NCBI GenBank assembly: GCA_963780185.1
Contig: CAWABA010000006.1
Span: forward strand, 608,001 to 672,000
DNA from: Candidatus Bathyarchaeota archaeon
GTDB lineage: Archaea > Thermoproteota > Bathyarchaeia > Bathyarchaeales > Bathycorpusculaceae
DNA: 64,000 nucleotides
Reading direction: 5' to 3'
Part shown: positions 1 through 64,000 of the stretch, in pieces
Layout: every line of letters starts with the position of its first letter
Numbering within the stretch: the first letter of the stretch is position 1
Translations under genes and position numbers: made by a program
The notes under the pieces: generated by a model
Databases searched by the model: none
Told to the model about the DNA's origin: nothing
Seen by the model: the letters and a program-made list of their open reading frames with translations, nothing else

Positions 1-586
1 TCTAGCTGGGTTTCGGGAAGCCGTGGAGGCTTTCACGGAGAAAGGCTTCAACTCGGAGGAAGCTCGAGCCTTCGCTGCGGAAACGATCCAGTCGATTCTG
101 GCTTTTAAGCAGAAAATCGGCAGAAAATACGGCAGACGCCTCTACCCCGCCTTGCTTGGCAACAGTGAAGCGGCTGAGCGGCTTGCGCAGCTGGATATTG
201 AACGGTTCGGCGTGGCTAAAGTCAAGTTTTCGGGAACAAGAGAAAAACCCTACTATTCGAACACGCGCAGATTCCAGACGAAAACTATGGGGGAAACGTT
301 GGCGCTTGTGACGGAGCAGTTGGAGACCGCGCAGAAATTGAAGGGGCTCAACGCAGGCGGAACCCTGGAAATCATCGAGTTGGAAGGCGGCGCGTATAAG
401 GCTGAGGCGTTGATGGATTTGAGTCGTCGCCTAATAGAAAACCAATCCCTCGAGTTCTTCACGTACAATCGCATCGTGAGCTACTGTGACACCTGCAAGA
501 AAAGCTGGTTCGGAACGCTACACAAATGTCCCTGCTGCGGCTCCATGAGTGCCTTGGCAACTTTTGACCGTTTCGCGTCAATATAG
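1..586 (+). CDS. C-terminal part of an anaerobic ribonucleoside-triphosphate reductase (NrdD)-like protein, 5' truncated by window edge
   Basis: NrdD-like segments (AAERLAQLD..FG, YYSN, GG+hydrophobic strand) and C-terminal CxxC-x10-CxxCG zinc ribbon; lacks the RxxGY glycyl-radical loop. Confidence 0.7.
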   Translation, partial: LAGFREAVEAFTEKGFNSEEARAFAAETIQSILAFKQKIGRKYGRRLYPALLGNSEAAERLAQLDIERFGVAKVKFSGTREKPYYSNTRRFQTKTMGETLALVTEQLETAQKLKGLNAGGTLEIIELEGGAYKAEALMDLSRRLIENQSLEFFTYNRIVSYCDTCKKSWFGTLHKCPCCGSMSALATFDRFASI

Positions 587-593
587 CGGCGGC

Positions 594-1607
<1,014 letters not shown>

Positions 1608-1997
1608 CTAGTTTTTACGTTGGTTTTTGGATGTAAAAATGAGGGTACCCTCCCCTTGGTCGAGGCGTGGCTGGAACCCATATTTGTGTCGGAGTTTTGA
1701 TGTAAATACTAGACCCCCTCCCTCGGTAGATGGGTTTTGGTGGGGCTTGTTTTGGGTTGCTTTTTTGGTTTCGGCTTAAATCCATTTAGAGGGTGGGAGC
1801 TGGGTAAGCGGGGAAAACCATTGTTTTCGATTGAGTTTTTGGAATATTCCGAAACTTCGCAGGATACCTCGGCGGCATCAGTCAAACGATTTCTCTCACA
1901 GCTCACCCCTCGGTTCGCTAGATTAGCCAAATAGACTGAAGAACCAACAGCAAAAATCTTATACTTCTTCGCTCTAAGGATGAGATGGCGCTTACAC

Positions 1998-3182
1998 ATG
2001 AACACTTTTCATGTAGCGACAGCAGCAGTTTGCATAATTTTTCTCTCCAGCATAGCCTGCATAGGCTCCGAGAACATCAACGGTTGCGTTTTGGGTGTTC
2101 CTTCATCAGCTCTTTCTGTGTCTATTTCGCCCGCGGCAGCTGCTTTTAACCTTGGGCAATCTCAACCGCTAACCGCTACTCCTAGCGGCGGCTCAGGTTC
2201 CTACACAGGTTATCAATGGTACGTAGGTGGGTCTGCTCAGACGGGCCAAACCGCGTCAACCTTCAATTTCTCGCCCGCTTCCGCGAATATGTACTCAATC
2301 AGTGTGACAGTTACTGACAACACAGGCGCAACTTCGGCACAGTCAAATGCTACAATGATTATGGTGGTGGTCGGTCAAACAGTTTCTGTCTCTCCTGGAT
2401 CTGCGTCCTTGGATATGGGTCAGTCTCAACTTTTCACTGCTGTTTTCAACAGTGGTAATAGTGGTTCTCTTCCTTGGATGTATCAATGGTACGTGGATGG
2501 AACTGCCCAGTCGGGTCAAACTGCATCAACCTTTAATTACGCTCCTGCCTCCGCGGGCACTTACTCAATCACTGTGATGATTTTCAACAGTACAGGTTTT
2601 CCTGTAATGCAGTCTGCACCCGCAACGGTCACGGCTTCGGGAACTACGGCTGCAACTCCAACTCTAAACCCGACTCAAAACCCAACGGCAAATCCAACTC
2701 AGCCACCGACAACTGTGCCTGCGACCACAGGCGATGGCTCGACGGTTGACCTTGCAATCAGTGGAAACATAGCTAGCTCCCAGATGTCCAACGTCGCAAT
2801 CATCGCAAACCAATCTGCGTCAACGACAAGGGTGTCTTTCACAGTGACTGGGGCAAGCGGCACTGAAGGTTTAGGCAACATAACAATTCCGAAAAGCTTG
2901 GTGCCGTACGGAACGACGCCGACAATCTACATCGACGACCAGCCAGCCCAAAACCAAGGATTCACTCAAGACAGCGACAACTATTACGTTTGGTACACGA
3001 CGCATTTCAGCACGCACCAGGTTTCCATCGTTTTCACGGGCGGCTCTTCGGGGTCTGAAGGGACAGCAAGTTTGATCGGGGCAGTTTACGGCGCAATAGG
3101 CGCCATCGTCGTGGTGGCAGCAATCATAGCAGCACTTATGCTGATGATAAACCGCAGAAAAGGCACAATCTCAGAAAATTGA
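1998..3182 (+). CDS. secreted, membrane-anchored protein with two Ig/PKD-like repeats and a Thr/Pro linker
   Basis: N-terminal signal; two YQWYV.G.AQ.GQTASTFN..PASA repeats (also visible in DNA near 2210 and 2480); C-terminal TM helix plus RRK. Confidence 0.8.
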   Translation: MNTFHVATAAVCIIFLSSIACIGSENINGCVLGVPSSALSVSISPAAAAFNLGQSQPLTATPSGGSGSYTGYQWYVGGSAQTGQTASTFNFSPASANMYSISVTVTDNTGATSAQSNATMIMVVVGQTVSVSPGSASLDMGQSQLFTAVFNSGNSGSLPWMYQWYVDGTAQSGQTASTFNYAPASAGTYSITVMIFNSTGFPVMQSAPATVTASGTTAATPTLNPTQNPTANPTQPPTTVPATTGDGSTVDLAISGNIASSQMSNVAIIANQSASTTRVSFTVTGASGTEGLGNITIPKSLVPYGTTPTIYIDDQPAQNQGFTQDSDNYYVWYTTHFSTHQVSIVFTGGSSGSEGTASLIGAVYGAIGAIVVVAAIIAALMLMINRRKGTISEN

Positions 3183-3189
3183 GCCAACA

Positions 3190-4230
3190 CTAAAGCTTTA
3201 TTGTTTGCCTTAGGGTTTCGGCGGCGGTTTCAGGCGTCACCGTGTTGATGTAGGTTCCCGTTGTGATTTCGAAGCCTGCCCAAATCGAAAGTTTCGGCTG
3301 AACCTCCAGATGCCAATGGTAAAAGTCCTCTGCATTCTTGTCTAATGCCAAGTGGAAACCGTAGTTGTAAGGCGGGTCATTCACCAAATCCTTCAGCGCC
3401 CCAAGACTTGCCTTAAGAGTCTTAGCTAACGCAGCCACCTCGCCGTCGCTGAGGCTGAGTAAATTTGCCGCGTGTTTTTTGGGCACAATCCAGAACTCCA
3501 TCGGGTTAATGCTTGCGTAAGGCGCGAAAACCGCGAAGTCTGCACCGTCCGAGATGAGCCTTGGACCCTTCGTTTCCCGCTCGATTATGTCGCAGAAAAC
3601 GCATTTCCCGTGTTCAGCGTAGAATTTTTTGCTGGCATCCAGCTCCTCCTGAATCAGGGGCGGAACCATCGGCGTGGCAATCACTTGGCTGTGCGCGTGA
3701 GACATGGATGCGCCTGCCAGCTGCCCATAATTGCGGAAAATAGACACATACTTCACATAAGGCTTTGCGCTCAAATCCCTGAGCCTGTCGATGTAGGCGT
3801 GGATAAGCAACTCCAGCTGGGGCAACTCTGCATCTGCGGGTCCTTCATCATGGTTTGGAGACTCAACGATAACTTCATGGTGCCCTATCGCGTTGCCTAA
3901 GGATTCGCTCGAAAAGATTTGCTCCGTGTCCTGCGGCTGCTTGGGCGGGCTAAAAGCTGGGTACAGATTTGGGATGCAGCGGACAAGCCAATTCTTTGGG
4001 CGCTCACCAACCAAGGGGTCTTGAGCTATGTGCACTTCGTCGCCGTCTTTGAGATACAGCATCACCGCTGGAGGCGTCATGGACTCGTTACCCACACACA
4101 TCGGGCAAACCGCCACCTTCGCATGCTCAGTTTTCTGCTTCGCAAAATCAGTCGGACGCCGACCCCGCTCAGTCGCAATAACAACCCAACGGTCCAGCAA
4201 ATAATCTTTCCTAAGCTCATTATACGGCAT
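3190..4230 (-). CDS. galT: galactose-1-phosphate uridylyltransferase
   Basis: ELRKD..W, CPMC, NLYPAF, GASMSHAHSQ (HxH motif), CVFC. Confidence 0.92.
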   Translation of the reverse strand: MPYNELRKDYLLDRWVVIATERGRRPTDFAKQKTEHAKVAVCPMCVGNESMTPPAVMLYLKDGDEVHIAQDPLVGERPKNWLVRCIPNLYPAFSPPKQPQDTEQIFSSESLGNAIGHHEVIVESPNHDEGPADAELPQLELLIHAYIDRLRDLSAKPYVKYVSIFRNYGQLAGASMSHAHSQVIATPMVPPLIQEELDASKKFYAEHGKCVFCDIIERETKGPRLISDGADFAVFAPYASINPMEFWIVPKKHAANLLSLSDGEVAALAKTLKASLGALKDLVNDPPYNYGFHLALDKNAEDFYHWHLEVQPKLSIWAGFEITTGTYINTVTPETAAETLRQTIKL

Positions 4231-4325
4231 GATAGGCACCCTCAAAAACAAGGGCGCTGAAACATTTTAGCATTTCCCAAAGACAGACGCATGAGCCATA
4301 GGTTTTCCGCAGCTGCTTAAAGAAA

Positions 4326-4517
4326 TTAAACTTGATTTTCAGTTTTTCTTTTTGTTATATCTAAAAACATGAGTTTTTGTTCTTCTCGCTCTTGTTTGGG
4401 CGCCAAAATAAAACCATAATTCACATAAAATTTAACCGCCGAGTCAACGGCATCCACAACCAAAAAACCAACAGTCTTTGGCTTTAGCGGTGGCTGAGAA
4501 GGAATGAAACAGTTCAA
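4326..4517 (-). pseudogene. truncated GNAT acetyltransferase toxin (C-terminal motif only)
   Basis: VVDAVDSAVKFYVNYGF resembles the C-terminal motif of TacT/AtaT-like toxins; N-terminal two-thirds missing. Confidence 0.6.
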
Positions 4518-4655
4518 TTAAAGAGGACAGTTCTTAAAAGTTTCCGTTGCCCTAAGGTACCGCGCCTCATCTGCTTCAGTTGGCTTGCGCTTGATTTCCT
4601 TCTCAACCGCTGCCCACTGCTCAGAATCAAGGGTTGGTATAGGTTTGGGCAACAT
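4518..4655 (-). CDS. 45-aa putative antitoxin (TacA/DUF1778 C-terminal-like)
   Basis: Manual translation MLPKPIPTLDSEQWAAVEKEIKRKPTEADEARYLRATETFKNCPL; its stop abuts the GNAT start. Confidence 0.5.
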   Translation of the reverse strand: MLPKPIPTLDSEQWAAVEKEIKRKPTEADEARYLRATETFKNCPL

Positions 4656-5114
4656 TTTTTATTCGCCTTCTTTTCTGGAAACTATCGATTTACCACTACT
4701 AATTACTAGGACGGTTGGTTGATAAATTTATGTGAACTTGCTGAAGTTTCCATGCTTTGACTTAACCAACCGATAATAAATGCATCAATTTCTACAGTTT
4801 TTTCGATGCAAAAATGACTTTCAAATGCCTACCATTATAAAATTCTCTTTTCTGACAAGACTTCAGCATCTAAACCGTGAACTCTAAGGTAAAGCATATC
4901 CTGAAGACTCAACTTTGTGATTTTTTCATCTTTAACTTGTGAGGCGAAAAATAACTTTAAATGGAGAAAGTACATCCGCATTTTCATTTTAAGCTGTTCT
5001 GAATGTGGTATAATCGTGGTTGAAAGTATAAACAAAAAGGAGAGATTTAGGAACCATAACAGAGAAAGAGGAAATGTGATTGCTATTTTACTTCGCATCT
5101 AAGTTTGTTTCGAT

Positions 5115-5879
5115 TTAAGAACTCCACTGCAGTATATCTGAATCACACGTAAATGATACTTGGGCGGTTCCTGTCACTTGAAAATACCATAGAGTCAACG
5201 TATGAGTGCCTTGGCTGAGATTTATGGTCGTGGTTTGTGTTCGATAGGAATGCGAAGTAAAATCATTTATTAAAACAGAACCGTCGAGATATAATTCATC
5301 TCCGTCGTCTGCACCGATAGTGAAGGTTACGGGTCCGTTTCTCTGCATCTTGACCGTCATAGTTGCTTCAAAGCCAATGTAGGTTGCGTACGACTGAAAT
5401 ACATTTCCAGTTACCCAATTATAATTAAACGTTGAACATAATTGGGAAGTTCCAACTGTACCCCCCCATTGCAAAGAACCAGTTAATGTCATCCATGTAG
5501 CGGTCCATTGAGCAAAAGTAATAGGTGTCCCGGCGGCACAGTGTCACCCTTTTGGCCCTGTTGTCCAGTAGCGCCTGTAGCTCCTTGTGGTCCTTGTGGA
5601 CCGGTAGCACCAGTTGCTCCTTGAGGACCAGCCGCGCCTGTCGCACCAGTATCTCCCTTTGGTCCTTGGGAACCAGTCGCGCCAGTTGCTCCTTGAGGAC
5701 CTGTTGCTCCGGTGAGCTCCAGTCGCCCCAGTTGCACCAGTGTCACCTTTGTCGCCTTTTTGCCCTTTAAGCATATTTAATTGGGAAACCGCCCCAGCTG
5801 AAAGTAAGCTTGCAACCAATATTGCAACAATCAATCCAACAACAAATATACTCTTTGATATTCCGTTAAATGAAGCCAT
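5115..5879 (-). CDS. collagen-like (Gly-X-Y) surface protein with C-terminal PA14-like domain, frameshifted in assembly
   Basis: Signal/TM, then [12 protein letters not shown].../GPQGATGAT repeats over several frames, then [15 protein letters not shown] (PA14-type DD motif). Confidence 0.8.
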
Positions 5880-6266
5880 CAGTATACCCTCGTTCCTATT
5901 GTTGCGTTTTTATTATAAGACTTGTGCTTTACAATGTGTTTGAAGCTTCTTTTTTGATAAATTTGGTGAATATATGAACAATGGCGAAACCAATGTTAAA
6001 AAGATTGCATAAGGCGAAGCAAAAAATTCACAAAAAGCAAACGAAAATAGAAAAAATCGAAGGCTTATTTTTCTTTCGATTCTTGTAAGTTATAATTGCA
6101 GAGTCGATAACAAAATTTCAATCAAAATTGAGGTTTTTTACCCTAAGCCCAATCTTTGGCTTTCACTAGCGTCTTTCAGGGCTTAAAGAGAACTTGTGAG
6201 GGTAAAGGCATATATCTTTAGGCTTAACTTGTTAGTTTTCAACTTTAACCCGTTACGGGCGAAATA

Positions 6267-7170
6267 ATGGATTTAACTCAAGAAATCCTCAAGCTTAAAA
6301 AGGAAAAAAAAGCAGTCATTTTAGCTCATAATTACCAGAGGCCAGAAATCCAGGATATGGCTGACTATATCGGCGACAGTATCGAGCTGAGCCGCAAAGC
6401 GGTTGAAGAAAAAGACGCTAAAATGATTGTTTTTTCAGCGGTGGATTTCATGGCTGAATCCGCCGCGATTCTGAATCCTGGAAAAAAGGTTCTTTTGCCC
6501 TGCTTGGGCGCGCGTTGCCCCATGGCGCAGATGCTTACCGTTGACGAGATAAAACGCGCCAAAGAACTGTACCCAAAGGCTCCAGTGGTTTTGTACGTTA
6601 ACACTTTGGCGGTTTGCAAAGCAGAGTGCGATGTGTGCTGCACAAGCGCCAACGCCGTGGAAGTTATAAAAAGCCTCGATGCAGAAACCGTCCTGTTTGG
6701 TCCAGACAAAAACCTCGCCGAGTACGTCTCCGAAAAAACAGGAAAAACCCTGATTCCGATTCCAGCAAACGGCTTCTGCCCAACTCATTTGCTTTTCCAG
6801 CCTGAAGACGTCAAAGTCCTCAAAACGGAACATCCAGACGCTCTGTCATGGTTCACCCCGAATGCAGCTCGGAGATGCGAAAAGTCGCAGATTTCGTCGG
6901 CAGCACCTCGAAAATGTGCCGTTCGCCAAAGAATCAAACGCCAAAGACTTTATTGTCGGCACAGAAGAAGGCATCCTGCATCGCCTCCGAAACGAAAACC
7001 CAAACAAAAACTTCTACCTGGCCTACGAAGGCGCAATCTGCCCCAACATGAAGCTGACAACGCTGGAACAACTCTACGCCTCACTGAAAGAGGAAAAGAA
7101 CGTTGTCAAGGTGCCGGAAGCAGTCGCGAAGAAAGCCCGTGGCTCATTGGAACAAATGTTCCAAGTTTGA
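6267..7170 (+). CDS. nadA: quinolinate synthase, frameshifted near 6845 and 6920
   Basis: ILAHNYQ, FMAE, CPMA, YVNT, CPTH, HPEC, GTE, CPNM motifs spread across three frames. Confidence 0.93.
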
Positions 7171-7293
7171 TAGCGCTTCCCTATACATTTTCTTCAATGA
7201 TAGTCATTATTTATTTTCTTTTGCGCTGAAATTCTAACTTTATTGAATCATTATCAGCAGAAATAGCAATTCTTAAATAGCAAAGCGGATTCA

Positions 7294-7947
7294 ATGGATT
7301 TTGTCAAGATGGTAAGCTTGAAGAACAAAATTTCCACCTTAATCTTGATATCTTTTGCAGTTGTCTCGCTACTTGCAGTTTCCCTGTTGCATTTTGGCGG
7401 GGCACAAAACTCAAACACTAACACGTTCATCTACGCCTCAACCGGTGTAGGAGGCTCTATTACTCCAAGCGGAAACATCAGCGTTGCCTTTGGCGGTAGT
7501 CAGACTTTTACGATTACAAGCTCAAGCTACCAACTGCTGAGTGTTTTGGTGAATGGGACGTCAATGGGAGCCCAAAACACATTGACGATCCAAGACGTCA
7601 CTGGACAAACCACAGTCTATGCCACTTTTCTTGTACCGCCAAGCGCAGCGCCGACCCCATCCACTGGCGGAGCGAGCGATTACGGGTTCATCCAACACCC
7701 AACTAGCTCGCCGACGTCGAGCCCAGCGCTAGCCGAAGCGGTACCAACCCTGACCAGTTCGCCGATGCCTTCAGCGGCTACAGCATCACCATCACCGCAA
7801 CCCTCGTCTCCAGCACCGACACCATCTATCCCTGAGTTCTCTGCACTGTTGCTGCTGACTATTACCGTGATTGCAGTAATCACTGCGATCGGGAGCCTAA
7901 TACGAAAGCGTGGGAAATACACAAGTTCCATAAGAACTGCGGCCTGA
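7294..7947 (+). CDS. surface protein with beta-repeat domain, S/T/P linker and PEF-type C-terminal sorting signal
   Basis: Signal peptide; GGSITPSG..V..G.SQTFTI repeat; IPEF plus TM plus RKR. Confidence 0.75.
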   Translation: MDFVKMVSLKNKISTLILISFAVVSLLAVSLLHFGGAQNSNTNTFIYASTGVGGSITPSGNISVAFGGSQTFTITSSSYQLLSVLVNGTSMGAQNTLTIQDVTGQTTVYATFLVPPSAAPTPSTGGASDYGFIQHPTSSPTSSPALAEAVPTLTSSPMPSAATASPSPQPSSPAPTPSIPEFSALLLLTITVIAVITAIGSLIRKRGKYTSSIRTAA

Positions 7948-7963
7948 TAGTTGTTTTCAAACC

Positions 7964-8372
7964 CTAAATTGTCACGATTGTTGTTTTGAGTATTTTTACT
8001 CCCCTGCGTGTTGTGAGTTCGTCGCTTAGGTGGCGGATTTCTGAGGCTTTCCCCTTTACCGCAATGGCTTCGAGGCAGTCGCGTTCGCTGATGTGGACGT
8101 GTAGGGTGCTGGTGATTATTTTTGAGTGTTCATGCTGGGTCTCCGTTAGGTCGCTTTCTAACCCTTTTGCGTCGTGGTCGTACACCATCAAAATTATGCC
8201 TGTTTGAGGGGTGGCTTCTTCTTTGATCCATTTGCGTTCAGAAACATACAGTCTAACAACGTCTTGGAGGGCTTTGCTGCGGCTCTGGTAACCCATGTGG
8301 GTCTATTATTTCGTCGAATTCTTTGAGGAGCTCCGGGGGAAAAGTTGCTCCTATACGTGTGACTTTGGACAT
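7964..8372 (-). CDS. nikR: nickel-responsive regulator NikR, frameshift near 8297
   Basis: MSKVTRIGATFPPELLKEFDEII (RHH) from ATG 8372, then GYQSRSKA..YDH..QH..HVH..CLE. Confidence 0.9.
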
Positions 8373-9422
8373 ATCGGTTCGCTATTGACTGTTAGCGGTT
8401 TACACCTAAAAGCTTTTTCAGCTTCTCATTGTTTCGTTTTGCGTTTAACCAAGAATCATACCACGCGGATTAGATTTGCAATCCGTTGTAAAGACCAGAA
8501 GTAACGCACACAGCATTAAGTCCAGAACTGCCAACAAAGAAACAGTTTAGCGTGGTGATGATCTCAGCGTCTTGTTATTAGGTAGCTTGATGCATCCGGG
8601 GGCTGATCTTTGTTTATCCAAGATAGCTTTGCAAGCGCAACCTTTGAAAGTGGAATATTTCGGTGATCGCGCTGAGAATCAGTACTTCACGGCTTCAGTT
8701 TTGGCATGCAAATAAACCAGAGTTCGACACAATTTCGAACTCAGACGGCGGTTGGATCAGCGGCTAATTCATACATACCAGGTGAACTTTTCCGAAGACC
8801 AAACAGCGCTCGACTACTTGAACATCCGGACATACCATAGCGGCAAATCCAGCTACAATTTGCTTCGCGGATATAATGAGCGGGTTAAACGCGGTTTTTG
8901 TAACGTTCGAACACCGCGGCTAACGGTAGTTTGGCGTGGGCGTTTGTATACCCCTCTGAGCAAGGTCCTCAAATGAAGGTTGTATCGTCAACTGTTGAAG
9001 TGGACGTTTAGTACAAATTTGACGTCGCTTCCGGCGTTAATGGCGCGACCGAGACATTTCAGTTTTCAGCCTGAATGATTTACCCAATTCGCAGTCTACG
9101 TCAAGCGGCGCATTAGTTGGAGCCCGACGGTTTTCGATCTCAGAACATATGCAGCAACGGCCACAGAGGCGAAACGTTTAATCGGAGGAAATATCAAACA
9201 GTGGAATGCAGTCGGCGATAACCGCACAAGCGCCACGGCAATTCCCATCGCAACTATCGGTTCTTATCTTGTTAATTGCTAGCGTCTACATCAGCCGCCT
9301 TGACTGTGGCTCTGAGAAAGCGAGAAAATGGTCTCAAGCTTAGCTGGTTGCTGATTGTTAAGAATGCGTCCGCTTTTTCGTGAGTTTTGTTCGTTAGCGA
9401 CGGTAAAGCCTTTATATTTCAA

Positions 9423-9450
9423 GTAACACGTTTTCGATTGAAAGTGTTAC
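9423..9450. promoter_or_regulatory. candidate NikR operator GTAACAC-N14-GTGTTAC
   Basis: Perfect 7-bp inverted repeat spanning 28 bp, between the TATA (TTTATA ~9411) and the start of the Ni transporter. Confidence 0.7.
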
Positions 9451-9463
9451 GGAGGCTGAAGAT

Positions 9464-10540
9464 TTGACTCAAAACCCATCCCCACAAAACCTCACAGGCA
9501 ACGAAAAAGCAAAGATAGCCATAATCTTCGGCGTCCTAATCGGCATCACCATCTTCGGGTTTTCAGCAGCCTTCATCATCGGAAAAATCGCCGTTGTCCT
9601 CGCGGGGCTAGGCATCGTCGCCTACGTTTTCGGTTTGCGCCACGGCGTAGACGCTGACCACATAGCAGCCATCGACAACACAACACGCAAGCTCATGCAG
9701 GAAGGCAAACGCCCCTTCACCGTCGGCATGTGGTTCTCGCTGGGACACTCCACCGTCGTCGTCGCACTCATCGTCGGCTTAGTCGTGGCGACACGGGCAG
9801 TGGCAGGCAGCATCTCGGCGCTTCAAAGTACGGGCGCGGTGGTCGGCACGTTGGTTTCGGGGAGTTTTCTGTGGATCATCGGCTTCATCAACGCCGTCAT
9901 CGTAATCGGCATCTACAAGATTTTCCAAACCCTAAAGCAGGGCAGACTTAACCAGCAGGAACTGGATAATCTGCTGGAGAACCGTGGGTTCATGAACCGT
10001 TTTTTCCGTCCCCTCTTCAAAGTCATAAGCAAACCGTGGCAGATTTTCCCTGTCGGCGTGCTCTTCGGTTTGGGCTTTGACACGGCAAGCGAAGTGGCGC
10101 TCATAGCTATCAGCGTGGGGATCGGGGTTTCCACAAGCATACCTCTCTACTACATCCTGATTCTGCCATTGCTCTTTACCTGCGGCATGGTAACCGTTGA
10201 CTCCGCAGACGGCGTCGCAATGCGCCTCGCCTACGGCTGGGCATTCCTCAATCCCATACGCAAAATATACTACAACCTCACCGTCACCGTCATATCCGTC
10301 TTGGTTGCGTGGGCAATCGGCTCGGTGGAGCTGTTGCAGGTGCTTTCAAGCGAGTTCAATCTCAGCGGCGGCTTCTGGAGTTGGCTCAACGCCTTGAACT
10401 TTGAAATGATCGGGTTCGGCATCATCGGTATCTTCGTTTTCAGCTGGCTGCTCTCGTTCGGTTACTGGCGGTACAAAAAATACGACAAACTCGCCGCGTT
10501 TCCGCAAATGCAGGAATCGCCCAAAATGAAGTCTATCTAA
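9464..10540 (+). CDS. high-affinity nickel/cobalt transporter (NiCoT, HoxN/NixA family)
   Basis: RHGVDADHIAAID, FSLGHS, GLGFDTASE motifs. Confidence 0.95.
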   Translation: MTQNPSPQNLTGNEKAKIAIIFGVLIGITIFGFSAAFIIGKIAVVLAGLGIVAYVFGLRHGVDADHIAAIDNTTRKLMQEGKRPFTVGMWFSLGHSTVVVALIVGLVVATRAVAGSISALQSTGAVVGTLVSGSFLWIIGFINAVIVIGIYKIFQTLKQGRLNQQELDNLLENRGFMNRFFRPLFKVISKPWQIFPVGVLFGLGFDTASEVALIAISVGIGVSTSIPLYYILILPLLFTCGMVTVDSADGVAMRLAYGWAFLNPIRKIYYNLTVTVISVLVAWAIGSVELLQVLSSEFNLSGGFWSWLNALNFEMIGFGIIGIFVFSWLLSFGYWRYKKYDKLAAFPQMQESPKMKSI

Positions 10541-10671
10541 AACAAAAAGCTTACTTGAAAAAACATGGGCAAAGCAAGCAGGTTAATCTGCGTTTTCTGG
10601 GCTTTTGTGTGGATAAACGTAAAATTGATTAATGGGAAGTGCTTTTGTCATAGCGTTAAGGTGAAATTTGA

Positions 10672-11100
10672 ATGGCAAGCAAGGTTCTCGTAAGAGACAT
10701 AATGAACAAAGATGTTAAAACCGTCAATAACAACACCACAGTCCAAGAAGTTATCGCGATAATGAACAAGTTCGACAAAGACGCAATCTTAGTCATCCAG
10801 AGCGGTAAACCAACAGGCATCATCACCGTTAAAGATGTCCTTATCCGAGCAGTTGAAAACGCCGCGTTCGCACCGTTGACAACCATCATCGCAAGAATGA
10901 TCTACACAAACCCGCTAGTCACAATAGAAGAAAACGCAACCGCTGAAGAAGCAGCCAACCTGATGAAAGAATGGAAAATCAAGCATCTACCGATCGTTGA
11001 CAAAGCCGGCGCACTCGCAGGCATGGTAAACGACAGGGACGTAATTTATTCGGTTCCCACGTTGATGTCTACGATGGAAGAGTTCTGTCGAACAAAATAA
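10672..11100 (+). CDS. CBS domain pair protein
   Basis: VRDIM..., GIIT.KD, IKHLPIVD..G.L.GM. Confidence 0.9.
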   Translation: MASKVLVRDIMNKDVKTVNNNTTVQEVIAIMNKFDKDAILVIQSGKPTGIITVKDVLIRAVENAAFAPLTTIIARMIYTNPLVTIEENATAEEAANLMKEWKIKHLPIVDKAGALAGMVNDRDVIYSVPTLMSTMEEFCRTK

Positions 11101-11197
11101 GGCGCATACGGCAACCTTTTTTTATCCTTTTTAAAATTTTTAAAGAAAACAAAAATTAATCAAAGTGAGATTTTCAAAAAATTGTTGAAAAAGAGAG

Positions 11198-11488
11198 CTA
11201 TGCTTTTTGCTCTTTAGCCCATTCTTCTTTGACGAGTTTTGTTATGTTGTCAATGTTTGGCTGTGCGGTGAGGTCAAAGATTACGTTGTTTAGTTCGTTC
11301 TTTATTAGCAGGGCGATTTCGCCGGGTCGCAGAGGCTCTGGACGCGTCGATTGATAAACCCGCAGGGCACGCATGGCGAACTTTATCATAACGCATTGCA
11401 GTTCGTCCTGCAAATCCTGCAGTTCATTCTTGCTGTTTTTCATCAGTTTGTCGAAACCTTTCGAATCCCATTTTCCTTCATCTGCCAT
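11198..11488 (-). CDS. hypothetical protein
   Basis: Clean ORF downstream of pyrG, helical composition. Confidence 0.6.
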   Translation of the reverse strand: MADEGKWDSKGFDKLMKNSKNELQDLQDELQCVMIKFAMRALRVYQSTRPEPLRPGEIALLIKNELNNVIFDLTAQPNIDNITKLVKEEWAKEQKA

Positions 11489-11558
11489 TTCCAATCAAAT
11501 CCTAACGTTTCATGTAAACGGGGCATTATAGCCTTTTCTAAAAAAAGGGGTTACCTGC

Positions 11559-13187
11559 TTAGGAAATTGGGGTTTTTGGTTTTCCAAGTTTCTTGTTGAC
11601 GCATGCTTGGATGAATCCTGCGTATTCAGGTTCGGGTCTTCCGGGTCGGCTTTTGAATTCTCCGTGGAACTGCGATGCGAAGAAGAAGTATTTGTCGGGT
11701 AATTCTAGGGTTTCCATTCGTCGTCCGTCGCTGCTTTTGCCTGTGAAGCATAATCCGTTGTTTTTCTGGGTTTCTTGGTAGTCAAGGTTGACTTCGAAGC
11801 GGTGTCGGTGGCGCTCGTAGATTTCTTCCTGTTGGTACATGCTGTAGGCTAAGGTGCCTTTTTGGAGGACAACTTTGTGGGCGCCTAAACGCATGGTTGC
11901 ACCCTTAATTTCTATGCCGCGTTGCTCAGGCATCAGGTCGATGACTGGGAATGGGGTTTCTGGGTTGATTTCCGTGCTGTTCGCATCTTTGAGTCCGCAG
12001 ACGTTTCTTGAAAATTCGATGACGGCAAGTTGGAAGCCGTAGCAGATGCCGAGGAACGGGATGTCGTTTTCGCGGGCGAATTGGACAGCTAAAATCTTGC
12101 CTTCCGTACCTCGGGGTCCGAAGCCGTAGGGAACGAAGATGCCGTCGAAGTTGGCGAGGTCTGCGACGCATTGGGGATCATGCTCAAGTTTTTCTGCTTC
12201 AAGGTAGCTGATGCAGACTTTGGTTTTGCATGCGCCGCCGCCGTGCCTAAGCGCCTCGGTCATGCTTACGTAACTGTCAGTTAAACCAGCGTATTTGCCG
12301 ACCAACGCAATTTTGACTTCGTGTTCGGGGTGTATGAGGCCGTCGACGAATTGTTGCCATGTGCTGAAGTCTTTGCCTTCGCATTTGATGGCTAACCGTT
12401 GGCAGATAAAGTCGCCCATGCCTTGCCCATCCAAGATAAGCGGTACCTGATAGACGGATTCCGCGTTGTAGCTGCAGAATACTGCGCTTTCAGGGATCGT
12501 TCCGAATAACGCTATTTTTCTGAGGGCTTCAGCGTCAATCATTTTGGGGCTTCTAGCCACTATCGTATCTGGTTGGATACCGATGCCTCTTAACTCGTTA
12601 ATGCTGTGCTGTAAGGGTTTAGTTTTCATTTCTCCGGTGACATCTAAAATTGGAACCAAAGCCAAATGAACGTAAAGCGTGTTCTCATAGCCTTCCTCCA
12701 TACGCATCTGGCGGATGGCTTCAAGGAAGGGTAAGCCTTCGATGTCGCCGACTGTGCCGCCTACTTCGGTGAGAACGATGTCGGCGCAGGCTGATTTGCC
12801 GACGTTTCGGATGCGGCTTTTGATTTCGTTAGTTACATGCGGCACAATTTGGACGCATCGCCCAAGGAAGTCGCCTCGCCGCTCTTTCTCAATGACGGAT
12901 TTGTAAACCATACCTGTGGTTAAGTTGTTTTCTTGTTTGAGGCTTAAATCCAAGAAACGTTCGTACCAGCCGAGGTCAAGGTCAGCTTCCCCGCCGTCGT
13001 CAGTAACATAGACTTCGCCGTGCATGTACGGGTTCATCGTTCCCGCGTCAACGTTTACGTAAGGGTCGATTTTAACCACTGTACACTTTAAGCCTCTTGC
13101 CTGCAGCATCTTTCCAATGGAAGAAGTCAATATTCCTTTGCCGACGGAACTTAACACGCCTCCCGTGATGAAAATGTACTTAACCAT
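11559..13187 (-). CDS. pyrG: CTP synthase
   Basis: [43 protein letters not shown]. Confidence 0.98.
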
Positions 13188-13490
13188 GATTTTCCCCGCA
13201 ATAACCACACCTTTCATGCAATCTTAATATAACTCTTTTGTGTGCACAGCTGCAAAAACGTGCAACCAACCATGGTTAAAAATAACAAAACAAACAGGAA
13301 AACAGGAGGCAGACGTGCATTTGCGGTTGAATTCCAGCGGCGTCGTTTCCTAGATTTTTCCTTTTCAAACGCTTCACGTGAAGTAAAAAACCAATGAATT
13401 TCTCGGTTTCGTCCATCTTGAGCGAAAGGGTTTGCCTTTACTTCAGAAAAATTTTAATTGGCACTGTGCTAGATATGAGTGGAGACTGAA

Positions 13491-13724
13491 ATGCCTAAAG
13501 CCTTTGTGTTGATAAATGTTGAGTCGGGCTCGGAAGAAGAAGTTCTTGAGCAAATCAAAAAAAGCGAAGGGGTAGAAGAAGCATACTATTCCTATGGGGT
13601 ATACGACATCATTGCCAAGATAAAAGCCGAAACCATGGAGAAACTTAGGGAAGCCGTGTCGCAGAAAATGAGAACCATCAGCAAAGTCAGATCCACATTG
13701 ACTCTTATAATGATGGAAGAATAA
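13491..13724 (+). CDS. stand-alone Lrp/AsnC ligand-binding (RAM) domain protein #1
   Basis: AFVLINVE..GVEEA...YGVYDIIAK...STLTLI; no HTH. Confidence 0.9.
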   Translation: MPKAFVLINVESGSEEEVLEQIKKSEGVEEAYYSYGVYDIIAKIKAETMEKLREAVSQKMRTISKVRSTLTLIMMEE

Positions 13725-13916
13725 GAAACATTTTGGCTCCAAGTTTTTTCCCTCAGAACGGGCGCAACCTGCACCTCCTGCATAAAAAATAACCAGAAAA
13801 GCCCAGCCCAGACGTAACCCTGAACCGTTTTTGCGTCTCAAGCAGCGGCGGAGTTTCTTTGCGTATTGCTTAATAGTTTAGCCGCTGAAAGGTAAGGGAA
13901 GGCTTGGAAATTCAAC

Positions 13917-14945
13917 ATGGAACCCGCTGGAAAACCCTTGGGGCAAAAGGTGATTCTTGCAGTTCTGATTTTAGGTCTCTTCGCCTTCCTACTCTACTTC
14001 TTCCTGTACATCAAACCTGCAGAGGTCGCCAAGATTCTATCAAAAACAAACTTGGCAATTTACTCCGTTGCATTCGTCGCTTACATCGCCTACACCCTGT
14101 TCTCCTCGCTTGTGTGGCGCAGCCTCCTTGGCAGCCTCTCCGTAGAAATCAGCACCCGCAAAGCATTGCTCTTCACTTGGGTCGGCTTGTTTTTCGACGC
14201 CACCGTTCCGCAACTCGGATGGTCAGGCGAAATCTCGAAAACTTACATGTTAACCAAAGACTCAAGCCTCAGCGCGGGAAAAATCGGAGCGTCGGTTGTG
14301 AGCCAAAAAATCTTCAACATGACAATAACCGTTGTAGCTATGTCGCTTGGGTTAGGAGTGATGCTTGTCGGTTACCCTCTGCCTCTTCTTGTGACCTTTC
14401 TGATTTCTCTTGTTTTAAGCCTGCTAATTCTTACCTTAGTCTTGGTCTACCTCATAAGCGTCAAGCCGTCCGCCACCAAAACCTTGCTGAACTGGGCGGT
14501 ACGCATGATTTCGTTTTTCAAAAAAACATGGAACCCACAAAACTTCAAGGCTAAAGCAGAAGGACTCCTGTCTACGTTCCATGTCGGGATGCAGAATATG
14601 AAGGCTAACCGAAAAGCGTTGGTTAAGCCAATCATTTATTCGGTTACAAGTTTTATTCTTGAAATCTCAGTTACATTCATCACTTTTGTCGCTTTAGGCT
14701 ATCCTGTGCCCGTGGATAAGGTGCTTGTAGTGTTTACTTTAACGGGGACGCTTCAAACGGTCGGCTTTGCTTTCTTCGGTTTTCCCGAGTTAATAATGAC
14801 CGTGTCATACACTGCCCTCGGAATCCCTGTTGCGCTTGGCGTTTCAGTTACCTTGCTTACGAGGGTGGTGAGCCTTTGGTTCCGTCTTGTCGTTTCCTAC
14901 GCTGCTTTCCAGTGGGCTGGAATAAAAGTTATGCTTAACAAGTAA
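13917..14945 (+). CDS. flippase-like membrane protein (UPF0104 / LPG synthase TM family)
   Basis: Multi-TM; W.SLL...FF...P.....GE..K motif. Confidence 0.8.
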   Translation: MEPAGKPLGQKVILAVLILGLFAFLLYFFLYIKPAEVAKILSKTNLAIYSVAFVAYIAYTLFSSLVWRSLLGSLSVEISTRKALLFTWVGLFFDATVPQLGWSGEISKTYMLTKDSSLSAGKIGASVVSQKIFNMTITVVAMSLGLGVMLVGYPLPLLVTFLISLVLSLLILTLVLVYLISVKPSATKTLLNWAVRMISFFKKTWNPQNFKAKAEGLLSTFHVGMQNMKANRKALVKPIIYSVTSFILEISVTFITFVALGYPVPVDKVLVVFTLTGTLQTVGFAFFGFPELIMTVSYTALGIPVALGVSVTLLTRVVSLWFRLVVSYAAFQWAGIKVMLNK

Positions 14946-15038
14946 ACGTTTTTTTCGCATGCGCACCGCTGTCTTGTTTGTCTGCTAGCAAACTTTTAAT
15001 GCACGCTAAGCTAATCAGTTATGGTAGGACAGATTGAT

Positions 15039-15275
15039 ATGCCAACAGCCTTTGTACTGATAAACACTGAAATTGGTTCAGAATCTGACGTTCTTAAAGA
15101 ATTGAAAAAAGTCGAAGGTGTAGAGGAAGCATCAGCAGTTTACGGGGTCTACGACATTGTTGCAAGGGTAAAAGCTGACACAATGGATAGGCTCAAAGAG
15201 CTGGTGACCTGGCGGATTCGCCGCCTAGACAAAGTGCGGTCAACGCTGACAATGATTGTTGTGGAAGAGAAATAA
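15039..15275 (+). CDS. stand-alone RAM domain protein #2
   Basis: PTAFVLINTEIG..YGVYDIVARV..STLTMI. Confidence 0.9.
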   Translation: MPTAFVLINTEIGSESDVLKELKKVEGVEEASAVYGVYDIVARVKADTMDRLKELVTWRIRRLDKVRSTLTMIVVEEK

Positions 15276-15526
15276 CCATTTTTTAACTCCTTTTCTTTCA
15301 ACACGAAAAAACAGATTCAGAATCTTTTGTTACTTTAAGCATGCACACACGCTTAAAGCTGAAACTTAAATTTATTGTGAAGTGATAAAATTGAAAGCAG
15401 AATTTAAATGTCCATGGTGTGGAAGCGACTTCCGAAACGGAAGAGACTTAGACACACATGCAAGAGAGCACTACTCAAAATCAATTTAGCCAGCCCAAGA
15501 AGACCTCTGCCAACACAGCGCCAAGT

Positions 15527-15550
15527 TGTGACTGTGCCTATACAATCACA
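15527..15550 (+). promoter_or_regulatory. palindromic upstream element, copy 1
   Basis: TGTGACTGT-GCCTAT-ACAATCACA followed by CTTAAA TATA-like box. Confidence 0.7.
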
Positions 15551-15822
15551 TAATCTTAAATTTTTTACAATTGAATTAACAACCTGTGCATCTGATGCAA
15601 CTGAGTGAGAGAACAAAAATGCGAGAAACTGATAGTTTGCCAGGGAGCAACCACCACCCGACAGCGAAACTCTCATTTTTAGCAGGTGCGCCGAATTTTT
15701 TATCGGTTGCGTTGAAGAGATTTGGATTCAAACTGACGTTTTTTCTTGTTCCCCTTGAACATGGAAGAGCACCCAATCTCTGAAACCAACCATTTAAAAA
15801 CCTTTGGAGTTTGAAAAGAAAA

Positions 15823-16242
15823 ATGCCAACAGCTTTCGTACTTTTAAATACAGAAATCGGAGCCGAAAACCAAGTTTTAAGTGCACTTAGAAAAATTGAA
15901 GGCGTAGAAGAAGCTCACAACCTTTGGGGAGTTTACGACATAATCGCAAACGTCAAGGCAGAGAGCGTCGAGAGGCTTAGGTACATAATTACCAAAAAAA
16001 TCGGCCAAATTGGAAGAATAAACTCGAAGCTTACAATGATGATAACGGATACGACCGCAGCCGACATTGGAAGAGAAGGTGTTTTTTGCGCAGAACCCGA
16101 TGGAAAACGCTTTGGTCCATTAGTTCCACCTCAATTTTTTTTATTTAAACAACATTTTTTTAACCTTGCAGTCCATTCTCTAAATCAGCTTGGAGAGAGG
16201 ATGCTTGACCACGCAACAGGTAATGCATATCGGGTTAGATGA
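15823..16242 (+). CDS. stand-alone RAM domain protein #3; 3' end probably frameshifted
   Basis: PTAFVLLNTEIG..WGVYDIIANV; tail runs into a T-rich terminator-like region and overlaps tiaS. Confidence 0.75.
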   Translation: MPTAFVLLNTEIGAENQVLSALRKIEGVEEAHNLWGVYDIIANVKAESVERLRYIITKKIGQIGRINSKLTMMITDTTAADIGREGVFCAEPDGKRFGPLVPPQFFLFKQHFFNLAVHSLNQLGERMLDHATGNAYRVR

Positions 16243-17561
16243 TACAGACTCAACTAAAGGAGGCTGCACCACCTACCTCGCCGCTTTGCTTGTTGAGAAA
16301 CTCGTCGGATTTCCAAGCAGAATTCATCGACTACCCACTCTTAATTCGGCTTAACCCAAACGTGCCGTGGAAAACCCGAGGCAACGGCGCCCTTTGCCTA
16401 AGATTCAGGCACCCAACCGCCTTGGAACAGAAAATAAAAGAAATAGCTCTGGAGCTGTGGGAGAAAAACTCAGCCGTCAAGGAAAAAGGCACGGACCCAG
16501 GCATAGTTTTTTTTAGCGGGGAAAAAATTCCCGAGGAATTTACGGCGTTTTCGAAAAGGGCTGAAACAAGCATTGTGACGCTGCGGGAAGCGTTGTCGCT
16601 TATCAAGAGGTTTGGCGGGGAGGCTTGCGGGTTTAACTCTTGCCGCGGCATAATCGGCGCTTTGGCAGCCATCGGCGAAACCCTCAGCTGCGACCACACT
16701 TACGAGCTAATCGCTTACAGGACGCCGCAGATGTGGGGGACAAAGCGGCTGGTGGACGAAGCGTCAATTTTCGAAATGGACAAACAACTGGAACCCTGCG
16801 TCTTTAACAACGTGGATGCGGAGAAACAAAGAGTAATCATCACTCCGCGAGGTCCAGACCCCATCCTTTTCGGCATCAGAGGCGAAACACCAGAAGCAGT
16901 AAAACAAGCTTTCGGGTTGGTTAAGCCGCTTGAACCCGTCGAACGATGGGTTATCTTCCGCTCAAACCAAGGCACCGACGCCCACCTCAAACACGCCCCA
17001 ACCCTAAGAAGCATCGAACCATACAGCTCCGTAATCGCCAAAGGAGAGGTTTCGCAGAATCCGCGGATTGTTCCCCTGCGCCACGTTATCTTTTCAATAC
17101 GGGACGATTCGGCAGAAGTGGATTGCGCCGCCTACGAGCCGACGGGTGACCTGCGGAAAATCGCCAGAGAACTGATAGTAGGCGACTGCGTCGAGGTGTA
17201 CGGGGCTGCCCATAAGGCGACCAAGAGTAAGCCTTTGACGATTAACCTTGAAAAAATCAACATACTCAGCCTTGCATCGAAAACGCGGACAGAGAACCCG
17301 CTTTGCCCAGACTGCGGCAAACATTTGAAATCGATGGGGAAAAACCAAGGTTTTCGTTGTGAAAAATGCGGCGGGAAATTTGCAGGTTTGAAAAAGAAAG
17401 ATTTGGCTGTGCCCAGGGCGCTTGGGGTTGGGTTGTATGTGACTTCGACAAGGTCGCAGAGGCACCTAACTAAGCCGCTAAGGCGGTACGGGCAGGAAAA
17501 AACCGCAGCCTCGCCGCCAGTGCTGATTGACGGGTGGCACAGTGGTTTTCACAAAATTTAA
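16205..17561 (+). CDS. tiaS: tRNA(Ile2) 2-agmatinylcytidine synthetase, frameshift near 16312
   Basis: N-terminal HIGLDDTDS..GGCTTY in an alternate frame; RLNPNVPWKTRGNGA, SNQGTD, AYEPT, C-terminal zinc ribbon, RHLTKP. Confidence 0.93.
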
Positions 17562-17606
17562 TATTGACCGCGTAAACTAAAACCCGTTCGTAGGTCGTCA
17601 GCTTAA

Positions 17607-18626
17607 ATGGCAAACAGAGAACTCCAATTTGGCTTGGTAACGCCGCAGGAAGGTAAAACGTGCGAGCAGATTCTCTCCAGTGCCCGACTGGTCGAAGAGC
17701 TTGGGTTTGACTCTGTCCACCTCTACGACCACCTTTACATGTCGTCGGGTGCGCCGTATCCTGAATGCTGGACCATGCTATCCGCCATCGCCGCAGGAAC
17801 CAGCCGAATCAAGTTCGGTCCCCTTGTCCTCAACAACCTGTTTCGTCACCCCGCGCTCGTAGCGAAAATGGGGGCAGCGTTAGACCAGATTTCCCAAGGC
17901 AGACTCAAACTGGGCATAGGTGCAGGCTGGAACAAAGATGAATGCGTCGCATACGGCATCGAATTTCCAGAGTACAAGCAAAGAGTTGCGATGCTTGCCG
18001 AAGCCATCGAAATTATCCAAAAACTGTGGAAAGCCCGCGGTCAACCAGTCTCATTCCAAGGCAAATACTACGCCGTAAAAGAAGCTGTCTGCATGCCGCC
18101 GCCCCATTCGGAGCCGACGCCGCCTATTTTTGTCGGAGGTGCAAGCAACGAAATCCTGCGGGTTGTAGCGAAATACTCGATTGGGCTTAACGTCGACCAA
18201 GACTGGAACGTCGGGTTGGCACGTTTGCAACGAACCTTCACGGCTTTAGACCAAACCTGCCAGCTGGAAGGCACCGACCCAAAGAATAAACCGCGGTCCC
18301 TTTGCGTAAGGCTTTTTGTTGGCGCCAGCGAAGAAGAAGCGGCTGCCCAACAAGCCAAGTTTATGACTGCGTCAACGCCTGCCACGCTTCGGGTTTACCT
18401 GCACAGGGCAATGGAGAAGGCCCGCAAATCCACGCGAACGCATGGCCCGATTATTAGGGGGCAAACCGCCGTTTTAGGCACCCCAGAAGACTGCGTCAGC
18501 CAACTCCGCGAGTACCATGCGTTAGGCGTAACTGAGTTTCTATTCAAAGTGTATGACTTCACCGATTCAGACCTCCTAAAAGTTGTCGCTGACCAAATAG
18601 TCAAGCCGATGAGGGAACAAAATTGA
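17607..18626 (+). CDS. LLM-class (probably F420-dependent) oxidoreductase
   Basis: GFDSV.LYDH, ECWT.LSA, RHPA..AKM, GRL.LGIGAGW. Confidence 0.88.
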   Translation: MANRELQFGLVTPQEGKTCEQILSSARLVEELGFDSVHLYDHLYMSSGAPYPECWTMLSAIAAGTSRIKFGPLVLNNLFRHPALVAKMGAALDQISQGRLKLGIGAGWNKDECVAYGIEFPEYKQRVAMLAEAIEIIQKLWKARGQPVSFQGKYYAVKEAVCMPPPHSEPTPPIFVGGASNEILRVVAKYSIGLNVDQDWNVGLARLQRTFTALDQTCQLEGTDPKNKPRSLCVRLFVGASEEEAAAQQAKFMTASTPATLRVYLHRAMEKARKSTRTHGPIIRGQTAVLGTPEDCVSQLREYHALGVTEFLFKVYDFTDSDLLKVVADQIVKPMREQN

Positions 18627-19702
18627 CGGACCCTATACGTGTAGGCATCGTAGGTATAGGCGGCGTCGCCCAACTTCGTCATCTCCCCGCTTGGCGCAGA
18701 ATCCCTTCAGTTAAGGTTCAGGCAGTCTGCGACCTCGACGTCAGATGCGCCCAAAAAATCGCGAAACTCCACGCCATCCCCAAAGTCTACCGAAACTGCG
18801 AGGAAATGCTTCAAGAAGAATCCTTGGACATTGTGGATCTTTGCTCGCCAGCTTCAACCCATGCCGCCGCTGCGATTTCAGCTTTAAAGCATGACGCAAA
18901 CGTTGTTGTTGAGAAGCCGATGGCGATGGATTATTCCTCCGCCAAACAAGTTTACGACGCTGCACATGGTAGCTCGAGGAAGTTCACAGTTGTGCAAAAT
19001 TTTCGTTTCATGACGTGCTATACAGAATTGAAGAAAAAAATGGCTGTAGGAGAAGTTGGATTCATTGATTTCTTATACAGCTATTTTGGTTTTACAAATC
19101 CCGACTTGAACGACCAGTTTCTTCCTGCTTACCGCCGTGGGATTCTTTTTGAAACGGGGATTCATGATATTGATAGTTCCAGAGATTTGCTCGGCGAAGT
19201 TGCAGAGGCAAATGCCACGGTAACTAAGCACACTTTAAGCGGGCAAGCTCGGAGCATAAACTGTGTTCTAACCCATAAGAGTAAAGCTTTGTCGATAATT
19301 AGGGTGTCATTCGCTGCTGCAAACCACAGCCACCGACTAGAAGTCAATGGACGCAAAACACGGGCAAGCATAGATTTCAATCAAGGACTATTGGATTTCG
19401 AAAGAGAACCTCGTACCCGTAAGGAGTTTATTCATTTCGCGTTGAAAGAAATTCCGAAATCTGCGACTCGAATTAAACGCGACCTTGGCGGTTTTATTTC
19501 GCTTCAGCTAGACCGAGATAGGAGCTACTTCCCAGCGGTCGCCGCATATGAAGTTTTTTTCCAACAATTCGTTAGGAGCATTCAGGAAGACAGGACACCC
19601 CCAGTAACTCTGGAAGAATCTTACGCCAACATGAAGATACTGGAGGCATGTAGAGTTTCCTCAGAAACGGGGCAGCCTCAAAAAATCGTGGATTTAAAAT
19701 AG
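18623..19702 (+). CDS. Gfo/Idh/MocA family oxidoreductase
   Basis: GIVGIGG, EKPMA, GIHDID. Confidence 0.88.
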   Translation: MTDPIRVGIVGIGGVAQLRHLPAWRRIPSVKVQAVCDLDVRCAQKIAKLHAIPKVYRNCEEMLQEESLDIVDLCSPASTHAAAAISALKHDANVVVEKPMAMDYSSAKQVYDAAHGSSRKFTVVQNFRFMTCYTELKKKMAVGEVGFIDFLYSYFGFTNPDLNDQFLPAYRRGILFETGIHDIDSSRDLLGEVAEANATVTKHTLSGQARSINCVLTHKSKALSIIRVSFAAANHSHRLEVNGRKTRASIDFNQGLLDFEREPRTRKEFIHFALKEIPKSATRIKRDLGGFISLQLDRDRSYFPAVAAYEVFFQQFVRSIQEDRTPPVTLEESYANMKILEACRVSSETGQPQKIVDLK

Positions 19703-19875
19703 GCTCGGTGACCGTTTACTAAAGCGGAAAACCTCACAGCATTCAAAAAAAATAAAAGAAGAGAGAAGAAAGGCTTGTGGGGCGAAAATATCCCCTTTTT
19801 AACATTTACCTTTAAATCAGTGAAATCCATAGAAACTCTCCAATAACAAGCAATCTTAGGTCAAAAACGAGGCAA

Positions 19876-22689
19876 ATGTCTATGACAGATAAAACGTTCC
19901 CGGCGGAAGCTTATGCTCTCCCATTCTTCAAGCAAGAAGGCTTCGTGAGGAAGCATTGTCCAAAGTGCGGCGAATGGTACTGGACTCAAAACCAAGCGCA
20001 GGAAACCTGCGGCGAATCCAGCTCGGACGAATGCGGATTCTACACTTTTATCAACAACCCCGCAACCAAGAAAAGCTTCACGCTGCCCGAGATGCGCGAG
20101 GCGTTTTTGAGCTTTTTCGAGAGGAACGGGCATACACGCATTAAGCCTTACCCTGTGGTTGCCCGCTGGCGTAAAGACATTTACCTGACGCATGCAAGCA
20201 TCATCGATTTTCAACCCTACGTAACCGAAGGCATCGCGCCGCCCCCAGCTAACCCGCTGGTGATTTCTCAGCCATCCATCAGGCTCACAGACATTTCCAA
20301 TACAGGTCCAACGTTTGGAAGGCACCTAACCATCTTCGAAATGGGCGGAGCACACGCCTTCAACTACCCAGACAAAGAAGTGTACTGGAAAAACGAAACC
20401 GTACAGTTCCACCACCGCTTCGCAACCGAAGCTCTTGGCATAAAATCCGAGGAAGTCATCTACAAAGAGGGAGTTTGGGTTGGCGGAGGCAACGCTGGTC
20501 CAGACGTGGAATGCATATGCCGCGGCTTAGAAGTCGGCACGTTGGTTTTTATGCAGTACAAGGTTGTCGGCGACGACTTCGTAGAGTTGCCCATACGCAC
20601 AGTGGACACGGGGTACGGGATTGACCGTTTCGCATGGATAAGCCAAGGAGTGCCAAGCGCTTTTCAGGCGATTTACGGCAAAATGCTTGACAAAATCTAC
20701 GCGATGGCTGGCTTAACTAACGTTGACAACAACTTTTTGTCTCAGGTTGCGAAGTATTCGGGTTTGGTCAGTGTCGACAAAACCGCGAACCGCATGGTTA
20801 CCCGCAGACGCGTCGCTGAACTCTCAGGCATAGACCTGAAAACGTTGGAGTCGGTGCTTATGCCTATCGAGAATGCTTGGGCAATAACAGACCACACCAA
20901 AACCCTAAGCTTCATGCTTGCCGAAGGTGTTGTGCCGTCAAACATTCAGGAAGGCTACTTGGCGCGGCTGCTGTTCCGCCGTGTGTACCGTTTAATGCGG
21001 ACCCTCAACATTGAACCCGCAAAACTCTACGACATCGTAGACATGCAGGTAGATTACTGGTCAAAAGACTTCCCGCAAATCAAGGCGATGCAAAACGAAA
21101 TCATCGAAATGCTCAAAGTTGAGGAAGAAAAATTCAAAGACACACTCCTCCGCGGCGAAGGCATGGTAAAGCGCATAGCCAGCGACCTGAAAGCAAAAGG
21201 CACAGGCAAACTCCCAATGGACACACTCACTGAACTCTACGATTCACATGGGTTGCCGCCGGAGATTGTGAAGCAAGCGGCTGAAAAAGAAGGCATCCAA
21301 GTGGAGCTGCCCGAGAACTTTTACGCCCTAATAGCGCAGAGGCACATGGGCGCAGCTAAACCCACCGAAGAGGAAGATGCACAAGCCGAAAAAACACTGC
21401 AGAAAGAAGCTGAACAACTGCCCGCCACCGAGACCCTTTACTACACGGACACTTACATGCGCGAATTCGACGCTAAAGTCCTCAAAATAATCAGCGGCGT
21501 CTACGTCGTTCTTGACAAAACCTGCCTTTACCCTGAAGGAGGCGGCCAACCAGCAGACCACGGCTGGCTATGGGCTGGCGACGCCAAATTTGATGTGGTG
21601 GATACCCAGAAAATCGGCAAAGTCATCGTGCACAAACTCGCTTCTGCGGCAACCTTCAAGGAAGGCAGCGTCGTCCACGGCGTCATCGACTGGGATCGAC
21701 GTTACTCATTGATGAAAGCGCACACAGTTACCCATTTGATTAACGGCGCCGCAAGTCGGGTGCTGGGCGAACATGTTTGGCAGTCTGGAACCCAAAAAGG
21801 CTTAGAAACTTCACGCCTCGACATCACACATTACCGAAGACTAACCCAAGAAGAAGTACACAAAATCGAGCAGCTAGCAAACCAAGCAATTGCCGCCGAC
21901 ATGAAAGTAACCATAAAATGGTACCCACGCAACGAAGCAGAATCACTCTACGGCTTTCGGCTGTATCAGGGCGGCGCAGTCCCAGGCAAAGACATCCGCG
22001 TCGTCAAAACAGGCGACTGGGATGTAGAAGCTTGCGCTGGAACCCACCTGCAAAGCACCCTAGAAGTCGGCTACGTAAAAATCATCTACACCGAACGGGT
22101 GCAGGACGGCGTCGAACGTTTAGGCTACGCAGTCGGGATAGAAGCGGTAAAAGCGGTGCAGAAACAGGAAACCCAGCTTTGGAAAGTTTCAGAGATACTG
22201 GCGGCTCCTGTTGACAAGCTGGATAAGACAGCTGAAAAACTCGTTAAAGAACTCAAAGAAGCCAATGTTGAGAGACGCAGACTAATCAAGGAGTTGGCAG
22301 CGAAGGAGGGTGCGGCGGGGCAGGCTCAGGCGGCTGAGGCAACGACTGAAGTGGATGGGGTAGCGATTGTCAAACGGGACTTCGGCGAAGTCATCGACGT
22401 TGACCGCATGGTGCAAACAGCCACGGAAATGATAAAACGCAACCCAGCCACCGTCACACTGTTCTACGGTTCAGACGGGAAAACCTGCAGGCTCATGGTT
22501 ATGGCAGGCGACGCGGCAGTTCAGAAAGGCGTCAACGCAGGCAACGTGGTGAAGGAGTCGGCTCCGATTTTTGGCGGCGGAGGCGGCGGCAGACCAAACT
22601 TTGCGCAAGGCGGCGGAACAAAACCTGAGAAACTCAAGGAAGCTGTAAACACTGCTGAAGAAACAGTTAAGAAACAGCTGAAACATTGA
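19876..22689 (+). CDS. alaS: alanine--tRNA ligase (archaeal type)
   Basis: PVVARWR, ASIIDFQP, FEMGG, GGGNAGP, editing HxxxH and ACAGTH, C-terminal GGGGG. Confidence 0.98.
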   Translation: MSMTDKTFPAEAYALPFFKQEGFVRKHCPKCGEWYWTQNQAQETCGESSSDECGFYTFINNPATKKSFTLPEMREAFLSFFERNGHTRIKPYPVVARWRKDIYLTHASIIDFQPYVTEGIAPPPANPLVISQPSIRLTDISNTGPTFGRHLTIFEMGGAHAFNYPDKEVYWKNETVQFHHRFATEALGIKSEEVIYKEGVWVGGGNAGPDVECICRGLEVGTLVFMQYKVVGDDFVELPIRTVDTGYGIDRFAWISQGVPSAFQAIYGKMLDKIYAMAGLTNVDNNFLSQVAKYSGLVSVDKTANRMVTRRRVAELSGIDLKTLESVLMPIENAWAITDHTKTLSFMLAEGVVPSNIQEGYLARLLFRRVYRLMRTLNIEPAKLYDIVDMQVDYWSKDFPQIKAMQNEIIEMLKVEEEKFKDTLLRGEGMVKRIASDLKAKGTGKLPMDTLTELYDSHGLPPEIVKQAAEKEGIQVELPENFYALIAQRHMGAAKPTEEEDAQAEKTLQKEAEQLPATETLYYTDTYMREFDAKVLKIISGVYVVLDKTCLYPEGGGQPADHGWLWAGDAKFDVVDTQKIGKVIVHKLASAATFKEGSVVHGVIDWDRRYSLMKAHTVTHLINGAASRVLGEHVWQSGTQKGLETSRLDITHYRRLTQEEVHKIEQLANQAIAADMKVTIKWYPRNEAESLYGFRLYQGGAVPGKDIRVVKTGDWDVEACAGTHLQSTLEVGYVKIIYTERVQDGVERLGYAVGIEAVKAVQKQETQLWKVSEILAAPVDKLDKTAEKLVKELKEANVERRRLIKELAAKEGAAGQAQAAEATTEVDGVAIVKRDFGEVIDVDRMVQTATEMIKRNPATVTLFYGSDGKTCRLMVMAGDAAVQKGVNAGNVVKESAPIFGGGGGGRPNFAQGGGTKPEKLKEAVNTAEETVKKQLKH

Positions 22690-22844
22690 GCGCCAGAAAG
22701 GTAGGTCGTCCGTCACTTCTTTATTATCCGCGTTCATCCAGAATAATGCCAGATAGATGAATAAGACGTGCTGAACCGAAAACGACCTAATAGTTTAACC
22801 ACCCAGAGTCCGCATAATGTTAAATACGAATCCTTGCGCCAAAT

Positions 22845-22868
22845 TGTTACTGTGCCTATACAGTCACA
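22845..22868 (+). promoter_or_regulatory. palindromic upstream element, copy 2
   Basis: TGTTACTGT-GCCTAT-ACAGTCACA then TTTTAAA; part of a 63-bp near-duplicate of 15518-15580. Confidence 0.7.
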
Positions 22869-22903
22869 TGATTTTAAATTTGGTACAATTGAATTGACTA
22901 AAC

Positions 22904-23305
22904 ATGTTGGCACAGGAAAAGCAACATTTTGAAGACCGCGTTCTCAAAATTGCAAAAAATCGAATCGTCACAGCCTATCTTGATGCCATAATCCTTTGCC
23001 AACTAAAAAATAGTTATTTAGGCGGTTATGATCTTCTCAAAATAATTAACAAAAGGCTTGACGTCATTGTTGGCCCAAGCAAAATGTACTCGGTCCTCTA
23101 TGGCTTAGAGAGACAAGGGTTTATTGAATGTGCATCGAATGAAGCAAAAAGAGTGTACCGGCTAACGGATGATGGGAAAAAAGCGCTAGATGTTATTTCA
23201 AATTCCAGGGAACTGAAGGATTTTCTGCTTCTTGTGAACAAAGAGTTTTTTGCGGAACATATCTACAAATTTATCCTTATAAAAGCGGGTTCTCTCCTCC
23301 TTTGA
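22904..23305 (+). CDS. PadR-family winged-helix regulator
   Basis: GYDLL...YSVLYGLERQGFI...KRVYRLTDDG. Confidence 0.85.
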   Translation: MLAQEKQHFEDRVLKIAKNRIVTAYLDAIILCQLKNSYLGGYDLLKIINKRLDVIVGPSKMYSVLYGLERQGFIECASNEAKRVYRLTDDGKKALDVISNSRELKDFLLLVNKEFFAEHIYKFILIKAGSLLL

Positions 23306-23559
23306 AAACTGCGGGCAACATCATCTTTTATGAACTGCTGAAAAATGAAAGTATGAAGAAAATTGGTTCGGCGGCTGAGGAGGCATTTAAGAAACGATAA
23401 GATGATTCCTTGCTTTGAACTGTTTGAACGGTCGAAATCGTCAAATGCCTGAAAGAAACAACCCAAAATTTTTCCATGCGCTATATAGTTGTATTCCGAA
23501 GTGGAATGACACTTTAAATATATAGTCACTTGTAAACCAATTTAGGGGTTGAGGAGAAA

Positions 23560-23985
23560 ACGCTTTCTATAGAAAGTCAAAAGCTGGAAGAGCAAACCCT
23601 TAAAAGAACACGAGACAAACTTGTAACAGCCTATCTTAGAGGTATCATACTCTCTCGATTGAAAAAAGAGCAGTTAAGCGGTTACGATCTACTTTTAATG
23701 TTAAATAAAGACCTTAAACTCTTTGTTAGCCCCGGCACTCTATACTCAAACCTATATGCTCTGGAACGACAGGGATTTGTTGAATGCAGGGAAACTGGAC
23801 GAAAAAGAATATGCAAATTAACCTACAAAGGAAAAACCATAATTGACGCAATGCAAGAATCTAGCTCGTTGAAGCGTACGCTTTTTCTGATGACGCAAGA
23901 AGTTTTTCCGGCGAAAGGCAAACAAAATCTGGCTATAAGGAATGCGGAAGATTACTACGTCAAGCATCCTGTTTACGTACATTAA
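23560..23985 (+). CDS. PadR-family regulator (tandem paralogue); start apparently non-canonical
   Basis: SGYD..SPGTLYSNLYALERQG; the open frame extends to ACG at 23560, which aligns with Met1 of the paralogue. Confidence 0.75.
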   Translation, partial: TLSIESQKLEEQTLKRTRDKLVTAYLRGIILSRLKKEQLSGYDLLLMLNKDLKLFVSPGTLYSNLYALERQGFVECRETGRKRICKLTYKGKTIIDAMQESSSLKRTLFLMTQEVFPAKGKQNLAIRNAEDYYVKHPVYVH

Positions 23986-24142
23986 AATTCTTAAGGGCTT
24001 TGATATGCCCTGTTTTTTTATATTGTCTCTTGCTTAATCGCTTTTTTTCAAAGAAAATAGCTCTCAAGAACTCACATGGGATGTTGAGAAAGGCCATTAA
24101 TGCAAAAGCCAGTTAAGTCCCGAATTGCCCGTTCCGAAAAGT

Positions 24143-24166
24143 TGTTGTTGTAATGGTACAGTCACA
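24143..24166 (+). promoter_or_regulatory. palindromic upstream element, copy 3
   Basis: TGTTGTTGT-AATGGT-ACAGTCACA then TATTTAT. Confidence 0.6.
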
Positions 24167-24211
24167 TCAGTATTTATGATTCAAGAGGCGTTATATGGAT
24201 AACAAGGGAAT

Positions 24212-24277
24212 AACTTAAAGGCAGGCGGACTGATTCTCCCCTCTCTCTTCCCGAATTTTTACGCTTGCCTTTAAGTT
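24212..24277 (+). ncRNA. candidate hairpin sRNA with CU-rich loop, copy 1
   Basis: 16-bp stem AACTTAAAGGCAGGCG/CGCTTGCCTTTAAGTT (one G-U), inner ATTC/GAAT closing TCCCCTCTCTCTTCCC; promoter upstream, pyrimidine tract downstream. Confidence 0.55.
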
Positions 24278-24616
24278 TCTCTCTCTTCTTCCTTAACCCG
24301 CATCTCTTTTTAGACAGTGTATCGCATAAAAATGTGATGGCATCTTACCGCTCTGTTGCTTCCTTGTTGCCTCTGGGTTTTGGCTAGAAACAAGCAGGGG
24401 AGTTGATCAAGGCTTTTTTGTTGATGATTTTAAATCGCCGTTGCATTTTTGCCATCAAGAAATGCCGCTTCACTTGCTGTTTCCTTGAGCAAAAAGGGCA
24501 TAGAATCATCTGCATGATTATTTTGTGTGTTAGGCTAGAAGAAACCTTATAAGGGAGCATGCACATGCGTGCATTAGGTGAAGCGGTGCATTAGCACCAA
24601 AGCACTGGTGAAACAT

Positions 24617-25018
24617 ATGCGTAGAAGCCTAACAGTTACCCCTGAAAACGACAAAAACATACTGCTAACAAAAGGAAAATTCCTAACCGGAGACAACCCA
24701 TTCGACATAGACTACACCACGCTAGTCAACATCTTCATCGAGTTAGGACACAAACTAATGATCGCAGCATGGACCGACACCGCAAACCCCAATGTCCTCA
24801 TACCCAAGAACGAAATCGTCGAATCCTTCAAAAAACACGCCTTCAGCTCAGAACTCAGAGAAGAATCAGTCGGGGACCAAGTCGCCGAAATCATATTCAG
24901 AAAACTGGTAGAACAATCCGGCCTTGCCGACGGCAACCAACCCAGCCAAAACCAGCTTCCCGCCTTGCCCGGCGAACAAATCAAGCACAAAAACGCCAAA
25001 ATACGTGAGTTAGAATAA
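24617..25018 (+). CDS. hypothetical protein at head of grpE-dnaK operon
   Basis: Clean ORF 21 bp upstream of grpE. Confidence 0.6.
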   Translation: MRRSLTVTPENDKNILLTKGKFLTGDNPFDIDYTTLVNIFIELGHKLMIAAWTDTANPNVLIPKNEIVESFKKHAFSSELREESVGDQVAEIIFRKLVEQSGLADGNQPSQNQLPALPGEQIKHKNAKIRELE

Positions 25019-25039
25019 ACACAAAGGGACAAATCCGAT

Positions 25040-25567
25040 ATGGTTGACGAAAAAGAGCCAGAGCAAAAGAATTTCGAGGAACTTATGGAAAGCGAAAAGA
25101 AGCTTTCGCAAGATTACCTGTCTAGACTAACGTACCTGCAGGCGGACTTTGAGAACCTCAAGAAACGCTTTGACCGCGAAGCTGAACAAATAAGAAACTA
25201 TTGCAGTGAACGCATAGTTATTCAGCTGTTAGAGGTAGTTGACGAGTTAGAGCTTGCCGTAAAAAACGGGGAAATCTCGGTCTCATCTGAGGGCTTGCTT
25301 GAGGGCGTCGAGATGACGTTAAAGAAGCTTAGAAAAGTTCTTGAGCAAGAAGGCGTTACACCAATAGAGAGCCCCGAAGGCAAAGTTTTTGACCCGACCC
25401 GACACAACGCGGTAGCCGCTGTCGAACAGGGCGATGTTGCTGACGGCACCGTTATTGAAGAAATAAGAAAAGGCTACTTGATGAAGGGCAAAGTAATTCG
25501 CCCCACCATCGTCAAAGTAGCAGTTAAACCAAAAAATCAAAGTAACCAAACGGAGGAAAAAAAGTAA
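25040..25567 (+). CDS. grpE: nucleotide exchange factor GrpE
   Basis: ADFENLKKR, FDPTRHNA, KGY...KVIRP..V.V. Confidence 0.96.
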   Translation: MVDEKEPEQKNFEELMESEKKLSQDYLSRLTYLQADFENLKKRFDREAEQIRNYCSERIVIQLLEVVDELELAVKNGEISVSSEGLLEGVEMTLKKLRKVLEQEGVTPIESPEGKVFDPTRHNAVAAVEQGDVADGTVIEEIRKGYLMKGKVIRPTIVKVAVKPKNQSNQTEEKK

Positions 25568-27499
25568 ATGAGTAACCAAAATCAAAAAACAAATCAAAAA
25601 GTATTAGGAATCGATTTGGGAACAACCAATTCAGCAGCCGCCATTTATGAAGGCGGACATGCCACGGTTATTCCCAGTGCGGAAGGACCAACCATGGCGG
25701 GAAAAATGTTTCCCTCAGTTGTGGCCTTCACCAAAGACGGGCAACTCTTGGTAGGTGAACCCGCGAAGCGCCAAGCAGCCACCAACACAGAAGGAACTAT
25801 CTTCGAAATAAAACGTAAAATGGGCACAGACTACAAAGTGAATGTTTACGGAAAAGAGTACAGTCCACAGCAAGTTTCAGCGTTTATCTTGCAGAAAATA
25901 AAGAAAGATGCAGAAACGTATCTTGGCGTCCCAATCAACAAGGCAGTCATCACTGTGCCAGCTCACTTCAACGACAACCAACGCCAAGCAACCAAAGACG
26001 CAGGAGAAATCGCAGGCTTCCAAGTAATGAGAATAATCAACGAACCCACCGCCGCATGCCTCGCCTACGGCATCGACAAGGTACAGCAGGAAATGAAAAT
26101 CCTCGTCTTCAGCTTCGGCGGCGGAACCCACGACGTAACCGTCATGGACTTCGGAAAAGGAGTCTTCCAGGTACTTAGCACCAGCGGAGACACTCAGCTC
26201 GGCGGAACAGACGTAGACAAAGCAGTAATGGACTACATCTTGGGCGAGTTCAAACGCCAAACAGGCATAGACATCTCAACCGACAGAATGGCGATGCCAA
26301 GGCTCAAAGACGCAGCTGAAAAAGCCAAAATCGAGCTTTCAACGCTCATGAGCACCGACATCGACCTGCCATTTCTAACCGCAGACGCATCAGGACCAAA
26401 ACACCTACACCTAACTTTAACCCGCACCAAACTTGAAGCCTTAGCACAGCCCATCGTACAGAGAACCCAGCCTACGCTTCTGAAAGCTTTGGAAGATGCA
26501 AAACTGACACCGCAAAACATTGACAAAGTCATCCTGATCGGCGGAATGACAAGAATGCCTCTTGTACAGAGATTTGTCGAACAAATCCTTGGCAAATCAC
26601 CCGAACGCGGAATTGACCCGATGGAAAGCGTTGCGATAGGAGCAGCCATCCAAGCGGCAGTTGTCACAGGCGAAGTCACAGACCTGCTTCTGCTGGACGT
26701 TACACCTTTGAGCCTCGGCGTTGAAACCATGGGCGGCGTCTTCACGAAAGTTATGGATAAGAACACGACCATCCCCACAAAGAGAAGCCAAATCTTCACC
26801 ACAGCCGCAGACTTCCAAACAGCAGTCACAATCCACGTGCTTCAAGGCGAACGAGCCATGGCAGGAGACAACGTTTCACTAGGCATGTTTAACCTGGTAG
26901 ATTTGCCTCCGGCGCCCAGAGGTGTCCCGCAAATCGAGGTAACCTTCGACATCGACGCCAACGGCATAATGAACGTTACAGCCAAGGACTTGGGCACAGG
27001 GAAAGAATCAAAGATTAGAATCACCGCCTCAACGAAACTGTCAAAGGAAGAGAAAGAGCGCTTAATCAAAGACGCCGACCAATACGCGGAGCAGGACAAG
27101 AAGAAGCGGGAAGAAGCCGAACTGCGCAACACTGCTGACAGCTTAGTTTACACGGCTGAGCGGACAAAGACGGATCTGGCGGGCAAAATCACTTCGGAAG
27201 AAACAGGAAAAATCGACGCAGCCGTAACGGAACTCAAAAACGCCTTAGCAAGCAACGACATGGCGCAGGTTAAAGCGAAATCAGACACATTGCAGAAAGT
27301 GTTGCAGGAAGTCGGAACCAAAGTTTACCAGCAAGCCGCACAAGAATACGCAAAACAGCAAGGACAACAGCAACCGGGACAGGCACCGCCAGGCGGAGAA
27401 GGACCACAAATGCCACCGAGCGGCGAACCTGAAGGACCAGAACCCCAAGGCAGCGGCGAAGAAAAAGTGGTTGACTCAGAAGACTACAAAGTAAAGTAG
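25568..27499 (+). CDS. dnaK: molecular chaperone DnaK
   Basis: [42 protein letters not shown]. Confidence 0.98.
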
Positions 27500-27536
27500 T
27501 TCCCATCTTTCCTTTTCATTTTTGATTTCCGCTTTA

Positions 27537-27576
27537 GTCAAGTTTCCTTGACTTGGCTTAGTCAAGTTTTCTATAC
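27537..27576 (+). promoter_or_regulatory. tandem operator GTCAAG-N4-CTTGAC-N8-GTCAAG-N4-CTATAC
   Basis: Same architecture on the minus strand at 61599-61640; both precede TATA boxes of surface-protein genes. Confidence 0.6.
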
Positions 27577-27613
27577 GGCAACACTTTAAAGCCAATTCAG
27601 CGCCCGTTGACTT

Positions 27614-28502
27614 GTGATTACTACGAGCAAAATCTGTGCCTTAATTTTCCTATCTATATTGGCGATTTCGAGTCTGACCCTAATCATTTTGGATATGTCA
27701 CAGGCTCAAACAGCTGAGCCATTTGTCCCCGAATTCACCGTGAAGTACGTTGACCGCTCCTACACAACACCAGTGGTTACGACTCAGTCAACTGATCCCT
27801 TCACAGGGCAACAAGTGACACATACCAGCGGCGGCCAATACGTAGTCAACAAAACAATCGACACCACAATCCAAAACCAACCCTACACGCCCACCACATA
27901 CCCTAATGGCACAGTCATTCAACTTTACTATAGCATTCGCATGAAGGGGCACTTCGCGGATTGGACACCCGTTGCCGACGGCGGCTATGCTTTTCGGCGA
28001 GTCTTAGCATCAACTTCCGATTATACAGTTGCAACCTTCACGATAGGAAGCTCGGACAACGATATTCTAATGGGCTATGCAAACGTGATTATATCTGAAG
28101 GCGGCCAAGAAGATTTTCAAGTCAGCGCACAAGTAGGCTACTTAGTCCCGGATTATGGCGGACACATTATTCCGCAGCCACTTGGATATGATTTTCATCT
28201 CTTTTGGAGACAGCGGCTGGAGCAGCATACAAGAATACAAAATAGGCAACACTGCAACACTCACATCAACCCAGCAACCGTCCCAACCGACAAACCAAAC
28301 ATCCTTCCCTACTCCTTCGCCCGTTCAGAACCCCACGGTTGCAGCTAACCAATCCAGCACACAAACTGGTTCACACTTCACGTTGGATTGGGAAAAGACC
28401 GCGTTGATAATCTTAGTTGCGGCGATTGCAGTCATGGCTGTCGGCATGGCTATGCTCTGGCGTAAGGTATCCGCTAAAACGTCCGTTCAAGAGAGTCCTT
28501 AA
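27614..28502 (+). CDS. secreted, membrane-anchored protein, frameshift near 28195
   Basis: Signal peptide, P.VPEFTVKYVD.SY motif; S/T/P linker plus TM in the second frame. Confidence 0.75.
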
Positions 28503-28692
28503 CCCAAAAACACGCTCAACTTGAGGGAAATGTACAAAGTCAAACGAACCAGCAACCCCTCTTTTCTTTTTTTCTTTTGTTTGCAGCTTTTTTGTGGTCT
28601 GCAGGATTTCATATAACGTTCTAAAGCTTAGTCTTAAATGAACGCCTCGCCAATAAAAATTCAATTACGGTGTAATATCGGAGGCGGCGGAC

Positions 28693-29695
28693 TTGGTCGG
28701 AAAAAAGAGGAAAGTAATTCTTGCTGTAGTTGCCTTATTGTTGGTCTCTGTAGCTCTATCTGTTCTTGTTTTCCCCGATATCCACAGCTACATTTTTCCC
28801 AAAGTGTCCGTTGAGATGCCCTCGATAACACCGATGATGTGGCCTGTCATATCCAACGTCGAATTAAACCAGTCACAAGGGTTTGGCTCGTCGCTGACGC
28901 CCGATGACTCAAACGATCTCCCTTCACGGTTGCTCATTCTGCCGCCCAGCGGTTCAGGTACGGTACCTGTCGTTGTCTCCTCTCCCGTTAACGTCTCATT
29001 TGAGGTTTCGATAAGCGTCTATACTAGGGTCGGAGAATGCAACAACTCAGGGCATTCACTTCAACTTCTTCCCCGAGAACTTCACCGTCACCCCGGGGCA
29101 ACAAGCCACTTCAACCTTGACCATCACCGCAGACGAAAACGCCAAGCAACAACTGTGCACTCCCACGATTACAATACAAACCAACAGGCAAAACAGCGCC
29201 CCCTACGTATTGGGAGGAGCCATAGCTGGACCATCACTGCTCATCGCCAACTACCTTCCCGCATGCCTTTATCAGGTGGACGAACTGGCGATTCCTTCAT
29301 CTGTTCTGGTGATGAATCTGCCTTCCAACTCATCTTCCGCAAGTCCCACGCACGCAACGTGGCCCCTATTTGTTCCCGCTCCGTACCAACTTCCTAACGC
29401 GCCTCCCCTGAACCTTTCACGGGGGCAAACGGCAACCGTCTCTTTCTGCTGCTTCGCCCCTGACCAAATAGCCATTAACGACCAGCTGGACATGAACGTC
29501 ACGGCGCAAAAAGGGTTGACTGCCGAGTTTTCAACGACGCCAACCGACGTGGTTCTGACCAGTACAAGGGGAAACATGTATTTGGTGACGGTGACCGCCA
29601 ACCCAACTCTCGCCGCGGGGACTTATCAGGTGAGGGGTGAGGCAGCGCTAGGTTCCCACTTGTTCGACTGGTCTCTCACTTTCGCGGTCGGCTAA
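28693..29695 (+). CDS. secreted Ig-like repeat protein, frameshift near 29070
   Basis: N-terminal TM; beta-rich segments continue in ORF 29117-29695. Confidence 0.65.
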
Positions 29696-29882
29696 CTCTT
29701 CCTTCTTCTTGATGCGGCAACTCCAAATGCAAGCAACCTGCCACCACAACTAGAGACGCAGCGATGCAGATTAACGCTGAAGACGGGATTTCGGGCACGC
29801 TTCCAGGCGTTTGCTCAAGGAGTTTAGGACATGTCGCCGCGGTGGGGCGCGACCTCGAAAGAAACCGTCGGAATCCGCCCAT
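29691..29882 (-). pseudogene. remnant C-terminus of a PEF-type anchored surface protein
   Basis: VPEIPS plus hydrophobic stretch; the shifted frame ends LLAFGVAASRRRKS*. Confidence 0.4.
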
Positions 29883-30233
29883 AACTGCCTATGCAAAATA
29901 CATGGAAAGTCGCATTCCGCCCATCCCAAAGTCGCAACCGACAATACGCAACATAGAACACGACCAAACACGACCAGACCTACAAACGAAACAAGCCCCA
30001 AACCAACAAAACAACCCAAAACACAAACAGAAAAAAGTCTCAACTTATTCCTACGGCAAACCCCAACAAAAATGTAGAGAAAACCGAAAACTCGAAAGCA
30101 ACCCCAGAAAAAAGCGCCAAGGAAACCCTTCTTGCGCCAAAAAACGGGTTTGCGGCAGGGAAATGGTATAAATCTGAGTCTATATGCATACTTTCAGTTA
30201 ACAAAAAAAAGCTGATTTAGCGGTAAATGGCTG

Positions 30234-31337
30234 ATGGCTGAAAAGAAAGATTACTACGAGGTTCTGGGCGTTAAACGGGACGCTTCACCAGACGAAATCA
30301 AAGACGCCTACCGAAAGCTAGCCATGCAGTTTCATCCAGACCGAAACAAAGATGCTGGCGCGGAAGAAAGATTCAAGGAAATCAGCGAAGCCTACGCCGT
30401 GCTCAGCGACACCCAGAAACGGCAGCAGTATGATACACTTGGCCATTCAGGGTTTGACCAACGTTACACTTCAGAGGACATTTTCAGAGGAGCCGACTTC
30501 GACTCGATTTTCCGAGACACGGGCTTCGGCGACATTTTCCGAACCTTCTTCGGCGGCGGAGGCTTTACCGAGCGAAGCAACAGAGGCAGAGACTTAGGTT
30601 TTGACCTTGAAATCACGTTGGAGGAAGCCGCCCGCGGAACCGAAAAAGAGGTTGAGATTCCGCGAACCGAAAAATGCGACGTCTGCGGCGGCTCAGGCGC
30701 AAAGCCGGGCACTTCAGCTAAGATTTGCTCAAGATGCGGCGGCTCGGGTCAAGTTCAAAACATGCAAAGAAGCGCATTTGGCACCTTTGTGCAGGTTACA
30801 GCTTGCCCACAATGCCGAGGAAAAGGCAGAATCATCGAAACGCCCTGCCCCAACTGCCACGCCACAGGGCTTGTGCGGAAACGCAGAAAAATCACCGTGC
30901 GCATCCCAGCAGGCATAGATGACGGCAATCAGCTTAGGCTGCGGGGCGAAGGCGAAAATGTAGCTAACGGCGGCGAAGCAGGCGACCTCTACGTCATTGT
31001 CCACGTTAAGCCAAGTCTACAGTATCTGCGGGAAGGCGACGACTTATGGTACGTTGCTATGGTTACTTTTCCGCAGGCGGCACTAGGAGCCGAAGTATCC
31101 GTCCCAACCTTTGATGGACCAACAACCGTGAAGATTCGTGCGGGAACACAGCCCGGCGAAGTGTTGACTTTGAGGGGAAAAGGCATGCCTCGGTTCAGAG
31201 CCTACGGCAAAGGCGACCTGCATGTGCGAATCGGGATTTCTATTCCGGAGAAATTAACAAGCCAGCAGCGGGCACTTATCGAGCAGTTAGCTAAGGAATT
31301 TGGCACTGAAGTTCCAAAGCACAGATTCAAGCTTTAA
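30234..31337 (+). CDS. dnaJ: molecular chaperone DnaJ
   Basis: HPD J-domain, four CxxCxxxG zinc motifs. Confidence 0.97.
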
Positions 31338-31421
31338 CCTGAACCAAACAGGTCGTCGCCGCAAAGTTTATTGTCACAAATTACTTTATTGTATGTCTGT
31401 TTTTGCGGAGCTTGACTATTG

Positions 31422-32120
31422 ATGAAGTTTGAAACAAAAATAGCTGAGATTATTCCTCGAACCGCGGATATAACCAGTTTCCGTTTCCCCCGACCCGCCG
31501 ACTTGAACTATAAGCCTGGGCAATTCTTTTTTGTCGCCTTAAAACAAGACGGCAAAGAACTCAACAAGCACTTCAGCTTCAGCAGCAGCCCAACCGACGC
31601 AGGCTTCATCGAATTCACGAAGCGGATAACTGACCACGAGTACTCGATGGCTCTTAAAGCCGCCAAAGTCGGCGACTGGGCAAGAATCGACGCACCCTAC
31701 GGAGAATTCACCTTCGACGGCGAACACCCCAAAATCGCTTTTCTGGCAGGCGGCATCGGCGTAACCCCATTCATGAGCATCTGCAAAAACGCCACCGACA
31801 AACATTTGGATTCGCAAATCACGCTTTTCCTCGGTTGCCGCACACCCAGTGACATTCCCTTCAGGCAGGAACTGGAGGCGATGCAGCAAGCGAACAAGAA
31901 TTTGAAGCTTCACTTCGTCGTTAACCAGGCGGGTCCCGACTGGAAGGGTGCCACGGGCATAATTACGGCGGATATGATTCAGAAGGAGCTGCCTGACTAC
32001 AAAGACAACATCTTTTACTGCTGCGGACCGCCTGGAATGGTTACCGCCATGGGGAAGCTCATTGATAGCTTTGGATTGCCGAAAGCTCAGTTAAAACTGG
32101 AGTTTTTCACAGGCTACTAA
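31422..32120 (+). CDS. FAD/NAD(P)-binding oxidoreductase (FNR superfamily)
   Basis: PGQF, FSFSSSP, AGGIGVTPF, CGPPGM, C-terminal F.GY. Confidence 0.88.
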   Translation: MKFETKIAEIIPRTADITSFRFPRPADLNYKPGQFFFVALKQDGKELNKHFSFSSSPTDAGFIEFTKRITDHEYSMALKAAKVGDWARIDAPYGEFTFDGEHPKIAFLAGGIGVTPFMSICKNATDKHLDSQITLFLGCRTPSDIPFRQELEAMQQANKNLKLHFVVNQAGPDWKGATGIITADMIQKELPDYKDNIFYCCGPPGMVTAMGKLIDSFGLPKAQLKLEFFTGY

Positions 32121-32171
32121 TAAACAGCCTTTGGCTTAATTCTCTCCAAGAAAGGTAGGGAAAAGGGGGAG

Positions 32172-33461
32172 TTATGGGTAGAATCGTCGGGTTGTTCTCG
32201 GGAACGGGATGGCGTCGATGATGTTGTCTAAGTCAAGCATCCATGTCAAGAGGCGTTCAAGCCCCATTCCGAAGCCCACATGCGGCACCGTGCCGTAGCG
32301 TCTCAAGTCAAGGTACCACTCGTACTCTTCAGGTTTGAGCCCCTGCTCCTTCATACGTTGAATCAGGACGTCTTTGTCTTCTTCCCTTGCGCCGCCCGTG
32401 CTGATTTCACCGATCCGCGGCACCATCATATCCACTGACATCGCGATTTCAGGGTGCTCACGATAGGTCTTGCAGTAGAACGCTTTAATCGCCGTCGGGT
32501 AATCGTAGACGAAGAAGGGTTTGCCGAAGTCTTCAGCCAGAACCTTCTCATCCTCATAGCCTAAATCAGCGCCCCAGCTCAGCAGGGGGTTCTTTACTTT
32601 TAGCCTGTTGATTGCTTCGGCGTAGGTTATGCGTGGGAACGGCGTTTTCACCGTTTTCAGCTTTTCGATGTCGGCGCCGATTTCCGTGAATTCTTTTTGG
32701 CAGTTGTCTCCGATGGTGTGGCAGACATGCTCCATCATGCCTTCTTCGAACTTCATCAAATCATTCATGTCTGCGAAAGGCCATTCCGCCTCCATATGCC
32801 AGTACTCGGTCAGGTGCCTGATTGTTCGGCTTTTCTCAGCGCGAAAAGACGGCGCAATGCAGTAAACGTTTTCCAGCGAGTAGATGAGGATTTCAAGGTA
32901 AAGTTGGCTGCTCTGGGTCAAGTAGAGGTCTTGGTCGAAGTATTTTAAGCCGAAAAGAGTGGAGCCTCCTTCAACCGCCGCAGAAATGAACATTGGCGGA
33001 GAAACCTCAGTGTACCCTTGGCTTTTGAAGTACTCCCGCGTTGCCTCCAACGTTTCGGCGCGGACCTTCATCATCAGGTTCATTTTTCGGCTTCTGAGCC
33101 AAAGATGCCGCATGTCACGGATGAACTCTTCGCTTTTGTCTTTGGCAATCGGGAAAGTCTCAGCCAAACCGACGACAGCGACGTTTTCTGCGCTGATTTC
33201 GTAGCCGCCCGGCGCCCGTTTGTCTTCCCGAGCGGTGCCTTCAAGCGTTAAGCTGGATTCAATCGTAACCCGCTGAGCTTCAGCCCATGCAGGACTGATT
33301 TTCTTCACTGTGCATTGGATAAAGCCAGTTGAGTCACGGATAACTAGGAAAATGAGTTCTTTGCCTTCGCGTTTGCGGTAAACCCATCCGCGAACAACAA
33401 CCTTCTGGTCCTTAAAGGAGCCGCCTAATATGTCGCCTATTTTTGCGTAAGCCATCAGCAT
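32172..33461 (-). CDS. asnS: asparagine--tRNA ligase
   Basis: OB fold; LTQSSQLYLE, FRAEKSRTIRHLTE, RRYGTVPHVGFGMGLER. Confidence 0.92.
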   Translation of the reverse strand: MLMAYAKIGDILGGSFKDQKVVVRGWVYRKREGKELIFLVIRDSTGFIQCTVKKISPAWAEAQRVTIESSLTLEGTAREDKRAPGGYEISAENVAVVGLAETFPIAKDKSEEFIRDMRHLWLRSRKMNLMMKVRAETLEATREYFKSQGYTEVSPPMFISAAVEGGSTLFGLKYFDQDLYLTQSSQLYLEILIYSLENVYCIAPSFRAEKSRTIRHLTEYWHMEAEWPFADMNDLMKFEEGMMEHVCHTIGDNCQKEFTEIGADIEKLKTVKTPFPRITYAEAINRLKVKNPLLSWGADLGYEDEKVLAEDFGKPFFVYDYPTAIKAFYCKTYREHPEIAMSVDMMVPRIGEISTGGAREEDKDVLIQRMKEQGLKPEEYEWYLDLRRYGTVPHVGFGMGLERLLTWMLDLDNIIDAIPFPRTTRRFYP

Positions 33462-33814
33462 CAACCGTTTCCTTAATACCCAAATTCAAACCTAAATGCC
33501 TATCGATTTTAAGATTCAAATTTCAGGTATCCCAAAAAACATTATTCCATTAAAGGCGGCAATTCGGGAGTGCAAGCGTTTCCTGATTTTCATTATTGCC
33601 AATCATTAAGGAGCAAGAATGCACATCTTATATAACTTATGAATGAGATTTTGCATAAAATCCAACAGGCAAAAATGAAAGAGCTATGGGACAACGAGGA
33701 AGATGGGGCTTGGAAAGACGCCTAAAGCTAACTTGTTTTCTCAAATGCTTTCGCTGGTTTGCGCCCCGCAATTCTTAAATCGCCCTCGCAGAGACGTTTC
33801 TTTAGATTGGGCAA

Positions 33815-35215
33815 ATGCAAGAGTCTGTGGATGGCAAGTATAAGCTTAGGGCGCTTCGAATTGCAGCGGTCGCGATTTTCAGCGTCGTTATTGTTGAAGT
33901 TTCTTTAGGCATTTTCGTTAACAGTTTGGCCATTCTCAGCGACGGCTTACATGCACTCCTCGATGCCGTATCAACCATAATGTTGTTTTTCGCCGTCCGC
34001 GCCTCCATTAAGCCGCCCGATGAAGAACACACCTACGGACATGAAAAATTCGAAACCATAGGAGGACTCATCGGCGGAGTCACCTTAATCGCCGTTGCTC
34101 TCTTAATCTTCTATGAAGCAGCCATGCGGCTTATGTCGAATACTCATATTCATCAGGATGTCGCGTTAGCTGGTTTCGTAGCAGTAGGCTACGCCATCTT
34201 TATCGCCGCACTAAGAGTTACGGTGTTCAGAAAAAGCCAACACATCGAAAGCCCCTCCATGCGGGTTGGTTTTTACGATGCAATCTCAGACCTCAGCTCA
34301 ACACTGCTGGCTTTGGTAGGTTTCAGCTTAGCTACATTAGGCTTCTTTTACGGGGACGCCATAGCATCAATTTTCCTCGGGGCATTGCTTAGTTATTTAA
34401 GCTTTAAACTTGTACGAGTCAGCGTGATGGAACTCAGCGATACCGCATCAAAAGAGCTTGTTCAAAAAACAAGAAGAATCATCGTCCAACATGACGGTGT
34501 CGTCAAAGCCTTAAATCTGAAAGTTCGCAAGGTAAGCTCTAAAGTTTTCATTGACGCAGCCATTCAGGTTCAAAGTCACATGCCGCTGGAAGAAGCTCAT
34601 ACTTTAGCATCTAAAATCGAAGCGGATTTGAAGCAGGCACTAGGCAACGTAGACGCCACAATCCATGTTGAACCATCCGAAAAAGAAAGCACACTGGATC
34701 AAATGGTGAAAAAGCTGGCAACAGTGGATGGCGTAAAAGAGGTACATGAAATATCCACGGTTTACACAGGCGGCAAATTCTACATCACCCTGCATGCTTA
34801 TGTTAACCCTGAACTCTCAGTTGAAGAAGCGCATAAAATAGCGGAAACAATTGAGAAGAGGCTTCAGGCGGAAATTAAGCCACTAGAAAACGTAACGGTG
34901 CATGTTGAGCCTTCAGGCATAGCTGTTCCCGCCACCGAAGTTGACGAATCCCAGCTTAGAAACGCCGTTTACGAAGTAGCTAAAGCCATCGCGGAGAACC
35001 TGCGCGTAAAACGCATTGTAACCTACGCCGCCGACGGCAAACGCTACATCAACATTGACTGCTGCTTCACCAAGCAAATCCAAGTAAAAGAAGCCCACAG
35101 AATCGCATCAGAAATTGAAAAAGAAACCAAGGAACGTTTTGCAGGCGCCGTCGTTACCGTTCACATGGAGCCAGAATGCGTCACTGAACAGCTAGGGAAA
35201 TATCTGCCGAAATAG
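33815..35215 (+). CDS. cation diffusion facilitator with three tandem C-terminal dimerisation domains
   Basis: SDGLH..D, PPDEEHTYGHEKFE; three EAH.IA..IE...HVEP repeats. Confidence 0.9.
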   Translation: MQESVDGKYKLRALRIAAVAIFSVVIVEVSLGIFVNSLAILSDGLHALLDAVSTIMLFFAVRASIKPPDEEHTYGHEKFETIGGLIGGVTLIAVALLIFYEAAMRLMSNTHIHQDVALAGFVAVGYAIFIAALRVTVFRKSQHIESPSMRVGFYDAISDLSSTLLALVGFSLATLGFFYGDAIASIFLGALLSYLSFKLVRVSVMELSDTASKELVQKTRRIIVQHDGVVKALNLKVRKVSSKVFIDAAIQVQSHMPLEEAHTLASKIEADLKQALGNVDATIHVEPSEKESTLDQMVKKLATVDGVKEVHEISTVYTGGKFYITLHAYVNPELSVEEAHKIAETIEKRLQAEIKPLENVTVHVEPSGIAVPATEVDESQLRNAVYEVAKAIAENLRVKRIVTYAADGKRYINIDCCFTKQIQVKEAHRIASEIEKETKERFAGAVVTVHMEPECVTEQLGKYLPK

Positions 35216-35388
35216 AGAACGCGAAGAAAAAAGAAAAGAAAAGCCACTTTTTGTTTTTTCTAGTCGACTGGACTGAAAAGATTGACTTTACAGCAACAGC
35301 GGATGTTCCAGCTGGTTTTTCTTGAAAGCCAAAAAGGCTTTAACGTTGTACTATGCATAATAAAGCCTGTAAATGTGAGCGTGGTTTG

Positions 35389-37647
35389 ATGTTTTCCCGT
35401 TCAGCCTCGGTTAAATTGAAAGCAATCCTCATAATTGACCTAATTATCATCAGCGGGGCTGCAGGAGCCTACTTTTACCTTTCAAATCAAGGCGTCATCG
35501 GAGGCGTCACCAAACCCGCAAAGCTCATCCTAACAAACCTAACCATAGACCCGCCTAACGCAACAGAGGGCGACGCGGTGCTAATAGCGGTTAACGTGAC
35601 AAACATAGGCGATTTAGCAGGCAACACCACCATAAACTTCAAAGTCAACAATGTAATAAAAAACACGCAGAACGTAACGCTTGAAGCTGCAGCCACCCAA
35701 GTCCTACAGTACAACGACATTGAAACAACTTACGGAAATTACAGCGTCGAAGTCGGCGACTTAACGGGATCATTCATAATTAACCCAGCGCCCCCGGGAA
35801 CCAGCAAAATAGTCCTATCCGACGTAAATTCTAACCCATACGAGGCTTGGCCAAACCAGCCTGTAAACGTAACGGCTGTCGCCCAGAATCCAACGTCTCA
35901 ACCCGACAAGCTTACGGTCAGAGTCACAGTTGACGGCGTCTGGGTAGAAACCCAAGTTGTTGAGTTGAACGCAAGTTCAACCAGAACTGTAGAGTTCCCC
36001 GTCAACGCTTCCTCTGTATATGGAAGCCATACAGTAAAACTAAACACCTTAACTGGGTACTACACCGTCGTGAAAGAGGGGTATCATACGCTTGAGGTCA
36101 GCAGAAGCGGCGGCGGCACCATACCGTTAAACTTCCAACTAAACGGGGTCAGCCACAATACACCCTTTATTCAGCTTCTTCCAGAGGGACAATACACTCT
36201 GCAGGTGCCTAACCCTGTTACCCTTGCGACGGGCGTGGTGGGCTTCTCAACTTGGCAAGACGGCCTCACCAGCACAACCAGAACCTTCGATCTAAACCAA
36301 CAAACATTCATGATAGCAACTTACGTCATCATCAGCGGCTACGCATCCTGCCCCTCCCTGTTCACGTGGAACGGCACAGGTTACTCGTACGTCACTGACG
36401 TTTCAAATTCAGGGTGGCTCGGCTACATGGGCACCATGTCAAGCAACGGCGCCATAACGTACAGCGGCGGGACGCCTTGGGACTACGTGAAGCTGAACCC
36501 GAACCTGTTAACCCTCAAAAACGTCGGGGGAAACAACTACTACGACATGACTCTTGCCCAGCAATGGGACGAACTTTTCTACTTAGACACCGCCTACATG
36601 GTGGTTGTTGACCATCCAATCGGAACGGACGTTTACTCGACAATGAGCAACTACGTCAACCAAGCCTTCAACGGACAAATCTACACAGTAAACCCAAGCA
36701 ACCTGATAACGCCAGTCAGCGCAACCTACGTTTGGGGACCAGCAGGAACCACCGCAAAAGGGCAAAATGTGCTATCTCAAATTTCTAAGATAGACGGAAC
36801 CTTTACACCGGGCACCAGTGGGGACCTTAGCCCATCATGGAACAAAACCTACCTCAACCAGCTAACATTGGACTTAGGGAACTTATCTGGGGCGAAAAAC
36901 ATCAAACTTGTCGTTAACGGCATCGTGGACTGGGGAGCTTACCAAGACTACAACAATTGGGTAGCCCAGTTCAAGGGCGCCGCTTCAAGCGGGTACTTGA
37001 CGAATGGCACACAGATCTATCCTGGTCCCTTCATGGAAGTTAAGGATGCAAACGGCAACTGGGTAAGGGTAGCGGCGGACAAGCAGATTCCGATGCCGTC
37101 TGACGGGAACGCAAGAACCTTCGTGGTTGATTTGACAGGCGATTTCCCCAAGGGCGTAACTGACTACCAACTCCGAATCAACAACTTCTTCAACGTGACA
37201 TACGACTACGTTGCAGTAGACACCTCCAGCCAGCAGAACACAAAGGTCCAAACAATCTTGCCAATCGCCAATCTTGACGCTTGGGGACCTACTCAGTCAA
37301 CGTCTTCTGGAAACTTCACACGGTACGGCGACGTTTCGGCGCTGCTTTCCAGCGCAGACAACATGTACGTGATTGGGAGACAAGGCGACGAAGTTACTCT
37401 CCAGTTCCCAGTCGGCAGCCTCTCAAAGCTTGCGCCAGGCATGGAAAGAGACTACTTCCTCTTTGTAGCATGCTGGTTCAAGGATCAGCCTGGAAAATGG
37501 GGCTACGGATTCGACTTCACCGTCAACACACTGCCCTACATCGGCATGCCAGGCTACCCGTACACGGCAACGCAAACCTACCCCTACGACGCAGCACACC
37601 TAGCATACCTCAAAACCTACAACACACGCACCATACCGCCCCCATAA
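35389..37647 (+). CDS. membrane-anchored CARDB-repeat protein with large C-terminal SCP-motif domain
   Basis: N-terminal TM; two CARDB-like Ig domains; SCPSLFTWNG...FTRYGDV...GDE...WFKD. Confidence 0.75.
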   Translation: MFSRSASVKLKAILIIDLIIISGAAGAYFYLSNQGVIGGVTKPAKLILTNLTIDPPNATEGDAVLIAVNVTNIGDLAGNTTINFKVNNVIKNTQNVTLEAAATQVLQYNDIETTYGNYSVEVGDLTGSFIINPAPPGTSKIVLSDVNSNPYEAWPNQPVNVTAVAQNPTSQPDKLTVRVTVDGVWVETQVVELNASSTRTVEFPVNASSVYGSHTVKLNTLTGYYTVVKEGYHTLEVSRSGGGTIPLNFQLNGVSHNTPFIQLLPEGQYTLQVPNPVTLATGVVGFSTWQDGLTSTTRTFDLNQQTFMIATYVIISGYASCPSLFTWNGTGYSYVTDVSNSGWLGYMGTMSSNGAITYSGGTPWDYVKLNPNLLTLKNVGGNNYYDMTLAQQWDELFYLDTAYMVVVDHPIGTDVYSTMSNYVNQAFNGQIYTVNPSNLITPVSATYVWGPAGTTAKGQNVLSQISKIDGTFTPGTSGDLSPSWNKTYLNQLTLDLGNLSGAKNIKLVVNGIVDWGAYQDYNNWVAQFKGAASSGYLTNGTQIYPGPFMEVKDANGNWVRVAADKQIPMPSDGNARTFVVDLTGDFPKGVTDYQLRINNFFNVTYDYVAVDTSSQQNTKVQTILPIANLDAWGPTQSTSSGNFTRYGDVSALLSSADNMYVIGRQGDEVTLQFPVGSLSKLAPGMERDYFLFVACWFKDQPGKWGYGFDFTVNTLPYIGMPGYPYTATQTYPYDAAHLAYLKTYNTRTIPPP

Positions 37648-37899
37648 TTCACCTTTTTTGCTCATCATGGAATCGGGTAGTTGGGCGGCGAAAACTGTGC
37701 AAGATTTAAATGGTGCACTCCCGTATTTTCAGTAATTAAATCTTCAACGAGACCATGCACATGCCGTTAAAAACTGAAAACTCAAATCCGTGCCGTGGGG
37801 AACCTACCCGTTTGATAGGGGTTAGTTGTGCGTGCCGTTTCTTTTTCCCTGTCTGAAGCAGCAGACGTCTCATCACAGTAACTGAAAGGCGAGAAAACG

Positions 37900-38883
37900 A
37901 TGACTTGGGAGATAGTAGGGGACGCACTAAGACTAATAGTGCTTGGAGGGCTTGGGGCAGCAGGGATACTTACAGTTCTGCTTTGGAAAAAGAACCTAGC
38001 CACCAAAGTAACTTACCTGCGTTTTGTGGTTCAAGCAGTCGCCTTCGCCACGCTGTTCTACTTGTTCTCGCTGAAGCTTCCGAACCTGTACTTCTTCATC
38101 GTCATCTTCGCCATGACCCTTTTCATAGGTCGCTTCTACTGCGGATGGCTCTGCCCCTTCGGCCTCATAATGGATCTTGAAGTTATGGCCCGAAAAGCAT
38201 TGCGGGTACGTTACCGAATCGTTCCCGACCGACTCAACAAGGCTCTGCACAAAGCAAGATACGTCATACTTGTCGTTTTCCTCGCTCTGCCCATCCTTGC
38301 ATGGTATTTGGCGCCCCCGCAGAACCTGGATTTCGCGGCGGCTATGGCTCGTCTTCTAACAGGGCCGTTTCGACCATACACAGCCACAATAGACCCATTG
38401 GTTCCCTTCATCGTTCCGTGGTCAACCAGCGCAGTAAACGTGTTCCATGTCAATTTCACTTACCCTTACGTCTTAGACATCATCTTCTGGGCGGGAAACA
38501 ACGTCGGGGAAGCCTTAGCCATCGCGTTCGTCGCCTTGACCTTGGTCTCGTCGTTTACTTTTAGGCGGTTCTGGTGTCGCTTCTGCCCCACAGGCGCGTC
38601 GTTAGCCGTCGTCAATAGGTTTAAGGGTTTCAAATGGGCACCTTTACTGCATATTGAAAAAGACGAGGAAAAATGCACTAAATGCGGCGTCTGCAAGCGG
38701 GTTTGCCAGGTGCAGGTAAATGAGGTGTATGAGCAGAAAGGCGGGAAAATCGCCACTTCAATGTGCATGCTTTGCCTGCGGTGCGCCGAAATGTGCCCCT
38801 ACGCCGAAGCACTCAAAGTAAAGTTCGGAAACAAAACAGTGTTCAAATCAAGAAACTGGCTTGAACCATCAAGCGCTGAGTGA
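37900..38883 (+). CDS. NapH/MauN-like membrane polyferredoxin
   Basis: GRFYCGWLCPFG, RFWCRFCPTG, two CxxCxxCxxxC motifs. Confidence 0.9.
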   Translation: MTWEIVGDALRLIVLGGLGAAGILTVLLWKKNLATKVTYLRFVVQAVAFATLFYLFSLKLPNLYFFIVIFAMTLFIGRFYCGWLCPFGLIMDLEVMARKALRVRYRIVPDRLNKALHKARYVILVVFLALPILAWYLAPPQNLDFAAAMARLLTGPFRPYTATIDPLVPFIVPWSTSAVNVFHVNFTYPYVLDIIFWAGNNVGEALAIAFVALTLVSSFTFRRFWCRFCPTGASLAVVNRFKGFKWAPLLHIEKDEEKCTKCGVCKRVCQVQVNEVYEQKGGKIATSMCMLCLRCAEMCPYAEALKVKFGNKTVFKSRNWLEPSSAE

Positions 38884-38890
38884 AGAAACG

Positions 38891-40222
38891 ATGAAAAACG
38901 AGAAAATAGAAAAGAAATACACGCCTGAAATCCCAGCGAAAGAAATCGAGGAACTTAAAGCAACCATCCAAACTTCTTCCGAGAAGATTATGGCTGAAAA
39001 CATCCAACGCATGAAGAAGGCTGACCCGAACAGACCAGAAGCCATGAAGTACTTCGACGAAATCTCAAACCTGTTTGGGCAACGCCAAAAGGAGCTTGCG
39101 GCTGAGAAGGGGAAGGGCAAAAAAATCATCGGTTACATGTGCCTCTTCGCGCCGACTGAACTTATCCTGGCGGCAGACGCAATCCCCGTGCGCGTCAACA
39201 GCGGCTGGTACGACACATCCAAAATCGGCGACCGCGTCGTCCCCGTCGAAGTCTGCCCAGTAATCCGCTCAACCATAGGCGCAAAAATGATCGGGCTCTC
39301 GCCGTTTCTGGAGCAAAGCGACGCCTTAATCAGCGTTTTGACCTGCGACGGCATGACTAAGCTGGGCGAAATCCTCAGCGACTTCAAACCCGTCTGGGAA
39401 ATGAACATTCCCCGAGTCAAAGACGCCGCGCATAGCCTGCGGTTTTGGGATGACGAAATCGTTAACATGAAAAAACAGCTTGAAGCCTTCACAGGCAACA
39501 AAATCACCCGCAAAAGCCTCAAAGCAGCCATCGAGCAAACGCAAGCTGCCACACGGGTTTTCCGTCGATTGCAAGATTTGCGCAAAGGCAACCCCGTGAT
39601 TATGGGCAGAGACGCCATGCTTGTCAACCAAGCCTACATGTGGGACGACAAGGAACGATGGACACAGAAAGCCACGGCGCTATGCGATGAGTTGGAGGCG
39701 CGTGCTGCGCGGAAGGATTGGGTTTGTCCGCCTGATACTCCTCGGGTTTTGGTGACGGGTACGCCGATGTTTTGGCCTGACAGCTGGAAAGTGCCGAATC
39801 TGGTGGAGGAATCGGACCCGAAAGGCATCATAGTCGCTGACGAGCTATGCTCAGGCGAACGCATCCTAAACGACCCTGTCGGCGTCGACGAATGGACCAT
39901 GGACGACATGTTAAACGCCATCGGAGAACGCTACCTCATGGCTTCCACCTGCCCCTGCTTCACGTCCAGCGACGGCAACGAAGACCGAATCAACTGGCTC
40001 CTAAACAAAGTCAAAGAATCCAAAGTCCAAGGCGTCATTTACTACGTAACCCGCGGCTGCATGCTCTACGCCATGGAGTATACCCGAATCAAAAAGGCGC
40101 TGGACAAAATCAACGTCCCCACATACTACCTTGACACCGAATACACCCGCGAAGACGTCGGGCAAATGAAAACCCGCGTAGAAGCCTTCCTTGAAATGCT
40201 TACCGCCCGAGTAGACCTGTAA
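38891..40222 (+). CDS. 2-hydroxyacyl-CoA dehydratase-family protein, double-cubane (DCCP)-type
   Basis: YMC, VCP, TCDG, LCSG, CPC, GC (seven motif Cys); DVGQMKTRVEAFLE. Confidence 0.8.
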   Translation: MKNEKIEKKYTPEIPAKEIEELKATIQTSSEKIMAENIQRMKKADPNRPEAMKYFDEISNLFGQRQKELAAEKGKGKKIIGYMCLFAPTELILAADAIPVRVNSGWYDTSKIGDRVVPVEVCPVIRSTIGAKMIGLSPFLEQSDALISVLTCDGMTKLGEILSDFKPVWEMNIPRVKDAAHSLRFWDDEIVNMKKQLEAFTGNKITRKSLKAAIEQTQAATRVFRRLQDLRKGNPVIMGRDAMLVNQAYMWDDKERWTQKATALCDELEARAARKDWVCPPDTPRVLVTGTPMFWPDSWKVPNLVEESDPKGIIVADELCSGERILNDPVGVDEWTMDDMLNAIGERYLMASTCPCFTSSDGNEDRINWLLNKVKESKVQGVIYYVTRGCMLYAMEYTRIKKALDKINVPTYYLDTEYTREDVGQMKTRVEAFLEMLTARVDL

Positions 40223-40233
40223 GGAGCAAGCCG

Positions 40234-41019
40234 ATGATAACTCTGGGAATGGACTTAGGCACTCAGCGCGTAAAAGCAGTTATCCTGAAAGACGGCGCCG
40301 TTGTTGCAAGGAGGCAGGCTTTTTCTGGCTTTGACGCGTCGGCAGCGGCGCAAGAGGCAGTTGCGGAGGCTTTGAAAGACGCGAACCTTCAACGCAAAGA
40401 CATCGCCTACGCGGTTGCCACGGGTTCATCGATGGAGAACGCTCCTCAAGTGGACGGTACCGTGAGCATGATGGGTGCAGACGCCAAGGCAGGTGTGTAT
40501 CTTTTTCCGAAAGCCCGCACGATAATTGACATAGGCGCCGAAGAAGCCCGAGCGGTGAAGTGCGACGACAAAGCCGTGATGGTTGACTTCGTCGTTAACG
40601 AACGCTGCGCGGCAGGGGCGGGTGCATTCATTGAGGCGATGGCACGGGCGCTGGAAGTCAAACTTGAAGACATGGGTCCCCTCTCGCTTAAGGCGGAACG
40701 CGCCAGCCCCATAAACGCCTCCTGCGTCATCTTCGGCGAATCCGACGTCGTCTCACTCATCCACCGCCAAGAATCCAAACCCGAAATCGCCCGCGCCGTC
40801 TTCGACGCCATGGCAGACCGCATCAGCTCAATGGTCCACCGACTAGGCGTAAACCCCGACGTCGTGCTCATCGGCGGCGTAGCTAAAGATGTAGGCTTCA
40901 TTGCAGCGCTGAAAAGAAAGCTGGGCGTAGAAATTCTTATTCCCGAGTTTCCCGATTACGCGGGCGCCTTGGGAGCGGCTTTAACAGCGGCAAATAAAGC
41001 GAGGGAGGCACAGAAATGA
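40234..41019 (+). CDS. ASKHA electron-activating ATPase subunit, BzdP-like
   Basis: GMDLG, DIGAEE, NERCAAGAG, SCVIFGESDV. Confidence 0.85.
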   Translation: MITLGMDLGTQRVKAVILKDGAVVARRQAFSGFDASAAAQEAVAEALKDANLQRKDIAYAVATGSSMENAPQVDGTVSMMGADAKAGVYLFPKARTIIDIGAEEARAVKCDDKAVMVDFVVNERCAAGAGAFIEAMARALEVKLEDMGPLSLKAERASPINASCVIFGESDVVSLIHRQESKPEIARAVFDAMADRISSMVHRLGVNPDVVLIGGVAKDVGFIAALKRKLGVEILIPEFPDYAGALGAALTAANKAREAQK

Positions 41020-41927
41020 AGGAGCCAAGCAGCGTGAAAGAGGAATTGGAGTTTTGGCGTTGGCGGGAATACAACCGCATCGTCGAAGGCATGGAGTGGA
41101 AAAGCAAAGACACAATCACCGCAGGCGTAGACGTCGGCTCCGTCGGCTCCAAAGCAGCCATCATGGTCAACGGCAAAGCCTACTCATGGGGCATCACGCG
41201 CACGGGCTCCAACAGCCCCGAATCCGCAACCAAAGCTTTAGGTTTGGCTCTGCTGGGCACGGGTCTCAAGCACAGTGACCTCAAATACATCGTCGGCACC
41301 GGGTACGGACGCGTCAACGTTCCCATGGCGAACAAAGCCATCACCGAAATCGCCTGCCACGCAAAAGGCGCCAACTTCATCTGGGGACCCACCGTGCGAA
41401 CCGTGCTCGACGTAGGTGGACAGGACATTAAAGCCATCCGCAGCGACGAAACAGGGCGGGTGGTTTCGTTTTTGATGAACGACAAATGCGCCGCAGGAAC
41501 AGGCCGAGGCATGGAAGTCTTCGCCGACCTCATGAAAATCCCCATCGAAGAAATCGGCGCCATCTCACTCCAAGTAGCCGAAGAACCCCCACCAGTAAGC
41601 TGCACCTGCGTCGCCTTCGCAAAAACCGAAGCCATCGGGCTCCTACGCAAAGGCTGGACAAAAGAAAAAGTCTTAGCCGCCTACACACGGGCAATGGCGG
41701 TGCGCATGGCGAATTTAATCAACAGGGTAGGCTTAGAGAGAGAACTCGTCATTACAGGGGGGCAGTCCAAAAACATCGGAATCGTCAGCCGCATCGAAGT
41801 CATCCTCGGCGTCAAATGCCTACCCATGCCCAACTGGCGAGAAGGTGCATTAGACCCCATGGTTGCAGGCGCTTTCGGCGCGGCACTTTTCGGCAAAGCC
41901 CTCTACGAGAAAGCACAGAAAAATTAG
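41016..41927 (+). CDS. ASKHA electron-activating ATPase subunit, BzdQ-like
   Basis: N-terminal FWRW..W, AGVDVGSV, GTGYGR, TEIACH, DVGGQD, MNDKCAAGTG. Confidence 0.85.
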   Translation: MKEPSSVKEELEFWRWREYNRIVEGMEWKSKDTITAGVDVGSVGSKAAIMVNGKAYSWGITRTGSNSPESATKALGLALLGTGLKHSDLKYIVGTGYGRVNVPMANKAITEIACHAKGANFIWGPTVRTVLDVGGQDIKAIRSDETGRVVSFLMNDKCAAGTGRGMEVFADLMKIPIEEIGAISLQVAEEPPPVSCTCVAFAKTEAIGLLRKGWTKEKVLAAYTRAMAVRMANLINRVGLERELVITGGQSKNIGIVSRIEVILGVKCLPMPNWREGALDPMVAGAFGAALFGKALYEKAQKN

Positions 41928-41934
41928 GAGGCAA

Positions 41935-42228
41935 ACGGGAATAATCACGCATTACGGCTACAGCGACGGGTCAGGCGAATATTACGTAACCATCGACACC
42001 GACAAATGCAGCGGCTGCGGCAAATGCGTTAAGGCGTGCCCGATGGGGGCGCTTCAGTTGGAAGCCATGTTCATAGACCTCGAAGACAAAACAGTCGTTT
42101 CAGTCACCGAGGAGCAACGAAAAAAAATCAAATACACCTGCGGCACATGCAAACCCGAAACCAACCAAACCCCATGTGTGCTGGCTTGCGACGGCAAAGC
42201 AATCCGTTGCACATGGAAACCCCAATAA
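41935..42228 (+). CDS. ferredoxin (resembles those of bzd clusters); non-canonical start
   Basis: HYGYSDGSGEYYVTIDTDKCSGCGKCVKACP...CGTC..PCVLAC; AGGAGG upstream. Confidence 0.8.
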   Translation, partial: TGIITHYGYSDGSGEYYVTIDTDKCSGCGKCVKACPMGALQLEAMFIDLEDKTVVSVTEEQRKKIKYTCGTCKPETNQTPCVLACDGKAIRCTWKPQ

Positions 42229-42271
42229 ATTTCCCTGATTTACAAGGATGTTTAAGGGCAATCAAATCAAT

Positions 42272-42673
42272 TTAAATTAATTCGAGCATTTTTTGAACGG
42301 TGACTATCTTGATTCCTCTGAAATCGTGCAGCGCCAAAAGATGGCTATCTCCACTTACAATCATGTCGGCGTTCGCGTCATAAGCGGTTTCAATAATCAT
42401 ATCGTCTTTAGGATCTGCTTTAACTGCCTCGAGCTTTGACGTTACTCTTACAAATTCGGAAGACCCTTTCAGCGTGAGTATAATCATGTTGATTTCTTCT
42501 TTGCCTATCTTGAATTCTGATCGACTCAGCACGCTTTCAAGTTCTTGCAAAATTAAGTCAGAGATAATGATAGAAAATCGGTTCGCCATTCCTCTTCGTA
42601 AAAGCTCTCTTGATCTACCGTTAGAAATTGTGGCGCTCACTAGAACGTTAGTGTCAAGAACAACCCTGAGCAT
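42272..42673 (-). CDS. PIN-domain toxin (VapC-like)
   Basis: VVLDTNVLVS, DPKDD, IVSGDSHLL. Confidence 0.9.
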   Translation of the reverse strand: MLRVVLDTNVLVSATISNGRSRELLRRGMANRFSIIISDLILQELESVLSRSEFKIGKEEINMIILTLKGSSEFVRVTSKLEAVKADPKDDMIIETAYDANADMIVSGDSHLLALHDFRGIKIVTVQKMLELI

Positions 42674-42686
42674 TTGATCATCCTAA

Positions 42687-42959
42687 TTATTTGCGGTAAT
42701 GCTCTTTCCTAACTTCTGACACTATTTCCTGGATTTCTTCCTCTGAAATGTTCAGATGTTTTTTGTCCATCATTTCAAAGATTTTTTCCCACTCTTTTTT
42801 CATGTCGGGCAGCTCCAGCTTTTTGAGAATGATGGTGTCGCCTTTGCCGTAGACGAGGAACTTGTTTTTCGGTTTTATTTTAAGCTCTTTTCGTATGGAC
42901 TGTGGGATGACTACTTGGCCTTTTTCGCTGATTGTTGTAACTTGTGGCTCTTCTGACAT
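42687..42959 (-). CDS. AbrB/MazE-family antitoxin
   Basis: TISEKGQVVIPQSIRKEL. Confidence 0.9.
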   Translation of the reverse strand: MSEEPQVTTISEKGQVVIPQSIRKELKIKPKNKFLVYGKGDTIILKKLELPDMKKEWEKIFEMMDKKHLNISEEEIQEIVSEVRKEHYRK

Positions 42960-43024
42960 TTAGCATCAGTAAGAATAGTTTACTTTCACACTATTAATAA
43001 GTTGCGAAAAGAATCCGAGTTTTC

Positions 43025-43255
43025 ACTTTCAGTTACCTCTCCACTGTTTGGAAGTGTCTTTTCTGCAGTTGGCTTATTAGGGAAAGTAGCCAAATCTGCT
43101 CTTCTGCTATGTAAAACGAGGCGTTTAGTATGTTAAAAAGCATCAATTCAACATGCAAACTCACGCAGTCAACTTCTATGTTGAACCATGTTGAATCATA
43201 TTTGAAGCATATTAGAAGCATCTAGTTGACCGAGGGGTAGCTGTTGCATTCAAAC
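43025..43255 (+). repeat. 231-bp inverted repeat, copy A
   Basis: Reverse complement of 49188-49418; 125-bp identical core 43102-43226; no indels. Confidence 0.95.
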
Positions 43256-43288
43256 GCCAACGGGCGCGAGGGCGCTTTGAATCTTAAA

Positions 43289-44107
43289 TTATGGAGCGAT
43301 TTTTATTGATGTCATTGTTAGTGAGCCTGCGACTGGTTTGTCGTTGAAGAACGTTATTATCTCGTTTTTTTCTTTCAGCGCCAAGGCGTAGAGCAGGGGC
43401 AGATAATGTTCGGGCGTGGGTATAGCCAAGTTGAACGCGGTGCCTTGGGAGCGATAATTAATTAGCTGCTCATGCTCGCCGTTTAGGATATGTTTCTTCA
43501 TTTTCTCGTTGGCTTCAAGAGCCCAATCGTACCCGTACCCTGCCATGTCCATGTTCTCCCAGTCAACCAGTCCCAGATTATGCACCATGTTCCCGCTTCC
43601 AACAATCAACACGCCCTGCCTGCGAAGCGACGAAAGCTGCCTAGCCAGCGAGTAATGAAATTCCGCGTCTTTGAAGTGATCCAGGCTAAGCTGCACAATT
43701 GGGACATCGGCGTCGGGGTAAAAATGTTTCAGCACGATCCAGCAGCCGTGATCGAGACCCCACTCGTAATCCAGCTTTACGTCGGCTTTTTTGACGGTGT
43801 CCGCGACTTCTTTGGCAATGGCTAGACTGCCTGGTGCGGGGTATTGCACGTTGCAGAGTTCTTGTGGGAACCCGTAGAAGTCATGGATGGTTTTTGGTTG
43901 ATCCATCGCGGTTACAGCGGTGCCGCGTGTTTCCCAATGAGCCGACACACACAGCACTGCGGTAGGCTTGGGAATCGTCGCCGCAGCCTCCCTGAAGCCC
44001 TCTACAAACTCGTTTTCTTCGATGGCGTTCATGGGGCTGCCGTGACCTACAAACAGCACAGGCATCGGCTTTTCGCCTTTTGAGCCGCTGGTTTTTTCAT
44101 TTGCCAT
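43289..44107 (-). CDS. 4,5-DOPA extradiol dioxygenase (YgiD/LigB family)
   Basis: GHGSPMNA, SAHW, IHDFYGFP, GLDHG, GSGNMVHNL, PTPEHYLPL. Confidence 0.92.
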   Translation of the reverse strand: MANEKTSGSKGEKPMPVLFVGHGSPMNAIEENEFVEGFREAAATIPKPTAVLCVSAHWETRGTAVTAMDQPKTIHDFYGFPQELCNVQYPAPGSLAIAKEVADTVKKADVKLDYEWGLDHGCWIVLKHFYPDADVPIVQLSLDHFKDAEFHYSLARQLSSLRRQGVLIVGSGNMVHNLGLVDWENMDMAGYGYDWALEANEKMKKHILNGEHEQLINYRSQGTAFNLAIPTPEHYLPLLYALALKEKNEIITFFNDKPVAGSLTMTSIKIAP

Positions 44108-44329
44108 TCTGTTAGCCGATAGATACAGGCGGAGAATGTTTCAATAAACTTTTCTTTAGCAAGATGTAACAAGCCAAATTGGACAGACGCGTCACGGTTT
44201 TTGCGTCTATTTGGTTCATCTAGATGTCCCTATTTGGATCCTATAGAAAACCGTCGGGGGGCTGGGTACGAAAAAATAAAAAGCTGCCCGTGGAAAAACC
44301 AGCCCGAAAAAACAAGCCAGCCCTTTTCT

Positions 44330-44569
44330 TCAGCTTTTTGCCGAGGTTTTGGAGGTTGCCATTTCGGCGAAGTCGTAGCGTAGGAGTCGGTGTTTGCATT
44401 TGGTGTTTTTGCAGCCGTAGAGGAATAGGTTGGGGTTGCCGTGGTTGACGGTTAGGGCTTGGGTGGTGGATTTGCAGTTGGCGCAGGGTGCGGCGCGGAC
44501 TTGATCGTTTGTTATGTAGCCTTGGAGGAGCCTGACGCTCCATGGTTTATCCTTAAAAGAAGTCAACAC
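44330..44569 (-). CDS. small zinc-finger-like protein
   Basis: CANC...CKNTKC; GAGGTGA SD upstream; preceded by palindromic element copy 4. Confidence 0.6.
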   Translation of the reverse strand: MLTSFKDKPWSVRLLQGYITNDQVRAAPCANCKSTTQALTVNHGNPNLFLYGCKNTKCKHRLLRYDFAEMATSKTSAKS

Positions 44570-44656
44570 AAAAAATCACCTCAGCAAAACGGGGTTGCCA
44601 CGTGTGGGGACCGCCAAATCCAGCCAACACCATATGTTTAGACAAATAAATCGGTT

Positions 44657-44680
44657 TGTGACTGTCAAATCACAGCAACG
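44657..44680 (-). promoter_or_regulatory. palindromic upstream element, copy 4
   Basis: Minus strand reads CGTTGCTGT-GATTTG-ACAGTCACA then ATTTATTT. Confidence 0.65.
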
Positions 44681-44882
44681 CCCAACAAACCACGCGCCGA
44701 AGAGAAACCAAAGCATGCCTTCTCAAAAACCAAACCCAAACCCGCCAAACCCAAAACCCAAAAACCAGCAAAAACAAACTTTTCCTCCAGCTTCGGCGTC
44801 CTGATTCTGGATACTGACGGCGATTTCATAAGTTAGTTAAACACCGTCAACCAACAAGTCAGCGTAATATGGAGGAAAAAAA

Positions 44883-45062
44883 ATGAAAAATCTTGAAGAA
44901 AAAGACCGAAAACAGTTAGAAGCCAAAATGGCAAACGCCTTTCAAGAAAATATTCGTCAATTGTCAACAGAATTGCGTGAAATATTGCTAGATGACATGG
45001 TTACAGCATTCGAAAATAGACTAAAAGTGTTAAACCGCATAGGCAAAGAACCCCAAAACTAA
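44883..45062 (+). CDS. 59-aa hypothetical helical protein (below ORF-track cutoff)
   Basis: GGAGG SD; MKNLEEKDRKQLEAKMANAF...LLDDMVTAFENRLKVL. Confidence 0.65.
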   Translation: MKNLEEKDRKQLEAKMANAFQENIRQLSTELREILLDDMVTAFENRLKVLNRIGKEPQN

Positions 45063-45148
45063 CGCCGACAATGGACACCAATATTGATCCTCAATACATA
45101 AATGATTTATATATAAACCGATTACTAACTAAAAAAAGAGGAGTATAA

Positions 45149-45442
45149 GTGCGTCGATCAAAACTCGAAATGTATGTAGACATCCTATCAGTACTCGCCC
45201 ACAGAGGACCACTAAAACTGACACACGTAATGTACAAAGCAAACGTCAACTGCAGCGTCCTCAAAGAATACCTCGACTTCCTCATAAAACAAGGCCTAGT
45301 AGAAGAACGCACCGCAGGCAAACACCGACTCGTCTACGCAGTAACACAACGAGGCATAACAGTACTGAAATACTTCAAAGAACTAAAACAAGTCCTACCA
45401 ATAGTAGAGGAAGCCCGAAACCAAACACCAATCCCCTACTAA
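45149..45442 (+). CDS. archaeal winged-helix regulator
   Basis: RRSKLEMYVDIL..THVMYKANVN..YL.FL...YAVTQRG. Confidence 0.88.
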   Translation: MRRSKLEMYVDILSVLAHRGPLKLTHVMYKANVNCSVLKEYLDFLIKQGLVEERTAGKHRLVYAVTQRGITVLKYFKELKQVLPIVEEARNQTPIPY

Positions 45443-45652
45443 ACCTCACCACCCAATTTACCTCAATTCCAGCGAATCGTTTAATTTTCAATCAATTGTT
45501 TAATACTGAAAACATTGTTTTTTTTATTTGCTGTTTTGCGGTTGTGACTTAGTTGTTTGAAATATGTACTTCTGTTTCGTAATACTTAATAAACACTTAA
45601 GGGAACTGTAGATGTGCAAAACAAGTCAGGGGGTCTTGGTATTAAAGAGCAA

Positions 45653-46021
45653 ATGACGACCAAAGGGCCGATAGCCATTCTTGAGAAGATTGAGGAGAGT
45701 CTTGAGAGGTTGAATGAGAAGATGGAGGTTATTATTGAGATTCAGAAGAGTGGTGGTGATGGTGGGCGTGGGTCTGTTGTGTTGCCTGATGCGTCTTTGG
45801 ATGTTATGACGCTTTTGTCTATGCCGGATCATTTGCGTAAGACTGCGATGACGATTTGTCGTTGTGGTCGTGCGACTGCTGAGGAGATTTCTGTGTCTAC
45901 TTGTCGTGCGCGTGCGGTTGAGAGTGCGTATCTTAATCAGTTGGTGCTTATGGGGTATCTCAAGAAGGAGCGTAAGGGTCGGAAGGCTTATTTTTTTGTT
46001 GATGTTGAGGGGAGGAGTTGA
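45653..46021 (+). CDS. coiled-coil plus winged-helix protein
   Basis: N-terminal heptads; ATAEEIS..RARAVESAYLNQLV.MGYL. Confidence 0.75.
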   Translation: MTTKGPIAILEKIEESLERLNEKMEVIIEIQKSGGDGGRGSVVLPDASLDVMTLLSMPDHLRKTAMTICRCGRATAEEISVSTCRARAVESAYLNQLVLMGYLKKERKGRKAYFFVDVEGRS

Positions 46022-46806
46022 TGGGTTTGAGTAGGGTTATTGCTGTTCATTCGTATAAGGGTGGGACGGGTAAGACGTTGTTGTCGGTGAATTTGGCGGC
46101 GACGCTTGCGAAGGCAGGTAGAAAAGTCTGTGTTTTTGACCTTGACTTTCGTGCGCCAAGTCTCTTCGCTATCCTTAACGCTGAATCCGCCGGGCACTGG
46201 TTTAACGATTACCTCAACAACACTGCTGACATCGGCTCAGTTATGGTGGATTTAAGCGGACGCATCTCGGGCGGAGGCAAATTTTATGCTGCTTTGGCTA
46301 ATCCGGCGACGGAGGCGATCCGTGACATGTCATCGAAGGATCGGAAATGGGAAATGCGCGCGCTGGGCCGCCTGCTTGCGTTGAAGGAAACGTTGCTTGC
46401 CAGCCAAAAATTCGATTACCTGTTCTTCGACACGAGTCCAGGCTTGCAGTATTCGTCGATAAACGCGATTGTCGCGGCAGACTTTGTGATTGTGGCGACC
46501 ACAGGCGACCGCTCCGACGTGGACGGAACCAAACGCATGCTTGCCGAACTGTATAACCTGTTTGAGAAGAAGACGGGGTTGGTTCTGAACAAAGTGCTTG
46601 ATGCATCTGCCACCGCCAAGAAAGCGGAGATGGCTGCAAAAATCAAAGACGCCTACCAAGTGCCCCTGCTCGGCTTAGTGCCCTGCTTCTGCGAAGTTCT
46701 CCGCGCCGAAGGCAACTTCATATTCGCCGAAGACAAACCCAACCACCCATTCACCAAAATCCTCACGGAAATGGCCAAAAAAATAGAAACCCACGAACTA
46801 GAATAA
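46021..46806 (+). CDS. MinD/ParA-family ATPase
   Basis: KGGTGKT, DLDFRAP, DTSPG. Confidence 0.9.
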   Translation: MGLSRVIAVHSYKGGTGKTLLSVNLAATLAKAGRKVCVFDLDFRAPSLFAILNAESAGHWFNDYLNNTADIGSVMVDLSGRISGGGKFYAALANPATEAIRDMSSKDRKWEMRALGRLLALKETLLASQKFDYLFFDTSPGLQYSSINAIVAADFVIVATTGDRSDVDGTKRMLAELYNLFEKKTGLVLNKVLDASATAKKAEMAAKIKDAYQVPLLGLVPCFCEVLRAEGNFIFAEDKPNHPFTKILTEMAKKIETHELE

Positions 46807-46897
46807 CCCAACCCACACCCACCTTTCTTTAGGCATCCAACACTTCCACTGCCTTTCACGTGTACCCAGCCGACCACCCAACGTTTTCCTTAACTGC

Positions 46898-47164
46898 CTA
46901 CGCAAAGACCCGCATTTCACCCGGCTTCGTTTTAGACCCAGAAATCAACAACGACCCATTGTCTTCATCCAAAACAAAACCATGTTTCCTCACAAGCGCC
47001 TGCACATCCGTAAGGTTCCTTCCGTCAAGAAAATCAACATTTATCTTCAGCTCAAAATCCTTCCGAGAAACCTTATTCGGCGACAACGAAATGCTGCTTA
47101 CAAAAGCGTCTGGCATACACTTGCAAATCTCTTTGAAAATCTTAACAGCCTCGCGCCTACGCAT
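46898..47164 (-). CDS. hypothetical protein
   Basis: MRRREAVKIFKEICKCMP...; plausible ATG at 47164. Confidence 0.55.
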   Translation of the reverse strand: MRRREAVKIFKEICKCMPDAFVSSISLSPNKVSRKDFELKINVDFLDGRNLTDVQALVRKHGFVLDEDNGSLLISGSKTKPGEMRVFA

Positions 47165-47451
47165 GAAGCACACACGCAAATCACAAAGTATACAGCGACA
47201 GCTTAAGACAATTACTGACAAGCAAAAGTCAAAAAACACACGCGGGAACCTAAGCGTCAACATTCTTTTTGACAGGGCGTAATGGAAATTTTGCCTGAAA
47301 GAGAAATCGACGTACTTACTGGACAAAGTTAACTCATAGATGAACAATTGGCTGTCTCTGCATGCGCCATTTGCCACTTTTGTGGCAGACGTTTGGTTGA
47401 CTTCAGGGATAACTTCTATGCTATTCTGCCATCCAAGCGTCAACAAGCCTC

Positions 47452-48921
47452 TTAAAGAATGAAGGCTCCTACACCCGGCGGCGCCGCGCTCCCAGCAGCC
47501 TTACACGCCAGCGCCAACGCCATCAACTGGTCATCATGCTTCCCAATCGGATGCCAAAACTTTAGGTGAATCCGCTCCTGAGCCGTCCTCGGCTGCAAAT
47601 ACGCATACTCCTGCTCGTTAAGCTGCACAACCAGCGCCTTGTCGTCTCCAGCAATTTTGAGGCGCTTCTTCTCCATGAAGAGTTTGAGCTGGTTTAGCAT
47701 GTTTTCTTTTTCTGCGTCCGTGAAGAAGACGCCTTCAACCGAAGGAATGCTGATGTTGTTGAGTTCATCCACGATGGCGTCACCTATCCCGCCCTTATCA
47801 ACGTTTAGCCGCTCAAAATGGAAAACCTGCTCTGCCCGAGCCACGTAGCCGATGACCTCGGGGTAGCTGGTTCCCAGCGGAAACTGCCGCTTGTGGACAA
47901 GCCTTACGTCGCCGTTGTAGCTTTTCTGAACCACGGCAAGCACGCTAAAATCCATCTGTTTGCCAAGGTCTAAGCCCGCGTAGCAGGGTCCGAGGAGCTT
48001 CTGTTCGGGCTTGAGTTTCTCGATGTCTTCCACGTAAGCTTTGGCTGAATCTGGGTTGCCCAGCTCGGGATCAACACAGCCCACAATCAAGTCCATCGGG
48101 AAAAACGTATGCGTCGCCTCAACCCACAACCCCTCAACCTCACGCTGCCACTCCTCATGAGTCATAACCTCCTTCCACTCGTCAAGTTGGGCGGGGCTTA
48201 CCAGCGGGCTTTGGTAGCTGGCATAGTGGTGTACGCTGTAGCGTTTGGTGTCCAAAAACGCCTTGCGGAAAACATGGTCAGAACCCATCGGCGTCCCACT
48301 CATAACCAAGCTTGCGCCGGGTTTGGTGAGCATCATCATTATCTCGCTGGTTATCATTTCGCCTGGAACGATTGATGCCTCGTCAATGAAGACGTAGTCG
48401 GGGTGGTAGCCTCTGAGCCTATCTTTAGAGCATGGAAGAGCAACAATCCTCCCGCCCAAAGGCCGCTTCAGCCTTATTTGAGTGCGGGTTGTTCCAGGCT
48501 TCAAAACCATTTCCCTAAGCAACGGGTTACCATGGATAGTTGAGTAGCAGTAATCAAACATAATCATCGATTGCCGCTGAGTGCTGCTAATGATAAGGCT
48601 CTCTATCTTCGGCTTCGTGTATAAGAGCCAAAGGTTTTTTCTGCTAAAAACAAGGCTTTTACCCCAACCTCTCCCGCAAACAGCCACCTGCCTCGGGCTA
48701 CTATCCCGAAGGAGTTTCTGATGCTCAGGCGCGTTGATTAGCCATTTGTCGCCGCACATCAAAATGGCGAAGAAAACAGGGTCAGCGACAAGTTTAGATG
48801 CTACCTCTTTATGGGAAAGCAACTCTTTTAGGGCAGCTGGCTTTTCCAGCAACCTCTCGCAAATGGACGCCGCAAACGTTGGGTCGCTTGTTACCTGTGA
48901 TATGAAAGCCGTCTCTTCCAA
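47452..48921 (-). CDS. phage terminase large subunit (ATPase plus RNase H-like nuclease)
   Basis: Walker A CGRGWGKS, LRG, Walker B VFIDEA, motif III SGTP, nuclease GLDLGK..D and HDD..MALALA. Confidence 0.9.
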   Translation of the reverse strand: MEETAFISQVTSDPTFAASICERLLEKPAALKELLSHKEVASKLVADPVFFAILMCGDKWLINAPEHQKLLRDSSPRQVAVCGRGWGKSLVFSRKNLWLLYTKPKIESLIISSTQRQSMIMFDYCYSTIHGNPLLREMVLKPGTTRTQIRLKRPLGGRIVALPCSKDRLRGYHPDYVFIDEASIVPGEMITSEIMMMLTKPGASLVMSGTPMGSDHVFRKAFLDTKRYSVHHYASYQSPLVSPAQLDEWKEVMTHEEWQREVEGLWVEATHTFFPMDLIVGCVDPELGNPDSAKAYVEDIEKLKPEQKLLGPCYAGLDLGKQMDFSVLAVVQKSYNGDVRLVHKRQFPLGTSYPEVIGYVARAEQVFHFERLNVDKGGIGDAIVDELNNISIPSVEGVFFTDAEKENMLNQLKLFMEKKRLKIAGDDKALVVQLNEQEYAYLQPRTAQERIHLKFWHPIGKHDDQLMALALACKAAGSAAPPGVGAFIL

Positions 48922-49199
48922 GTCTTATAGTCCCTTCTGATTAACCTGCGCGCCTGAGGAGTAACGTCTCGGATAAAGTCGCCGAGAGTCGAATCGCTGA
49001 ACTCTGATTCTAGCCCTTTCTGATTTATCAACTTGTTCAAAAGGCTCGCATGATAGGCAATAGCATTTGCAACCCGCGTCTTCTCCTCTATGGAAAGCTC
49101 TTTCTTCTTTAGAGTCCTCTTCAATTCACGAAGAATCTCCCACTCAAGACTGATTAGTCTATCCTGATTAGGTGGCGGTCGCCTTGTGTTTGAATGCAA
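48891..49199 (-). CDS. putative terminase small subunit
   Basis: 102-aa basic helical ORF overlapping the terL start; GGGAGGT SD; assignment is positional. Confidence 0.55.
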   Translation of the reverse strand: MHSNTRRPPPNQDRLISLEWEILRELKRTLKKKELSIEEKTRVANAIAYHASLLNKLINQKGLESEFSDSTLGDFIRDVTPQARRLIRRDYKTWKRRLSYHR

Positions 49200-49418
49200 C
49201 GTCTACCTCCCGGTCTACTAGATGCTTCTAATATGCTTCAAATATGATTCAACATGGTTCAACATAGAAGTTGACTGCGTGAGTTTGCATGTTGAATTGA
49301 TGCTTTTTAACATACTAAACGCCTCGTTTTACATAGCAGAAATGTCGAGTCGGTTGTTTTCCCTAATAAGCCGACTACAGAAAAGACATACCCAACCAGT
49401 GGAGGGATAACTGAAAGT
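49188..49418 (-). repeat. 231-bp inverted repeat, copy B (upstream region of terS-terL)
   Basis: See copy A; includes the SD and first four codons of the terS-like ORF. Confidence 0.95.
49336..49418 (+). ncRNA. candidate structured RNA or 5' leader, transcribed outward; second copy at 43025-43107 on minus strand
   Basis: TTTTTAA at 49304; two stems with four compensatory changes between the copies. Confidence 0.5.
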
Positions 49419-49566
49419 AAGCTATCTTATTTTTTGAACCGCACACCTTTTTTTACTACAGGGTCTGTAGTGCTACAGGGTGTTTAGTAAATGCCGAAAA
49501 AACTTTTTGTTCTAGTCCTGATTCAATAGCAAACTTTATTTCCAGAAATAAGAGAATGAGACGGCT

Positions 49567-52392
49567 ATGGACAAGAACTTCGCTTTGGAAAAAGTCAAAG
49601 CCCTCACCGAAAAATATCAAGAAGCTGTGAAAGAGGGAAGGATCGCAAAGTACAATGAGGAAATGACTAAGAAGGATTTCATTCTTCCCTTGTTTGAGGC
49701 TCTCGGCTGGAAAACCACAGATTCAAGAGAAGTAACAGCCGAAGAGAAAATATCCAAGAAGAGAGTTGATTACGGTTTCAGGATTAACGATATTCCAAAA
49801 TTCTTCCTAGAAGCTAAATCGTTCAAAGAAGACCTGGACGAGAGAAAATACATTGAACAAGCCATAAGTTATTCTTGGCATAAAGGATGCACTTGGGCAG
49901 TATTAACAAATTTTGAAAGCGTAAAAATCTTTAATGCCGAAGTCAAAACCGAACACCCCTAGATGAGTCAACTTAAACCAACACTCCATTGTAACGAGTT
50001 TTTGGATAAATTTGATGAACTTTCGCTTCTGTCAAGAGAAAGTTTCGAAAAAGAACTTTTAGATAAAGAGGCAGAGAAATGGGGCAAAAAAGCAAAGAAA
50101 ATGCCCATCGATAAGCAACTGTTGGCTGACTTTACGCATTTCCGAGATATTCTTTCCAGGAACATTACAAAGCTCAATGGAAATAAGCATTTGAGCGAAG
50201 AAGAATTGGATGAATCGGTTCAGAGAATCTTAGACAGGCTAATTTTTATTAGGAATTGTGAAGATCGGGAACTTGAGCCTAAGATTCTCATCTCGAATTA
50301 TAGAGAATGGGAAAGTAAAGGCAGAGGGCAACTAATCAATAGTCTAAGAGAAACATTTTCTCACTTTGACGATGAATACAACAGTAAGATATTTGCTAAG
50401 CGCTTATGTGATGACTTGGATGTAGACAATGAAGTTCTGCATGAGGTAATAGAAGGGTTATACCGCAACAAAGACAATGAACCTTATGATTTTGCAATAA
50501 TTGATGCGGATGTTCTTGGGACAATTTATGAACAGTATTTAGGACATATTCTAAGAAAGACGGAAAAAAGAGCAAAAGTGACTGAAAACCATGCTCATAG
50601 GAAGGAACAGGGCATCTATTATACCCCAACTTTCATTGTAAAATACATAGTAGATAAAACCTTAGGAGAATTATTAAAAAGTAAAAAAATAGATGTTGAG
50701 AAAATCAGGGTTCTAGACCCTGCTTGTGGGTCTGGAAGCTTTCTGATAAAAGCTTTTGATGTGCTGAATGATTATTACAAAGAACACGACGAGAACTATA
50801 AGCAAACTCGACTAGATTTGGAATCAGGTATCCTCTTTAAAACAAAAAGTAGAATCTTGCAGAATAACATCTTTGGAGCTGACTTAGATAAGCAGGCAGT
50901 TGAAATTGCACAGCTTAATCTGCTATTAAAAATAGCAGAAAAAGGGCATCGTCTCCCATTGTTGGAACAAAACATCAAAAAAGGTAACTCAATAGTTGAT
51001 GAGGAAAAGACAGCAGGTTCAGTTGCCTTTGATTGGAACCAAGAATTCAAAGCAATTATGGATGAAGGTGGCTTTGATGTCGTAATTGGGAACCCACCGT
51101 ATGTTCGGCAAGAGGAATTGACTGAAATAAAGCCATACCTTGAGGCAACCTACGAAACCTACCATGGAATGGCGGACTTGTTCGTATATTTCTTTGAAAA
51201 AGAATTGAAGATACTTAAAGAAAATGGTTACTTTGGCATGATTGTTTCTAACAAATGGCTTAGAGCAGGTTATGGACGGAATCTTAGAAAATTCTTATCA
51301 GAATTCTGGATTGAAGAATTAATTGATTTTGGAGATTTGCCAGTATTCCCTGATGCGACAATATACCCTTGCATAATTCTAATGAAGAAAATTAAGAAGC
51401 AAAATCCGAAAATAAGAATCTGTAAAATGCAAACGTTGGAATTTGGTTCTCTTGAGGCTTATGTAAAAGACAATTCCTATTCAATTAACCAACCCGACTT
51501 GAGCGAAAAAGAATGGAACATTCAGAATAAAGGGGGGAATGAGTTACTTAGGAAAATACGGAATACAGGGATTTTAATTGAAGAGTATGTTGGCTCCAAT
51601 GTGTATTACGGTATCAAGACAGGTCTAAATGAAGCATTTATTATTGATGCGAAAAAGAGAGATGAGTTAATACATGAAGATTCAAAAAATCAGGAAATTA
51701 TCAAACCAATCATTAGCGGGGCGGAACTAAAACGGTATTCAATTAGGTCAAAGAAAAACTACATACTTTTTGCAAGAAGAGGTGTGGATATATCCCAATA
51801 TCCGTCCATTTTAAAACATCTGGAACAATTCAAAAATCAATTAACTCCTAAAAGAAGCAGAGACCAAGAAATTGGGCGAAAGCCTGGTCATTATAAATGG
51901 TATGAAATGCAAGACCCCACTGATTATTATAAGAAATTTGAAGAACCAAAGATACTGTGGGGAAATCTTACAACAAGGTCATCATTCTCTCTTGATGAGG
52001 TAAGCGGATTTTATGTCAATAATCCCGCATGTATTTTGCCAACCAATTCTAGATACGTTCTTGGCATCTTAAATTCTAAGCTGATGTCCTATTTTCTGAA
52101 ATCTATCTGTGCAGAAAGGCAGGGTGGCTTCATTGAGCAGAAGCCCGTTTACGTTTCTCAAGTTCGAATTAAGAAACCGACTGAAGCGCAAGAAATTGGT
52201 TTAACCCTGCAAGTGGAAAAAATGCTTCAGCTTAATGAAAAGCTACTTGAGATTGGCGACAAATTAACAGATGAACGCGCAAAAATTGAAAACGAAATAA
52301 AGAAAACTGATTCGACAATTGACGATTATGTTTACGCGATTTACGGCATAACTGACGCAGAGAAGAAAATCATAGAAAGTAATTCACAGTAA
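49567..52392 (+). CDS. Type IIG restriction-modification enzyme (REase, m6A MTase, TRD) interrupted by an in-frame TAG at 49960
   Basis: E..TK..FI.P, VDY..LEAK nuclease; GIYYTP, DPACGSG, NPPY; TaqI_C-like C-terminus; AT-rich relative to flanks. Confidence 0.9.
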
Positions 52393-52420
52393 GAAAATTA
52401 CCTAATCGGATGGATAATCT

Positions 52421-52855
52421 GTGGATAAACGAGTCTTGAATTGGTTACTAGAAAACAAAGGCAAAGTCTTTCCCTCGCCTAGAGATGAGGCGTTTGGAAG
52501 CAATACCAAAGATTTTGAAATAAGCAGTATTACGCAAGGTCGGGTCTACATAAAATTTGGCGGAAATAAATACGAAGCTTTACCGTTAGTTTTCCCAATG
52601 TTTGACCGCATTTTGGACTACTTGGCGAAAAACAAAACTAGGGCAGTTCGTATTGGTGCAAAAATCATTCCGCCGTACGACAACGACTCTCTTGAAGGTG
52701 CCATTTGGAAAGAACCGTATCCAGTTGGCACTGTTCCATACAAGGCATCCCCGCATGTATGTGACATTTTGTGTTTAGCTGGTTTAATCAAGTACGTTTC
52801 TGCGATTAATCCGATGACAGGCAGACGAGTGCAAGCCGTCAAGCTCAGAGAGTGA
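52421..52855 (+). CDS. hypothetical protein (defence-island context)
   Basis: Clean ORF; GTGA overlap with next gene. Confidence 0.6.
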   Translation: MDKRVLNWLLENKGKVFPSPRDEAFGSNTKDFEISSITQGRVYIKFGGNKYEALPLVFPMFDRILDYLAKNKTRAVRIGAKIIPPYDNDSLEGAIWKEPYPVGTVPYKASPHVCDILCLAGLIKYVSAINPMTGRRVQAVKLRE

Positions 52856-53755
52856 GTGTCTTGGATATCAAAGTTGCAGACGAAGTTTGGATTGGTTGTG
52901 CATTTCTTCATAAAGAAAACCCTCAAGAACTCGGATTCTCAAACAGTCAAATCGTAGACCGCATAAGGCAGGAGAACATCTTTGGGTCAATTAGACCTGG
53001 AATCCAAATACACATCTCAACACACTGCGTCGCCAACACTCCGGCCCAACCCAACAAATGCCGCATGTTATACAAACTGCCCGATGGAAGAAAACGCCTT
53101 TTTAAAGAAACGGACGACTTTCACGAAAGTCGTCAAAATGGAAAAACAACTCCAAACACGGAAGATATCCCTAAGAAATACCTTTTCCTGATAGATTGGT
53201 ACGTGAGTGAATACAATAATGAGAGCAAGAGAACTGAAATTCCGCCCCCTCTTCCACAGCCGCCTATTCCTACCAAGATTATTTCGTTGAAAGAAAATCA
53301 ACTTCAAGAGTTTACTTACAAATGTCCGAAGCCAACAAAGTCTAGGTCCTGCAAAGATTGTGCGCTATTCTTAGGGGAAGATACCATAAAGAGGTCTCTT
53401 GAAGCCGCGCTATCAGCTGAAGGCTGGAAAGTAAAGACATCAATGGGCAGGAAACACGGCATAGACATAATCGCGACAGACAAACAAGACCATGTAATGC
53501 TCATAGAAGCAAAAGGTGAAGGCTCAAGAAATGCAATGCGAGTCAACTACTTTCTAATGGTTCTCGGTGAGTCTGCTACAAAAGATGGATTCATCAAACA
53601 AAATTTACGGGTTGGCGCTTCCTGCATACCGGCAGTATGCAAATCTTGTTATTAATTTGCCTGATTGGATAAAGCACCAATTGAAACTTAGAATTTATTT
53701 GGTTAAGCAACAAGAAAGCGGCGAATATCAGATCGGCTTGGTTGAATACAATTAA
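52852..53755 (+). CDS. two-domain protein with C-terminal PD-(D/E)xK nuclease, frameshift near 53570
   Basis: HGIDIIA...IEAKG; continues LLQKMD..YGLALP in ORF 53567-53755. Confidence 0.65.
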
Positions 53756-53889
53756 GCCAAGTTTGCGCGCAAAAACGGGTGGATTAGGTCAGTTTGAACC
53801 CCCGCCCGAATGGAGACGCCACTCCCAAAACCCATTTTTCTAAAGATTAAATAGATAATCCGTTCAATTGGTTGGTAATGGCGGGTTAA

Positions 53890-55167
53890 TTGGATAGAGA
53901 TTTTCTCGTAGATTACAAATACAGAGAGGATGAATACTATACCAGATTTGTTGAGGACATCTGCAACCGAAAGTTCGTCATCGGGAAAGATGAATCACCT
54001 TACAAGAATAGGTACGTAAACCTTCAAAGACCTGTTACAGAGTTGAACAGATCGAATGAAAACAAATTCAAGGAGACTATGTGGGCCCAGATTCCTTTCA
54101 GCGGCTCCTCAATTATTGCTTTGCCCGCCTTTTCTAAGGTTGATTTTGAGGAACAGTTCTTTGACACAAGAGATATACCCAAAATTGTAGATTTCATAAA
54201 GGAAACGGGAAGGCTTCAATTTGCCCTTCCAGATTACATATTAGATTATGAAGGGCTTGATTTCTTGGACCCGATATTTCTCGAACTAAAGCCTCCTGCA
54301 TATCATTTGACGCCTATGGGAGCATTTGCGTCGGACGAGGAAATACGAAATGCAATCAACGAGTTTACGACGGTTGCAGAAATCAACTTTACAAAGTTTT
54401 TGGATTTTCGCAAAGCAGAAGGAGTACCACTACGAAATCTCGTGTCTGCTTATGTAGGCGCTCAGATGACTTTTGTGACCCTTAAACTAACCAAAAATTC
54501 TCTCGCCAGAGAGGCTGAAAAGCTTTTGGTTGATGATCCAGTTCAAGCCATAAGGCTCTTGGCGCTTGCTAATATTTTTATTGAAATTCCTGCGTTTAAT
54601 TTGCTTGTAAATAGTTTTAATTTTCCAATGGATCGAATCAAAGAAGCAGAATTGTATCCTGTGAATGTTCACCCAAAAAACATTCAATTTGAACATGAGA
54701 TAGGGAAGTTCTTGCTAACAAAACTGACATATGCCCCTCAAGGTTTGGATGCATGCAAAGAAATAATGTATCGATATGACAAAAACGACCTGCGAAAAGT
54801 GCAAAAATCCTTGAATCAATCCATAGTAGAAAACAATCCTCAAGCTGTTAACTCAAGCGCCATCGAGTTATCAGAGATTCTCGGAAACGTTTGGGACGAC
54901 AAAACGATACCCCTAAGAATTAAAGGCTTGAAAATCGGTCTACCCCTTTCAATGGCCGCGATTGGAAGCGTTGCGGCTGGACCGATAGGCACAGCAAGCG
55001 GCTTGCTCGCTGGACTTGGATTTGATGTCTTAAACCAGATGATAGACCTGAAGACCGATGGACTATCGGAAAAACTTGCAAAAATTAAAACTAAAAGCTA
55101 TCAAGCAAACATTTACGATTTCAAGGCAAAATATAAAGACCGAATGGTCTTAGATCGCCCAACATAG
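53890..55167 (+). CDS. hypothetical protein
   Basis: 425-aa ORF, AT-rich, Gly/Ala-rich hydrophobic hairpin near the C-terminus. Confidence 0.65.
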   Translation: MDRDFLVDYKYREDEYYTRFVEDICNRKFVIGKDESPYKNRYVNLQRPVTELNRSNENKFKETMWAQIPFSGSSIIALPAFSKVDFEEQFFDTRDIPKIVDFIKETGRLQFALPDYILDYEGLDFLDPIFLELKPPAYHLTPMGAFASDEEIRNAINEFTTVAEINFTKFLDFRKAEGVPLRNLVSAYVGAQMTFVTLKLTKNSLAREAEKLLVDDPVQAIRLLALANIFIEIPAFNLLVNSFNFPMDRIKEAELYPVNVHPKNIQFEHEIGKFLLTKLTYAPQGLDACKEIMYRYDKNDLRKVQKSLNQSIVENNPQAVNSSAIELSEILGNVWDDKTIPLRIKGLKIGLPLSMAAIGSVAAGPIGTASGLLAGLGFDVLNQMIDLKTDGLSEKLAKIKTKSYQANIYDFKAKYKDRMVLDRPT

Positions 55168-55323
55168 CAACAGAGGATTTGGTCCAAAGAGTAGGAGAGG
55201 AAATTCACCCCCAATGCATCTGGAGATTTCAGCTGCGAGACACATCTTTTTAATTCTTGTTTGCGTTTGCTCCGTATGTTTTTTTAACTGGTTTTGCAAT
55301 TTATGGGTGGAGAGTTTGTTTGC

Positions 55324-55953
55324 ATGGATAGATCTGCTATTATCTTGGCTGTGGATTCGCGGGGCGAGTTCAGTGAGGACAAGGCGTTTTTGAAAGTTGA
55401 CGGCAAGCCTTTGCTGAATCGCGTTGTCGACGCGGTTAAGGGCATTGTCGGCGAAGTCTTGGTGGTTACTGCCTCAAAGGAGCAGTCGGACTTGTATGGC
55501 AAGTTGGTTTCGTCGGCTAACGTTCAGTTTGCCGAAATTGATGATGCGCCGAAGGGGGATTTGGCTGCTGCACTGGCGGGTTTGGAGGTTGCGCAGGGCG
55601 ATTATTCAGTGCTTTTGCCATTTGATGCGCCGTTTATTTCCAGAGAGGTTGTGTCGCTGCTTTTCGACTTGTCACCACGCAAGTCTGCGGTTGTGCCCCG
55701 TTGGCCTGACTGCTTGTGTGAGCCTTTGCAGTCGGTTTATCATTCTGAGTTGGCGATGGCGGCGGCGCAAAAAGCGTTGGCTGCAGGCGAGTCTGGGGCA
55801 GAGGCAATCGCTGGCTGTCTGCGTGGGGTACGCTATATTTCAACGTTGGTTATTGAGCAGTTGGATCCTGACTTCAAAACTTTCTTTCGGGTTACCACGC
55901 CTCTGGATCTGAAGCAAGCCGCGGTGATGGCTAAGCCTCGAAGGCACCAATAG
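55324..55953 (+). CDS. MobA-like nucleotidyltransferase with degenerate motifs
   Basis: DKAFL..GKPLL, DAPFIS, VPRW...EPL..VY, FFRVTTP.DL. Confidence 0.75.
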   Translation: MDRSAIILAVDSRGEFSEDKAFLKVDGKPLLNRVVDAVKGIVGEVLVVTASKEQSDLYGKLVSSANVQFAEIDDAPKGDLAAALAGLEVAQGDYSVLLPFDAPFISREVVSLLFDLSPRKSAVVPRWPDCLCEPLQSVYHSELAMAAAQKALAAGESGAEAIAGCLRGVRYISTLVIEQLDPDFKTFFRVTTPLDLKQAAVMAKPRRHQ

Positions 55954-55963
55954 CTTGCCTGCT

Positions 55964-55987
55964 TGTTGTAGTGCATATACAGTCACA
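55964..55987 (+). promoter_or_regulatory. palindromic upstream element, copy 5
   Basis: TGTTGTAGT-GCATAT-ACAGTCACA then TTTTTTAT. Confidence 0.6.
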
Positions 55988-56022
55988 TTGTTTTTTATGC
56001 TTGCATTAGGCATTAAATGTGA

Positions 56023-56157
56023 TTAAGCGCAGAGGCGATAAGTTCTTTGCGTTTAGCAAGTGAATGGTTGACTGTGACGCAAGCTGTTAAGTAATGTTCC
56101 CCACTCTCTCTTCCGAACACCTTTTTGGCTTGCGCCATAGTCAAAACCATCATTTGC
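56023..56157 (+). ncRNA. candidate two-hairpin RNA with CU-rich loop, copy 2
   Basis: 12-bp hairpin, then a long interrupted stem (56056-56157) with G-U pairs; inner TGTTC/GAACA closing CCCACTCTCTCTTCC. Confidence 0.55.
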
Positions 56158-56188
56158 CAAATAATTTTTAAAAAAGGAGACTTAAACT

Positions 56189-56533
56189 ATGGATTTTTGT
56201 ACCCAATGCGGTTCACGACTAGTCCCGAAAAAAATTAACTTGGGAACGCAAGAGATGCTTATGCTTGTCTGCACCAAATGCCACTTTAAAAAACAGGACC
56301 CCGCCGCGGCAGCTCGCAACGGCAAAGTCTTTGAGCATGACCCGAAGCAGTTTGTCGCCGTCATAGGCAAAGAAGAACAGCTTAACACGTTACCAACGCT
56401 GCAAATCAGCTGCCCCCAATGCGGAAACAACACCGCCAACGTCTGGCAAGTGCAAACACGAGGATTGGATGAGTCGTCAACCCAGTTTTTCCGATGTATA
56501 CAATGCGGCTACACCTACCGAGAAACCACCTAA
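56189..56533 (+). CDS. tfs: transcription factor S (TFS)
   Basis: FCxxCG..CxxC and CPxCG...QTRGLDE..T.FFRCxxC. Confidence 0.88.
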   Translation: MDFCTQCGSRLVPKKINLGTQEMLMLVCTKCHFKKQDPAAAARNGKVFEHDPKQFVAVIGKEEQLNTLPTLQISCPQCGNNTANVWQVQTRGLDESSTQFFRCIQCGYTYRETT

Positions 56534-56616
56534 AGCGGCTTCTGAGGCTGGCGAGGCACAGCGACATGCGCCTAAAACCGCGGGTTTGCCTCTTTCCTCG
56601 ACAGTTTTTAGCATTT

Positions 56617-56943
56617 TCAGCGTTGAGCTTGGTGTGCCTCGGATTCCTTTATGCGCCGGTTAACGGCGTCTACTTTGTCTTGCATAGTTCTGGGTTTGTC
56701 TCTTCGGTCATCAATCCGCAAGCTTGACGATATTCGTTTGGCTCCCATGGCTGCGAGGGCTTCGTGTGCTTTTCCTACAGCTTCAAATATGGTGTCCAAG
56801 CTGTTCGCGGCGAGAATAGTACCCATAGATGTAACTTCAAAATCCAGCCCCGCCACACTGCGAAACGCCAAAACCGCCTCCGCCACGTAACGGCTGACAC
56901 TTGTTTCGCCAGAGCCGACGGGCACAATGCTGAACTCAGCCAT
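56617..56943 (-). CDS. MTH1187/thiamine-binding family protein
   Basis: AEFSIVPVG..SVSRYV, MGT, RIDDRRDK. Confidence 0.9.
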   Translation of the reverse strand: MAEFSIVPVGSGETSVSRYVAEAVLAFRSVAGLDFEVTSMGTILAANSLDTIFEAVGKAHEALAAMGAKRISSSLRIDDRRDKPRTMQDKVDAVNRRIKESEAHQAQR

Positions 56944-57012
56944 CACACAATAACTCTTAACCAAACAGGACGCCTCAGCCTGAACTATTTTTGGCTTGCC
57001 ATATTAAGTTTC

Positions 57013-57730
57013 TCAGGGTCTCTTTGCTGCGTCATTAACCGCGCCTGTGCTTGGCTTGCGTTTCCGCGTCAAAAGCATGGCTGCCAAGATGCAGAAAACA
57101 ACCAGCAGCGCCAGCGTCAGCCCCGTGTATGCTAGCCCGATTTTGCCGCCCAGAACCTCGTAAATGCCGACAAGCCCGAACACGATGAAAATCAGGGCTG
57201 AAGCCCACTTGAGGATTTTTTCTGGGATATGCTTGCCTAAGACGACTCCGATTGCGATTCCTAATCCGTCGGCAACCAGCATGCCCAGCACCGCCCCAAG
57301 CAACACCGCCACCGCGCTCTGGTATTCAGCGGCTAAACTGATGGTTGTAAGCTGGGTTTTGTCTCCGAATTCGGCGATGAAGAAGGCGACGGCGACTGCT
57401 CCGACGACTCCGAAGCGGCTTGGCTTGGGGTTTTCGTCTTTGGGTTTTTCAGGTCGCAGGGTCCATAATCCGAAGCCGATGAATGACAGCGATGCGGCAA
57501 GTGAAATCACGTCAAGAGGCACGACGGTGGTTATGAGTTGACCGACGACCACCATGATTGCAAAGTTAGCCATTGTCGCCAGAAAGATTCCGAAGAGCAC
57601 TTTGTAGGGGTTGTGTTTAGCGGCAAGCGACATAGCTATAAACTGGGTTTTGTCGCCCATCTCAGCCACCAATATGAGACCAAAAGAAGCCGTAAAGGCT
57701 GCAACGCTAAACGCTAACCACGTGTTCCAT
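57013..57730 (-). CDS. TMEM165/GDT1 (UPF0016) Mn/Ca transporter; start approximate
   Basis: Two ExGDKTQ motifs. Confidence 0.9.
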
Positions 57731-57797
57731 CGACGCCTATTGTTTGATGGGTTATTTTTTTGCCCGCCTCTTTATTTACCTTCCACCCGCTGGCAGA

Positions 57798-58802
57798 CTA
57801 AACGGGTGGTTTAGCAATGTTTCGACTGCCCAAAGTTTTAGTCCACTGCATGAACTCGTCCGTGGGCGGAGCTTCTCGGTAAAGCTGGGTGCGTTTGGAC
57901 TCCAAGAAAAGGTTCGCTTCGCCTGCGTACTCTGCCGCGGTCACGACGCTGTGCCCCGCCGCCGAAGCCGCCGTGAAAACCCCGTTAAGCTTACTTTTCC
58001 ACGCTTCATCCCGTAGCGCATGATGCTCAACAATCGTCACTGGCACTGAGGCAGCAATGCGTTCAAGATTCTGCAGAGCCCGCTCCAACTGCGACGCCGC
58101 AACCTTGAAGCCTTCCAGATACGTTGGCGGACCACCCAGCATGACCACGGTCGGCTCAACCTCCAAAATGGCTTCAAGCGTCGTCTGCGTCATGGGTCCT
58201 TGCACGTCAGGCGCAAACATGAACCGCTCATCCCCGAACTCAACAACCGCCATGATAACCCAGCCCAACATCGAATCCTGCGAGCCATGCGCAACGGGTT
58301 CCGAGAAACGGAGCTTTGTCTTGCCGTAGGTGAAGGTTTTGCCGTCTGCCGCCGCGAAGGTTTTGGCGTGTTTACCGCCTGTCTGCTGGAAAATCCATGC
58401 CCGCTGCCTCTGGCTCGCGTTGATTTTTTCCTTCGGGTTCTTGGCAAGCACCTCTTTGCCCAGGTAGATTTGCTTTGCCGTCTCGGTTGCCTCTGTCCAG
58501 TTGACCACCCAGTCTTCGAAGGATGGTGTGTGATGGTCAAAGTGGTAGTGGCTAATGGTCACGACCTGCGCGCGTTCGGCTGCCTCAGCGATTTTTTGGC
58601 GCATCTTGATGATAGCTTGGAACTCCGTGGGGTGCGGCGGCAAACCGAAGCGCCAGGGGCAAAGCGAAACCCCCGCGTCCAAAAGCATCACAACGTCAGG
58701 CGTCTCAACCTGCGTGCACATGCTGCGGACGCCGAAGCTTTCCGCTGCCAAAGGCGTTACCTTGATGCTGCAAAGGGGGCTGCTTGCGGGTTGGTTTGCC
58801 AT
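57798..58802 (-). CDS. metallo-beta-lactamase-fold hydrolase (UPF0282-like)
   Basis: AESFGVRSM, ISHYHFDH, DVQGP, EHHALRD. Confidence 0.85.
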   Translation of the reverse strand: MANQPASSPLCSIKVTPLAAESFGVRSMCTQVETPDVVMLLDAGVSLCPWRFGLPPHPTEFQAIIKMRQKIAEAAERAQVVTISHYHFDHHTPSFEDWVVNWTEATETAKQIYLGKEVLAKNPKEKINASQRQRAWIFQQTGGKHAKTFAAADGKTFTYGKTKLRFSEPVAHGSQDSMLGWVIMAVVEFGDERFMFAPDVQGPMTQTTLEAILEVEPTVVMLGGPPTYLEGFKVAASQLERALQNLERIAASVPVTIVEHHALRDEAWKSKLNGVFTAASAAGHSVVTAAEYAGEANLFLESKRTQLYREAPPTDEFMQWTKTLGSRNIAKPPV

Positions 58803-59104
58803 TTTCCGTGTGAACCTACGCTATTTGCCTATGCGGCTGGATGCTAAATGGGTTGTGCCTCGCCATTTTTACTTTGAAATTTTGATGTAAAAAATAGACC
58901 CCCCCCTACCCAACGCCAAGCAGGGCTTGTTCCATGCTGTTTTATTGGTTTAGCGTTTGCAGGGGACTCAGAATTTTAGCAGGTCAGAAAAAGGATTGCA
59001 AGCACCACGGAAGAATCTTTAGCGTTATTGCACGTAGTAGCTTTTGTACGGCACCTAAAAAAAGCAACTTTCTTGACAAATCTATTGTTTCCGCAAAAAA
59101 GTCT

Positions 59105-60355
59105 CTATGCATGTCGCTTGAGTTTCAATTTAAAAATGAAGAATAACACGAGGGATGAGACTACGATAATCGTCCCGACGGAGGCAAGCAAAACTACAGC
59201 ACTAAGATTATACTTGGGACTTGCTGCTGTGGAAGCAACTGCGTATGTGAGGTCATAGTCGCGTCCGACTCCCCCTATTCCGCCGCTTTCAGAATGCTTC
59301 TGGTAAATGACACTGGGAATGCCATGCGCGTCTAAGGCTAAGGGAGCAGCCCTTGTCACGCTTGTATCCACGGTCTGAACGCTCCATTTGCTTCCAACCT
59401 GGACTGCGTAGTTTAAGGCGCGTATTTGGTCGTACGCTTTATCCTTGATGTAACCGTCAACAAAGTAACTTACGTGAGGGTTGTTGCTTGAATCCAATTT
59501 AAGGTAACTATCTCCGACATACTTGTTCGGGTCAATCGTCTGAATATCCCAAGAGATGCCGTTCCAGCTTGCATACTTCAAACCGTTATTGGCGTAACTT
59601 ATGTGGGGGTAACCGTTGGAATTTACGGCGATAGATGGCTGAGGCGCAGAAACTTGCATGGAGTCTACTGTTTGAATGTTCCAACTACCATTTCCGCTTA
59701 GGGTAGCATACTTCAGGAGACCTGTGCCGTTGCTGTCGCTGAGGCTGCTCTCTCCGAAATAACAAAGATGCGCGTTTCCTGAGATGTCCAGGCAAATTGA
59801 AGGGTACCAATATACTTCTTGACCCGAATCCACTGTTTGAACATCCCAGCCAGACCCATTCCAAACGGCGTATTTCAAATCCAAATTTCCAGGAACTGTG
59901 CCGTTACTTTCTTGGTAACTATAAGCGACATGTGGATTCCCACTTGAATCCAGAGCCATAGCAAAATAGTACGGTCTGATTGTTGAGGCAACAGTCTGAG
60001 TGGTCCAACCTGAACTATTTGAAGAGGCATACCGAATCCCCCAAGAGTTGCCGTTTACATAGGCATAAATCACATGTGGGTTGTTATTTGAATCTAACGC
60101 CAGTTGACCGTTGCTGCCTGAAGAGTCTATGCTTTGGGTGACCCAGTCGCTGCCTGCTAACACGGCGTAGTTTAAGCCGTTTGCATTATCGTAGCAAATA
60201 TGGGGATTATTATCAGAATCTACGGCGACAGCGGGCAGTATGCCGATTGGGTCCACAATCGACGTGGTCCACGCCAAGCGCCCGTGGGCTTGAGTTACGC
60301 ACTGGGCAACTAGCATTATCAGTAGAATTGCCGAAACCACTTTAGCCTTCGCCAT
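59105..60355 (-). CDS. secreted beta-propeller-like repeat protein
   Basis: About seven repeats of LDS..NPHISY...LKYA..W..QTVD; signal peptide and C-terminal TM. Confidence 0.8.
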   Translation of the reverse strand: MAKAKVVSAILLIMLVAQCVTQAHGRLAWTTSIVDPIGILPAVAVDSDNNPHICYDNANGLNYAVLAGSDWVTQSIDSSGSNGQLALDSNNNPHVIYAYVNGNSWGIRYASSNSSGWTTQTVASTIRPYYFAMALDSSGNPHVAYSYQESNGTVPGNLDLKYAVWNGSGWDVQTVDSGQEVYWYPSICLDISGNAHLCYFGESSLSDSNGTGLLKYATLSGNGSWNIQTVDSMQVSAPQPSIAVNSNGYPHISYANNGLKYASWNGISWDIQTIDPNKYVGDSYLKLDSSNNPHVSYFVDGYIKDKAYDQIRALNYAVQVGSKWSVQTVDTSVTRAAPLALDAHGIPSVIYQKHSESGGIGGVGRDYDLTYAVASTAASPKYNLSAVVLLASVGTIIVVSSLVLFFIFKLKLKRHA

Positions 60356-60702
60356 GTAGCTCAAATTGATTATGTTGGCAAAGTGTATTTTAGGTTATCT
60401 GAATATCCAGCTCTCACGATACAACAGCAATCTTCGGACATTAACCTCGACTTGCGATGTATTCTGGGTTCGGTATGTCTGCGCCGGATTTTTGGCATTT
60501 GTAGCTGCGGATTTTTTGCTGCAGCTTTGGCATCGGCTTTGATCACTGAGGTACCGCATTTAGGACATTACAAATCAACTTCCTTCTTGAGCTGGCGTTG
60601 CATCGGGCTTGTTGCGTGTTGCTTTTTGACTTTGGGGGCTGTAGAGGGTTCAGAATTTGAAGTGAGCGTAGGAACATCTGGGGAGAAATCTGCCGCTTCC
60701 GG

Positions 60703-61554
60703 CTAACGACTTCTTCGATGCCGTCTGTAAAGCAAACCTACGGTTAAGCACGCCGCCGCAGTTATGACAGCTGTAGCTACCGCCATGTTTGTGTTGCTGA
60801 AGAGTCCAGTTTTTGGCTTTTCAACGGTGAAGCTGACTGTTTGGCTCCCAACGTTTCCATAAGCGTCGTCCGCATAGATGATAAGGTTATGTAAACCACT
60901 GGGTAAGTTGGCAAGTGTGGTGTTTCCGTTGATGGCCACGTTGTTTTCTCCGTCAATGCTGTAACCTAACCAACGTACCTCTTTGTTAAGCGTAAAATTC
61001 AACGGAACCGTAGAAGAACAGACGCTATCATTTAACGGAGACACGACTGAAATCTTGGGAGAAGCCGTCACGGTAAAATTCACTGTGCTACTGCTTGATG
61101 TAAAAAAGAAATATTCTGTTCCTTCAGGAGTCTCCTCAGGTGTATCAGCGTAAGAACCGCAACCGTGAGCAACTATCTGTATTGTTTGATTGCCTTCTGG
61201 CACACCAGAAAACGTATTGTCATATTCAACGCTGATAGGGAAACGGCTTTGATTAAAAACAGTTACATCATCTGTCAACCAACTTGCCTTAAACGAAACG
61301 TCATATAATGTGTAAACGATTGTTCCCTTAGTGGGTAAGCTAACGGTGAATGCAACGGTCACGTTGGTTAAGTTATAGATGTGGTTGCTAATTGGAGAAG
61401 TTACATCGATTACGATTGGCTTAGCATCTGCTGGCGGGTCACCCCAAACGTAATTTTGGGCGTTTACAGGTCTGGCTTTTAAGCTAAAGCAAGATAACAA
61501 AAGAAATGAAAGAAAGATAACGAGCCTTATCTGCCCTCTGCTTATGTTGCCCAT
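60703..61554 (-). CDS. secreted Ig-like protein with C-terminal anchor
   Basis: Signal; SP.N...V.L.FT...YS.DG...G.H.L..YA.D..GN; TM plus RRHRR. Confidence 0.8.
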   Translation of the reverse strand: MGNISRGQIRLVIFLSFLLLSCFSLKARPVNAQNYVWGDPPADAKPIVIDVTSPISNHIYNLTNVTVAFTVSLPTKGTIVYTLYDVSFKASWLTDDVTVFNQSRFPISVEYDNTFSGVPEGNQTIQIVAHGCGSYADTPEETPEGTEYFFFTSSSSTVNFTVTASPKISVVSPLNDSVCSSTVPLNFTLNKEVRWLGYSIDGENNVAINGNTTLANLPSGLHNLIIYADDAYGNVGSQTVSFTVEKPKTGLFSNTNMAVATAVITAAACLTVGLLYRRHRRSR

Positions 61555-61598
61555 AGCCGCTCAGAACGATTTTTGTCTCTTACGAATAAAAGCGTTCT

Positions 61599-61640
61599 TG
61601 TATAGGTTTCTTGACAAAGCCTATGTCAAGGTTTCTTGAC
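61599..61640 (-). promoter_or_regulatory. tandem operator GTCAAG-N4-CTTGAC-N9-GTCAAG-N4-CTATAC
   Basis: Matches 27537-27576; lies upstream of the TTTTAT box of the 61554 gene. Confidence 0.6.
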
Positions 61641-61643
61641 TTG

Positions 61644-62918
61644 TTACTGTATCTTTTCCGCCACTCTTTGAGGGGCACAACGGTTTGTTCCCGTTTCGCG
61701 AGGTTTTTGAGCGTGACTGCGCCTTCTTTGAGTTCGCGTTCGCCGACGATGACGGCGTAGTCCACTTTGCGTTTATCAGCATCCTCCAGCGCCTTGCCCA
61801 TCTTGCGCCCCATAACCTCAAACTCCACGGCAACACCTAAGCTGCCTAAGCTGCTGCGCGATTTTCAGCGCCTCAACTTTGAGGGCGTCGTTGACGGCGA
61901 GCACAAGAACCCGTTTTGCTTTCTCGCGCCTGCGACGTGCTTTTTGGGTTTCAAGCGCCAGTGCAATGCGGTCGATTCCATGTGCGCAGCCCACTGCGGG
62001 GGTTGGTTCGCCGCCGAACAGTTCAATTAGCCTGTCGTATCTGCCTCCGCCGCCTAACGCAATGTCCAATTCGGGAATGTAAATCTCAAAAATCATGCCT
62101 GTGTAGTATTCGAGTCCCCGTGCGAACGCGGGTTCAACAATTCTGGATGGGGCAGCCGCTTTCCACGACGAGTTTCACGATTTCGCCGAGGTTCTCCGCC
62201 GCAGCCTTCGCCTTCTCATACCCCGCCACGTAAGCCTTAATTTTCTCAACGGTTTCAAAGCAGTCGGCGCCCTTCAGATCAAGCAAACCCTCAAGCATAA
62301 TGCGGCATTTCTCCGTCGGCGCCAACTTGAACGCTTCCTCATACTCTTTTTTGTCCATGAGCTGCAGGATGGCGTTCTGGGTTTTTTCGTCGACGGCCTC
62401 TTGGCTCAGGATTCCTCGGACGACGCCGATATGGCCGATTTTAAATGCGTAACCCCGCAGCCCAGCGATTTCATGACGTTGTCTGTTAGCAATACGATTT
62501 CGGCGTCGGCTTCAGGTCGGTTGCGAACCCATCAACTCGAAGTTCGACTGGTAAAACTCGCGGTACCTGCCCTTCTGCGGCTCATCGTAGCGGTAGACGC
62601 TGCCTGCGCTGAAAAGAGGCGGAGCGGTTTAGGCTCGCTTCTGAGTGCGGTGGTGGCTAGCCGCGCGATTGATGCGGTGAATTCGGGTCGCAACGCCACT
62701 TGTCGGTCGCCGAGGTCTTTGAATATGAACATGCGTTGGCGGATTTCCTCGCCTGACTTGGCGCTTAGAAGCTCAAAAGACTCTACGACGGGTGTGATGA
62801 CTTCTTTGTAACCGTAAAGCAGGGCTGTTTCCCTGGCTTTGCTGATGATGCCTGTGAAGGCTTGGGCTTCTTCGCCGAGCAAATCGCGCATTCCGCGAAC
62901 AGTCTGGAAAGAGGGCAT
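61644..62918 (-). CDS. hisS: histidine--tRNA ligase with at least five assembly frameshifts
   Basis: [47 protein letters not shown], anticodon-binding domain. Confidence 0.93.
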
Positions 62919-63033
62919 AGCGTATTCTCCTTTGCTTAAGATGATGTAATTATTCTTTTAAACTCTCGCTCACCTGTAAGTCAATTAGGAAGTTTTAAAT
63001 GCAGCGTCTATCCCACTCAGTATTGGTGGGAAA

Positions 63034-63288
63034 ATGCAAGCGCAAGAACAATTTACCGTTAAAATGGACTCAAAAGGCAGAATCTGCATCCCAGCAGAAA
63101 TAAGAGAAGAAATCGGAGACACCGCCACCATTAAAAAAACCCCCAAAGGCTACCTCTTAGTTCCAGGCAAACGCGAGGATTTTCTGGAAGAATTCCGCAA
63201 GGTAATCACCTCTAAGCATCGTAGAACAGGCAAGCCTGAAAATTGGTCTCCCGAAAAAATGAAGTCCATTTGGAGCAAAACTGAATGA
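63034..63288 (+). CDS. AbrB-family antitoxin
   Basis: VKMDSKGRICIPAEIRE. Confidence 0.88.
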   Translation: MQAQEQFTVKMDSKGRICIPAEIREEIGDTATIKKTPKGYLLVPGKREDFLEEFRKVITSKHRRTGKPENWSPEKMKSIWSKTE

Positions 63289-63718
63289 TTATTGGCTTAG
63301 ACTGCCAACATCATCTGCTATGCCCTTGACGAAAATTACCCTGAAAATGAAAAACTCGAGGTAACTTGTTTTTCACTTTATCTCCTGACAATAGGATTGC
63401 CCTAAACCCAACAACGCTCCATGAGGCATACCATACATTGGTTTATAGCCAGAAATGGATTTCCAGAGGACGCTGCCAAGGAATTAAAATTACTGCTCAA
63501 GCATCGAATACACTGTATTTTTTAACCAAACAAGAAAAAACTGCACCATAGCCCTCAACTTATCTGTCCATTATAAGATGGGCGGAAGAGACGCCCTCAT
63601 CATAGCCAACTTCGTAGCAAACAAAATACCGCTCATGTACACTCATGACAAAGAGATTCTAAAAATATGAAAAATCACATGGAAAAAAAGTAGTTTAACA
63701 TTCAAGGATCCGCTAACT
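63285..63718 (+). CDS. PIN/VapC toxin, multiply frameshifted; end approximate
   Basis: IGLD.NIICYAL, LHEAYH, GGRDALIIA, YTHD across frames; ATGA overlap with AbrB. Confidence 0.65.
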
Positions 63719-64000
63719 GAAAACCAAAGAATCCTGAAATCGGGAACATAAAAAAATAGGGAAAAGTGTATTTGGCGGGTCAAAGCACGTTTCGGCTCAG
63801 ACGCGCAGGGGTCTTGTGTTTGGGCTAAGTAGCCTCCGTGTCTTGCCAATGTTGACCCAGCCAAACGTTTTCCCTCTAAGGGGCGTTTTTCCCGTTTTAG
63901 TTGTAGCGGAATCTTTGGATAAAGGGGTTTTTGATGGTTTTTTTGTACTTCGAAGTTTAAGAAAATTAATCGCGCAAAAAAACAATGGCAGCTAGAGGAG

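Follow-up and report, generated by a model that had tools for sequence, protein, structure and literature searches.

The window analysed here is a 64,000-nt stretch of a Candidatus Bathyarchaeota archaeon genome (GCA_963780185.1, CAWABA010000006.1:608001-672000). An earlier note on this DNA had pointed to a hairpin at 24143-24295 in a gene-free gap, and both parts of that description are borne out: the interval 23986-24383 contains no open reading frame (ORF) of at least 50 aa, and a 16-bp stem enclosing ATTC and GAAT is present there, both by reading of the sequence and in the predicted fold. In the minimum free energy (MFE) fold, the arms of this main stem lie at 24212-24227 and 24262-24277 (plus strand), with one G-U pair among the 16 bp, and covariation over 52 sequences supports the same pairing. 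A 4x4 internal loop separates the main stem from an apical 5-bp helix (24232-24236 with 24253-24257, plus strand) that includes ATTC/GAAT and presents a 16-nt, all-pyrimidine loop (24237-24252, plus strand), unpaired with a probability of 1.0. A motif search locates the seed, CTCTCTCTTCC, at 24241-24251 in this loop, and a second CU tract, CTCTCTCTTCT (one mismatch relative to the motif), at 24279-24289 in the 3' tail, both on the plus strand. The helix is further lengthened by its flanks, which are purine-rich on the 5' side and pyrimidine-rich on the 3' side. A 168-nt stretch of the locus folds at -47.3 kcal/mol, compared with -31.8 ± 3.7 kcal/mol for 200 dinucleotide shuffles (z -4.15; none of the 200 as good), and the reverse strand folds more weakly (z -2.37). 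With at most one mismatch allowed, the CTCTCTCTTCC motif occurs at four sites in the window against 0.83 expected, a number reached by 2 of 100 shuffles.

We predict a small RNA (sRNA) of ~115 nt at 24197-24311 on the plus strand, hereafter copy 1, from the fold statistics and from matches to two covariance models: R1, built from 5 sequences and applied with a cut-off of E ≤0.1 (24189-24313, 126.9 bits), and R2, a broader model built from 52 members (24189-24312, 98 bits). Both ends are predicted from signals in the sequence: the start would lie ~23-25 nt past a TATA-like box, and the end at a run of five T residues (24307-24311, plus strand), a putative archaeal terminator. T-runs follow the hairpin at the same place in the aligned members.

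Upstream of copy 1 is a dyad-like promoter element consisting of TTGTTGTTGT, a 6-nt spacer and ACAGTCACAT (24142-24167, with ACAGTCACAT at 24158-24167), followed by the TATA-like box TATTTAT (24171-24177); both are assigned to the plus strand, the direction being suggested by the same arrangement before tRNA and protein genes. A second locus in the window, copy 2, is preceded on the plus strand (55960-55998) by TTGTTGT, ACAGTCACAT (55979-55988) and a T-rich, TATA-like box (55991-55998), and the upstream element precedes nearly all of the 52 aligned members of the family. The earlier note had remarked on the upstream element and TATA box shared by the two copies and had taken the RNAs to be co-regulated. 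The shared element is indeed found at both loci, but it is not private to these RNAs: the host genome has 31 instances of CA[GA]TCACA with a TATA-like box after it, against 5 for a reversed control, among them instances ahead of a tRNA gene (21 nt upstream), of the rRNA operon and of the window's PadR-like genes. The promoter element therefore argues for a promoter of its own at each copy, belonging to a shared promoter class, and not for specific co-regulation. With a promoter before it, a T-run after it and no ORF of at least 50 aa, the locus has, in its sequence, the marks of the separate transcription unit expected of a trans-acting sRNA, from which we infer that the sRNA is transcribed.

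The dyad-like element, in the form TGT..CTGT, a 6-nt spacer and ACAGTCACA, also stands just upstream of TATA-like boxes at ~15527-15560 and 22845-22880 in the window and at C9:24269 and C6:503112 elsewhere in the host genome. Two PadR-like genes with this element adjoin copy 1. It may represent a promoter element particular to the lineage, or an operator bound by a dimeric regulator.

Copy 2 (56046-56171, plus strand) is a divergent paralogue in which, as the earlier note had seen, GTTC and GAAC enclose the loop within a longer stem of different sequence. The closing helix is formed by GTTC (56096-56099) and GAAC (56115-56118) on the plus strand, and the loop, CCCACTCTCTCTTCC (56100-56114, plus strand; unpaired probability 1.0), ends in the seed CTCTCTCTTCC at 56104-56114 on the same strand, as found by motif search. 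R1, which was built without copy 2, nevertheless retrieves it with 36 bits (E 1e-5), and R2 matches it with 58.4 bits (E 9e-13). A T-run at 56165-56169 marks the predicted end of the RNA, and the ATG (56189) of the next gene, identified by Pfam as TFS (a zinc-ribbon factor), is 20 nt beyond this run; an orthologue of copy 2 in another genome (L209) has a covarying stem and likewise precedes a TFS gene. Extending the motif search to the whole host genome, as the earlier note had proposed, added two more: a third copy, near-identical, on contig C10, and a fourth, weaker one on contig C6. With R2, the host copies are thus four (window 24189-24312 and 56046-56171; C10:14223-14350 and C6:525063-525182, both on the minus strand), in addition to one weak match, and the closest pair is 80% identical over 171 nt. 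The copy on C6, together with L210, L213 and L214, constitutes a subfamily in which the 13-bp stem is GC-rich and the loop contains a run of seven T residues (T7).

The absence of further homologues would have spoken against a family, and a covariance model had been suggested as one way to look for them: R1 matches 80 of 101 genomes of the genus, including 53 of the 62 high-quality ones, mostly with several matches each (1-13 per genome in the genus genomes other than the host, both strands counted). BLAST against 40 relatives identified clear homologues in three genomes of the same genus, and R2 found matches in four of five genus genomes that were negative with R1. Twenty lower-scoring members have different stems and the same promoter and loop. 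In an order-wide sample, R1 was positive in 6 of 10 genomes of the host's own genus, in none of 15 from other genera of the family, and in none of 95 from 11 other families; R2 found no match in 39 further genera of the family. Among named records, 35 loci were picked up by a pattern scan: 29 are labelled Candidatus Bathyarchaeota or Bathyarchaeia, five "uncultured archaeon" and one a Limnocylindrales bacterium metagenome-assembled genome (MAG), and Bathy-6 labels appear in two of the record titles. By these sequence matches, the family is found in one genus of Bathyarchaeia (Bathy-6 type). The single bacterial record (L076, on a 14.8-kb contig, as against 34 archaeal records) is probably a mis-binned contig.

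Members of the family occupy conserved positions. One orthologue group of seven loci, including copy 1, lies upstream of an uncharacterised gene followed by grpE and dnaK; a second, of 11 loci, has a convergent gene of ~350 aa downstream; and in a third, of 10 loci, a small Cys-rich ORF begins ~190 nt downstream (L038, L041, L044, L050, L051, L055, L057, L059, L060 and L062). The latter ORFs encode ~50 aa with CxxC and WCC or CPxCG-type motifs, and ORFs of the same kind directly follow L118 and L136; copy 2, for its part, precedes the zinc-ribbon factor TFS. A link between the sRNA and small zinc-finger proteins is possible. The member at L057 (2712-3120) is located 1.1 kb from a 16S rRNA gene in divergent orientation; this rRNA gene was the only feature detected when the flanks of 9-12 loci were scanned for tRNAs and Rfam families.

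Covariation was evaluated on a MAFFT alignment of 52 members made without structural information, from which RNAalifold predicts the main stem. Across a 20-pair stem, 92.2% of cells are paired, and in 16 of the 20 pairs both partners have changed (72 cells); on each of five measures the observed value is unmatched by 500 column shuffles, and sliding the stem partner by 1-3 columns, as a control, lowers pairing to 27-53%. Together with the distribution of R1 matches, this covariation supports what had been proposed from the window, namely a new structured sRNA family with a conserved loop and a covarying stem, and it shows the family and its hairpin structure. The helix also indicates the strand: its cells contain 132 G-U pairs against 39 A-C (A-C being G-U on the opposite strand), and since the promoter and T-run have the same orientation as this excess, the plus strand is identified as the RNA. 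In the subfamily linked to GH5 genes (see below), the transcribed strand is ambiguous from the helix.

The predicted RNA was compared with established classes. Rfam 15 gave no match anywhere in the window at gathering thresholds, and at E values up to 10 the two loci returned only noise resembling microRNA precursors (12-24 bits against thresholds of 45-100). Eukaryotic microRNA precursors are likewise long, imperfect hairpins, but the matches to their models are far below threshold (gathering scores of 60-100) and fall on both strands, so that the resemblance is one of generic hairpins. Archaeal C/D-box sRNAs carry C (RUGAUGA) and D (CUGA) boxes at their two ends; by eye, the 52-sequence alignment contains no UGAUGA column block, and CTGA appears only in the copy 1 subgroup, in the internal loop. 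Archaeal H/ACA sRNAs combine a pseudouridylation pocket with a K-turn or K-loop and carry an ACA box downstream of the hairpin; on reading, the alignment has no conserved ACA past the stem and, in copy 1, only the 4x4 internal loop.

The loop is strongly conserved. Its core, CTCTCTCTTCC, is exact in 47 of the 52 members, and the seed has an unpaired probability of 1.0 in all four host copies. The extended form CTCTCTCTTCCTGAA, comprising the loop and the 3' side of the apical helix, represents the commonest sRNA type (21/52), and six members, copy 1 among them, have CTCTCTCTTCCCGAA. A second CU 7-mer is present in the 3' tail of 21 of the 52. Full-length duplexes between sRNA and leader are inflated, as intramolecular structure is ignored in them, and only the accessibility figures from that analysis are retained here.

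The main new result is a predicted target: by sequence complementarity, the loop would face a purine tract immediately before the starts of secreted GH5 genes. This tract, TTCAGGAAGAGAGAG, is the exact antiparallel complement of CTCTCTCTTCCTGAA and sits 3-8 nt ahead of the start codon of secreted GH5 glycoside-hydrolase genes; in the host, the GH5 gene at C3:9832-11970 (Pfam PF00150) has a perfect 11-nt seed complement 4 nt upstream of its ATG. Homologues of this gene are present in 18 of 41 genomes (40 of the genus and the host), with proteins 51-82% identical to the query. Among 23 homologues aligned at their N-termini, TTCAGGAAGAGAGAG (15-mer) is exact in 11, GGAAGAGAGAG (11-mer) in 14, GGAAGAGAGA (10-mer) in 21 and GAAGAGAGA (9-mer) in 22, always a few bases upstream of the start codon, and the tract is the only island of at least 85% conservation between -75 and +45. 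A conserved, accessible seed is accompanied by a conserved complementary site, a combination expected of a trans-acting sRNA. The canonical Shine-Dalgarno (SD) sequence predicted from the 3' end of the host 16S rRNA is GGAGGTGA, and GGAAGAGAGAG is rare in the host genome, with nine occurrences, including the antisense strands of four sRNA genes and the GH5 leader itself; hence the purine tract is not a generic ribosome-binding site. In copy 1 and the copy on C10, a C opposes an A of the leader, giving 11 bp, a mismatch and at least 4 bp instead of 15 contiguous pairs. Both seed and target are nearly invariant, so that no compensatory seed-target change is shown, and the purine tract may owe its conservation to translation initiation itself.

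A search of the genus with a leader-type pattern yielded 87 matches, spread over 52 of the 101 genomes, against 9 for a reversed control. Thirty such loci comprised 24 with a promoter, the tract, a start codon and a signal-peptide-like N-terminus, five sRNA genes in antisense, and one that is unclear; where the tract is followed by an ORF of at least 100 aa, 16 of 22 encode GH5. No Pfam domain was recognised in three full-length proteins of 344-377 aa that share this leader (L226, L242 and L244; no match at E ≤1e-5). These three and L208 (344-378 aa in all) share a GH5-type promoter, the purine leader and a signal-peptide-like N-terminus, and may represent an uncharacterised secreted family within the same putative regulon.

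The distributions of sRNA and target agree in part. This type of GH5 occurs in none of 59 other genera of the family, which matches the restriction of the sRNA to the genus, and a distant host GH5 with a different N-terminus lacks the tract. Within the genus, 14 of the 30 sRNA-positive genomes among the 41 scanned for both have no GH5 homologue at E ≤1e-30 (raw counts that ignore kinship); five sRNA-positive, GH5-negative genomes were examined, and two of them contain leader-type genes that are of another kind or truncated. The host copy at C6:525063-525182 (minus strand) is convergent with a host GH5 paralogue and lies 121 nt past the GH5 stop, an arrangement also found in a second genome (G051). 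Read on the GH5 strand, the hairpin in these two genomes would be a 3'-UTR hairpin displaying the purine tract of the GH5 leader.

Duplex energies were also calculated genome-wide, for a 14-nt seed against positions -35 to +12 of ~3000 crude gene calls. Duplexes of -14 kcal/mol or better were more numerous in start regions than in coding regions (118 vs 36), but shuffled CU seeds do as well: for one third of the genes, the real seed gave 40 such matches at translation starts, compared with 19-53 for 30 shuffles, and thus no specific signal. As there is no genome-wide enrichment over shuffled CU seeds, the case rests on one conserved target family. Other top matches by energy were GH130, glycosyltransferases and beta-helix proteins. 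Two further candidates were set aside. When G-U pairs were allowed, the target search returned mainly the G-box of an unrelated intergenic repeat; shuffled seeds match this box equally, and these matches are considered coincidental. The other candidate, TCGGGAAGAGAGAG, at C6:723196-723210 (minus strand), matches copy 1 perfectly over 14 nt but lies within a kdpB-like coding frame. The intergenic repeat, with ~55 copies in the host, consists of a C/A-rich run, a G-rich box and a hairpin with an A/C-rich loop, one arm of which resembles the promoter upstream element (examples at C6:16663 and 16721, C7:175477 and 175535, and C10:55555); two units are sometimes 58-59 nt apart.

The target first suggested, a site just upstream of tiaS in the window (16193-16201), does not hold: the 9-nt match is confined to the host, being found in one of 17 genes with a recognisable N-terminus and in none of the 16 orthologues. 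The accompanying idea of an anti-SD-like seed survives in a different form, in that the seed is complementary to a purine tract at translation starts, although the conserved target is the GH5 leader and not tiaS. At the tiaS locus itself, the TiaS-like N-terminus begins with an ATG at 16223, and the long ORF (16239-17561, 440 aa) is in another frame; In the TiaS orthologues, whose open frames span 451-493 aa, alignment begins only at residue 18. Together these observations suggest that the gene has been frameshifted or misassembled near its 5' end.

We consider it reasonably probable that the family acts in trans by base pairing and masks the translation start of GH5 mRNAs. In this model, each copy would be transcribed from its own promoter and end at the T-run, and the long, imperfect hairpin would seem to serve solely for presenting a pyrimidine loop that is unpaired throughout. 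This loop, with CTCTCTCTTCC as its core and CTCTCTCTTCCTGAA as its commonest extended form, would then pair with the TTCAGGAAGAGAGAG tract in mRNAs of secreted GH5 enzymes and of the small, uncharacterised family of secreted proteins with the same leader. Because the purine tract is the only SD-like element there, such pairing should block ribosome loading and lower enzyme synthesis, possibly accompanied by decay of the mRNA, and several paralogous copies per genome could provide dosage or respond to several inputs. The exposed seed and the complementary tract are conserved features of the sequences themselves; that the two actually pair, and that the outcome is repression and not activation, we infer from their position. 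The sRNA family thus probably sets the amount of secreted cellulase-type enzymes made. A more elaborate version, to which we would give somewhat less than an even chance, is a genus-specific post-transcriptional circuit in which sibling CU-loop sRNAs mask the purine leader of an expanded GH5 family and of the uncharacterised secreted family, and in which purine-loop mimics of the leader, either antisense RNAs from a convergent promoter or the hairpin after GH5, buffer the sRNAs.

Several other readings of these loci were weighed against this model. The RNA could be a sponge or platform for a CU-binding protein, with the CU tracts of loop and tail as protein sites and the GH5 match incidental. 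Repetition of the CU motif within one molecule in 21 of 52 members, the invariance of the loop over many species, and the lack of seed enrichment at start regions over shuffled seeds would all fit, but an exact 15-nt antiparallel complement at a conserved position before GH5 starts is not expected by chance, and we regard a sponge as unlikely. We judge it similarly improbable that the hairpin acts in cis, as leader or attenuator for whichever gene follows, and is not an independent, trans-acting RNA. The short distance from copy 2 to TFS, conserved in the orthologue elsewhere, is what a leader would predict, as are L118 and L136, which directly precede GGAGG and the small Cys-rich ORF, and the seven loci, copy 1 included, that share the grpE-dnaK neighbourhood. 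Against this, the downstream context varies between orthologue groups and the next gene is convergent in 11 loci, a T-run lies past the hairpin in nearly all members, and copy 1 is ~265 nt from the next ORF; what the members have in common is the loop and not the neighbour.

Two remaining explanations concern the DNA and the opposite strand. It seems very improbable that the shared sequence acts in the DNA, as a 15-bp operator common to GH5 promoters and sRNA loci, or that the loci are palindromic remnants of mobile elements. The same 15 bp do occur in both kinds of locus, the locus is palindrome-like with an A-rich box mirrored past the terminator, and the host genome is rich in another hairpin repeat (its ~55 copies were counted by eye among 69 pattern matches); the preponderance of G-U over A-C (132 vs 39) and the compensatory changes, however, indicate that selection acts on a helix in the RNA from one strand. 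The earlier note had named MITE remnants as an outcome that would overturn its proposal, and the evidence runs the other way: copies are syntenic across several species (groups of 7, 11 and 10 loci), and the host genome has only four to five, divergent copies, and this combination of synteny, low copy number and divergence argues against a mobile element. Only slightly less remote is the prospect that the active molecule is, or includes, an antisense RNA with a purine loop, made from a convergent promoter or as the 3'-UTR hairpin of the GH5 paralogue. By imitating the GH5 leader, such an RNA would serve as a decoy, capturing either the CU-loop RNA or a factor that binds the leader. A conserved A-rich box (ATAAAAA at 24326-24332 in copy 1, strand unassigned, within 24320-24340; by eye in ~36 of 52 loci) is found 12-25 nt past the sRNA terminator, and on the minus strand it and the adjacent bases read as a TATA-like box, facing the sRNA, with the promoter-proximal bases that follow one. 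The GH5-linked hairpin adds to this, as no long T-run intervenes between the GH5 stop and the hairpin and the helix favours neither strand. However, an nhmmer scan with the promoter profile misses the A-rich box (E above 2), and the helix of the main family favours the plus strand; a regular expression for the convergent promoter was uninformative, as it recovers only 6 of the 52 sense promoters.

The trans-acting model remains the preferred one. Bathyarchaeia are among the most abundant uncultured archaea of anoxic soils, peat and sediments, and have no representative in pure culture; according to the available portion of one account, Bathy-6 genomes are outstanding in carbohydrate-active enzymes, with six GH5 genes in one closed genome (PMC11697101). 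That same portion of text contains neither "srna" nor "non-coding" (PMC11697101), and searches of published articles returned no paper on Bathyarchaeal small RNAs and none using the motif in this sense. Should the circuit reading prove true, it would give Bathyarchaeia their first described sRNA regulon, and archaea their first sRNA linked to the regulation of secreted carbohydrate-active enzymes. The proposal offers a testable handle on gene regulation in Bathyarchaeia, with a defined RNA, a predicted 15-nt pairing and a target class for plant-polymer breakdown, and would be a clean example of an archaeal sRNA target found from comparative genomics alone. The R1 and R2 models could seed a new Rfam family.

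Among archaeal sRNAs, sRNA162 is a single-copy gene. In Methanosarcina mazei, it is a trans-acting sRNA proposed to base-pair with mRNA, as described in the accessible part of the report (PMC3510493), and it is unrelated to the present RNA in sequence, lineage and target; the Bathyarchaeal family is in addition multi-copy, with a target that is comparative and not experimental. The closest parallel in design is bacterial: LhrC1-5 of Listeria monocytogenes comprise several near-identical copies of ~111-114 nt, whose redundant CU-rich motifs lie both in a hairpin loop and nearer the 3' end; by binding around the start of the mRNA of a secreted or cell-wall protein, LhrC impedes its translation, as shown experimentally (PMC4132741, from the parts available). 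The two families are alike in being multicopy (here four host copies and a weak match), in their redundant CU motifs (here the tail 7-mer in 21 of 52 members), and in acting against translation starts, which for the Bathyarchaeal RNA is proposed only. LhrC, however, is bacterial and has a short UCCC motif directed against the Shine-Dalgarno sequence, two stem-loops and a Rho-independent terminator (PMC4132741), whereas the present RNA comes from archaea and has one long hairpin, a seed of 11-15 nt, a T-run terminator and a predicted function, and at E values up to 10 neither locus has an Rfam match to LhrC. The C-rich or UCCC loops of RNAIII, RsaE, SprD and FsrA in Firmicutes also pair with purine-rich ribosome-binding sites (RBS), as proposed here (PMC4132741); in the material available on them, these sRNAs direct a motif of 4 nt at the generic SD that many genes share, while the Bathyarchaeal RNA has a long seed for one specific leader tract that differs from GGAGGTGA. 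With no match to existing models and a different architecture, it is a new sRNA family, outside all of the anti-RBS sRNA families of Firmicutes.

Follow-up and report, generated by a model that had tools for sequence, protein, structure and literature searches.

A 231-bp inverted duplication brackets about 6 kb of DNA with an orphan terS-terL pair in a Candidatus Bathyarchaeota archaeon, and the best explanation, probable when taken as a whole, is that both arms derive from a single intergenic control region that was duplicated and inverted. The arms lie at 43025..43255 (arm A) and 49188..49418 (arm B) of the window, the stretch of 64,000 nucleotides of contig CAWABA010000006.1 that was analysed. 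A gap-free comparison of 43025-43255 with the inverted 49188-49418 gives 209/231 identical bases and a longest identical run of 125 nt (43102-43226 in arm A, 49217-49341 in arm B), confirming the duplication and the identical core described in the initial annotation. The 22 mismatches are clustered outside this core, and the outer part of the arms (43025-43126) is identical at 85/102 positions. An inverted-repeat search returned a wider pair (43008-43255 and 49188-49435) of 248 nt that is 88% complementary with 5932 nt between the arms; since the runner-up within the same 10.5 kb has 37 nt at 73%, the 231-bp pair is far beyond chance. The nested palindromes quoted in that annotation are present, and the copy ends at ACTGAAAGT, which it called sharp, are fairly sharp, with weak similarity (9/17 identical) extending for ~17 nt more.

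Composite arms and their neighbouring genes

Each arm is a composite of an outer module of ~100 bp and an inner module, M1, of ~135-150 bp. In arm A (+ strand) the outer module (ACTTTCAG...GGCTTATTAGGG..., 43025..43121) resembles a terS-type upstream or promoter module by its homology to DNA upstream of terS-like genes, while M1 (43122..43275, where the nhmmer match ends) belongs to a 13-copy family and contains phased T(T/A)GAA-type boxes, GGAGG and TTGCATTCAAAC, followed by a GC hairpin and T-run tail (to ~43310) of the type found in this family. Arm B (- strand; M1 49188-49321, outer module 49322-49418) forms the upstream region of terS-terL-o182 and is orthologous, by alignment, to the terS-proximal part of an intergenic region of G031, which together with G043 represents the sister species of the genome under study (G000).

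The terminase large subunit gene (TerL; 47452..48921, - strand) matches phrog_2 (E 2.9e-33) and PF03237 (E 2.4e-05), and its product is 81-83% identical to TerL of G031, G043 and G004. The pair is under purifying selection (TerL against G031: dN 0.10, dS saturated). The ORF that overlaps TerL (48891..49199, - strand, 102 aa) is called TerS-like from its position alone and has no match in Pfam, PHROG or PDB; homologs precede TerL in G031, G043, G004 and the viral contig L037. Its TTG start and first four codons are located inside M1 of arm B and are preceded by a Shine-Dalgarno sequence (GGAGGT-N6-TTG CAT TCA AAC), as had been noted, so that M1 is predicted to give terS its ribosome-binding site and start codon. 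The terS start also lies inside M1 in G031, and inside a variant module in G043. Arm A carries the same start letters with no gene behind them, again in line with the earlier description; what comes next is a LigB-like gene in convergent orientation, its 3' end nearest the arm. Only 5 nt downstream of TerL, o182 (46898..47446, - strand) encodes an unknown protein that lacks a match in Pfam, PHROG, PADLOC or Atlas. In G031 and G043 a gene close to M1 matches the C-terminal half of this protein at 54-56% identity, and G049 has a homolog too. The terS-terL pair is an orphan in three of the four genomes with a close copy, and searches with Pfam and PHROGs found no head, portal or tail genes within ~8 kb of it here.

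Outside arm A, a VapC-like PIN-domain toxin gene (42272..42673, - strand; PF13470 PIN_3, E 2.3e-19), whose product is 70% identical to its G031 ortholog, and a VapB-like antitoxin gene of the AbrB/MazE fold (42687..42959, - strand; PF04014, E 4.4e-07; phrog_4681 antitoxin), whose product is 93% identical to those of G031 and G043, read away from the repeat. The AbrB 5' region (42960..43024) is not part of the duplicated DNA and probably contains the AbrB promoter, judging from a TATA-like box, TTATTAATA (~42995-43003). Direct TGAAAGT(G/A)AA boxes lie on both sides of this box. By alignment, the counterpart of the AbrB 5' region in G031 and G043 is the end of the single intergenic region nearest AbrB. 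Beyond arm B lies a Type IIG restriction-modification gene (49567..52392, + strand) that is split by an in-frame TAG at 49960-49962, its 131-aa and 809-aa parts covering positions 8-141 and 157-1003 of PDLC03604, respectively, with the Pfam domains HSDR_N, Eco57I, N6_Mtase and TaqI_C. It is followed by three ORFs of unknown function (52421..55167, + strand; 144, 267 and 425 aa), which make up the rest of a variable island and match nothing in Pfam, PHROGs or PADLOC, and by an NTP_transf_3 gene (55294..55953, + strand; PF12804, E 3e-21) that forms the conserved right boundary of the island. The outward orientation claimed for defence cargo therefore holds for AbrB-PIN and the Type IIG gene, while the ORFs of the supposed nuclease island are without a database match.

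The interior contains, next to M1 of arm A, the LigB/Memo-like gene (43289..44107, - strand; PF02900, E 9.5e-23), the counterpart DNA of which is on the opposite side of the NTP-transferase gene in G010, G035 and G002. A second module, M2 (44194..44288, + strand; nhmmer HMM positions 253-347, E 7.8e-30), lies on the other side of this gene; it is 95% identical to a copy at C4:71k, and M2 directly follows M1 at eight other loci of G000. DNA-level searches of 40 other genomes of the genus recovered the conserved chromosomal block o59 - wHTH (HTH_45) - o135 - ParA (44883..46806, + strand; Pfam) in most of them. Consistent with the earlier remark that no recombinase is visible, no Pfam family of recombinases, integrases or transposases was matched among 66 ORFs scanned across the window.

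The single-copy region of related genomes

In G031 and G043 the homologous control DNA is present in a single copy, as a divergent intergenic region between AbrB-PIN and terS-terL. On contig L044 of G031 the order is PIN (10441-10839, -), AbrB (10856-11125, -), outer module plus M1 (11207-11444, +), TerS (11422-11712, +), TerL (11694-13088, +) and ParA (13224-13997, -), and the gene order of G043 is the same. Arm A and its left flank align as orthologs of the AbrB side of this region, and arm B as an ortholog of the terS side. The earlier proposal is supported in part, namely for an intergenic control region between outward operons, as one copy separates the two in the relatives. The region resembles the divergent promoter/operator regions of VapBC-type (AbrB-PIN) systems in this position and in the direct boxes around the AbrB TATA-like box; it differs in that the duplicated part lacks the AbrB promoter-proximal DNA and is mostly terS-side.

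The synteny comparison suggested in the initial annotation accordingly gave a single copy in relatives, though not within complete proviruses; it also showed that G000, G031 and G043 share one orientation of the interior towards the NTP-transferase gene. The DNA past the outer end varies, being AbrB-PIN in G031 and G043 and the Type IIG gene at arm B in G000. Among six genomes examined, the junction between ParA and the NTP-transferase gene is empty in two (G003, G014), holds terS-terL in three (G000, G031, G043) and other DNA in one (G049), and is a hotspot of variable insertion. Synteny with all five of five relatives ends at ~42230-42260. The arms lie at this breakpoint, which is specific to G000, inside a variable island flanked by conserved genes.

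The M1 family

The outer module has homologs upstream of a terS-like paralog (G000:C6:741.0-741.15k) and at C1:235.7k, with local alignment scores of 38 and 45 against shuffle means of 16.8 and 16.5 (SD 2.5 and 2.3), and nhmmer supports the homology. In G004 it lies directly upstream of terS without M1. It is best explained as the native upstream region of terS, with a putative TATA-like box. G043 and the paralog have this box as GGCTTAAAAGG, the G000 version being degenerate. M1, by contrast, occurs in 13 copies in G000, none of them beside a TerL or TerS paralog. Its core pattern was found at 59 loci in nine other assemblies (1-18 matches each), all titled Bathyarchaeia or Bathyarchaeota MAGs, and had 0 matches in IMG/VR. 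The core comprises 64 columns with a mean top-base frequency of 0.91 versus 0.47 in the flanks, and no conserved RNA fold was detected by RNAalifold (-6.4 kcal/mol for 10 copies, 0 predicted pairs for 50 copies). M1 thus appears to be a lineage-restricted multi-copy element that is conserved as DNA rather than as folded RNA.

Its layout consists of T(T/A)GAA-type boxes phased at ~10-11 bp, a G-rich Shine-Dalgarno-like run and then TTG or GTG, and its TATA-like boxes are unlike the TTTAAAA-type boxes at a tRNA gene and a neighbouring gene. A co-oriented, Pfam-checked gene lies within ~370 nt of 3/11 copies outside the arms (malic enzyme, AIR-synthase-like and one unknown), and the remaining eight face convergent genes or short ORFs. 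Since the neighbours are unrelated and mostly of these latter kinds, a role as a simple promoter of protein genes was rejected. Dispersed intergenic repeats of prokaryotes include REP/ERIC, the enterobacterial RU units, MITEs and "mobile promoters". Like these, M1 is short, non-coding and multi-copy with unique flanks, and it might provide an adjacent gene with expression signals; unlike them, it lacks terminal inverted repeats, a clear target duplication and a stable hairpin, some copies keep their position between species, and the core is far more conserved than the flanks. This pattern looks selected rather than selfish.

Instead of a DNA site acting in cis, M1 could be a gene for a small RNA or a micro-ORF that has a promoter of its own, the arms being two copies of it, one fused to terS, a reading that is possible but less likely. 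Stand-alone copies in G000 have a variable GC-rich hairpin and T-run 25-35 nt past TTGCATTCAAAC, a position that fits a transcript of ~60 nt; M1 adjoins unrelated genes that are frequently convergent; G031 and G043 share the position of at least one copy (C4:78.7k); and several loci have a core with 93-97% identity between species. However, the 50 copies share no conserved secondary structure or covariation, an Rfam search of M1 gave no match, and the sequence turned up in no RNA run. As for a micro-ORF, a possible one of 13 codons is not kept in relatives, where starts vary or are missing and frameshifts occur, and a 62-aa ORF on the reverse strand is broken within 20 codons in 35/38 copies.

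Origin of the duplication and alternative readings

Under the preferred explanation, a duplicated and inverted control region, the ancestral-type arrangement would have been that of G031 and G043, PIN <- AbrB <- [AbrB 5' region][outer module][M1] -> terS -> terL, with M1 between the terS promoter and terS and supplying the ribosome-binding site and start codon. In the G000 lineage, AbrB-PIN and the outer module would have come to adjoin, on its left, another M1 already resident beyond the wHTH-ParA block, with the Type IIG island now occupying their former place on the terS side and the 231-bp inverted duplication around ~6 kb as the outcome. In G031 no outer module accompanies the left-hand M1, which makes the proposed origin of the outer part of arm A more tentative. 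A simple crossover between the inverted M1 copies is excluded by the orientation of the interior, which is kept in all three genomes. Copying followed by loss would take two steps, and no mechanism is known that would produce the far junction (Fd - PIN, 44-nt spacer). Today, to judge from the sequence, arm B most likely drives terS-terL-o182, arm A may be a stand-alone M1 unit whose output ends in the hairpin and T-run that it carries where the convergent LigB-like gene has its 3' end, and AbrB-PIN would be driven from its own promoter outside the repeat.

Later gene conversion, by homologous recombination between the arms, probably made the 125 bp identical (mismatches 0/125 in the core versus 17/102 in the outer part; Fisher p 5.6e-7). 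The identical run spans weakly conserved columns of the M1 family, including columns that differ strongly between G000 and G031, and constraint alone is therefore no explanation. Inverted duplications are known from rearrangement breakpoints, and inverted repeats can undergo gene conversion with each other. The arms resemble such cases as inverted copies of a region that is single-copy in relatives, with a homogenised central tract. Here, however, the interior is not inverted relative to the right-hand flank, which looks like relocation or copying of AbrB-PIN and the control region rather than a classical two-break inversion.

Inversion of the 6-kb interior by recombination in the core is possible, since the identity of the core indicates past recombination between the arms. 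A flip would re-create the AbrB-IGR-terS junction of G031 and change the genes that face the M1 output, and the same block is likewise bracketed by a pair of inverted M1 copies in G031 and G043. That the repeat acts as an invertible bracket independent of a recombinase is nevertheless unlikely, as G000, G031 and G043 show no orientation polymorphism relative to the NTP-transferase gene, no recombinase family is matched in the window, and the interior contains a conserved chromosomal ParA block, with no hint of a phase-variable function. Invertible switches such as Hin/Gin/Cin, Fim and the shufflons likewise have inverted repeats around a segment with expression signals at its ends, but use short core sites, as opposed to arms of 231 bp, and a site-specific recombinase, an enzyme for which no gene was found in the window. 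The inverted repeat does not appear to be a dedicated invertible switch.

It is very improbable that the arms bound a mobile element as its terminal inverted repeats, or that they form a pac-like terminase recognition site that marks cargo insertion, although they are inverted with fairly sharp outer ends, terS lies beside arm B and the genes past the outer end differ between genomes. No transposase or integrase was found inside or nearby, the bases next to the arms form no direct duplication, the interior is mostly a genus-wide block, and relatives have a single copy. Phage pac and cos regions adjoin terS, and repeated short boxes immediately upstream of a terS-like gene are seen here as well; these boxes, however, are part of a chromosomal family that shows no linkage to terminases and whose core pattern is absent from viral contigs, terS of L037 and G004 has no M1 upstream, and head genes are missing nearby. 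The inverted repeat is thus no transposon end and no demonstrable packaging site, and the packaging role proposed for it is not supported, given the inner half. Nor is there support for its marking sites of cargo insertion, as the AbrB promoter region lies outside it and only two flank states are known. An assembly artefact deserves hardly any credence: the genome is a 13-contig metagenome-type assembly and public reads yielded no sequence across a junction, but a collapsed or duplicated repeat would give another pattern of differences, the outer parts are 17% diverged, the AbrB-arm A and arm B-terS junctions each have a G031 ortholog, and the order from the interior to the NTP-transferase gene is that of the relatives.

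Structure of the inverted arms and probable homogenisation of their core

Two inverted copies of one sequence, arm A at 43025-43255 and arm B at 49188-49418, agree at 209 of 231 positions in a gap-free comparison, with a longest identical run of 125 nt (43102-43226), and thus the inverted repeat is present as described in the initial annotation. In a repeat search the arms extend to 248 nt (43008-43255 and 49188-49435), are 88% complementary and lie 5932 nt apart; the second-longest inverted pair within the same 10.5 kb measures 37 nt (73%). The ends are less sharp than had been supposed, since 9 of the 17 nucleotides past the arm end are still identical. No comparable inverted repeats surround the other terminase loci of this genome (G000). 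Copy B terminates in GGAGGT-N6-TTG CAT TCA AAC, the start of a 102-aa ORF (terS) that overlaps the gene for the terminase large subunit (terL), whereas in copy A the identical letters stand next to a convergent LigB-like gene, at its 3' end. AbrB/MazE and PIN genes are directed away from copy A, and a Type IIG restriction-modification (R-M) gene is directed away from copy B. A 62-aa ORF on the reverse strand of each arm was rejected as a gene: it has no family match, and of 38 copies of the sequence family 35 interrupt its frame within 20 codons.

Each arm is a composite of an outer module (43025-43121 in arm A) and a distinct inner module, M1 (approximately 43122-43255), which includes the supposed terS start. 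By local alignment and nhmmer, the outer module is significantly similar to two other stretches of the genome: the sequence preceding a solitary terS-like paralog at C6:741k (alignment score 38; shuffle mean 16.8, SD 2.5) and a site on contig C1 (score 45; shuffle mean 16.5, SD 2.3). This paralog (G000:C6:740696-741150; L119 7694-8150) is 43% identical, and in another genome of the genus, G004, the outer module lies immediately upstream of terS with no M1 between. The paralog has no TerL nearby and adjoins a Rieske-domain gene. Just outside arm B, at 49440-49480, the minus strand carries a hairpin-rich motif, ...CCCTGTAGCACTACAGACCCTGTAGTAAAAAAA. It recurs in G004 (L024), where it follows the ferredoxin operon, and in a further assembly (L077), where it adjoins a copy of M1; it may be a terminator or one more small dispersed repeat.

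The core shared by the arms has no mismatch in 125 nt, as against 17 in the 102 nt of the outer part (43025-43126; 85 of 102 identical; Fisher p 5.6e-7). Constraint on the core could account for such identity, but the identical run spans M1 columns at which G000 and its sister species G031 diverge strongly and which are only moderately conserved in the family, so that recent homogenisation is the better explanation. A homogenised core in turn indicates that the arms have recombined, and by such recombination the interior may be able to invert.

Arrangement of the terminase locus among relatives

The region 42270-55200 was compared with 40 other genomes of the genus by DNA search, followed by tblastn and nhmmer on the fetched regions. 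In G031 the gene order is PIN(-), AbrB(-), outer module and M1(+), TerS(+), TerL(+), ParA(-), o135(-), wHTH(-), o59(-), an o182-like ORF(-) and a second M1(-), and the other sister species, G043, has the same order, except that part of M1 is replaced by a variant module. As in G000, terS of G031 starts inside M1 (GTG CAC ACA...). Nucleotide alignment shows copy A with its left flank to be orthologous to the AbrB side of the single region in G031, and copy B to be orthologous to the terS side, indicating that the repeat arose in the G000 lineage by duplication of the intergenic region that separates the divergent AbrB-PIN and terS-terL operons. Inverted duplications of intergenic DNA confined to one lineage are a known type of event.

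Synteny with all five relatives compared stops at approximately 42230-42260, just past the ferredoxin gene, beyond which the genes of the relatives have their G000 counterparts 75-95 kb away. The 44-nt spacer between the ferredoxin and PIN genes (42228-42272) is a breakpoint specific to G000, the five relatives continuing there with orthologs of genes at C6:556k, 576k and 691k. The o59-wHTH-o135-ParA block occurs in most of the 40 genomes searched and is directly followed by an NTP-transferase gene in G003 and G014. In G000, G031 and G043 approximately 8.5 kb including terS-terL are inserted at this junction, and a different 8.8 kb occupies it in G049. The usual neighbour of the block (44883-46806 in the window; wHTH of the HTH_45 family) is an NTP_transf_3 gene, and several paralogs of the wHTH gene exist per genome; its gene order presumably resembles that of archaeal AspA-ParB-ParA or SegAB-type partition cassettes.

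G000 and G031 are collinear in the left-hand M1, the ParA block, terL, terS, the control region and the NTP-transferase gene. G000 differs in carrying AbrB-PIN and the outer module to the left of the left-hand M1, 44 nt from the ferredoxin gene, and in having, on the terS side, the Type IIG island where G031 has AbrB-PIN. From this we infer that AbrB-PIN and the control region would have been copied or moved with M1 homology as the anchor, the original side being lost or replaced. A plain crossover between inverted M1 copies was rejected, as it would have flipped the interior relative to the NTP-transferase gene, towards which the interior keeps its orientation in all three species. Descent of copy A from the M1 found downstream of the ferredoxin operon in the relatives was also rejected, since that M1 adjoins a Rieske-like gene whose homolog in G000 lies on contig C1.

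The evidence thus reduces the finding to an ordinary process, in which a control region was duplicated during local rearrangement and then subjected to gene conversion. A packaging or cargo-marking repeat able to flip a terminase cassette, as the initial annotation had proposed, would have represented a novel type of mobile or switchable unit. What stands of that proposal is that the repeat forms a control region, located at a variable spot between operons that read outward, while its roles as packaging element and cargo marker, as well as active inversion, are unsupported. Arms of 231-248 nt placed 5.9 kb apart do flank the segment as in an invertible switch. However, no serine or tyrosine recombinase was found in or beside it: a Pfam scan of 66 ORFs from the whole 64-kb window revealed no recombinase, integrase or transposase family, and PHROGs profiles detect no recombinase in the interior. 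The interior has one orientation common to G000, G031 and G043. Three public read runs gave only short contigs of low depth, mostly from relatives and none bridging either arm, and one public DNA run, but no listed RNA run, contained a tenth of the sampled words. As for a transposon bounded by the arms, no transposase lies between them in Pfam or PHROGs searches, the interior consisting of the LigB-like, wHTH, o135, ParA, o182, TerL and TerS-like genes. The flanks, ...CCGAGTTTTC at arm A and AAGCTATCTT... at arm B, are not direct repeats, so that no target-site duplication surrounds the arms. Moreover, arms and interior are not present or absent as one block in relatives; the wHTH-ParA genes are genus-wide and the variable side is terS-terL only. 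A pac or cos site is not supported, as no head, portal or tail family was found across 42-56 kb of the window (Pfam, PHROGs). Divergence of the arms outside the 125-nt core argues against an assembly artefact.

The orphan terminase pair and the adjoining genes

TerL is a terminase large subunit by profile match over its ATPase and nuclease regions (phrog_2, E 2.9e-33, residues 64-473; PF03237 above its cut-off). By contrast, the TerS-like 102-aa ORF has no Pfam, PHROG or PDB-profile match, the PDB search returning nothing below E 0.3, and its label is positional: in five loci, including a head-tailed viral contig, the ORF lies upstream of TerL and overlaps it, which suggests a putative small subunit. 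TerL is 81-83% identical to its counterparts in G031, G043 and G004, and dN against G031 is 0.10 with dS saturated. Close copies of the terS-terL cassette are present in four species and under purifying selection. In G031 (L044, G031:C9, 11207-13088) and G043 the pair occupies the same locus as in G000, and in G031 it is, by gene order, equally isolated, has no virion genes and is directly followed by a convergent ParA gene. In G004 (L048, G004:C25, 4978-6834) it lies at a different locus, again isolated and with no virion genes, having a PEP-synthase-like gene on one side and other host genes, identified by Pfam, on the other. A TerL of 73% identity on an IMG/VR contig comes after tail-tube, gp10-like and fibre-like genes, which indicates that the cassette derives from head-tailed viruses. 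Retention of a virion-less terS-terL pair in several species beside toxin-antitoxin and restriction genes raises the question of what role a lone terminase plays for an archaeal host. Literature searches on terminases and proviruses in Bathyarchaeia and on orphan terminases in archaea found no description of orphan terminase pairs from this group.

The ORF o182 (46898-47446) comes after TerL in G000 and has no match in Pfam or PHROGs and no usable match in the protein Atlas. Its homologs in G031, G043 and G049 (L044 15989-16267, L045 2851-3138 and L047 12969-13229) are situated across the ParA block, with an M1 copy 360-420 nt upstream in G031 and G043; G043 has M1 on both sides.

To the right of arm B, the Type IIG R-M gene (49567-52392) consists of two ORFs of 131 and 809 aa, which are parted only by an in-frame TAG (49960-49962) and are spanned by a single PADLOC IIG profile (positions 8-141 and 157-1003). 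No PylS scores above the family cut-off in G000, a 93%-complete genome, so that the gene is more likely nonsense-split or inactivated than read through with pyrrolysine. The "nuclease island" assigned to the region beyond copy B consists of three ORFs with no match in Pfam, PHROGs or PADLOC.

M1 as a dispersed sequence family

A search of the 13 contigs (2.75 Mb) of G000 revealed 13 copies of M1 on seven contigs, and none of the 11 outside the arms is near a TerL or TerS paralog. In an exact-pattern scan the M1 core was found at 59 loci in nine assemblies (1-18 each), all titled as Bathyarchaeia or Bathyarchaeota MAGs, and in none of the IMG/VR viral contigs. An alignment of 50 copies contains a 64-column block with a mean top-base frequency of 0.91, compared to 0.47 in the flanks, which reads (TC)TATGTTGAAC TATGTTGAATC ATATTTGAAGC ATATTAGAAGC ATCTAGTAGAC and, by our reading of the alignments, would comprise five boxes spaced approximately 10-11 bp apart. 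Several copies are 93-97% identical between species over about 67 nt. RNAalifold predicted 21 weak pairs (-6.4 kcal/mol) with almost no covariation for 10 copies and no pairs for 50 copies, so that neither alignment holds a conserved, covarying secondary structure; there is no Rfam match to M1, the sole match at the eight M1 loci scanned being a neighbouring tRNA. In stand-alone G000 copies the TTG is followed, 25-35 nt further on, by a GC hairpin of variable sequence and a T-run, which would fit a short transcription unit, whereas copy B has no such tail and continues into terS.

M1 shares with MITEs that it is short, non-coding and multi-copy with unique flanks (13 copies in G000, 59 in the nine assemblies). 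No terminal inverted repeats are visible in the family alignment, and a possible TAAGC duplication was seen at a single tRNA-adjacent locus. The position of at least one copy, that at C4:78.7k, is kept in G031 and G043; at the tRNA-adjacent locus of G000, G013 has a diverged copy at the same site, G014 has none and G016 has other DNA. We conclude that M1 is an element selected at the DNA level, either a promoter/operator cassette or the gene for an unstructured short RNA, and not a typical MITE. Its neighbours are unrelated and many are convergent. M1 was rejected as a regulon marker, the genes checked downstream of stand-alone copies being unrelated to each other (co-oriented malic enzyme, AIR-synthase-like and unknown protein genes; convergent DUF1697 and M20 peptidase genes). 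Given the conserved core, the absence of a fold in this intergenic sequence of about 150 bp, its ability to provide the ribosome-binding site and start codon of a gene, and its position at junctions of rearranged blocks in the region, M1 is a candidate, open to testing, for a regulatory or small-RNA element in archaea.

A far more ambitious reading, which we regard as improbable, holds that M1 is a previously undescribed family, selectively maintained in Bathyarchaeia from soil and peat. With its boxes phased at approximately 10-11 bp, M1 would act either as a portable cassette of promoter and RBS or as an unstructured small-RNA gene, and would also serve as a homology substrate for chromosome rearrangements. 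At the present locus, the inverted M1 pair would bracket, and recombine across, a domesticated orphan terS-terL(-o182) unit with a host function in defence or DNA transfer rather than provirus debris. No description of the M1 family was found in the literature on intergenic and dispersed repeats or MITEs of Bathyarchaeia, and a term search of one paper that mentions a 47-kb provirus with a terminase found none of the repeat terms sought (PMC11697101).

At the tRNA-adjacent locus, the distance separating the promoter of the tRNA from that of the next gene (L009 1540-1990 compared with L010, L013 and L014) is 89 nt in G014, approximately 290 nt in G013 (diverged M1), approximately 410 nt in G000 (M1 and M2) and approximately 810 nt in G016 (other DNA). 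In G013 and G016 the insert is bounded on either side by the TAAGC motif, which may reflect either target duplication or a chance match.

A second dispersed module, M2, directly follows M1 in eight G000 copies. A solitary M2 lies inside the interior at 44194-44288 (GTCTATTTGGCTCATCTAGATGTCCCTATTTGGATCATCTAGAAAACCGTAGGGG...), in addition to about 20 loci elsewhere in this genome, so that M1 of copy A and M2 are parted by exactly the LigB-like gene. M2 is often followed, at a spacing of approximately 62 nt, by two further modules, both of which contain short hairpins ending in ...AAAAATG. When up to two mismatches are allowed, 59 occurrences of a 17-nt unit, CTATTTGGNNCATCTAG, are found.

Follow-up and report, generated by a model that had tools for sequence, protein, structure and literature searches.

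Bathyarchaeia are largely known from metagenomes. Toxin-antitoxin operons autoregulate through palindromes at the promoter. Archaeal promoters, as mapped across the genome of Thermococcus onnurineus, combine an 8-bp TATA box centred ~27 nt before the transcription start with an A-rich BRE ~33 nt before it, and further comprise a proximal element (position -10), a pyrimidine directly ahead of the start (-1) and a Shine-Dalgarno (SD) sequence of the GGDGRD type (PMC5316973). A literature search found no paper on a promoter/leader motif of Bathyarchaeia or on a radA promoter box conserved in archaea.

Here, we analyzed a stretch of 64,000 nucleotides from a Candidatus Bathyarchaeota genome (hereafter, the window), for which a preliminary description had proposed a novel covarying structured RNA, present in two copies and associated with a terminase. 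The two copies are best explained, with a probability of roughly 60%, as a paralogous cassette of promoter plus leader specific to one Bathyarchaeia family. Its conservation, its fixed spacing, its restriction to the family and its match to the 3' end of 16S rRNA are direct observations.

Results

Two Diverged Copies at the Ends of an Inverted Repeat

The 83-nt stretch under study (copy B; 49336-49418, plus strand) has a sole twin within the window (copy A; 43025-43107, minus strand), and both represent the outer, diverged ends of the arms of a 248-nt inverted repeat (43008-43255 and 49188-49435; 88% complementary, with 5932 nt between the arms). The two diverged copies of the preliminary description were recovered at these positions, and its count of 17 differences proved exact, over 83 nt; 12 of the 17 are transitions. 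Identity of the arms drops sharply from 100% over 153 nt (49189-49341) to ~78% (49342-49435), a pattern mirrored in copy A, and the switch point, located two bases ahead of the first putative hairpin (stem 1, below), resembles either the boundary of a tract of gene conversion linking the inverted copies or the trace of a recent re-insertion of the repeat. An invertible segment was also considered: the inverted repeats are present, but no recombinase family was found among the ORFs scanned between the arms, which comprised the LigB-family gene (43289-44107, minus strand), a winged-helix gene (45149-45442, plus strand), ParA (46018-46806, plus strand), the large terminase subunit, several unknowns and part of the small ORFs. 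Coding on the opposite strand was rejected as well: a stop-free frame of 40 codons spans both copies but lacks a start codon, ~13 of the 17 differences would be non-synonymous (hand count), and the ORF listing contains no such ORF.

The inner, identical part of the arms (~153-155 nt; 49187-49341, plus strand, and 43102-43255, minus strand, at copy A) corresponds to one half of a genome repeat of ~300 nt, which carries CAAMTAK-like words at ~11-nt spacing, an SD sequence and a TTG start. The own genome holds 12-13 matches with the window copy as a query and 23 with a full-length copy, and weak matches occur in 2 of 12 other genomes of the genus. At copy A, the repeat halves (43102-43255 and 44196-44282, both on the minus strand) are 940 nt apart, with the LigB-family gene inside; at copy B, one repeat half provides a divergent 102-aa ORF (48891-49199, minus strand) with its SD, its start codon (TTG) and its first residues (MHSNT). 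The ~300-nt repeat behaves like a MITE-like or a cassette-flanking element.

A second dispersed repeat is present at 1678-1721 and 58863-58906 of the window and on three contigs of the own genome (C11, C12 and C10). It reads GGGGGTCTAGTATTT... / ...TTTGTGACCAAAAACCA(C/T)CACAAA, the latter part being a 7-bp hairpin, and lies beside several copies of the first repeat. Elsewhere in the window (5565-5708), small ORFs contain 9-nt-periodic, GGN-rich direct repeats that read as collagen-like Gly-X-Y on the minus strand.

A 43-nt Motif Restricted to One Family

A covariance model built from the two window copies (R1) yielded weak matches in the own genome and in relatives, and these matches share only the 3' half and an A/T box; 12 of them align gap-free from the A/T box to the end, i.e., without indels between the box and the motif. 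A sequence-only model of 43 nt, containing neither the A/T box nor any structure (R2), covers 49379-49421 (plus strand) in copy B and 43022-43064 (minus strand) in copy A, the latter being the best-scoring match in the genome (47.9 bits). At E <= 0.05, R2 matches 118 of 150 genomes of the same Bathyarchaeia family, with 10 sites in the own genome (14 rows by nhmmer). At E <= 0.001, it is found in 11 of 15 family genomes vs. 3 of 134 genomes of other families in the class, and this near-absence outside the family argues for a lineage-specific motif as opposed to a generic SD or promoter signal. The copy number varies from 1 to 14 per genome, and about four-fifths of the genomes searched contain the motif.

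Of the 272 matches reported, 72 distinct sequences were analyzed individually, comprising those supplied as loci and 40 that were retrieved in addition. The family consensus starts with aaa.c.CTTTTAAAaC, which is followed after 6-7 nt by GAAACGACA and a pyrimidine-rich stretch, and ends with aAaCAGtGGAGAG..AGT(T/G)AAAGTGAAA; copy B holds AGAAAAGACA at -14 to -6 relative to the predicted start. In one genome (G133, locus L059:1400-1540, minus strand), a motif copy is followed by 2-3 tandem ~34-nt repeats of its own 3' part (AGAGGTAACTAAAAGTGAAGAGGCAACAAAGTAA). At the acylphosphatase/Tag locus (L019, L056 and, in the own genome, C7:54130-54250, minus strand), a further ~45 nt are conserved after the motif, including GTGTAC.GGCAACCACAA..GCTTAAATTCAAAA, which may represent a hairpin and a second A/T box for the downstream gene.

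Promoter Signals and Predicted Transcription Start

The element taken for an invariant loop in the preliminary description (TTTCCCTAATAA in the window) aligns with the A/T boxes of the family and corresponds to the TATA box TAATAA (49364-49369, plus strand, in copy B; 43074-43079, minus strand, in copy A). Even though this region lies outside R2, 60 of the 71 members free of N's have an A/T run of at least 5 nt that begins 14-18 nt ahead of model position 1. The layout of archaeal promoters, an A/T box at a fixed distance preceded by an A-rich stretch, is found across the family. At the place where the published geometry puts the transcription start (PMC5316973), a pyrimidine-rich stretch gives way to AAACAG, a fit of sequence only, and the predicted start would fall at ~49393-49395 in copy B (plus strand; A at 49394 or 49395) and at ~43048-43050 in copy A (minus strand). 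With a start after the pyrimidine stretch, the 5' arm of the second proposed stem (stem 2; -6 to -2) would lie upstream of the transcription start.

A second A/T box further upstream, TTTTTAA (49304-49310), had been put forward as the promoter of an RNA containing both stems; its firing would indeed place both in an RNA, and it is located 25 nt ahead of 49336, as described. However, homology within the ~300-nt repeat family ends at CTTTT(C/T)AACAT, so that the TTTTTAA box is the edge of the repeat. Most repeat copies read TTTTCAAC at this site, and the family consensus there (CTTTTCAAC) is a poor TATA box.

Downstream, a T6 run (49430-49435, plus strand) located ~40 nt past the predicted start of copy B is, judging by its sequence, a likely archaeal terminator. 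Runs of T5 or longer occur within 70 nt downstream of the motif in 22 of 69 members vs. 12% in shuffled sequence.

Predicted Ribosome-Binding Leader and Start Codon

Model positions 25-32 read GAGGTGA or one-mismatch variants of it and match the complement of the 3' end of the own-genome 16S rRNA (...GGATCACCTCCT). The corresponding SD-like sequences are GGAGGG at 49401-49406 (plus strand) in copy B and GGAGAG at 43037-43042 (minus strand) in copy A, and it is this SD sequence that makes up the 3' arm of stem 2. Among 73 members, positions 39-41 are occupied by GTG (57), ATG (7), GTA (6) or another codon (3); in other words, GTG or ATG follows the SD after 6-7 nt in 64 of 73 members, and AAA comes next. 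Copy A combines the SD with a start codon, GTG at 43024-43026 (minus strand) opening a 10-codon ORF, and copy B does not: it carries GTA (49417-49419, plus strand) where relatives have GTG or ATG. Having lost this start codon and meeting a T6 run after ~40 nt, copy B probably arose as a side product of the inverted duplication and is now decaying.

The preliminary description had offered, as a second option, the regulatory leader of a lost gene starting near CTG AAA GT. Its leader component agrees with the promoter plus SD leader found here, but the start-like codon is 6 nt further on, and the loss of the start applies to copy B (GTA), copy A still having GTG. The ORFs that follow the start codon vary from 3 to 29 codons or more (10 of 64 scored run past the stretch read), and no conserved ORF was found among them, with orthologous loci differing in both stop position and peptide. 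As neither ORF length nor ORF sequence is conserved, coding conservation lends no support to translation of the mini-ORF.

Genes Around the Two Copies and Around Family Motifs

Outward of copy A lie a MazE/AbrB-type antitoxin gene (42687-42959, minus strand), with its start 65 nt past the motif, and next to it a PIN toxin gene (42272-42673, minus strand). Copy B is followed by an HSDR_N ORF (49567-49962, plus strand) and an Eco57I/MmeI-type methylase ORF (49963-52392, plus strand). These two ORFs share one frame, parted by TAG and then ATG (49960-49965). They are either neighboring genes or a single type IIG enzyme that an amber codon has broken or split; decoding of the in-frame TAG as pyrrolysine was considered and set aside, as a search of the genome (93% complete) yielded no PylS above the cut-off.

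On the divergent side of copy B, the 102-aa ORF (no Pfam or PHROG match) is followed downstream by a gene similar to the terminase large subunit (47452-48921, minus strand; Terminase_6N, 2.4e-5; phrog_2, 2.9e-33). The proposed association with a terminase is not conserved: the terminase adjoins only one of the two copies, and the closest paralogous locus of the genome (L072, C6:741064), which comprises the motif and a divergent 103-aa gene 44% identical to the 102-aa ORF, has no large ORF in the place of the terminase. We consider the terminase link incidental.

Across the family, an upstream ORF on the opposite strand is present within 300 nt in 68 of 71 members taken from loci (both window copies included, one of them counted separately), and a real gene with its own SD is located 45-420 nt downstream of the motif in 66 members. 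By Pfam, the downstream gene is acylphosphatase in 20 of these 66, an orthologous locus conserved across genera, followed by ThiF (2) and by single cases of DEAD helicase, ArsR, DDE transposase, Tag glycosylase, fumarase, DUF72, DUF420, PRiA4_ORF3 and MazE; the remainder has no match. Of 69 upstream ORFs, 41 were scanned (the 28 left out are mostly from the acylphosphatase locus), yielding the Rad51/RadA/RadB family (9), winged-helix proteins (4), DUF7493 (3) and DUF559 (2). RadB-like paralogues carry full motif copies. At the radA locus itself, 17 of 30 family genomes (L144-L173) have a sequence just upstream that partly matches the motif's 3' half; it is on the opposite strand in all 17 (by reading of coordinates) and consists of an SD-like sequence and GT(T/G)AAAGTGAA; in the own genome, it maps to C9:72071-72113 (L105/L166), on the strand opposite to radA. 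The counts for radA and for the neighboring genes are inflated by orthology.

At two further loci (L071, own genome C6:890529-891930, and L012), a gene of 88-89 aa is divergent from the motif, and behind that gene comes an ORF of 387 aa. The N-terminus of this ORF (…RGWLLDVYP…) is reminiscent of family-B DNA polymerases.

Pairing in the Two Copies and Its Fate Across the Family

The two arms of stem 1 form an inverted repeat that encloses the TATA box (49344-49378, plus strand, in copy B, with arms 49344-49355 and 49369-49378; arms 43088-43099 and 43065-43074, minus strand, in copy A). The earlier claim that both stems keep their pairing through compensatory swaps was borne out, with two double changes in each: in stem 1 at columns 10-42 (U-A/C-G) and 16-38 (C-G/U-A), next to a G-U/G-C change at 19-35, and in stem 2 by direct reading of alignment columns 53-57/69-73, which correspond to positions 47-51/63-67 in the original numbering. 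The hairpin energies of the two copies are -11.8 and -11.3 kcal/mol, and the 2-nt bulge of stem 1 is placed differently in copies A and B. As for G-U pairing as a signal of the outward strand, one such strand-specific pair exists (U19-G35 of copy B) and no other, while copy A's stem 1, with Watson-Crick pairs throughout, is a perfect palindrome, identical on either strand.

Folding energies were not clearly below those of shuffled sequence for either copy. For the 83 nt of the outward strand, z-scores are -1.05 and -0.53, and 26 and 59 of 200 shuffles, respectively, fold equally well or better; the corresponding values are -0.05 and -0.12 for the opposite strand and -0.19 and -0.50 over ~130 nt. 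The covariation observed between the two copies is reached in 120 of 500 column shuffles, a comparison without statistical power because it involves only two sequences. Copy B was also given random mutations at 17 positions, in 3000 trials under each null. Under a uniform choice of positions, the hairpin region is as stable as in the real copy A in 17% (MFE) or 28% (alifold) of trials. The actual mutation load is uneven, with 9 changes in the 5' arm of stem 1 (16 nt) vs. 2 in the 3' arm, and when the mutation density of each arm is matched, the hairpin is retained in only 2-3% of trials (p ~0.02-0.03). Pairing of stem 1 kept across 20% divergence is, thus, unusual under the stricter null.

The broader family did not reproduce either stem. 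RNAalifold on the 12-member alignment produced no consensus pairs; when both stems are imposed on those 12 members, they are 70.4% paired vs. 59.4% in shuffles (reached by 0 of 500), the single outcome that favors the stems and one biased by the selection of the set with a model that contains stem 1. Among the 72 distinct members found without structure in the model, stem 2 is paired at 66.3% vs. 68.2% for shuffled columns (480 of 500 shuffles at or above the observed value), and such pairing as exists arises because a pyrimidine tract faces a purine tract. For stem 1, the flanks of the A/T box of each of 71 members were compared with flanks swapped between members. The mean longest stem around the TATA box is 3.61 vs. 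3.70 in controls (Watson-Crick pairs only) and 4.44 vs. 4.53 with G-U allowed, and the duplex energy is -4.05 vs. -4.19 kcal/mol. The window copies head the list, with 8 (copy B) and 6 (copy A) contiguous pairs, and the flanks of other members pair no better than swapped ones, so that stem 1 is confined to the window copies; the closest same-genome paralogue (L072) does not have it. A small CAGU/ACUG hairpin is paired at 79.2% vs. 79.4% in shuffles, i.e., shows no covariation.

Within the promoter-leader interpretation, stem 1 may be either fortuitous or a candidate protein operator, and in neither case is it a family feature. A stem 1 devoid of function would be a chance inverted repeat of the duplicated ancestor that survived by luck and transition bias. 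The uniform null is compatible with this, as is the excess of transitions, which makes swaps between G-C and A-U easy, and several unrelated family members have chance stems of 6-7 bp at the same place; yet the low retention under the matched-density null, as well as the fact that copy B has the longest such stem of 71 members, speaks against pure chance and leaves this explanation on the unlikely side, if still worth serious attention.

A DNA operator would instead be an inverted repeat (8-10 bp) that brackets the TATA box and serves as the binding site of a dimeric regulator such as the AbrB/MazE-type antitoxin (with PIN) encoded past copy A. Binding would hide the TATA box, and symmetric changes of the half-sites would reflect the need of a dimer for matching half-sites. 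The repeat is indeed centred on the A/T box, both changes of its 3' arm are mirrored in the 5' arm, the copy A repeat reads equally on both strands, and the promoter reads into the MazE-like/PIN pair. However, it is copy B, with no antitoxin gene downstream, that has the better repeat (8 vs. 6 contiguous pairs), and the 9 vs. 2 distribution of changes and the shifted bulge are odd for a symmetric site. On these grounds, an operator appears doubtful, at long odds.

Comparison with known families and wider searches also bear on the stems. None of 4227 Rfam models matched the 64-kb window at the gathering score; around both copies, E values up to 10 returned chance-level matches only (best 12-17 bits vs. 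thresholds of 36-70), and no match at E up to 0.1 was found in 8 of 10 repeat loci (L003-L010). By BLAST against 201 family genomes, the full-length copies are the two window copies only, with a 40-nt partial match in one congeneric genome. The 15-nt loop pattern had 31 matches in viral contigs, all of them ending within 20 nt, as expected by chance, and metagenome scans with loop plus GGAG and with loop plus 3' arm gave no match each. A scan of a genome collection with the 3' motif returned three matches, two in Bathyarchaeota MAGs and one in a Peribacteria contig, the last taken as chance.

Overall, the structured-RNA reading of the 83-nt stretch does not hold. The novel covarying RNA was to be abandoned if a larger alignment showed no significant covariation, and ~70 relatives show neither stem. 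A version specific to the two copies, in which a small RNA (~85-100 nt) or cis-regulatory leader would read outward from TTTTTAA with stem 1 as a 5' hairpin and a second helix masking the SD-like GGAG(R)G, could draw on the double changes, the hairpin energies, the matched-density null, the distance of TTTTTAA and the T6 run that would end such an RNA, but is most improbable given the weak z-scores, covariation matched by shuffles of two sequences, uniform-null mutants that do equally well, a loop and 3' half that belong to the promoter-leader motif, a paralogue without stem 1, a TTTTTAA box at a repeat edge, and the lack of homologues in the family genomes, metagenome scans, viral contigs and Rfam.

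Discussion

The promoter-leader cassette favored here would read outward from an A-rich, BRE-like stretch to an A/T box (TAATAA in the window, CTTTTAAAAC as the family consensus), followed 9-10 nt on by an almost invariant GAAACGAC(A) block (about -14 to -6), a pyrimidine-rich segment at -5 to -1 and purines with the predicted start, and would end with an SD of the GGAG-R-G-GUGA type, a GUG or AUG 6-7 nt later, and AAA. TBP, TFB and RNA polymerase would start transcription ~23-25 nt past the A/T box, possibly with the transcription machinery or a regulator contacting the -14 to -6 block; a ribosome would then load on the leader and start the short non-conserved ORF. The transcript of copy A would run into the mazE-like/PIN operon. 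Because the underlying sequence rules come from other archaea, the start site, the direction and the existence of the transcript are predictions. Conservation of the first 30 nt predicted to be transcribed, across non-orthologous loci and across genera, argues that the cassette is not a plain core promoter.

A bolder interpretation is that the motif and the TATA box form a lineage-specific operator/leader (-14 to +30), read by a regulator and marking a regulon of DNA repair/recombination and mobile elements. Its basis is the half-motif found divergently upstream of radA in 17 of 30 family genomes. Full copies adjoin RadB-like paralogues, a Hef-type DEAD helicase, Tag glycosylase, a DUF559 endonuclease and a transposase, as well as the terminase operon, a restriction-modification gene and the toxin-antitoxin pair. 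Although we regard such a regulon as improbable, it would, if true, provide a candidate damage-response ("SOS-like") box for a family of uncultured archaea, and the window copies would tie mobile element and defence genes into a damage-response circuit.

The promoter-leader cassette is of broader use in two respects: (i) a sequence-defined regulatory box, recurring upstream of radA and its paralogues, offers a handle on expression signals and possible regulons in Bathyarchaeia genomes, and (ii) the locus illustrates how a TATA box and an SD sequence can give rise to a "covariation" signal between two copies.

In comparison with known systems, the likeness of the 83-nt stretch to Rfam structured RNAs is limited to length and intergenic position. 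Archaeal origin-recognition boxes presumably also contain a CAGTGGA-like core resembling the motif, but the motif is dispersed, with 10-14 single copies in a genome, all of them at promoters. As in toxin-antitoxin operators of the AbrB/MazE type, the inverted repeat of copy A overlaps the predicted promoter of the MazE-like/PIN pair; unlike in them, the copy B repeat has no toxin-antitoxin pair and the repeat is absent from other family members. With SD regions and upstream short ORFs of 5' leaders, the cassette shares the 16S-complementary GAGGTGA-type sequence, GTG/ATG and AAA, and it differs from them in the unconserved ORFs, the own SD of the downstream gene and the start loss in copy B. 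A close counterpart is found in T. onnurineus promoters (PMC5316973), which likewise feature an 8-bp A/T box, an A-rich stretch just upstream, a pyrimidine-to-purine step ~27 nt past the box centre and a GGDGRD-type SD. The intergenic location between divergent genes is also as in archaeal core promoters, and what sets the cassette apart from the T. onnurineus promoters described there is the nearly invariant GAAACGAC block in place of a merely A/T-rich -10 region (PMC5316973).
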